Shown: piece by piece, positions 1 through 29,278 of the stretch | Numbering within the stretch: the stretch's first letter is position 1 | How the letters are laid out: each line of letters opens with the position of its first letter | Source: Paraspadella gotoi | Lineage: Eukaryota; Animalia; Chaetognatha | NCBI GenBank assembly: GCA_051294375.1 | Contig: JBJCIZ010000751.1 | Coordinates: 1-29,278, forward strand | DNA: 29,278 nucleotides | Direction: 5' to 3' | Notes under the pieces: generated by a model | What the model saw: only the letters and a program-made list of their open reading frames with translations | The model's database searches: none | Told to the model about the DNA's origin: nothing | Program-made: the position numbers and the translations under genes

Positions 1-541
1 AAAAAATTGAATATATTCTATACTGTTTTAAATATTATCAACCAATTTTTGACAAATATCGAAACCACTGTGGATTTTCACGAAGGTTTTACGCCCGATT
101 TAATAAGCGAAGAAGCATTAAAAGGTCGTAAGACATTATTGATTTTGGATGACATTTTAGCGGATATGGTTTTTCGGAATTTGCACAATTTATTTGTCCG
201 TCAGAGTAGCCATCTCTCAATTTCTTTACGTTTTTCTCGTAACTCATAATTTTTTAGTCAAGTGATTAAAAATTTAAAGAGCTGCAACTCAATACTTTTA
301 TTAATATAATATGAGAAGTCCCAAGGACAAATCTAGTTTTAGAACGTTAGCTCATCAAATGTTCCCTGGACAAATTGATTTCTTCATGTCTTCCATAGAC
401 CACGCCCACAAGCAATCTAATTATGGTTATTTGTTTGTGGATGCGCATCCGGGGACGGACGAGAGACTAAAGTTAAGAACTAACGTTTTGCCAGGAGAAA
501 TTCAAACTTGCTATATCCCTATAAAAGAGAAGAATAACTAA
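1..541 (+). pseudogene. A32/FtsK-like DNA packaging ATPase, C-terminal part, frameshifted
   Basis: Walker B LLILDD, then LFVRQSSHLSIS (F..GSHH-like motif); second fragment MRSPKDKS..TLAHQMFPG...YGYLFVDAHP.T.E.LKLRTNVLP is typical of Maverick ATPases. The frame is broken at about 220-310 and Walker A lies upstream of the window. Confidence 0.88.
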
Positions 542-558
542 GAATTTGTGTTAGTTTC

Positions 559-915
559 GTGAATGGGTTCGTTCGCGTCATGTCTCGCGGTAAACTAAAT
601 AAAAAAATCATACCCTGTCTTCAATATTTTTGCTCTTTATCAATTCCGCAGTGTAAAGAGCTGACTAAATTTGATGACGTAACAAAAGTTATAGCGGAGA
701 TTTGTTTTAATATATCAGCGGGAAACATACGTATATCTAACGGTCATAGGAGGAAATTACAGCCCTATAAAAAAATATTTCATTTACTAAGCGATAAAAA
801 GATCGCGCTAAAAAAGAAAAAAGCTACTTTGCACCAAAAAGGTTTAGGTTTTTTCAGGAATTTGGTCACGGTTATACCTTTTGTGATCCGCGAGCTGAAA
901 AATTTAATCATTTAA
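559..915 (+). CDS. Small conserved Maverick protein (putative virion core/membrane-active precursor) with QKGLG motif
   Basis: Pattern IAEICFNISAGNI...LQPYKKIFHLL..KK...KK..LHQKGLGFF..LV resembles the small basic Maverick ORF next to the ATPase; an amphipathic C-terminus follows QKGLG. The ATG start is probably at 562 or 580. Confidence 0.75.
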   Translation: MNGFVRVMSRGKLNKKIIPCLQYFCSLSIPQCKELTKFDDVTKVIAEICFNISAGNIRISNGHRRKLQPYKKIFHLLSDKKIALKKKKATLHQKGLGFFRNLVTVIPFVIRELKNLII

Positions 916-917
916 AC

Positions 918-1784
918 ATGAAACGAATGTTTTTAATTTCTGAACATCAACTTAAATCGTTAGATAAGTATCCGAGAAATGAGGAAGACATAAAACTTAA
1001 AGCAATACAGAAAAACTTTTTTGAAAATAAAACTTTAAACGAAAATATTGAGAATGACGATTGGGCTTCAATAAGTAAAAAATTAGAACCTTTGCTGGCT
1101 AAATTAAAAGATAAAAGCGAGAGTAACGTCGTTTCCGGAAAAGAGCAGACTTTGTCGTTGTCCGTTCCACCGCCGACGCGAACGGTTCCGCCAACGCCGA
1201 CACGATCGCCGCGGTTTTCCAGATCCGTTGACCCGGAAACTTCGTACGAGTCTGTTCCGTTTTTGAGTGAAACGGACGACTTTGACGACGCCCTTGACGA
1301 CGATAGCGGTGACTCTCGTGACGACGATAGCGATGATTACGAGGAAATGAGCGAAGCTGAAAAAACCAATGATTTTCTTTTAAGCAAAATTAGTCCGTTT
1401 TTCCATAAACGAGCTGCCGCATTGTTGACTGGTTTGAGAGAACTTCCTTCCGTTAACGTAACCAACGAAAAAATATTTATTAATGAACAGCCGCTTTCGG
1501 CTTCTACCCCTCAGATTGTGGACGAACTCGTCAGAGCTAAAAACAGTTGTCCGCTCGAGGTCTCGCCTCTATTAACAGTTTTAGATAAAGCGGGGCTGTT
1601 AGATTCGTTGGTATTTAATAAACGGGCTAAATCAAAATATTATGGGAAAAGTCCTCCCAAAAAGTCGTTGCCAAAAAAACAAACAAAGAACAAAAAACAG
1701 ACCGAAAAACAAACAAAAAAATCAGCAACAGAAAAGCAAAAAGGCAAGGGTATTGGTAAATCAAAATATCAAAGCTTATATTGA
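918..1784 (+). CDS. Conserved-position Maverick hypothetical protein with C-terminal QKGKG motif
   Basis: 288 aa; N-terminal MKRMFLISE, acidic middle, basic C-terminus ending QKGKGIGKSKYQSLY; lies immediately upstream of the integrase. Confidence 0.75.
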   Translation: MKRMFLISEHQLKSLDKYPRNEEDIKLKAIQKNFFENKTLNENIENDDWASISKKLEPLLAKLKDKSESNVVSGKEQTLSLSVPPPTRTVPPTPTRSPRFSRSVDPETSYESVPFLSETDDFDDALDDDSGDSRDDDSDDYEEMSEAEKTNDFLLSKISPFFHKRAAALLTGLRELPSVNVTNEKIFINEQPLSASTPQIVDELVRAKNSCPLEVSPLLTVLDKAGLLDSLVFNKRAKSKYYGKSPPKKSLPKKQTKNKKQTEKQTKKSATEKQKGKGIGKSKYQSLY

Positions 1785-2958
1785 TGACGAAATTAAAAAT
1801 AAAATTTTAAAAACAGGTTATTATACAGCTAATTTACCAAGTTCATACAGTTCTGTTAAAAATTTATATAAATATGCCAATAGTAAAAATTCAGCTATTA
1901 AAAAAAAGGACGTTCTTGATTTTCTCTACAAACAGGAATCTTACATTCAGCATAAACCAATTAATAAGAAATTTCCGAGACGTCAATCGGTGCGATTGTT
2001 TTGTTACGATCAATTCGGTGCTGACGAAGTAGACGTCCGTGCCCTGAAAAAATTCAATTCACAAATAACTTTTTTATTAACGATAATTGATGAATTTTCT
2101 TCATTTTTATGGGTATTTCCACTTCGTCGCAAAACTAAGGACGAAATAAAAGATGCTTTTTTAAATTTGTTCACGATGACTGGAAAAACGCCTAATTTAT
2201 TACACACTGATCGAGCTAAAGAATTAGTGTATTTGGCACCATTTTGGAAAAAGTATGGAATAAAACATTTTTCAACTAACAGTATATATAAAAATACAAA
2301 AATAGAAAGAAAAAATAAAGATTTAGAGAATAGGCTTTTTCGTTACATGACCGCTTCAAATTCTCTCCGTTACCTGGATGTTTTAAGAGACATCGTTGAG
2401 GCTATAAACTCGAGCACGAGCCGTTCGTTGTTTGGTTTTAGTCCTCGCGAAGTCATTACAGACGCCGCCAAAGAGAGAATCGTTCAACGAAAAATTATTG
2501 CGAGCAATAAGAAGAGATACGAATTGTTGGAGCGTAGGTATAAAAGGAGACCGAGAATTTTTCATCTTCAGTCTCCGGTAAGAACGGTTAATTTGAAGAG
2601 ATCGATCTATGATAGAGGATATGAAAAAAAATTTGACAACAAAACCCGATTCATAACAAAAGTAGATGAATTTTTTCCAAGATTATATTCTGTTAGTGGC
2701 TTAAAACGTCGATTTTACTCGGGAGAATTGGTTTTAGCTACGGCAAATAGCGATAACGAGACGGATAGAGTTTATTACATAGCGAAAAAGAGGAAACGCC
2801 CGTCCTGGACCACGAGGCGGGGCACGGAATCCGTCTCGCACGATTTTGAATATTTACTAAAGGACAAAACTTCGGATTTGAGTCGTTGGATTTCAGAGGG
2901 CGAATATAAGGAATTAAAACGTAAACATCTCTTGAATTTTGAAAATAATGAATCATGA
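1642..2958 (+). CDS. Retroviral-like (rve) DDE integrase with degenerate C-terminal chromodomain-like segment
   Basis: YY..NLPSSYSSV..LY, FL.KQESY..HKP..KKFPRR, QFGADEVD (D), LTIIDEFS, LHTDRAKE (D), KIERKNK (E), YLDVL.DIV.AINS; tail YYIAKK...EYLLK...RWI. The true start is uncertain because it overlaps the previous ORF. Confidence 0.95.
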   Translation: MGKVLPKSRCQKNKQRTKNRPKNKQKNQQQKSKKARVLVNQNIKAYIDDEIKNKILKTGYYTANLPSSYSSVKNLYKYANSKNSAIKKKDVLDFLYKQESYIQHKPINKKFPRRQSVRLFCYDQFGADEVDVRALKKFNSQITFLLTIIDEFSSFLWVFPLRRKTKDEIKDAFLNLFTMTGKTPNLLHTDRAKELVYLAPFWKKYGIKHFSTNSIYKNTKIERKNKDLENRLFRYMTASNSLRYLDVLRDIVEAINSSTSRSLFGFSPREVITDAAKERIVQRKIIASNKKRYELLERRYKRRPRIFHLQSPVRTVNLKRSIYDRGYEKKFDNKTRFITKVDEFFPRLYSVSGLKRRFYSGELVLATANSDNETDRVYYIAKKRKRPSWTTRRGTESVSHDFEYLLKDKTSDLSRWISEGEYKELKRKHLLNFENNES

Positions 2959-3869
2959 ATGGATTCAATGTTACTTTATTAAGTAACCACAATGAATTAG
3001 ATTACATAAATAGTCCGACTCAATTCAGAAATAGATTACAAGATCCCATTTACTTAAATAGTACGACCGAGGTCGCGCTTCGTGAGATTAGCATTGAGAG
3101 AGCCATTTTAAATATTACTGAGCCTAGTAAAATTGAAATATTTGACCATTTTTATAAGAATAGAGAAACGAATAAATTTGGATTTTTACACACTTTTAAA
3201 ATAGAGCAAGGCTATTATCAATCCGAATCAATTTTATGTAAATATTTAAATGATTTAATTATTTTGGTCGTTCCACGATTGCGGAAAGAGGGACCCAACC
3301 AGTTCAGATCATTCTTTAAATACGATTCTATAACTAATAAATTTTTTTATCGTTTTTTTGATAAAGATTACATAACTGTTATATTATATGGAGAACTGCT
3401 TAACATATTAGGACTAAAAACGAGCTCCGATTCGACGACAAAGTTTAAAACTTTTGGCCGTGACAAGGCCGCGGAGGGTTACGTCTTTAAGACTAAGGAA
3501 AATACTTTGGTGAAACGGGAATTTGAGGATAAAACGGTTTATAGTAATACTTTAAAGGGAATAGTACACTGCTCTTTCGTAAATAGACTAAATACAGATT
3601 CTACTTTGTTTATTTATTTAAACATTTGTGAGGAGACGCATTTTGGTTGCGAAAAGAGAAACTTGTTAGACGTCGTACTGCCGCGGGATAAAACGGCGGG
3701 CAGGGTTGTCATTGAGAGGAGCTGTCTTAATTACGTGAGAGTAAAACCGAGAGGGCGAGTGAGTGAAATATTTGTAGATATTAGAGACTCGCGAAACCAG
3801 CCGGTTAAAATTCGGAGCGGTTATACGAGATTACTATTGCACTTTAGAGAAAATAAATGTCTAGATTAG
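2955..3869 (+). CDS. Minor capsid protein (penton, single jelly-roll)
   Basis: FNVTLLSN...NSPTQFRNRL.DPIYL...EVALREI at the N-terminus and FIYLNI.E..FG...LL.VV...YVRV...SEIFVDIRD...LLLHFR at the C-terminus are typical of Maverick mCP; ATGA overlap with the integrase stop. Confidence 0.9.
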   Translation: MNGFNVTLLSNHNELDYINSPTQFRNRLQDPIYLNSTTEVALREISIERAILNITEPSKIEIFDHFYKNRETNKFGFLHTFKIEQGYYQSESILCKYLNDLIILVVPRLRKEGPNQFRSFFKYDSITNKFFYRFFDKDYITVILYGELLNILGLKTSSDSTTKFKTFGRDKAAEGYVFKTKENTLVKREFEDKTVYSNTLKGIVHCSFVNRLNTDSTLFIYLNICEETHFGCEKRNLLDVVLPRDKTAGRVVIERSCLNYVRVKPRGRVSEIFVDIRDSRNQPVKIRSGYTRLLLHFRENKCLD

Positions 3870-4402
3870 GAATAATTCATTCGGCAACCTCGCGGCGGCG
3901 AGGTCCGATGGATCAGCGCGGTTTTGGATTATTGGGGAGAGAAAAAAAAAATGAGGAAACTTTCCCTCAATCTCGTTATTTAAAAAACTCTGATATTGAC
4001 CAAGGCGATTGGAAAGGGGGCGGATGGGGCGGCGGCCGTAGCGTTGGAAGTAAGAAAAGAAAATCGGCCGATGAGCTGGAAGGCCGAAAGTGTCAGTATA
4101 GTTGTCTCGGAATAACCAGCGGAACGGACGATCCTTTGGACGATCGAGTTTATTCCATTAAAAAGAAAAGGAAAATGACGGTTGCATCGACAAAGAAAAG
4201 AAAGAAAGCCAAAACAAAGAAAAAGAAAAAACCGACTATGAAAAAGAACAAAGGAAAAAAGAAAACTAAAAGTTTAAAAAAAAAGAAAGGGAAAAAGTTA
4301 TCTCGGAATAAAAAGAAGAAACAAAAAACGAAAAAAAAGAAGGGAGGTAGTAAAAAGAAAAAAAGTGAAAAGTCAGCACCCTATTCGATTTTTAACCGCT
4401 AA
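3857..4402 (+). CDS. Lysine-rich putative core/DNA-condensing protein with QRGFG motif
   Basis: QRGFGLLG near the N-terminus, very Lys-rich C-terminal half ending YSIFNR; lies between mCP and MCP as in other Mavericks. Confidence 0.75.
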   Translation: MSRLGIIHSATSRRRGPMDQRGFGLLGREKKNEETFPQSRYLKNSDIDQGDWKGGGWGGGRSVGSKKRKSADELEGRKCQYSCLGITSGTDDPLDDRVYSIKKKRKMTVASTKKRKKAKTKKKKKPTMKKNKGKKKTKSLKKKKGKKLSRNKKKKQKTKKKKGGSKKKKSEKSAPYSIFNR

Positions 4403-4434
4403 AGGGGGGCGGAAGGGGGGTTGAGGAGAAAATG

Positions 4435-4467
4435 TATAAAAAGAGGAGACGAGAGAATTCCGTCAGT
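4435..4467 (+). promoter_or_regulatory. Pol II core promoter of MCP: TATA box plus TCAGT initiator
   Basis: TATAAAAAG at 4435 and TCAGT at 4463-4467 (A at 4465, 30 nt after TATA), upstream of the ATG at 4551. Confidence 0.7.
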
Positions 4468-4550
4468 TAAATTGAATGTTCTTACAATCTTGACGACGAG
4501 ATAATAAAAAAATAAAATCACAAAGCGTTACAAAACAAAACAAAAAAAAA

Positions 4551-5930
4551 ATGTCTAACGCATTTATTTCAACCGAGTTAAACAATGATAGACTAGCTTG
4601 TTTAGATTTATTTACCGAGCCGAGCGAAGATTTTTCCATAGTACATTCTTACTATAAGGAATATGAACCTTTGGGGGGACATAGTTCAAAAAAATTACAA
4701 TTTTGCATAGAACCTTCGGAACATTTTTTAGATATTTCGGAAAACCGACTGGAATTAAAAGTACGTATTATTAATAAAGATGGGACTCCCATAGATAAAT
4801 CAAGCTATCAATGCAGTTTTATTCAAGTACCGCATAGCAGTTTATTTTCAGGCATAGATTTAAAAATTGACAATAAATCTGTAGAAAGAGATATGATTAA
4901 CAATCATCATTACGCCGCTTATCTCATTAAGCTGTTTAATTATTCGTGGGAAACGTTACACTCGAAATTAAGTTTGCAAGGTTGGGAGACGGAAACTTCG
5001 CTCGGCGGAGCTCCGGATTTTAGCGCCGCCACGGGCAGTATAGGTCTAAAATCTCGCGCGGATCTTACGCGCGAGGGTCGTATTCTGACTTTGTCGGGAC
5101 CAATAACGACTCCGTTACACTCTCAAGGTCGCTTATTACCTAGCATGGTAAAGCTTAATTACGTTTTTGAGCTTAATTCCCCAAATGTTTGTATTAAAAA
5201 AGCCGCTGGTGAAGACGATTTTAATTATGAGATTTTGTCGGCAAAATTGCTCGTCAAGAGAGTACAACTGGCAGAATCGGTTTCTCTTAGAATAGAAAAT
5301 AGATTAGCGAAAACTCCTGCAAAATATCCAATTACCTATTTCAAGTGTACCGATTACACTTTACCATCGGGTAATTTAACCTATAGCATATCTAACGTTT
5401 TTTCCTCTGAATTTTTGCCAAATTTTTCCATTTTGGGTTTGGTGACTGAAACGGAATATCTTGGAACTCAGAGATCAAGCCCATTTAATTTTCAAAGTTT
5501 TGGATTATCGGAGGCGACTTTTACCGTTGACGGATTCTCTTTTCCGGCAGAAAATTTTAATTTAAAGTTTTCCGACGATACGACCATCAATGACGATCGC
5601 ACGGTAACTATTACGGCTAGAAACCGTGACGTCAGCCGAGGTTACGCGAGTTTGTTTTCGAACGTACCGAGCATGGCGAACGTTGGTTTGCCTATAAGTC
5701 AGGAAAAATACAGATCGGGAGGATTCGCGCTCCTGTGCGTACAATTTAATTCGTACGATAGAGTGCATCTGTCGAACAGCGTTCCGGGCAAGCGAATCGG
5801 TACGGCAAAATTATCGCTTAAATTTCGAACCGCGCCCAGTTCGTCGCTTAAACTAATTCTTTTTACGGAATCTTACGAGATACTAAGAATCAACCATCTT
5901 CGACAACCAATCATTAATTATTTTTCGTGA
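4551..5930 (+). CDS. Major capsid protein (hexon, double jelly-roll)
   Basis: LDLFTEP...SI..SYYKEY.P, LQFCI, FLD.S...LELKVRI, HSSLFS.IDLKID, YAAYL..LFNYS, LHSQGRLLP, AKYPI, SPFNFQ motifs; 459 aa, intact. Confidence 0.93.
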   Translation: MSNAFISTELNNDRLACLDLFTEPSEDFSIVHSYYKEYEPLGGHSSKKLQFCIEPSEHFLDISENRLELKVRIINKDGTPIDKSSYQCSFIQVPHSSLFSGIDLKIDNKSVERDMINNHHYAAYLIKLFNYSWETLHSKLSLQGWETETSLGGAPDFSAATGSIGLKSRADLTREGRILTLSGPITTPLHSQGRLLPSMVKLNYVFELNSPNVCIKKAAGEDDFNYEILSAKLLVKRVQLAESVSLRIENRLAKTPAKYPITYFKCTDYTLPSGNLTYSISNVFSSEFLPNFSILGLVTETEYLGTQRSSPFNFQSFGLSEATFTVDGFSFPAENFNLKFSDDTTINDDRTVTITARNRDVSRGYASLFSNVPSMANVGLPISQEKYRSGGFALLCVQFNSYDRVHLSNSVPGKRIGTAKLSLKFRTAPSSSLKLILFTESYEILRINHLRQPIINYFS

Positions 5931-5933
5931 GCG

Positions 5934-6545
5934 ATGTTCGGACGAGATTTAGTCAGGGCGCTCGAAAGCGACGCCGAAACAAAATCAATTTTTGGGGGAT
6001 TGTATAGTCGCGATTCTTTACCCGAGACATTGGAGCAAAAGAAAGTTTATGTATGTAACACGGCATTTCAAAATTTAAAAATAGGTCATTGGATTCTTTT
6101 GTCAACTATGGAAGGAAAAAAATTTTCAGATTATTTTTGTTCCCTCGGAGGCGAACCATCTTCCGAGTTTTTAAAAGTTTTATCTCGCTCTACTAAAAAA
6201 TATGTTAGATATCAACCTCGCATCTTGCAGTCTTTGAGTCCGGACAGCGAAGCTTGCGGTTATTTTGTACTTTTAGCCGCTCACGCTTTGTCTCGCGATT
6301 TAACTTTGAACGAGACGCTAAAATTTTTTTTTTCCGGACCGGACACGGCTATTGGAAGGTATAAAAGGGACCGTAACGTGGAGCGATTCGTCAGTTGCAT
6401 TTTTGGACTTCCAAAGTTGAGAACAACTTGCCGATACAATTTTGAGAAAGCGAGAGAATCTGAAAATTATGGATTATGGCCCCGAGACAAAAGAAGAAAA
6501 AAGCGACGCGAAAAAGCAAAGCGGAAGCCTTTCGAGATTTCATGA
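5934..6545 (+). CDS. Adenain-like (clan CE) cysteine maturation protease
   Basis: FGGLYSRD.LP, YVCNT, GHW (His), DYFCSLG, ILQ (oxyanion Gln), ACGYFVL (Cys), RDRNVERFV. Confidence 0.93.
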   Translation: MFGRDLVRALESDAETKSIFGGLYSRDSLPETLEQKKVYVCNTAFQNLKIGHWILLSTMEGKKFSDYFCSLGGEPSSEFLKVLSRSTKKYVRYQPRILQSLSPDSEACGYFVLLAAHALSRDLTLNETLKFFFSGPDTAIGRYKRDRNVERFVSCIFGLPKLRTTCRYNFEKARESENYGLWPRDKRRKKRREKAKRKPFEIS

Positions 6546-6736
6546 TAAAAAACAGAGTAAACGGTTCGCAAATAAAAAAAAAGAAAAGAAAATCCAGGAA
6601 AAAAAATGTGAGAAAAGAAAAAAATGTAAGGGCGAGTTCTTTAACCAAAGAAAAAATGGAAATTCTTCGTCGAGCCGGTTATGTAAAAACAAATCCCTTG
6701 GACATTTATCTCTCAAGATTGCGAGGTCAATTTTGA
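6476..6736 (+). CDS. Small basic hypothetical protein (may continue through a frameshift into 6442..7245)
   Basis: MAPRQKKKK..., Lys/Arg-rich, overlapping the protease 3' end; the alternative frame downstream contains QRGGRG and TEPT/SEPT repeats. Confidence 0.45.
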   Translation: MAPRQKKKKATRKSKAEAFRDFMIKNRVNGSQIKKKKRKSRKKNVRKEKNVRASSLTKEKMEILRRAGYVKTNPLDIYLSRLRGQF

Positions 6737-6934
6737 ACGTCGTTCGCGAGTCTTTTCGCGATTTTGCACACCTGATGGGAAGTATGAATTTGAGTACGTC
6801 GGCGGCGTCGGCGAAGCCGCCGACGAACCGGAAACGAGTACAAAGAGGGGGGAGAGGAAAAAAAAAGAAAAGTCGCGAAATAGATTTTGAAAGGGACCGG
6901 TTTTTCCTGACGTCAGAGGTCAACCATCCGATGA

Positions 6935-7093
6935 CGGAACCGACGACGGAGCCGACATCGGAACCGACATTGGAACCGACATCGGAACCGTCATCGGAAC
7001 CGACATCGGAACCACGCGCGATCGCTTTGACGGCTCCTTCCGTACCGGCTCCAACGTCGCCCCGGGGGTCGCCCCGGGGGTCGCCCCGGGGGT
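6935..7093. repeat. 12-bp tandem repeats (CGGAACCGACAT-like, about 7 copies; then TCGCCCCGGGGG, about 3 copies)
   Basis: Direct reading; encodes TEPT/SEPT and SPRG repeats in the + frame. Confidence 0.85.
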
Positions 7094-7372
7094 CATTGGA
7101 ATCATCGGGGTCATTTTCACCTTTGTCTTCGTCGTGCTCGATGTACTCGTCGGTGAATTCGCCAATTCTGTCATTTTCGTTCGACGATGCGCTCCGTTTG
7201 TTGGGAGCGGAGGAGGATCGAGAGGGTGAGTCATTTTCAACTTGACCTCTCGCGAGTATGATTCACCTCGAACGCGTGGACCCGCTCGTGCGTTAAACCT
7301 ATTGCATTGACCAAAGGGTGAGGGAGAAGAGAGAAGAGGAAGAGGAAGCGATTGCCGCTGGAGGGCAAAAAG

Positions 7373-7380
7373 TATAAAAG
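7373..7380 (+). promoter_or_regulatory. TATA box upstream of the 803-aa ORF; AP-1 site TGAGTCA at 7227-7233
   Basis: TATAAAAG at 7373, followed by a pyrimidine/A-rich leader to the ATG at 7666. Confidence 0.5.
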
Positions 7381-7665
7381 CGGGGGTTGGTTTAGCGAAG
7401 AATCAAACGAATCGGTTGCTCTCACTTTTCCATCGCGAGACTTTATCTCCTTTCAATTCCAATTCCAAGTTTTTTTTATCTCAAGACTCAAACTCAAACT
7501 ACAAATTGCAAATTTTTCTCTCTAACGCACAAACTTTAACGCGCAATCTCTCTCTCTCTCTCTCACACACACTCGGCTCATCCCATCATTTAAAAAAAAA
7601 ATTAAACTTTTTTTCAAAAAAAATTTGAAAAAAAAAAAAAACTTTTTCAAAGCAAAAGAAAAAAA

Positions 7666-10077
7666 ATGTCTTTCTCTCGATCTATTCCGTCGATGGAAGA
7701 TCAACAACGTCGCGGCCATCGTCGTCGTCGTGACGATGACGACGACGAAAACGACGACGACCGTCTGGAACTTTTTTTAAATCTCCCGAGAGACAACAAG
7801 GTCGTCTGGACTCGGGAGATCGGGGAACGACTTTACGCGGACACTTTGACCAAGGCGGGAGTGCGGGTCAGAAAAAATTTTGTGACTAAAACTAAACAAA
7901 CGCTTAAGCAATCGTCTTTATGGAGTTATAAAGAATACTTATATTTTTTAATGAGCAGCGGGGATTGTATTTCAAAAATCGCCGACAGGCTAGACGGCAT
8001 AGATTTTGAGGATAAGGTCGTAACAATTTCAGGAAAAAAGGCCATTTTTATATCGGGGTTTTATCAAGATCAACCTCAAAGATTGAGCGTGAGCGTGAGA
8101 GATTATTTTTTTGACTCTGAGGGAAAGATAAAACCCAAAAAACATAACCCGATTTATCTTTCTGTCCAAGACGTGGCGAGCATCAATCATAATGCCGTCG
8201 CCCTTGCCCGGGAACTCTTGGGCTACGCCAAGAGCGACCACGAGTGCCTGGGCATTGGCTGGTGCGATTTATGCCCAATTTTAAATGAGGGACCAGTTAT
8301 GATGACTGAAATAGATTTATATGATTTTTCTAAAGGATCGGAAGGAGGATGGGGGGAAAGAGAAATAATTCCAGACAGGGAGGCCATCGTAAAAGAATTT
8401 GGGGAAGTTTTGGACAGATTTTTTTTAAGACAAAACTTTCAAGGATTTTTAAATATTAGATTGAGAGGGAGGACACCGTTTCCATTAGACCAAGGACCGA
8501 GAAATATTCCCCCCATGAGACCCCAATTTCAAAAGAGGTTACATAAAGAGTACGACATTTACAAGAGCGCGAAGAGAATTCGAACATCTTCGCCTCCTCC
8601 CGCCGCTCCCGCCGCTCCCGCCGCTCCCGTTGCTCCCAATTCTGGAGCCGCATCCGCATCCGCTTCCACCTCCTCGCCATTCTTTTCTCCCGAGGAAACG
8701 TTTGCCAATCGTCTCTCCGCTCCCAATCGAACTCTTTTCCACCCCTTAGTCAACGTGGCCGGACCGAGCGGCTCCCGTTTCGTTCGTCGCGCCATGTGGC
8801 GCGATCTCGATCGTTCTTCGACTTCTCCTTTCCCAAAAGCGGGCCCGTCATCGCCATCCTTCTCCGACGATGAAGGAGATCGAGAAACGACTTTCCTTCA
8901 ACCGCCGCCTCCTGGGTTTTTTTTCACTCCACCCCCTCCTCCACCTTCTTCTCCTCCTCCTCTTCCTCCTTTCGTCAAGATGGACATTCTCTATCCTCCG
9001 CCATCTTTGCCATCGTCTTCGCCTCTTCCTTCTTACGTTACATCACCTCCTTACGTCCCAACAACCCCCCCGGCCCAGTCAACGAACTTTCCTCTTCCTC
9101 CTCCTCCTCCTCCTTTCTACATTCCAAAGACGGAGCCGATTACTCCCATCCAATCGCCCGGACCCTCCTCCTCATCTTCGCCGACCCTGAATTTGATCAA
9201 CTTTCCTCTTCCAACTCTCGACCCTGTAACCTCCTCTCCGACCTGGAGCTCGACGACCACGCAAAGAGCTTGCAGTCCCGCGTCGGAAATCGCTTCCGAT
9301 CGTCCTTCTTCTCCATCGACGCCGCCGGAAATGGCCGGCGACGTCGATAACGCCTCTATGGAAGTTCACTTTCCACAATCTCCTAGACCCATGGAATTTT
9401 TTTCTCCGAAGGACCCTAGAACTCATTTCAAACTACTTCCTGCTTCTCCCATATTTTCTCCCTCTCCGCCGCTTCCTCCTCTTCCTCATCCTCTTCCTTC
9501 GGAAGAAGAGGAAGAAGAAGAAGAAGAAGAAATCGACTACCAAGAATCTCAAATGTTGACCGGAAGCGACGAAGACGTCTTTGAGGAAAAAAAATCCGGG
9601 AGTTTGTCGTCGTCGTCGTCAGAATCGACGACGACGACGACGACGACGACTACGTCTTCTTCTTCCAAGGAAGAAGGCGAAATCTCCGACGACGACGACG
9701 ACGACGTGGAATCGCCTCGATCGTCTCGATGCGCTACGTCGTCTACTCGTCGACGATCCATTCTTAAAAAGGCGGGACGAGGACGCGGACCGCGTGGGGC
9801 CGCCAAGTTCTCCTCCTCCGAGGAGGAGGAGGACGAAGACGCCATTAACGGTACCGGAGGAACGAATTCTTTCGTCTCAAAGAAGAAGAAGAAGCTTCGA
9901 CGGAAAAGGGCCAGGTTTAACGACTTAAAATGCTTTAGCGACACGAGCGAGGACCCGGGTTGTTTGACCGACGTGGAGGATAATGTGGACGAACTTGCCG
10001 AAGTAGAAAGTAGAAGGGCGGTTAGGAATTTAATGAAAGAGATGAAAACTAGATGGGTTAACGACGGTTTTATTTGA
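7666..10077 (+). CDS. Large orphan accessory protein: N-terminal globular domain plus Pro/Ser-rich, acidic and basic (NLS-like) disordered region
   Basis: 803-aa intact ORF; about 300 aa of ordered sequence containing HECLGIGWCDLC, then many SP/TP sites, poly-Pro, poly-Glu/Asp and KKKKKLRRKR. Confidence 0.85.
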   Translation: MSFSRSIPSMEDQQRRGHRRRRDDDDDENDDDRLELFLNLPRDNKVVWTREIGERLYADTLTKAGVRVRKNFVTKTKQTLKQSSLWSYKEYLYFLMSSGDCISKIADRLDGIDFEDKVVTISGKKAIFISGFYQDQPQRLSVSVRDYFFDSEGKIKPKKHNPIYLSVQDVASINHNAVALARELLGYAKSDHECLGIGWCDLCPILNEGPVMMTEIDLYDFSKGSEGGWGEREIIPDREAIVKEFGEVLDRFFLRQNFQGFLNIRLRGRTPFPLDQGPRNIPPMRPQFQKRLHKEYDIYKSAKRIRTSSPPPAAPAAPAAPVAPNSGAASASASTSSPFFSPEETFANRLSAPNRTLFHPLVNVAGPSGSRFVRRAMWRDLDRSSTSPFPKAGPSSPSFSDDEGDRETTFLQPPPPGFFFTPPPPPPSSPPPLPPFVKMDILYPPPSLPSSSPLPSYVTSPPYVPTTPPAQSTNFPLPPPPPPFYIPKTEPITPIQSPGPSSSSSPTLNLINFPLPTLDPVTSSPTWSSTTTQRACSPASEIASDRPSSPSTPPEMAGDVDNASMEVHFPQSPRPMEFFSPKDPRTHFKLLPASPIFSPSPPLPPLPHPLPSEEEEEEEEEEIDYQESQMLTGSDEDVFEEKKSGSLSSSSSESTTTTTTTTTSSSSKEEGEISDDDDDDVESPRSSRCATSSTRRRSILKKAGRGRGPRGAAKFSSSEEEEDEDAINGTGGTNSFVSKKKKKLRRKRARFNDLKCFSDTSEDPGCLTDVEDNVDELAEVESRRAVRNLMKEMKTRWVNDGFI

Positions 10078-10151
10078 TTTTCTCGCTATTTCTTAAATTA
10101 AATTTCTTAAATAATTTCTTGTATTTTTTGTTTGTATTTTTCGTAATAAGA

Positions 10152-10440
10152 AGTACAAAATTGTGTAATTGATTTCTTACTTTGTTTTTAGCGTGTCTTA
10201 TTTTTATTATTAATTAATTTAGTTTGCAATTTTGTATTTTTGTATTCCATTACGTTATAATTAGTACAAAATTGTGTAATTGACCTCGTACTTTTGTTTT
10301 GTTTTCCTTAGCGTGTCTTATTTTTTTATTATTAATTAATTTAGTTTGCAATTTTGTATTTTTTGTATTCCGTTACGTCATAGTACAAAATTGTGTAATT
10401 GACCTAGTACTTTGTTTTTTATTATTAATTAATTTAGTTG
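10152..10440. repeat. About 3 imperfect tandem copies of a 110-120-bp AT-rich unit
   Basis: AGTACAAAATTGTGTAATTGA...TTATTAATTAATTTAGTT recurs at about 10152, 10263 and 10382. Confidence 0.85.
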
Positions 10441-10685
10441 GCAATAAAAATTGTAAATTGTATCGTAAATTAACCTTTTGGATCGTTATTGATTGTAATA
10501 AGTTAATAAATTCTAATGTATATATAAAAAAAAAAAAGCTTTTTAATTTATCCAGACGATTAGAAAATTAGGAAAAAAATTAAAAACAAAGTTAGACGTT
10601 AGCGAAGTTTGTATTCGAAAGTTTACGACCAAAAAAGTTTAAAAAAAAAAAAATTTATAAATTTAACACCGAGCGATACATCGAA

Positions 10686-10900
10686 TGGTACACCGAATGG
10701 TACACCGAGTGGTACACCGAGTGGTACACCGAGCGGCGGCGGCACTCCCGGGCGGCGGTTCCGGGGGGGTTCCGGCGGCGGTTCCGGGCGGCGCGGCGGT
10801 TCCGGGCGGTTCCGGGCGGCGGCGGCGGCGGCACCCCGGGCGGTTCGGGCGGTTCCGGGCGGCGGCACCCCGCGCGGCGGCGGCGGCGTTTAGGCGGCGT
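10686..10900. repeat. GC-rich island: 12-bp TGGTACACCGAR x4, then GGCGGCGGTTCCGG-type repeats
   Basis: Direct reading; embedded in very AT-rich DNA between the convergent 803-aa and pPolB genes. Confidence 0.85.
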
Positions 10901-11169
10901 TAATAATATTTTTAAATTTTTTTTTTTAAATTTTCTTTTTTTTTTAATAAAAAAAAAAAAGAAAAAATAAAAAGAAAAACTAACTGATTAAGTAAATAAG
11001 TAAGTAAAAACTGACTATGAAAACTCGCGGCCAAATAATAAAAAAAATTACAAAGTTATGAAAAAATTATTATTATTATTATTACCGTAAACCAACTAAA
11101 TACAACAATTAGTTAACAATAATTATTTAAAACGATAATTACAATTGCTGGTGATGTAGATCGAGTAGA

Positions 11170-14100
11170 TCAAGTAAGAGCTTGTAATTTGGACAAGGTT
11201 TCGCGACATAGGACAAAATCCCAATTTTTTTCCATCGTCGTCGTCGTTGTCAATTCCGATTCTTTTTTCTCTCGGATAACCCTTTCTTCTCGCGCCACTT
11301 TCGCCTCGTGGGCGCGCTTTAACAATTTCTCGTATTCCGGTATGCGAAAATAATTAAATGGTACGGATTGTACGTGATTTATATTATAAGTTTTATCCGA
11401 AACGCCCTTTAAAGCGGTCCTGCTTTTTTGGACCAAGTAAGTCACGTGTTTAACGTTTAAAAATTGATGATAATAAACAACTAACGATTTGTTATTTAAT
11501 ATACTATTAGCAAACGCGTCAGCCCCAAATTTCTTTTTTTGTAATTTTTTGGCGATCCCTTTGGCCGCTACTTTGAAGCCTTTCTCGTTCGTGACTGGAT
11601 CGTACGTGACCACGTGATAGTTTTTCGGGAACACCGCCAATACGGCGTGAATGATTCCGACGATTTCGGGTTTGATCAAACCGAGTCGATTTTTATTAAC
11701 GGTCCGCAATTCCAAAAGTTTTTTCAGCGTATCCGGGTCATTTTGTTGAGTATAGAAAGGATGGTCAAGATGGTAGGGGCTGGCGTCTAAAATCCCATCC
11801 AAGGCCAACTTGGCGTAAGTTTTCCAGAAATTGTGATCGGGATGCTTCCGAACGTCGATTCTCAACTTTGCCAAGAGCGAATCGGTATCGGACAGTAGTA
11901 GTTTCGTATGCCATCCGTCTATGGCAAAGACCTTCGTCAAGTGACAATAGTATATTCGCAAGAGATGTAATTTGCTGTAAATAAAAAAAAATAATTAAAA
12001 ATAAACGAACCGTAAGGAGAGAGAGAGAAAGAGAGAGAATTGTCGGTACCACCGCCGCCCATGACTCTCCCCCCCCCCACCCCACCCCCCATGACTTCCG
12101 ACCACGATCTCACCTTAATTCTAGAATAGTAAATCCGCTATAGATGGCTCGATCGAGATAGCAAGCGGTCGCGTGCCGAGTCAAGACGTACGAGTCGCTA
12201 ACGATCATAGAATCTTGAAAGGAAGATTTTGAAATGTACTTGAGCACTTTTTTCTTGTTTAAACATACTTTAATATCATTTCTTAACGCTTTGTTCTCGA
12301 TCATTTTCCCGTATAGCGAATTGAGACTTAATTTTTTCACGAATCTCTCGGTCGGATTATCGCTCGCCGCTCGCTGATTCGCTATCGTTTGCACGTAATC
12401 TCTCATATAATAGCTTTGTTTGAATAATATCGCCTTATGCAATGCCGTGACTACTATGCCCAATTCTAAACAACAAAACTTCAAAAGCTGAGAATGAATT
12501 AAATAAAATTTCCTAGGATGAAAATCGGCGACTAATTTTTTACTAGTTCCTCTCGTCAAATGAAATCTCTCTATTTTTTCTTTGTCATAATAGGAAAGCT
12601 CTTCCGTCTTAATCTCTTTTTGATACGGAAGAGGAACAAAGTTTTTCAACTTTTTTTGAACCTCGATTGGAAAAAAAGCGTCAATTTCAAAAAAATAGCC
12701 AATGTCTCCGTCCAAATCAATATCCGACCAGCAATTTTCCAATACAATTTTTCTCAAGGATCCCAATTCCGTATCGTCGGCAAACCGTATGTCACAAAGG
12801 GGTAATTTATGACACATTGCCGTAGGATAAAGACTAGAAAGGAAAAAGAAAATACTATTAAAAAAAAAAAAAAAAAAAAAAGTTTAAATGGAATCGTTTT
12901 CAATTTTTCTCACCTCGTCACGTCTTCGAATATAATTCTGTCGTGTCTATGCTGCGGTAAAATGTCGGGTTCGTCCAAATCCTTTACGCGCAAACTTTCT
13001 TCTTCTTCCTCCTCCGCTTTGGCGCAGTCGGTCTCGTTTATGGCCTCTTCTTCCCTTCTCGTTGGCGACAAAGATGGGAGCGACGGATCGTCCGAAAAAC
13101 CCCACCTCTCCCCCACGATCGTAAAGCCTCCCCGTAGATTGGCCATAATCAATAGAACCATATCGGGATCGGAAACTTTTTCAAGTTTTACATTAGACTT
13201 TTTTAAAAACGCCTGATAAGAAAAAGACGCCAAACTAATGAATTGGACCGGATCGAGTCCGTTGTCCTCGTAAGCGATATGTCTGTATCTCGTTAGCAAA
13301 TCCGCGAGCAAGAGAGTGTCCCCGATAAGGTACGCCCGGCTGAAGCATTTTAAGGTTTTACATTTTAAATCGTACCAAACCCTCAAACCTCGCAACCATT
13401 CTTCCTCCGTAACGCTCTCTCCTTCTCGGAGCGAACTCTTAAACTTATCGATCGTTGGAAAAGAGCAAACTTCCAAATCTTTCACGCTTCGTATTTCCTC
13501 GTGAGGGAAAATTCCTTTTTTGAGAAAATGATGAAAGTTTGATTTTCCATACCATTCGCGCACGATCTTAAAAGTGTGGGGAAACGCGAGTTCTGGTTTT
13601 CTCTTTTTGGCGCACCGTTCGCACGGTTTGCCAATGTCTCGAGCCGCCTGACAGCTTTCGCAGTCAAAATCGTATACCTCGTCCCTGAGGTGTCCGACGA
13701 GTTGATCGAGCGAGCCCGGGAGATGCCTCAGGGAATCAATCAGGGTAATACTTCTGTATTGGTTACACTTTAAACAGGATTTGAATTTCTTTTTCTTTAT
13801 CGATTTGTCTTTTTTTCTTTCTACTAATTCGCCCTTTACAACCTTAAAATCTTTTTCTAGTTCCCGTATCAAGTTCTCATTGACCATTCTAAAATTATTA
13901 ATCATTTCTTTTTCGCAATTATCCTCCCATTGCTTGGCAAATTTTGACCCGTCGTCATCGTCATTCTCTCCTTCTTTCCACCAAGGTTCGCTCATTCCCT
14001 CGTCGTCGTCGTTGTCATCGTCGTCGTCGTCATCATCTTCATCTTCGAGAGAACCAACGGTCGACTCGGTCGAAACGAATGAGGAATGACCGTCAACTGA

Positions 14101-16473
14101 CGCCGACCCGATTATTCTTCTCTTAGTTTTTTCTCTCTCTTTCTTTCTTTTTCTTTTTTGACAACCACTCTCCGACTTTACGACTTCATCCCGCATTTTT
14201 CTCTCTTTTTCTTCTTCCTCTTTCTTAAGCTGATTCAAGGTCGTAGTTTCGCAATCGGGACAGGAAAAATTTAAAGTGATTGAAAGAATTTTTTCAAAAG
14301 AATTGGCGATGAATCTCACGTTTCTGACAATTTCTGGGTGTGAACTCAGGGCTACGCTGATAGAGTTTTGAAAGTCGAAACTTGATGAATTATGCGAAAT
14401 TAAAATTAAACTACGTTGAATGCGAAGTTTAAGATTGCAAGAGTTGCACAAAGTAGAAATAAAATTTGATTCGCCATTGGTATTTTTCCTATGGTGATGA
14501 TGCCGAGTCTTCAGAAGTTCGACCATGCCCGATTCCGTCGGTTTAGCAAATTCTTTATGACAACTGTCGCAATTCTTAGCTTTTAAATGGCGTCGCATCT
14601 GCTCCGGAGTTAACTTAATTTTATCATTTTCCAGTAATTTCTTATGTAACATTTTTGAATCGTCTCTGAGACTTCTTAAAAAATGGGAAGCCACATCGTC
14701 TTCGTCATCTTTTGCATAATACATTCTCAGAGGGAAAAAATCAATTCCGTAAGAGTCAATAATATAATAACAATAAGCATAAATTTTTTGAGACGATAAA
14801 AATTCCGTTCGCAATTTTAATTTCTGACAAGGTCTCTCGTTCGTACAGACCGAACAACCTTTCAACAAATGTTCGTTCTCCTTCAAAGTCGCGGCCCATT
14901 CGTAAACGCGATTTTCTGGAGGAACCCACGCCGCGGCGTCGGGATTTTCGGACGCGCCTTTACGAGACACGCCTCTACTCTCAATGTCAAAAACGATGAC
15001 GTAATCAGCCATATATTCTGGGGTACGATTTTTATACTCTAAAAACGGGTCCAGTTTTTTGTCTGGAAAAATCATGCGTTTGATAGGAAATTTGGAGCAA
15101 AGTTCGCGATGATTCGCCAAACTTTTTTCGCTTAAGCAGGAATAAAGACATTTGTAACAAAAGTAAGTTTTACCTTTATGTTTAGAATTTGAACTTCCAA
15201 GCAATCTCGACATTGATTTCACGTAATATAATGATTCTTAATTTTTTGCTCTACCAATAATAAATTTATAACATTTCTGGGTTTGTTATTGGACTGGACC
15301 TCAGGGGAAAAAATTTAGGTTTTGTTTTAAGTTTTTAGTTTCAAACCCTAATACATTAATGGCTATTTTTTTATCCTCGTTGTTTTTTTCAAATCTTAAA
15401 ATGTCATAATTGCAATTCACGGGGAATCGTATTTGAGTCCAGTTTAATTTGTGCTGATATTGTTTTAAAACGTTCATTGATGTTAAATCTAAATCCTTTC
15501 TCCGATACTCTTCCATTTGAGATAAATAACCGTAAAGCACGGCAAATTTAAAGCAACTATCCAGATCTTCTTTATTTTTAGAAAAACATTTAATATTACA
15601 ACAAGCTTTCTTATTAGCTATACAAGGTGGAGTTTTGTAATTATACGTGATGCCACTTCCGGTCAATGGACGATATTTATGTATATTTAGCCGAAAATAG
15701 TTGACTTTTTTAAATTTTAAACCTGATTTGTAAGATACAAAAATATCTATATCTGAAATTATATCGCTTAATATGGTGTTCAAAATACTATCTAAAACAT
15801 CTGGAGAATCCTGCAACGAAATAACCTGAGCGTCCATCTTCGTTTCCAATTGAATATCTTCCAAGATAGTCTCTTCTTTATCTAACGGTTTTGTAAATGA
15901 TATATTCGCTCTCACTACAAATTTTAAAACGCTATGCTCTTTGACACTCTTTAGAATTAATCGTTTTAAAGCGGGCATGACTAAAAAAATTTCTCTATTG
16001 TAATCATCCTCGCGCAAATCGTTTATCGGTCGAGTTCTCTCCAACCTGTAAGATGATATAATCGTACCAAAAGCTTTCTGAAAGGAATTCACGTCATAAA
16101 TTTCTTTTAAATCATCGTCATTTTCCAGATTGACGGGTTTGTACAGGGGGTCATTTTTGGTAAAAATAGGTAATAGTACCAGATTTTTTTTCTTACTTCC
16201 CGCTGGCGCTTGCCCGTTTGAAATCTTGCTATCGTTCATTTTATGTTCGTCGTCGTTGTCTCTGGCTAAACTCCTATCATCTTTCATATTTTCGATCAAC
16301 TTTGGTCTCCCTTCACCAATCCCGAGATTCACAGATTTTTCTCCTCCTCTTCCGCTTCCTTCTCCCACTCGATTAAAAGCTTTTTGTCCTCCGCCATCAT
16401 TTTCACTCATTAACCCTTCTCTTCCACGCCCAAAAGTATCTTTTTCCATTCGAAAGAACAATGAGTCATCCAC
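11170..16473 (-). CDS. Protein-primed family B DNA polymerase (pPolB), spliced: exons 16473-12914, 12833-12114, 11974-11170; frameshift cluster at about 15225-15303
   Basis: ExoI VIVFDIES, ExoII SHNSSSFD, ExoIII YLIGDTLLLAD, LRGG, motif A EDVTS|LYP (restored by splicing), motif B KKLSLNSLYGKMIEN, GFTILELS|KLH (restored by splicing), motif C SDTDS; C2H2 finger CYKC..H..LC and an EndoVII-like CDSC...RHHHH...CNSCN. About 1,690 aa. Confidence 0.95.
11975..12113 (-). other. Spliceosomal intron (139 nt) in pPolB between motifs B and C
   Basis: Donor AG|GTGAGA, acceptor TTTTTTTATTTACAG|; joining gives GFTILELSKLHLLRIYYCHL. Confidence 0.95.
12834..12913 (-). other. Spliceosomal intron (80 nt) in pPolB motif A
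   Basis: Donor AG|GTGAGA, acceptor TTCTTTTTCCTTTCTAG|; joining gives FEDVTSLYPTAMCHKLP. Confidence 0.95.
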
Positions 16474-16652
16474 GTTTCGATCACGACTCGCTCCTCTCGC
16501 TTCTTCGTCTTGGGGAAAAAAAATTCAAAGCAAAATAATGACAAATTTTTACTTTCGTTTTATTTTTTAATTTAATTTTGAATTTTGAAAATATTTTATA
16601 CTAATTTAATGTAATTTTTCTTTAAAAAGATTAAAAATTGATATTCCAAGAC

Positions 16653-16769
16653 GCCGGTCTTGCGCCGCTTCGGGTCTCGCGCCGCTTCGGGTCTCGCGCC
16701 GCTTCGGGTCTTACGCCGCTTCGAGTCTTACGCCGCTTTGGGTCTCGCGCCGCTTCGAGTCTTACGCCG
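16653..16769. repeat. 17-bp tandem repeat CGCCGCTTCGGGTCTCG, about 6-7 copies
   Basis: Direct reading; lies between the divergent pPolB and membrane gene A. Confidence 0.9.
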
Positions 16770-16913
16770 TGGTTTTCCAGATCCTTTGACCCTCTCGTCA
16801 CTTCGTTAGTCGGTTAGTTTTTTTGTTTGTTTTTTTTTCCTTTGGTAGTTTAAACGTTTACCATTTAATATTATTTTATATATTGTACCAATTTCATATT
16901 ATTAGCGAGGTCA

Positions 16914-17866
16914 ATGCAACACTTCGCAACGATGACCTCGCTCACGACGAAGAAGGACGCCTACGAAGATTGGGTCCGGCGGTTCGACGCCTGCATCGAT
17001 CGGGAAACGCGTCTCGGTGTACCGAAAGGTATTTTCTTTTTTATAAATTTTATTTTTTTTTATTCGTTCTAATATTTTTTTTTCCTAATAAAAAAATTTA
17101 CAGATTTCGGGTTCAGGTACTGTCAGCGGCGTGTCCCAAGACCCACGGGACCCGCGACCACGAAACCCGCGACCACGAGACCCACGACCACGAGACCCGC
17201 GACCACATCATCATCTCCGAGAGAGAGACCGGCGCCAGTACCAAAGTCATCCTCGCTTCCGCGTCCCTCGAAATTCGCGACGAATACAACGCGCCTTCCC
17301 GCTACTCGAGTTCCACGCGGCGCACTTACGAACGAAGAAATTGAAATGTAAGCTTTTATCTCGCGTATCTCTTCCACGAATATTATTATTATTATTATTA
17401 AAAAAAAAAAAATTTTTTATTCAGAATCTCCGGTTTTAGCGGTACGCTTCTCTTCGTCGCCATCCTGCTAATCGCGATTCTCAAGATTCTAAGACGGTAA
17501 GCGAAGCAATGTTTTTTAAAAAAAAAAAAATCTTAAAAAAATAATTTAAAGATTAAAAATTTTTGAAGATTGGGATTTCGATGCGCGATCCGACGATCCG
17601 AGCGGCGAGGGACGCCGCATCGACGTCTCGTCGATGCGAATGAAGAAGACGACGACGCGCTGGTCGAAAGACTCGGCGCTCTGATTCCACCGCCTCCAGG
17701 AAACGAACCGCTTCGCGCGAACAATGATTTCAGACGCGGTCGCGGTCGCGGTGTCACGCCATACTCGGAGCGTCGCGTCGGTTCCACCGCTTTCAACAAC
17801 GACGCGTACGAAAATGTGACTCTCACCGTCCCGTCGAACGCCGACGAACAAACTACCGTCTTTTAA
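16914..17866 (+). CDS. Spliced single-pass membrane protein A (exons 16914-17028, 17104-17347, 17425-17496, 17569-17866; about 242 aa)
   Basis: Three 72-77-nt AT-rich GT-AG introns give one open frame: ...FDACIDRETRLGVPK|DFGFRYCQRRVP, a Pro/Thr stalk (PATTKPATTRP), TM IISGFSGTLLFVAILLIAILKIL, and a tail with PPPP, YENV and C-terminal TVF. No clear signal peptide, so the 5' end may be incomplete. Confidence 0.8.
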
Positions 17867-18028
17867 AAAAAAATCCTTTCATTTTTTAGTTTTTGATAAA
17901 AAATATAATCGTAAGGGGTTGAAAGGTTTTGTGTATGTTTCGTCTCGTTGTTCCATTTGTTTTTTTTTGTTTTAGGTTAACTTAGGATTAGAAATACATT
18001 CAAAGGGGTTTACTATTAAGTTTAAAGC

Positions 18029-18195
18029 TGATACTAGTCTGCAATATGCAAATGAGATTATTCCTTATTACCTCGTTAATACTAACGAAAGTTTAGTATT
18101 TCTTTTAAACTATTTAAAATTGATACTAGTCTGCAATATGCAAATAAGATTATTCCTCATTACCTCATTAATACGAAAGTTTAGTATTTCTTTTA
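18029..18195. repeat. About 92-bp tandem duplication, each copy containing the octamer ATGCAAAT
   Basis: TGATACTAGTCTGCAATATGCAAAT.AGATTATTCCT.ATTACCTC at 18029 and 18121. Confidence 0.85.
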
Positions 18196-18546
18196 GTCTA
18201 TTTTTTTAAAAACTCTTTACCCTAATGGCATTTAATCTTTAGTATTAAAAAAAATGATTGTCGTTTTGTTAAAAAAAAAAATTATGATTTTTAGTTTGAA
18301 TTCTCGTCGTTACTACATTAACAATCTTTTTAGTATTATAATCATTTTATACAAAAACAACGTACCATTCACGTTACAAAATTGTTACCAAAATTTTTCA
18401 TGATTTTTTGATTCGTGTTTTTTATTGAAAAAATAAAAAGTGGACAAAAAAAATTAAAGTTTACCCAAATGTTTATTCTTCTCGTCCTCTTCCCATGGCC
18501 GCCAGAAAGCCATTTTTGTTAATAAGTCAGTAACTCGGTAACCGCG

Positions 18547-18696
18547 TTGCGCAATCAGTCAAATAGCTTGAAAGAAGGTTAAATAGACGGGTTCCTTAGT
18601 GAGTCATTCCTGGAAAAGAAAAACGATGGCGCCGTTAGTCTGACCTCGTTCTTTTTTCACAAGTTAAAACAGATATGCAAATTTTTTTTTTATAAA
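18547..18696 (+). promoter_or_regulatory. Promoter of membrane protein B: C/EBP, AP-1, STAT/GAS, octamer, TATA
   Basis: TTGCGCAAT 18547-18555, TGAGTCA 18600-18606 abutting TTCCTGGAA 18607-18615, ATGCAAAT 18675-18682, TATAAA 18691-18696. Confidence 0.55.
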
Positions 18697-18880
18697 CGGC
18701 GTCCATTCATTTCTTTGTTCTACGGAATTCGCGCTTCCTCTTCCTCTCTTATCTTTCCCCATAAATAACCCTAGACATTTAGTTTTATTCCAACCCCTCG
18801 TTCGGTCTCTTAAAACTTTTTTTCGCTCCTTTACTTTCTAATCCTAAAGTTTACTGATAAAGAACTAAAGAAAAAAAAAG

Positions 18881-20542
18881 ATGACCAAAATAAAATTCAT
18901 TTTATTAATCACTCTCTTCGGTTGCGTTCGCGCCACGACGTACGATCAATGTATGGCCCGTATGCGCTCTCGAATGCCAACTATACAAGCTCAATATTAC
19001 TGCTCCCGTTTTCCCAAGATGACAACGTCAACTACAACCACCAAACCAATCGCGCCCGTCTCAACTACGGCGGTCACCAATTCGCCAATCGTCTTAATCA
19101 CGGCTTCGCCAAATAATTTTTTAGCGACGTGCATTCGGAGGATAGCGTACTCTAGACCCTTAGGTTAATATTTAATTAATAATAAAAATTTTAAGGTATA
19201 ATTTTTTTTTAAACCGAGTTATTATTTTTTTTAAGATTACGCGCAAAGGATTTGTCGGATGCTCGAAAGTCGGATAAGTGAGGAAAGAACGACGCTTTCA
19301 AGCACTTTGACGATCCCAACGACGATAGCGCCGCCAACAACGACAAACTCTACGAAAGTTACGACAGCGACGCCCACGACGCCGCTGACGACAACAATAT
19401 CATCGCCAGGATCAACAAAGGGCGCAGTAGCGCCAGTAGCGTCGACAACTTTGGCGACAGCGACGCTCACGACGCCGCTGACGACAACAATATCGTCGCG
19501 AGGATCAACAAAGAGCACAGTAGCGCCAGTAGCGTCGACAACTTTGGCGCCGGCGACGCTTACGGCGCCGTTGACGTCACAAAAAATATTTTATACTCAA
19601 AATTGTACTATTACTACTCCCGCGAAAAATCAGGTCGTTCAAAACGGCACAATTAGATTTTTTCGTGGAACAAACGACGAAACGGCTAATGCGGAATCTG
19701 GATCGTTCATTTTCGCATTAACGATCTTGGCTCTCGTATTCATTTTCGCATTAACGATCTTGGCTCTCGTATTTTTTACCATAATACCCCTCGGCATAGT
19801 TTTTGTAAAGTTTTTACGTAAGAAAAAAAGAAGAAGGNNNNNNNNNNNNNNNNNNNNNNNNNNNNNNNNNNNNNNNNNNNNNNNNNNNNNNNNNNNNNNN
19901 NNNNNNNNNNNNNNNNNNNNNNNNNNNNNNNNNNNNNNNNNNNNNNNNNNNNNNNNNNNNNNNNNNNNNNNNNNNNNNNNNNNNNNNNNNNNNNNNNNNN
20001 NNNNNNNNNNNNNNNNNNNNNNNNNNNNNNNNNNNNNNNNNNNNNNNNNNNNNNNNNNNNNNNNNNNNNNNNNNNNNNNNNNNNNNNNNNNNNNTTTCAC
20101 CATAAACCCTCGGCATAGTTTTTGTAAAGTTTTTACGTAAGAAAAAAAGAAGAAGGCAAAGACAAAGACATCAACCGTCGCCACTTCGGTAGTTCCCATT
20201 AATAATTATTGGGGACATTTTCGGATGGAACCTCTTCCTCTGGCGGTTGTAGAACAACCGGTTCCGATCTCTTTCTTTTTTTTTCAAAGACAAAGACATC
20301 AACCGTCGCCACTTCCGGTAGTTCCCATTAATAATTATTGGGGACATTTTCGGATGGAACCTCTTCCTCTGGCGGTTGTAGAACAACCGAGTCCGTCGCA
20401 TTCTCACTATAATCTCCCACCGCCCCCTTCTATTCCAAACGATTCGCCTTCTGGCTCTCGTTTATCTTGGGATCCGACTTACGACATGGGAGATAATTTC
20501 GAAGATTCGTACGAGCATCCTTACGATACTCCCAGAGTTTAA
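18881..20542 (+). CDS. Spliced type I mucin-like membrane protein B (exon 18881-19163, intron 19164-19235, exon 19236-20542 crossing an N-gap)
   Basis: Signal peptide MTKIKFILLITLFGCVRA; two two-Cys motifs; Thr-rich stalk with N-glycosylation sequons (NST, NCT, NGT); TM with a 33-bp duplication; stop-transfer RKKKRRR; tail ending SYEHPYDTPRV. The splice RPL|DYAQRICRMLES joins the two ORF-track ORFs in frame. Confidence 0.82.
19838..20094. other. Assembly gap (N run); flanks overlap each other
   Basis: About 60 bp after the gap nearly duplicates the sequence immediately before it. Confidence 0.9.
20157..20390. repeat. About 129-bp tandem duplication in the cytoplasmic tail of protein B
   Basis: CAAAGACAAAGACATCAACCGTCG...GTAGAACAACCG at 20157 and 20285; the first copy lacks one C. 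Confidence 0.85.
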
Positions 20543-20768
20543 ATAAAATTACCTAAACATACTAATAAATTTTTATTCACCTTGTTTAATCGTTTTTTAT
20601 TTGTCTTCCCAGTTGATTAAACAATTCTGTTTGAGTTGTTAAAAAAATACTTATTAAATAATATTACCTAATTACTAATAAATTTTTATTCACCTCGTAT
20701 AATCGTTTTTATTTAATCCAAAGTATTTTATTTGTCCTCTCGGTTGATTAAGCAGTTTTTGAGTTGTT
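20541..20768. terminator. Duplicated bidirectional polyadenylation region between convergent genes
   Basis: AATAAA and TTTATT back to back (ACTAATAAATTTTTATT) in two copies of a unit of about 100 bp (about 20548 and 20663). Confidence 0.55.
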
Positions 20769-20937
20769 AGCAGCAGCAACAAAATTTTCTCCAGTTGAAA
20801 GAAGCTTTCAGTTGAATAACGATATAATTTTCGCAACTATCGCATTTTAATTCCGGTTTGCACAATTTACATTTGTGACGAGTGATTTTTATTTTTCTTC
20901 TCTCGCGAGATTCGCAAACTTTTTTTTCAAGCTCCAT
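20767..20937 (-). CDS. Small Cys-rich protein (56 aa; CxxC-x5-CxxC and C-terminal CCCC)
   Basis: MELEKKVCES...HKCKLCKPELKCDSCEN...WRKFCCCC; GCCATGG Kozak context, TATAAA at 20979-20974, AP-1 array upstream, polyA signals downstream. Confidence 0.6.
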   Translation of the reverse strand: MELEKKVCESRERRKIKITRHKCKLCKPELKCDSCENYIVIQLKASFNWRKFCCCC

Positions 20938-21008
20938 GGCTCCGTATGAGTACCCGTTTCTCGTCAAGATCCATTTATACTCCCGCAGTCCTCCATAGAT
21001 TGACCGAA

Positions 21009-21041
21009 TGAGTCACGAAAATGAGTCACGAAAATGAATCA
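21009..21041. promoter_or_regulatory. AP-1 array: TGAGTCA x2 plus TGAATCA at a 13-bp period
   Basis: Direct reading; about 30 nt upstream of the minus-strand TATA at 20974-20979. Confidence 0.6.
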
Positions 21042-21417
21042 TCCGTTACGCATTGTAAGTTTCCCTCCCACCGATGATCGTCCCGCTGAGATCGTCCCGC
21101 TCAACTTCGTCCCGCTGAAGAGATTTCTGACCGCGCCATCGCCGGGGAACGGAGTCGGCGCCCGGCCGCCACCCGCAGATTTGCCGGCATCGACGCGCGC
21201 CAGCAGAGGCGGAAGTGCCGGAGACGTTGAGTTCGATGGCGCCGATGAGCCGAAGCGGAGACGTCTCCGGCGAATGCCCGTTGGAGGGAAAGCGAGGGAT
21301 GCGCCGACGGTTGAGAGAGACGAGAAGACGACGCAGAGAGAGAAGAAGGCAGAGAGAGAGAGAGCAGAGAGAGAGAGAAGAGACGAGGAGCAGAGAGAGA
21401 CGTCACGCATTCCATGA
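21034..21417 (+). CDS. Hypothetical protein with NLS-like PKRRR and charged C-terminus
   Basis: GC-rich ORF in AT-rich surroundings; all frames are fairly open, so the frame and strand are uncertain. Confidence 0.3.
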   Translation: MNHPLRIVSFPPTDDRPAEIVPLNFVPLKRFLTAPSPGNGVGARPPPADLPASTRASRGGSAGDVEFDGADEPKRRRLRRMPVGGKARDAPTVERDEKTTQREKKAERERAERERRDEEQRETSRIP

Positions 21418-23817
21418 CGTTACCTTGATTTTCTTCCTAATTTCTCTGCCATTTATTCATGGATCTTGATTTTTATAAGCTTCTGAATATTTTTTTTCTT
21501 TCTAAATTTCTCGCTTTTTTAATCTTTAAATCAAGACTCGTTTCCGTGGCTTGATAAACTCTATCTTACTACATAAACGGTAAATTAAGCTTAAGTATAG
21601 CTAAAAAGAATAACAGGATTTTATGGAGGCCATCAAATTAACTGAATCTCTTTCGTCAAAGAAAATTGGACTTTTCTAGTCCGACGAGGTAGATAGTTTA
21701 TCTTTATATCCCAGAAACTCCTTCTTTATCTTTCCAATCGTTTTATTATCCTCGTTTGCAAATGAACTTGAAAAATAACTCTATCTCTCTCCTTTCTTCC
21801 TCTCTCCTCGTCTCCATTGTTTAGAGAACTTGTAACAAACGGAGTCGCATAAAAAACCAAACAAAGCCCTTGCCAATGCCAATGCCTAATTGCCTTTATA
21901 CGCTTTTATAGTAGGAATCGATGTTACCAAAGAGCCTTTTACGAGATTGAATAATGAATAATGTAACTTTTTATGCGCTTGGATAATTAGTAATGATTAT
22001 TTATAGCTTAAACCTTTGTACATGAAAGATATTTCATAATGGGTAGGAATTGTTTGTTTTCAGTGATAACATATCCTCCAAAGTCAGGGCGAAGACGTCT
22101 TATTTATTTAATTAATTAAAGGTTTAATTTTATATTGCAGTTCTGTAGCAATTTCCGCCATCTGCGCGGATTCTTTTTTTATTTTAGCAGAAACGAGTAA
22201 ATCTAGGATCATCCGTATAATAATTATTTTTCCTCTATTAAAGAAAAAATCAATGAAATTTCGACAGTCCATGAGTCTACAACTTGAGGATTTTATTTCC
22301 GCTGGCCCGAGTGTAATAATCGTGGAGAGTGATAACGAACGGACTGACGACAGACGACAGACGACTGCGACCTGACGCAGGGATGTACTTGATGGTTCTT
22401 GTATATCTATCACGTAGCCAACGAGACACTGTTGGCGTGTCCGTCGGAAAAAGCGTTTAGGAATTAATTTTCGGCCAGAAAAAGGGTTGGAGTCGGTCCG
22501 ACCCGCCAGTCGGTGGGTACGTTGTCACGGACTCATTGCACGGTGATGGTTATTGCCAGGTGGTTCTTCATTGCTGGCGATTTGTATCACTATCGAGTAT
22601 CACTAATTTTTTTATGAAAATGTTTTTTTCTATCGCTCGAAGGGTTAATTACGCCTCTTTAGAATAATCGCCTCGCTCTCTGTCTCTCTCTCTCTTCTCT
22701 CCGTCTCTCTGCTCTTCTCTCCTCTGTCTCACTCGCGCCAGAAGGCGATTCCACGGTTTTAGCACCTGCCGTTCATACATTCTGTCGTTAAAGGTTCCAT
22801 CACCATTTCTATCTGCCTCTCTCTCGATTAATCTATTCTCGCTCTTTCACGACAAGTGCTGTCTGGTTCTTTTTTTTTCTTTTATTCCTTTCTCTTAGCT
22901 TTCTTTCCATCTTTCTTTCTTTCCCACCTTTCTTTATTTCTATCTTCTCCTTTTCCGTCCTTCCTTTCTTTTTTTCTTCACAGTCCTCTCAGTCCTCGGT
23001 CTTTTGTCTCTTTCTTTCCTCTTAGCGCGACTTTTTCGAATTCTCAACAGAAGGGGCGTAACCAACTAGGTCTTTCTGGTGTCTCTCTTTCCTTTTTCTT
23101 CTCTCCTCTTCTCTCTCTCTTCTCTCTCTCTCTTCTCTTGTCATTCTCTCTCATCTCTCACTTTCTCTCTCTCCCTCCTTCCATTTTCCTCTCTCCCTTT
23201 CCTACTTTGGTTTTTTCTTCTTTAAATTTTTACCTTCAGTTTTTTTCCGCGCAATTTTCCCTCATTTTTCTGTCTCGCGTTATGACAGATCGTATGACAG
23301 ATCGTTATGATAGGTGTCGCCTTTACCGCCGTCGACGTCGCCGGGAAAATTTGCTCTGGCGAGAAAAACCGCCATTTGCTTCTTGGCTTTGAAAAAAAAA
23401 GAAAATGTTTGAACCTGGCTTCATTCAGCCCTCTGTTGATGTTTTTATATTCATTCTCATGTGAGTGCGTACATCAATTAAAGCCGTGTTTTGTCTCTTT
23501 GACACTTGAGAATACTATAAGTTTAAAGTTTAAACGCACATGTGATTGAAATTAAAATAAATTACGTTTGTTTCTTAACATTGGGTTTTTGTTTGTCATT
23601 TCTTTTTTTTTTTTTTAACGTTTAAAATAATTGACAAAAGATTAAACTGTAAATATTAAAAATTAAATAAAATGGAATTAAAAACTATGAATATACTTAA
23701 GAAATATTTTAAAAATCTAAAAAGCCAATAAATCAGTGAAAACAGTAATTTTACTACCTCGGCCTCTTCTCTCCCTCCCTCTCCTCTCTCTCCTCTCTCT
23801 CCCTCTTTCTCCTCCAG

Positions 23818-23949
23818 AATCACGCGACTGACGGTCATACTCTCTCGTCTCCATCTCTTCTCCAACTCTTCCGGGCGATTTCGCTACGCAGTCAATGTAT
23901 CCAGTTTTTGGCCCCAACATCGACCCGAAGAACGAAGTTGTCGCAAACT
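23818..23949 (+). other. Possible host exon
   Basis: Long CT tract and CAG acceptor, open frame ITRLTVILSRLHLF...SCRKLPVE, then G|GTGAAG; no recognised homology. Confidence 0.3.
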
Positions 23950-26900
23950 TCCCGTGGAGGTGAAGAGTACGTCGGCACTAGATGCGTCGGCACAGTTGCA
24001 TCGTCAGTTGCGTCGGTAATAGCATCGACAGCAATTGCGTCTTACAGTTGCCTCGTCCATTGCCATTGAAAATCACGAGGGTTATGACATCAGAGGTATG
24101 TTGGCAGTTTGCATTGACACAAATTTGTAATTGGATACAGATACGCAATTAACGGCAATTACTTCAGTAATTTTTTTTTTTTTTCTGAAAAGAAAACAGA
24201 GCAAACAAATAATTGCAGAATGGTTGCAAAATAACTTATGTCAACAATAACACGAGAACAAATGAGGGGAAGATAAAATGAAAAAGAAGAAGAGATCGGG
24301 AGATCAAGTCAAGCAACTCCGTCCACCAATAAGACGGCAATCAATCACGGGAACTTCGGGAAGCGAGGCAGGCTGCCCGTTTCGCGCTGAAGGCATGACA
24401 GAAAGTCTCTCAAAAAAAGTGCTTAGACGTTTTGCCGATATCTAAAGCCCTGCATTCGTTGCTTGGAGTTTGGCGAAATTTTTAAGTTTGAGAAGCATCC
24501 AGGTCCGCATGCCCCGAAGGTAGTAAACAGCCAGAGGGAATGAAGCCAACGTCCGCCGTGCAGTTTGCCTTCGTACTTAGCATGTTTGGCCTGGCGAGCT
24601 GTGTTTGTGTCGGCATAGTTGCGTTGGCAGCAGTTGCGCCTTGTAATAGCAAACGAATGATTGCATTGGCCTTTATCCAACAATTGTATAGCATCCAATT
24701 GGCCTAGTGCTTTTGCGTTCTGCATTCGCATGGGCACAGTTGCAATCACGCAGTTGTCTGTAGAATACAAACTAATATGGAAACATATATTCACATAAAA
24801 GTCGAGACCTGAAGATTGGATAGACTCAGAAGGGACGGCTCTCGGGAAGAGGAGGATTAAGATCGTGGTTGGCTTCAACTGTCATTTTTGTGGGCGGTTA
24901 CATTTGTAATAGTGTCGGAGCTAATTGGCAGTATTTGAGTCACAGTTTACATCGAACAATTTGCGAACAAAACAGTTTACGACAACACAGTTGCGTCGGC
25001 ATTGTCCCGCATTTGCGTTTGGCAAATCTAACTCCGGCATTTATTCGGCATACGCGTCGGACATCGATTGCCGCTTCGGCTTCCAACTTTATTTCCCCTT
25101 TGTTTCTAGTTTCCATCTTTTTTTTTTTTGTCAGTTTTCAATGAATAAATTTCGGTTTAACGAATCCGGTTTTAAGGCCAGGGATCACTCAACCTAAAAT
25201 TGTGAAATCTCAAATTTACTGTATCTTAATCATTTTCTGCAGCATCCCGAAAGAGGATTTCTATAAAAAATAATCAAAAACTTGTGAAAAATCTACCCAA
25301 AATGTTCATAAAAATTTTAACAAAATTTTTCTTCGTAAAACTAGATTTTCAAGAGAAAAATATTTTTTAAAATGTAAAGCTAATTTCTACAACCCAAATT
25401 GTTAACTTAAAACTTGTTTTTTTACAGTAAGCTTCAATTTAACTTCTATATTTAATTCTTTTTTGGTGCAAGTACGTACTTGGAGCTGTATCGACTAATA
25501 AGGTTAAAAAAATTAAAATAACTACTCTACACAGATTTTTCCAGAAGGGTTTTTATGCTTTTATGAGTTTTATGAGTTAAAAAAACTTATCGAATTTATT
25601 TCAAATTTGACTTTTTAGTATACTGAAATGTTTATATCATAAAGAGTTGCCGCTATTTTCTCGGAATCTCTGAAAAAAAAATCAAATCAAATTAAAAATC
25701 AGTAAGGCCATTTTTCTTAAGATTTCGGAGTTGTAACTAAATCCCATCATCACATCCATTGCTTGTATATGTTTTGGTGAATCTTGCAAGAGTAATGAGT
25801 AAGAATTGAACTTTCTTGACGAAGAGAAGTTAAAAACGAAGAGTTGCAGCTTCAAACCGTTGGACTCTTCTTGAAGAAAAAAATATGTTGGCAAGAAAGG
25901 AAAGGTGGGGGAGATTCTATGAGCGCGTTTTGGAAAAACGTTTTTCGTTTCAAAATATATCAAGGATTATCCCAAAATGATTAAAATAATCAGATTTCTA
26001 TGAAGGAATGCAATTTTGAAATATCTTTTCATAGAATTGAGTCGCTGACCTAAAGGTAATTCATGCCAAATTTCAATGAGAAACCGCTTTACCGTTTGGG
26101 CTGCAACTCTTCAAATAGGTTCTTTATTTATATAGTACAAAAAAAATCAAAAAAACGACTACGCTTTTGAAAAAATAGTAAAGTGAATACATTTTCGGAA
26201 TCGTTCAGGAGCTTTCCTTTCCGAAATCCGAGCTGCGGTTTTAGACCTAATTATAATTTGAATTGAGTGATCCGGACCTTAACGCAGGTTCATGAATATT
26301 TTAAGATAACGATTAGGTTTAGAGAGAATTTTGATCGTTTTCACCGGCCTTCGGAGTCCAAACGAAATAAAAGAGATAGATTTAGTAAGTTAACTGAAAT
26401 GATACAAACAAACAAACAAACAAGGTATTTTCGTCTTTACCATGTTGAGACAACTTTTTCCTTTTTTCCCCCCAACAGCAGAGACAACTCGTGGATTCTT
26501 GGTGCGTGGAAAAAGACATGAGGTTTTACGCTAAATACTTGGGTAAGTGTTTTTTTAACTTATATATCGCACATCCTTCGATTAGAAATGTTTTATTAAG
26601 TTTTTCCTTTCTTTAAGGATACATCTCTTCATTCAAGTTTGGCTTACTGATGGCCATCGACAATTTCTGGCTGAAATGGTCAAGTCTGTAAGTACGCAAT
26701 ACGCATGACTTCTGTCTTATATACCCTTTGTATCATTTCAAACTTTTCGTCCTACAATTTTTCTTCATTCGCTTCCTTTGCTTCCTTCCACAATTTAACC
26801 TCTCGATTCCCTTCTTTCCTTCTGATCTTTTTTCACCTCTCCTTTGCCCTCTTTCTTTCCATCCTCTCTCTCTCTCCCAATTCCTCTCTTTCCTCTCCCT

Positions 26901-27744
26901 CTCCCTCCCTCTCAGCCTGCAAGCTCCGCGCCTTCATACTCTGACGGAGCGTTGCACCAAATCCAAGTTGCGACCACGAGATGATAAAGATGCAACTGAG
27001 AGGAGCGACTGGAGAGAAGATTGACGGAAGTGGTTTCAACAGGTCGTTCGATGTTGTTGTTGTTGCTTGTTTGTGTTTTAAAGAATTTATATCTATTTCC
27101 TTATATTGTTTAAACTTAAAAAATTACGTAGTTACTTGTTTTGCTATTTTAATTTTTTATATTCTAAAATATTTATTCGTTTAACCCTATTTTTAATTTA
27201 TATTTTTCTATTTACTCTTTTTTTAAATTATTTAATTTATTGTTTGTGTTATTTGCCATAGTTGGTCCATGATTGCTTATAATTCGATCAAACCATTAAA
27301 AAAAATTATTTGGGCTTTCGTCGGAACAGGTTTTAGCTCAAGTGAGTTCGGCGCGAAATTCTGGTTGTTAACATTGTATACAAAAAACCGATGGGCGCCG
27401 TTGTCAGACGCATTGATGTGGCGTTGATGTAGTGTGATGTAGTATTGACGTTCGCCGCATTAACTTCGCTTCCGTCGTGAGCGACCGCGTGACTAATAAC
27501 TCGTCCCGTGAGTTTTAAAATATTCAGCCGATGTCATATTCCATTCGCTTTTGCTATTTTTTACTTCGTTGTCTCGTCCCACTGGAAATGTTGAAAAATG
27601 GCCATAATTTATATATTTTTTTATAGTATTCTCCTTTCTTCTCCCTTATTACAGTTTTCTTCTTTTTCTATCATGTTTTTAATCTGGTGTCCCTCTCTCT
27701 CATTCTCCTCTTCCTTCTACTTTATACCTTTCCCTTCCCCCATA

Positions 27745-27806
<62 letters not shown>
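27745..27806. repeat. (CT)n microsatellite in host flank
   Basis: Direct reading. Confidence 0.9.
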
Positions 27807-29278
27807 CTTCCGCACATTCTTTCCTTTTCAACTCTGTCCCTTCTTTTCCTCCTCTAGGATTTTCAAACTCGGGTCGTCGTCGTCATCGTCATCGTGTCGT
27901 CGTCGTCCTAATCGCGTTCGTCGCCTCGAATTCAATTTGCATCTTGCGGCCGCAGCCGTAGCGCCGCCGCCGCCGCCGCCTACTAACTTCATTAAACGTC
28001 CGCTCATCATTTTGCCTCATATATTTTTATTAATTTTTTTCTACGAGCGTGACGTTTGATTTGACGACTCCGCTAAGCGCGGCGCTATTGCGCAGGCGCG
28101 TAGCTCGGAGCGAATATTTAGCTGAAAAGAGAATATATATGAGGCGTTAACTGTGCGTTTATGAAATTGTAACAATGCTGTTTATTATTTCAACAATAAA
28201 ACTTTCGTAATTACTTTTTTTTCTTTGCCAAGAAAGAAAAAAATATTGGTGCAAACCAATATAAAAATTACCCATTAATTTATAAGTAAGCTATCTTGAG
28301 TGATAATTACGAGAGTAAATTATTATATTTAATTAAAACATCTTCTTTCGCTTTTTGACTCGAAATTCGTGGCTCGAAAGCGTTGAGCGATTATATTCTA
28401 AACAACTTAATTATTGTGCTTACCGTCAATCACTTGTCTCCAATATCGAATGTTATTAACTTCAAAAGGTCAACTGGTCAAGATCGGGAAAAGGAAATTC
28501 AAGAGGCTCTCATTCTTTCGGACAAATCAATGTAGATTGTCGACGTAGAGATCAAATCATCGCTAACTCGCCAATGTAGTTGAAAGAAATAAAATGAAAT
28601 TATTAACAAACTTGTTAGAACCATAATATATCTTTATTGCCTGTAACTGGAGAATCAGTTTGGGGATATCAAACGAAATATTTTTGGAAGAAAAAATTCT
28701 CAACATACATCAAGAATTAGATGCATTTTTAACGGTTTATTATTATTATGGAAAAACTTAAATACTGCAATATGCAAATTAGATTTAAGTGTCTTTCGAG
28801 AAAGAGAAACAAAAAAAAAACAGAGAAATGGCAAAACTAAGACACAAAAAAACGAAAATGAACAAAATATTTAAGATGGAAAAATAAAAAATAGTAATAG
28901 ATAAGTCATTACTAATCTCACAAGATTTAGTAAGTTTCATGAATTTTCCCCCAGATTTACATCACTAAAACTGTTCAAACTCGTGGTAGCCGCTGATCGT
29001 TTCGGATGGCCTTCTACCGTCTGGCGATGAAGGACTCCGCTTCGCCTTCGCCTGCGACGTCCACCGCCTCAATCATCACCGATGTGGAAGGGGAAAGGGC
29101 AGGCGGGAACCTACCTTTTATCGGTGGGTGAGGAGAGAGAGAGAAGGAAAAGAAATAAGGAACGATAGTAGGTGTAAAAAGCGGGTCTTGGGGACTAGAA
29201 AATCTGTGGGACAATTTCTGGGGGACGAAGTTGAACGGGACCATCTCAGCGGGAGGATCGTAGTGGGACGTAGTGGAG

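What the first reader, a model, noticed from the sequence alone, without database searches (positions are those of the whole stretch)
11975..12913. Viral pPolB split by two spliceosomal introns, one inside catalytic motif A
Seen: both introns are phase 2 within a Ser codon (AG|T, AG|C) and have the identical donor AG|GTGAGA. Read-through gives AGG TGA, an immediate stop. Splicing restores DVTSLYP and ILELSKL exactly. Known: Maverick pPolB is normally described as a single ORF. Inference: unspliced mRNA would yield a terminal-protein/exonuclease product without polymerase activity, so splicing could gate replication. The structural genes show no introns, which suggests an early-spliced/late-unspliced organisation.
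Basis: partly seen in the sequence, partly recalled or inferred. Interest (0 to 1): 0.8.

Follow-up and report, generated by a model that had tools for sequence, protein, structure and literature searches.

The report
Intron-split polymerase in a Maverick element
The DNA polymerase gene of a virus-like jumping element (Maverick/Polinton) is cut by two short host-style introns that likely must be spliced out to make the enzyme, which is unusual for elements described as intron-free, but nothing shows that the introns act as a switch.

Summary
Observation confirmed: two GT-AG introns (80 and 139 nt, both phase 2, donor AG|GTGAGA) interrupt the polymerase of a Maverick/Polinton (integrase, double jelly-roll capsid). 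The exons abut on a profile of intronless relatives, and DNA runs carry all four intron ends. No RNA covers either junction, so their splicing is inferred. One RNA-type contig skips a predicted 72-nt intron in an accessory gene of the same element. The gating idea is unsupported: a first-codon stop follows from any phase-2 GTRA donor and occurs in 3 of 4 accessory introns; the integrase is intronless too. At least 4 of 99 distinct public Polinton loci carry pPolB introns at other sites, scattered on the tree, pointing to repeated gains. Papers read call core genes intronless, but this scan noted intron-split pPolBs before on other DNA (8 notes). Intron 1 has a second in-frame acceptor that would put 7 residues into motif A: the one testable switch. 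New variant of a known kind.

The parts
12914..16449 (-). pPolB exon 1 (first ATG at 16449; predicted terminal protein, vOTU-like, Zn/HNH-like insert, exonuclease, up to the motif-A Asp)
   Evidence: Profile columns 84-334 and 366-818; exonuclease motifs; domain order from PMC11161782; start codon inferred
15224..15333 (-). Break in exon 1 (stops, not an intron); runs X1 and X2 differ from the window almost only here within pPolB
   Evidence: homologous stretch in relatives is of similar length
12834..12913 (-). Intron 1, 80 nt, phase 2, inside motif A
   Evidence: both ends in runs X1, X2; acceptor also in X8
12855..12856 (-). Second, in-frame AG in intron 1, 21 nt upstream of the main acceptor; use would add 7 residues inside motif A
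   Evidence: use untested
12114..12833 (-). pPolB exon 2 (rest of motif A, motif B)
   Evidence: Pfam PF03175, phrog_1907 from residue 1, columns 839-1069
11975..12113 (-). Intron 2, 139 nt, phase 2, in the conserved L-[DE]-L-S-K stretch
   Evidence: covered end to end by two overlapping X2 contigs; donor in X6, acceptor in X8
11170..11974 (-). pPolB exon 3 (motif C, DTDS)
   Evidence: columns 1071-1250
1..536 (+). 3' part of a likely packaging ATPase gene, broken in the window
   Evidence: Walker-B-like motif by eye only; no hit; runs X2 and X7 differ from the window in 66-309
1603..2958 (+). Retroviral-type integrase, single ORF
   Evidence: Pfam rve 8.4e-08; tblastn to 23 loci
2955..3869 (+). 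Likely minor capsid protein, single ORF
   Evidence: 25% to an ORF of Polinton locus L106; name inferred from position
4551..5930 (+). [quoted passage not shown]
   Evidence: model pLDDT 78.7; Foldseek to iridovirus, mavirus, Sputnik MCP, E about 1e-14
5934..6545 (+). Likely cysteine protease, single ORF
   Evidence: 28% to an ORF of L023; name from recalled His/Cys motifs
16914..17866 (+). Predicted accessory gene (Thr-rich, one membrane segment) with predicted introns 17029-17103, 17348-17424, 17497-17568
   Evidence: sequence reading; an X9 contig of depth 2.1 crosses the first of these unspliced
19164..19235 (+). 72-nt GT-AG intron of an accessory gene starting at 18881 (signal-peptide-like, Thr-rich)
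   Evidence: X9 record 30 joins 19161 to 19234, equivalent to this intron; one contig, one run

Best explanation
The polymerase gene of this Maverick/Polinton element is interrupted by two GT-AG introns that the host spliceosome likely removes constitutively to yield the full enzyme. Shown: the intron ends, the exon-to-profile fit, the presence of the introns in independent DNA runs, and one skipped accessory intron in an RNA-type contig. Inferred: the element is transcribed in the nucleus by the host, its lineage gained these introns after long residence in an intron-rich eukaryote (probably an invertebrate), only exactly removable introns survived in such conserved motifs, and unspliced RNA is a dead end (premature stop) rather than a product.
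For: Canonical ends and T-rich 3' tracts, lengths 80 and 139 nt like the 72-77 nt accessory introns. Exons meet at adjacent profile columns. 110 of 117 fetched loci are continuous over junction 1 and 113 of 117 over junction 2; none has an intron there, 2 have a single stop. 130 and 143 of 150 protein hits span the two sites. All four intron ends are in runs X1 and X2; three of four in runs of a second study. An accessory intron is skipped in X9. At least 4 of 99 distinct public loci carry 6 GT-AG introns at other pPolB sites; the label needs 4 changes for 5 rows on a quick tree. The two introns share nothing beyond the donor; no Rfam match.
Against: The donor of intron 1 is only weakly preferred by profile score, and a second in-frame acceptor exists. 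X9 is only guessed to be RNA, the skipped intron rests on one contig, and another X9 contig crosses a predicted accessory intron unspliced. No close relative was found (best 37% identity), so intron age and conservation were not measured. The window copy is broken upstream.
Confidence: 0.75

Rival explanations
1. Splicing is regulated and gates replication: retention of intron 1, or use of its upstream in-frame acceptor, gives a polymerase-dead protein until the element is activated.
For: Retention stops the protein inside motif A; a second in-frame AG lies right after the poly-T tract; intron 2 can fold a purine/pyrimidine hairpin.
Against: First-codon stops are a by-product of phase and donor consensus and occur in 3 of 4 accessory introns; the hairpin is not exceptional (z -1.59, 15 of 200 shuffles); the upstream AG has A at -5 whereas the other five window introns and the main acceptor have T; intron sites differ between lineages.
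Confidence: 0.12
2. The two segments are insertions in a dead copy and are never spliced.
For: The window copy is broken in pPolB and in the ATPase-like gene.
Against: Both segments have exact GT-AG ends that leave the protein colinear; the window's other breaks fall where sequencing runs differ from it, while the intron ends do not differ; other core genes are open.
Confidence: 0.08
3. The introns are recent copies of an intron-generating transposon (introner), as reported in dinoflagellate Polinton-like elements.
For: Identical 6-nt donor; AG on both sides of each junction; precedent in PMC12166617.
Against: No similarity between the two introns or to other window DNA beyond short low-complexity words; AG|GT is the ordinary consensus. 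The host genome was not available to search.
Confidence: 0.05

Closest known systems
Mavericks/Polintons of vertebrates and nematodes (PMC8097293; 10.1101/2022.07.12.499685; passages read)
   Same: pPolB on one strand, integrase, capsid and protease-like genes on the other; intron-bearing accessory (cargo-like) genes as in nematode Mavericks
   Different: Both papers call the core genes, pPolB included, intronless; here pPolB has two introns. Exon 2 is at most 37% identical to any relative found.
Chlorovirus DNA polymerase intron (PBCV-1 a185r; PMC7019647, passages read)
   Same: A short spliceosomal intron (101 or 86 nt) in a viral family-B polymerase gene, absent in related viruses
   Different: Large lytic virus with an RNA/DNA-primed type polymerase, one intron; not an integrating element
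Introner-bearing Polinton-like proviruses of dinoflagellates (PMC12166617 / 10.1101/2025.03.18.643946; first third of preprint and passages read)
   Same: Host-type introns inside Maverick-Polinton-like elements
   Different: Those are multi-copy transposon-derived introns in protists; here two unrelated introns with no introner signature
Unannotated public Polinton loci L064, L065, L078, L112
   Same: GT-AG introns of 84-165 nt in pPolB
   Different: Other positions (profile columns about 390, 738, 1064, 1076, 1223 versus 838 and 1070) and other branches

Membership tests
Maverick/Polinton | Protein-primed family-B polymerase with exonuclease and motifs A, B, C | tested here: met
   (each exon tested separately)
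Maverick/Polinton | Retroviral-type integrase | tested here: met
   Pfam rve above cut-off
Maverick/Polinton | [quoted passage not shown] | tested here: met
Maverick/Polinton | Minor capsid protein and cysteine protease | tested here: inconclusive
   Each ORF matches one unannotated Polinton locus; no family hit
Maverick/Polinton | Packaging ATPase | tested here: inconclusive
   Partial and broken at the window edge; no hit
Maverick/Polinton | [quoted passage not shown] | not testable with these tools
   Left end outside the window, genome not held; no terminal repeat found in the window
Maverick/Polinton | Intronless core ORFs (usual description, not a strict criterion) | tested here: not met
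   pPolB has two introns; integrase, capsid and protease-like ORFs are unbroken
U2-type spliceosomal intron | GT-AG ends, consensus donor, pyrimidine tract, colinear exons | tested here: met
U2-type spliceosomal intron | Removal from RNA | tested here: inconclusive
   No RNA contig over either pPolB junction; shown only for an accessory intron
Self-splicing group I/II intron | Ribozyme fold, Rfam match | tested here: not met
   0 Rfam matches in 10000-21500; 80 and 139 nt
Introner | Multi-copy, sequence-similar introns | tested here: inconclusive
   No similarity within the window; host genome not searchable

The most novel reading that the evidence does not exclude
A mobile Maverick lineage uses alternative splicing inside motif A (retention of intron 1 or its upstream in-frame acceptor) as a host-controlled switch between a dead and an active polymerase, and repeated intron gain in pPolB ties such elements to hosts with compatible splicing.
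Probability: 0.1. Interest if true: 0.75.

Novelty: new variant of a known kind. Interest (0 to 1): 0.45.

Why it matters
Surveys that score Mavericks as intact by intronless ORFs would call such a copy dead or miss it, so intron-bearing lineages may be under-counted. Introns that appear at different pPolB sites in separate lineages offer a clean case of repeated intron gain in an ancestrally intronless viral gene, and imply nuclear, host-spliced expression of the replication gene. The junctions give a direct RT-PCR read-out of polymerase expression.

Tried and rejected
No RNA holder was listed. Run X9 (RNA guessed) has four short low-depth pieces in pPolB exon 1 and no listed piece over either junction; this is no evidence either way, and the joint tables were cut (32 and 17 rows hidden). 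Depth differences between runs were not used as copy number. Word-based protein searches with exon 2 found nothing; single-protein locus scans of viral contigs found nothing; PDB sequence search gave no real hit; the Atlas gave no answer; no genome is held. Short protein hits that start or end near the junctions (P0103, P0052 and others) could be contig ends and were not counted as shared introns. Of 25 loci with pPolB in more than one ORF I inspected 4; the other 21 looked like stops or frameshifts from coordinates only, so 4 of 99 is a floor, and the searches favour intronless copies. A third intron at the upstream break was rejected (no intron-like ends; same length as relatives). Two weak intron-like pairs inside the open minor-capsid ORF were rejected as unnecessary. 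Terminal repeats were not found. Kinship of the two accessory genes was not shown. The tree is the quick version on 233 columns of exon 2, 65 rows chosen from the hits. The original Polinton paper was not held; the name F54H12.2 was not found in papers.

Full report
Observation. On the minus strand the polymerase reading frame is interrupted at 12913..12834 (80 nt) and 12113..11975 (139 nt). Both segments begin GTGAGA after exonic AG, end in a T-rich tract plus YAG, are phase 2 within a Ser codon, shift the frame, and give Arg then stop if read through. AGGTGAGA occurs only at these two places in the window; two copies alone are not rare (9 of 100 shuffles), but both sit at the ends of polymerase ORFs.

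Fit to relatives. A recalled motif-A pattern and an alignment of exon 2 fetched 117 public loci, 99 distinct (one search kept the best 80 of 267 relatives). On a profile of 14 intronless ORFs exon 2 spans columns 839-1069 and exon 3 begins at 1071. With X at the junction, intron 2 is the best of 40 possible GT..AG pairs by a wide margin. Intron 1 is the best of 54 only narrowly in a local test and was not in the top 8 in a long-context test, because an acidic insertion precedes motif A; the higher-scoring pairs lose the catalytic Asp and use poor donors. 110 and 113 of 117 loci, and 130 and 143 of 150 protein hits, are continuous over the two sites; no relative has an intron there. The enzyme is divergent: at most 37% identity, end branch 1.47.

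The element. Positions 1-21,400 hold an rve integrase, a double jelly-roll capsid protein, likely minor capsid, protease and ATPase genes (names inferred), the opposite-strand pPolB, and accessory genes. This is a Maverick/Polinton layout; its ends were not found. The host is a eukaryote, probably an invertebrate (inferred from the flank and from named capsid relatives in thrips and a ribbon worm at 24-27% identity).

Sequencing runs. Eight DNA runs of two studies hold the stretch or part of it. X1 and X2 (one sample, possibly related to the window's source) carry all four intron ends unchanged; X2 covers intron 2 end to end with a small length difference in its G run; X6 and X8 (second study) cover three of the four ends. 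The runs' differences cluster in exactly these two stretches (15,224-15,333 in X1 and X2; 66-309 in X2 and X7), so the breaks are assembly errors or peculiar to this copy. The one RNA-type run, X9, has a contig (depth 10) that joins 19161 to 19234, equal to removal of the 72-nt GT-AG intron I had predicted at 19164-19235 in an accessory gene. Another X9 contig (depth 2.1) crosses the predicted intron 17029-17103 unspliced. Splicing of the pPolB introns themselves remains unobserved.

Mechanism. Most likely (0.75) these are ordinary spliceosomal introns, gained by this lineage in an intron-rich host and removed constitutively; exact removal is forced by their place in conserved motifs. The gating idea (0.12) rests on the immediate stop, but any phase-2 intron with a GTGA or GTAA donor has one, and 3 of 4 accessory introns do too, the spliced one included. 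The early/late idea has no support: the integrase is intronless as well. The only feature that could serve as a switch is a second in-frame AG 21 nt upstream of the intron-1 acceptor, which would add 7 residues to motif A; its context fits the local acceptor pattern less well. Dead insertions (0.08) and introners (0.05) fit worse.

How common. At least 4 of 99 distinct loci (L064, L065, L078, L112) carry 6 GT-AG introns of 84-165 nt in pPolB, none at the window's sites; sister loci L064 and L065 share one site with introns of different length. On a quick tree the five intron-bearing rows need 4 changes (53 of 500 shuffles as low). Different sites and scattered branches point to repeated gains; there is no root test, so losses are not excluded.

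What is known. Passages of PMC8097293 state that intact vertebrate Mavericks have intronless ORFs and that no introns were seen; passages of 10.1101/2022.07.12.499685 call nematode core genes intronless and cargo genes intron-bearing; term searches within 10.1101/2023.08.22.554363, PMC8502044, PMC12220804, PMC12721341, PMC11296320, PMC10175614, PMC5718144 and 10.64898/2026.07.28.741278 showed no spliceosomal intron in a pPolB. Introners in dinoflagellate Polinton-like proviruses and the chlorovirus polymerase intron are precedents. Library searches listed no paper on intron-split Maverick pPolB; subscription journals, Repbase entries and supplements were not seen and may hold such cases. This scan's own notes list 8 similar findings on other DNA; none matched this sequence; they are unchecked and not counted as support.

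Verdict. Real feature, new variant of a known kind, interest 0.45; the regulatory reading is open but unsupported.

Noticed in passing
window 7227, 16462, 18600, 21009, 21022, 24936: TGA(G/C)TCA (AP-1-like, name recalled) occurs 6 times, expected 1.9 (2 of 100 shuffles); five lie near the starts of element genes, one just upstream of the pPolB ATG. Possible shared promoter motif.
   Followed up: partly
window 16914-17866 and 18881-20540 (+): Two accessory genes predicted to encode Thr-rich membrane proteins, both with short introns; the second is represented in run X9 at depth about 10. No relatives among fetched loci for the part tested.
   Followed up: partly
window 21066-21119 and 29216-29268: Inverted copy (85% over 54 nt) of the start of the ORF at 21034; a second element end or a paralogue may begin at the window's right edge.
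   Followed up: partly
window 16639-16774 and 10680-10890: 17-bp tandem repeats upstream of pPolB and GC-rich short repeats between the converging gene modules.
   Followed up: no
window 7666-10077 (+): 803-codon Pro/acidic-rich ORF with no family hit, in the element between the protease-like gene and pPolB.
   Followed up: partly
window 12914-16449 (-): pPolB exon 1 carries extra CxxC pairs and acidic low-complexity insertions; the gene is about 1,690 codons, longer than most relatives.
   Followed up: no
L026, L062, L068, L069, L075, L083, L090 and others: Several public Polinton pPolBs are broken by single in-frame stops (3-nt gaps between ORFs); some may come from hosts with a changed genetic code.
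   Followed up: no
L112 2554-2637: An IMG/VR viral contig carries a GT-AG intron in pPolB.
   Followed up: partly

What the first reader, a model, noticed from the sequence alone, without database searches (positions are those of the whole stretch)
16914..20542. Hidden pair of spliced, paralogous mucin-stalk membrane proteins carried by the Polinton
Seen: manual splicing gives two single-pass proteins that the ORF track misses. Gene A has 4 exons; gene B has at least 2 exons and a signal peptide. Each has a short two-Cys ectodomain motif, a Thr/Pro stalk, a TM helix and a Tyr/Pro-rich tail. Known: core Mavericks are modelled as non-enveloped capsid elements with no standard surface glycoprotein genes. 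Inference: this is a virus-encoded cell-surface effector module (immune decoy/shielding, superinfection exclusion or cell-to-cell spread).
Basis: partly seen in the sequence, partly recalled or inferred. Interest (0 to 1): 0.85.

Follow-up and report, generated by a model that had tools for sequence, protein, structure and literature searches.

The report
Polinton's spliced cell-surface gene pair
Beside the DNA polymerase gene of a virus-like jumping element in an animal genome lie two intron-containing, likely duplicated genes predicted to make small sugar-coated cell-surface proteins with signalling-type tails; they likely belong to the element and would change how its host cell sticks to, or is recognised by, other cells.

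Summary
Observation largely confirmed. All four proposed introns are 72-77-nt, AT-rich GT..AG segments; removing them gives a 242-aa single-pass protein (A) and a signal-peptide protein (B) open up to an assembly gap. One public run (RNA status guessed) has a contig that skips B's intron exactly; for A no spliced contig was seen and one contig keeps intron 1. Paralogy rests mainly on a shared intron (phase 1, in the Asp of P-x-D, six residues before the second Cys), since sequence similarity is marginal (p 0.045-0.07). B has two such Cys heads. Corrections: A has no signal peptide and only 2 tail tyrosines; B's tail lies behind a gap with duplicated flanks. Location inside the element is likely (about 0.75) but unproven: no genome, no inverted repeat could be mapped; support is composition, shared TGAGTCA promoter sites, a third small gene beyond B, and two introns in the element's own polymerase. 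No homologue was found anywhere. Best reading: an adenovirus-E3-like accessory pair acting at the host cell surface; function untested. Spliced cargo and a membrane glycoprotein are already known in nematode Mavericks, so this is a new variant, not a new kind.

The parts
16914..17028 (+). Gene A exon 1 (ATG; first helix and first Cys of the head; no signal peptide)
   Evidence: single-sequence model gives one helix, aa 2-33, mean pLDDT 81.6
17029..17103 (+). Gene A intron 1, 75 nt, phase 1, inside the Asp codon of P-K-D; holds an in-frame stop
   Evidence: kept unspliced in one X1 contig
17104..17347 (+). Gene A exon 2 (second Cys; Thr/Pro stalk with a 15-nt repeat at 17143-17206)
17348..17424 (+). 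Gene A intron 2, 77 nt, GTAAG..TTCAG
   Evidence: predicted; no read support
17425..17496 (+). Gene A exon 3 (TM helix)
   Evidence: 1 of 3 frames open
17497..17568 (+). Gene A intron 3, 72 nt, GTAAG..TGAAG
   Evidence: predicted; no read support
17569..17866 (+). Gene A exon 4 (cytosolic tail: PPPP, YENV, C-terminal TTVF, stop)
   Evidence: X1 contig over 17583-17824
18600..18606 (+). TGAGTCA (AP-1-type) site upstream of gene B, followed by TATAAA at 18691
   Evidence: the AP-1 label is recalled
18881..19163 (+). Gene B exon 1 (predicted signal peptide aa 1-18, head 1 C24-C41, Thr linker, first half of head 2)
   Evidence: helix-turn-helix model, pLDDT 76-79 over the first 30 modelled residues
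19164..19235 (+). Gene B intron, 72 nt, phase 1, inside the Asp codon of P-L-D
   Evidence: skipped exactly by a 516-nt X1 contig, GT..AG
19236..19837 (+). Gene B exon 2 up to the gap (end of head 2, long Thr stalk with a 93-nt repeat, three N-glycosylation sequons, TM helix, basic stop-transfer)
   Evidence: the 33-nt doubled TM unit (19706-19773) is single in two X1 contigs
19838..20094 (.). Assembly gap (257 N) with duplicated sequence on both sides
20095..20542 (+). Probable 3' part of gene B: Pro/Tyr-rich frame (LPPPP, YDMG, YEHP, YDTP) ending in a stop at 20540-20542 that overlaps AATAAA; 129-nt unit doubled at 20157-20389
   Evidence: link to exon 2 not readable in this assembly
20767..20937 (-). 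Small Cys-rich ORF C (56 aa, CxxC..CxxC, ends CCCC), convergent with B, with TATA at 20974-20979 and TGAGTCA at 21009 and 21022
   Evidence: no Pfam hit
11170..16449 (-). Protein-primed DNA polymerase B of the element, divergent from gene A; two introns (12913-12834, 12113-11975) and frame breaks near 15.2-15.3 kb
   Evidence: PF03175 E 1.1e-6
16656..16769 (.). 17-nt tandem repeat (6.7 copies) in the 465-nt spacer between the polymerase and gene A start codons
1..6545 (+). Polinton core module: packaging-ATPase fragment, integrase (1642-2958), minor capsid (2955-3869), major capsid (4551-5930), protease (5934-6545)
   Evidence: rve E 7.8e-8; 38 capsid homologues at 22-29%; tblastn to related loci

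Best explanation
Genes A and B are two intron-containing, likely paralogous genes that likely form the accessory end of an animal Polinton and are predicted to encode small O-glycosylated single-pass proteins displayed on the host cell surface, where they would act as receptor mimics that alter adhesion or immune-cell recognition. Shown: gene structure, B splicing in one dataset, shared intron position, TM and stalk composition. Inferred: host RNA polymerase II transcribes them from TATA promoters with TGAGTCA (AP-1-type, stress/immune-responsive) sites; B enters the secretory pathway by a signal peptide and A by its TM helix alone (N-terminus out); a disulfide-stapled helical hairpin of about 25 aa (one in A, two in B) is held away from the membrane by a mucin stalk and binds a host or self ligand; the tails (PPPP, acidic Tyr motifs such as YENV and YDTP, hydrophobic C-terminus) would recruit SH2/SH3-type adaptors, sorting or PDZ proteins. 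They are non-structural, like adenovirus E3 glycoproteins, not capsid parts.
For: Splice model and frames; exact intron skip for B. Shared intron phase and position relative to Cys2 (about 1 in 51 if placed at random in a 17-codon loop), Cys spacing 16-17 with a central Pro, D-x-Y-E and PPPP in both tails, 4 of 7 tail Tyr followed by D/E (shuffle p 0.005; motifs chosen after looking). Inside the element: A starts 465 nt from the polymerase ATG; CpG o/e 1.4-2.2 per kb over 16-21 kb, like 1.1-2.35 over 1-16 kb, against 1.0-1.2 over 22-27 kb; held-out Markov score element-like in 6 of 9 bins of 16.5-21 kb (3 near zero) and negative in 9 of 13 bins beyond 22.5 kb; 5 of 6 TGA[GC]TCA sites lie in 1-21.45 kb, each just upstream of a gene, one of them before the internal ORF 7666; the element's own polymerase has two introns that split conserved motifs which are unbroken in 6 of 6 relatives examined, so introns do not mark A and B as host genes; a second, diverged B-like contig in X1 (6 differences in the TM stretch) fits a multi-copy element; no host-type orthologue found. 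Precedent: terminal cargo with introns, accessory regions, E3/49K.
Against: No terminal inverted repeat or target-site duplication could be mapped (no (ACT)n, and only microsatellite-type (CT)n runs from 21.8 kb on). Composition is confounded by coding against non-coding DNA, and CpG o/e rises again to 1.55-1.57 at 27-29 kb. TGAGTCA enrichment is borderline (5 against 2.0 expected, p 0.066). Head similarity alone is marginal (p 0.045, 0.065, 0.068) and TM and tail alignments are not significant (p 0.25, 0.28). A: no signal peptide, no spliced contig, intron 1 kept in one low-depth contig. 0 of 81 related Polinton loci hold A or B relatives and 0 of 16 loci of 9 kb or more show a mucin-TM ORF, though these are only 23-29% identical in capsid and often lack their ends. 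This copy has frame breaks in polymerase and ATPase. No functional evidence at all.
Confidence: 0.45

Rival explanations
1. Passive shield: the genes are on the element, but the glycosylated stalks simply mask the cell surface (anti-adhesion), as described for the effect of bracovirus Glc1.8; heads and tail motifs matter little.
For: [quoted passage not shown]
Against: The Cys head was kept and duplicated with its intron, and both tails keep similar Tyr and Pro motifs; A's stalk is only about 60 aa.
Confidence: 0.15
2. Ordinary host genes: the Polinton ends just upstream of its polymerase (the 17-nt repeat region being its end) and A and B are a tandem pair of fast-evolving host orphan genes.
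For: Intron sizes match a 75-nt GT..AG candidate in the flank (26543-26617); no terminal repeat shown; no Polinton relative carries them; B is spliced in X1 while no polymerase joint was seen.
Against: No (ACT)n/(CT)n-type end was noticed in the 465-nt spacer; composition, shared promoter motif and tight gene packing continue to about 21 kb; polymerase introns are of the same style; no homologue in 1.84 billion representatives.
Confidence: 0.2
3. Superinfection exclusion or spread factor: head binds the element's own particle or its receptor and the tail drives actin, in the way vaccinia A33/A36 repel incoming virions and A36 recruits Nck and Grb2.
For: Two partner-like membrane proteins; YENV fits the recalled Grb2 YxN rule and YDTP a recalled Nck/Crk YDxP rule; A36 mechanism in PMC9333988 (passages), PMC10883800 and PMC3709573 (abstract starts).
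Against: No virion is known for this element; such motifs are common in host receptor tails; no similarity to A36 was found.
Confidence: 0.12
4. Captured cargo on the way out: a host gene picked up and duplicated by the element; B is still transcribed, A has lost its signal-peptide exon and is decaying; no benefit to the element.
For: A lacks a signal peptide although an acceptor-like site lies at 16905 behind a 93-nt AT-rich stretch with no usable upstream ATG; intron 1 kept in X1; frame breaks in core genes.
Against: A's 729-nt frame and three junction pairs are intact although A and B have diverged beyond significant alignment, which implies long selection on both.
Confidence: 0.08

Closest known systems
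Cargo/accessory regions of Mavericks (nematode wasp and krma cargo, 10.1101/2022.07.12.499685; vertebrate accessory regions, PMC8097293)
   Same: A 2-5 kb terminal block of poorly conserved, GC-rich, intron-containing genes beside the core module.
   Different: Cargo here is a duplicated pair of orphan mucin-stalk membrane proteins, lies beside the polymerase rather than the integrase, and the polymerase itself has introns, whereas core genes are described as intronless.
Adenovirus E3 CR1 glycoproteins (E3/49K, CR1-beta/gamma; PMC13437282)
   Same: Non-enveloped relative of Polintons with paralogous type I glycoproteins, repeated head domains separated by a disordered linker, Tyr-based tail motifs; CR1-beta and -gamma interact.
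   Different: CR1 domains are Ig-like; here the head is about 25 aa and predicted helical, no Pfam hit, mainly O-glycan-type stalks, longer tails; A has no signal peptide. Works like, not a member.
MFUS-1 fusogen of nematode Mavericks
   Same: Maverick-encoded protein with signal peptide and single TM.
   Different: 866 aa, glycoprotein-B-like and intronless; A and B are 240-370 aa, mostly disordered, with no room for a fusogen fold.
Adintovirus membrane-active proteins (PLA2X, GasderminX, Cupiennin; PMC8502044)
   Same: Membrane-related accessory genes of animal Polintons.
   Different: Those sit in the virion module and are short intronless ORFs; A and B lie outside it. ORF 580-915 resembles 107-aa ORFs of related loci by eye and may be the cupiennin-like gene (inference).
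Bracovirus Glc1.8 and vaccinia A36 (functional analogues)
   Same: Virus-encoded surface proteins that change adhesion/phagocytosis or recruit Nck and Grb2 through tail tyrosines.
   Different: No sequence relationship detected; different virus groups; function here untested.

Membership tests
Polinton/Maverick (the element) | Protein-primed family B DNA polymerase | tested here: met
   PF03175 E 1.1e-6; polymerase pieces hit 3, 15 and 7 of 81 related loci, best E 1e-28
Polinton/Maverick (the element) | Retroviral-like integrase | tested here: met
   PF00665 E 7.8e-8, above cut-off; 46 of 81 loci
Polinton/Maverick (the element) | Major and minor capsid, protease, packaging ATPase | tested here: met
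   Major capsid: 38 homologues, several named F54H12.2-like; minor capsid 6, protease 17, ATPase fragment 1 of 81 loci; gene names inferred from position and recalled motifs
Polinton/Maverick (the element) | Terminal inverted repeats with AG/AGT end motifs and 6-bp target-site duplication | not testable with these tools
   Left end is outside the window, no genome held; no clear right end motif in 20.5-23 kb
Polinton/Maverick (the element) | Intronless core genes (as described for vertebrate and nematode elements) | tested here: not met
   Two GT..AG introns split D-V-T-S-L-Y-P and I-L-E-L-S-K; spliced junction peptides align without gaps to 6 of 6 relatives
Maverick cargo/accessory region | Lies between core module and terminal repeat | tested here: inconclusive
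   Indirect support only; no terminal repeat mapped
Maverick cargo/accessory region | GC-rich, intron-containing, poorly conserved genes | tested here: met
   Exon flanks 44-64% GC, 4 introns; 0 of 81 related loci hit
Adenovirus E3 CR1 glycoproteins | Ig-like CR1 domain | tested here: not met
   No Pfam family on B exon 1 or the A exons scanned separately; head is about 25 aa and modelled as two helices
Type I membrane mucin-like glycoprotein | Signal peptide, Thr/Ser/Pro stalk, one TM, cytosolic tail (gene B) | tested here: met
   Hydropathy and composition only; SignalP/DeepTMHMM not available; tail provisional
Type I membrane mucin-like glycoprotein | Signal peptide (gene A) | tested here: not met
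   KD9 max 0.74 in the first 30 aa; upstream ATGs give no hydrophobic leader; charge asymmetry points to N-out, type III topology
Class III fusogen (MFUS-1) | Large glycoprotein-B-like ectodomain | tested here: not met
   Ectodomains about 120 aa (A) and 230 aa (B), mostly Thr/Pro stalk
A36-like phosphotyrosine adaptor platforms | Phosphorylated tail tyrosines bind Nck and Grb2 and drive actin | not testable with these tools
   Motifs present; binding needs experiment

The most novel reading that the evidence does not exclude
A spliceosome-dependent animal Polinton lineage has evolved its own E3-like unit: a pair of receptor mimics built on an undescribed disulfide-stapled helical-hairpin head, switched on by AP-1 during stress or immune activation, that work together at the cell surface and recruit Nck/Grb2-type adaptors to repel immune cells or superinfecting particles or to promote cell-to-cell spread. 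That would be functional evidence that integrated Polintons live as viruses under host immune pressure.
Probability: 0.2. Interest if true: 0.78.

Novelty: new variant of a known kind. Interest (0 to 1): 0.5.

Why it matters
No virion or infection cycle is established for animal Polintons in the papers read (PMC8097293 abstract). Genes that only make sense at the surface of a somatic host cell, and that are transcribed and spliced, would be an independent sign of a virus-like life and give a testable handle (expression trigger, binding partner). Practically, ORF-based annotation misses both these genes and the intron-split polymerase, so such elements are likely scored as degraded or cargo-free. 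The small Cys-hairpin head has no detectable relative and may be a new binding module.

Tried and rejected
No whole genome is held, so copies and ends could not be mapped. Run search: 1 holder, no RNA holder on record. Reads were laid only on 11000-19837; the second laying, meant for B's tail, the gap and the right flank, returned nothing, so these are untested by reads; contig depth cannot rank genes and was not used for that. Uncovered parts (A introns 2 and 3, polymerase introns) prove nothing. Homologue searches, all blank: B aa 1-49 against 1.84 billion representatives, 0 at E 0.001; A tail and B exon 1 against longer proteins, 0 of 408 and 0 of 36 candidates at E 10 (weak tests; near-length proteins not searched); viral contigs with capsid, B exon 1, A tail, polymerase piece: 0 of 7, 38, 8, 2 pattern hits; prokaryote genomes 0 of 387; Pfam nothing above cut-off for A, B or C. 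The spliced proteins could only be searched exon by exon, so A's head was never searched whole in the large databases. Protein atlas gave no answer. Fold searches with the low-confidence B model (mean pLDDT 60.8): no match at E 0.001 in viral or PDB libraries, best Z 2.7; uninformative. A PDB sequence search with a polymerase piece gave nothing significant. An upstream signal-peptide exon for A was sought within 400 nt introns: two candidates with poor donors and no hydrophobic leader, rejected. Five Thr-rich frames of related loci were read and rejected as A/B-like genes (5 of 18). Look-ups of earlier scan notes by place and by sequence were empty.
Full report
Setting. The window begins inside a Polinton/Maverick. 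On the + strand lie an ATPase fragment, an rve integrase (1642-2958; PF00665 E 7.8e-8), a minor capsid gene, a major capsid gene (4551-5930; 38 homologues at 22-29% identity, several named F54H12.2-like in thrips and a ribbon worm), a protease and a long Pro/Ser-rich ORF (7666-10077). The polymerase runs on the - strand from 16449 to 11170 (PF03175 E 1.1e-6). The host is an unidentified animal; no genome is held. The copy has frame breaks in the ATPase and near 15.2-15.3 kb of the polymerase, which may be decay or assembly error.

Noticed in passing
window 12913-12834 and 12113-11975 (- strand): Two GT..AG introns in the Polinton DNA polymerase, each inside a conserved motif; relatives examined are single open frames. 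The second intron is unusually GC-rich (49%) with a G-run and a microsatellite.
   Followed up: yes
window 20937-20767 (- strand): 56-aa Cys-rich ORF (CKLC..CDSC, ends CCCC) with TATA box and two TGAGTCA sites; convergent with gene B; no Pfam or locus hit.
   Followed up: partly
window 7227, 16462, 18600, 21009, 21022: TGAGTCA sites upstream of ORF 7666, in the polymerase/gene A spacer, before gene B and before ORF C: a possible shared stress-responsive promoter element.
   Followed up: partly
window 21066-21120 and the last 70 nt of the window: A 54-nt inverted match built of CGTCCC units (score 66 against shuffle maximum 30). It could be the ends of a second, 8.2-kb transposon that interrupts the Polinton, or two copies of a small repeat.
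   Followed up: partly
window 16656-16769: 17-nt GC-rich tandem repeat (6.7 copies) in the divergent promoter region between polymerase and gene A.
   Followed up: no
window 10666-10886: 12-nt and GC-rich 10-43-nt tandem repeats between the convergent ends of ORF 7666 and the polymerase.
   Followed up: no
window 7666-10077: 803-aa ORF with a globular-looking N-terminal third and a long Pro/Ser/acidic low-complexity part ending in basic clusters; no Pfam or locus hit.
   Followed up: no
window 10188-10418, 18021-18203, about 20546-20740: Tandem-duplicated AT-rich blocks just downstream of three element genes; the 18021 unit carries ATGCAAAT, which recurs with similar context at 28772.
   Followed up: no
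window 19770-19802 (X1 contig): A second, diverged B-like TM-coding sequence in run X1, pointing to another copy or paralogue of gene B.
   Followed up: partly
window 26479-26690: Short exon-like pieces separated by a 75-nt GT..AG candidate in the flank; gene unidentified.
   Followed up: no
L001, L004, L018, L070, L077, L079: In the long related loci the polymerase lies upstream of and on the same strand as integrase and capsid; in the window it is downstream and opposite.
   Followed up: partly
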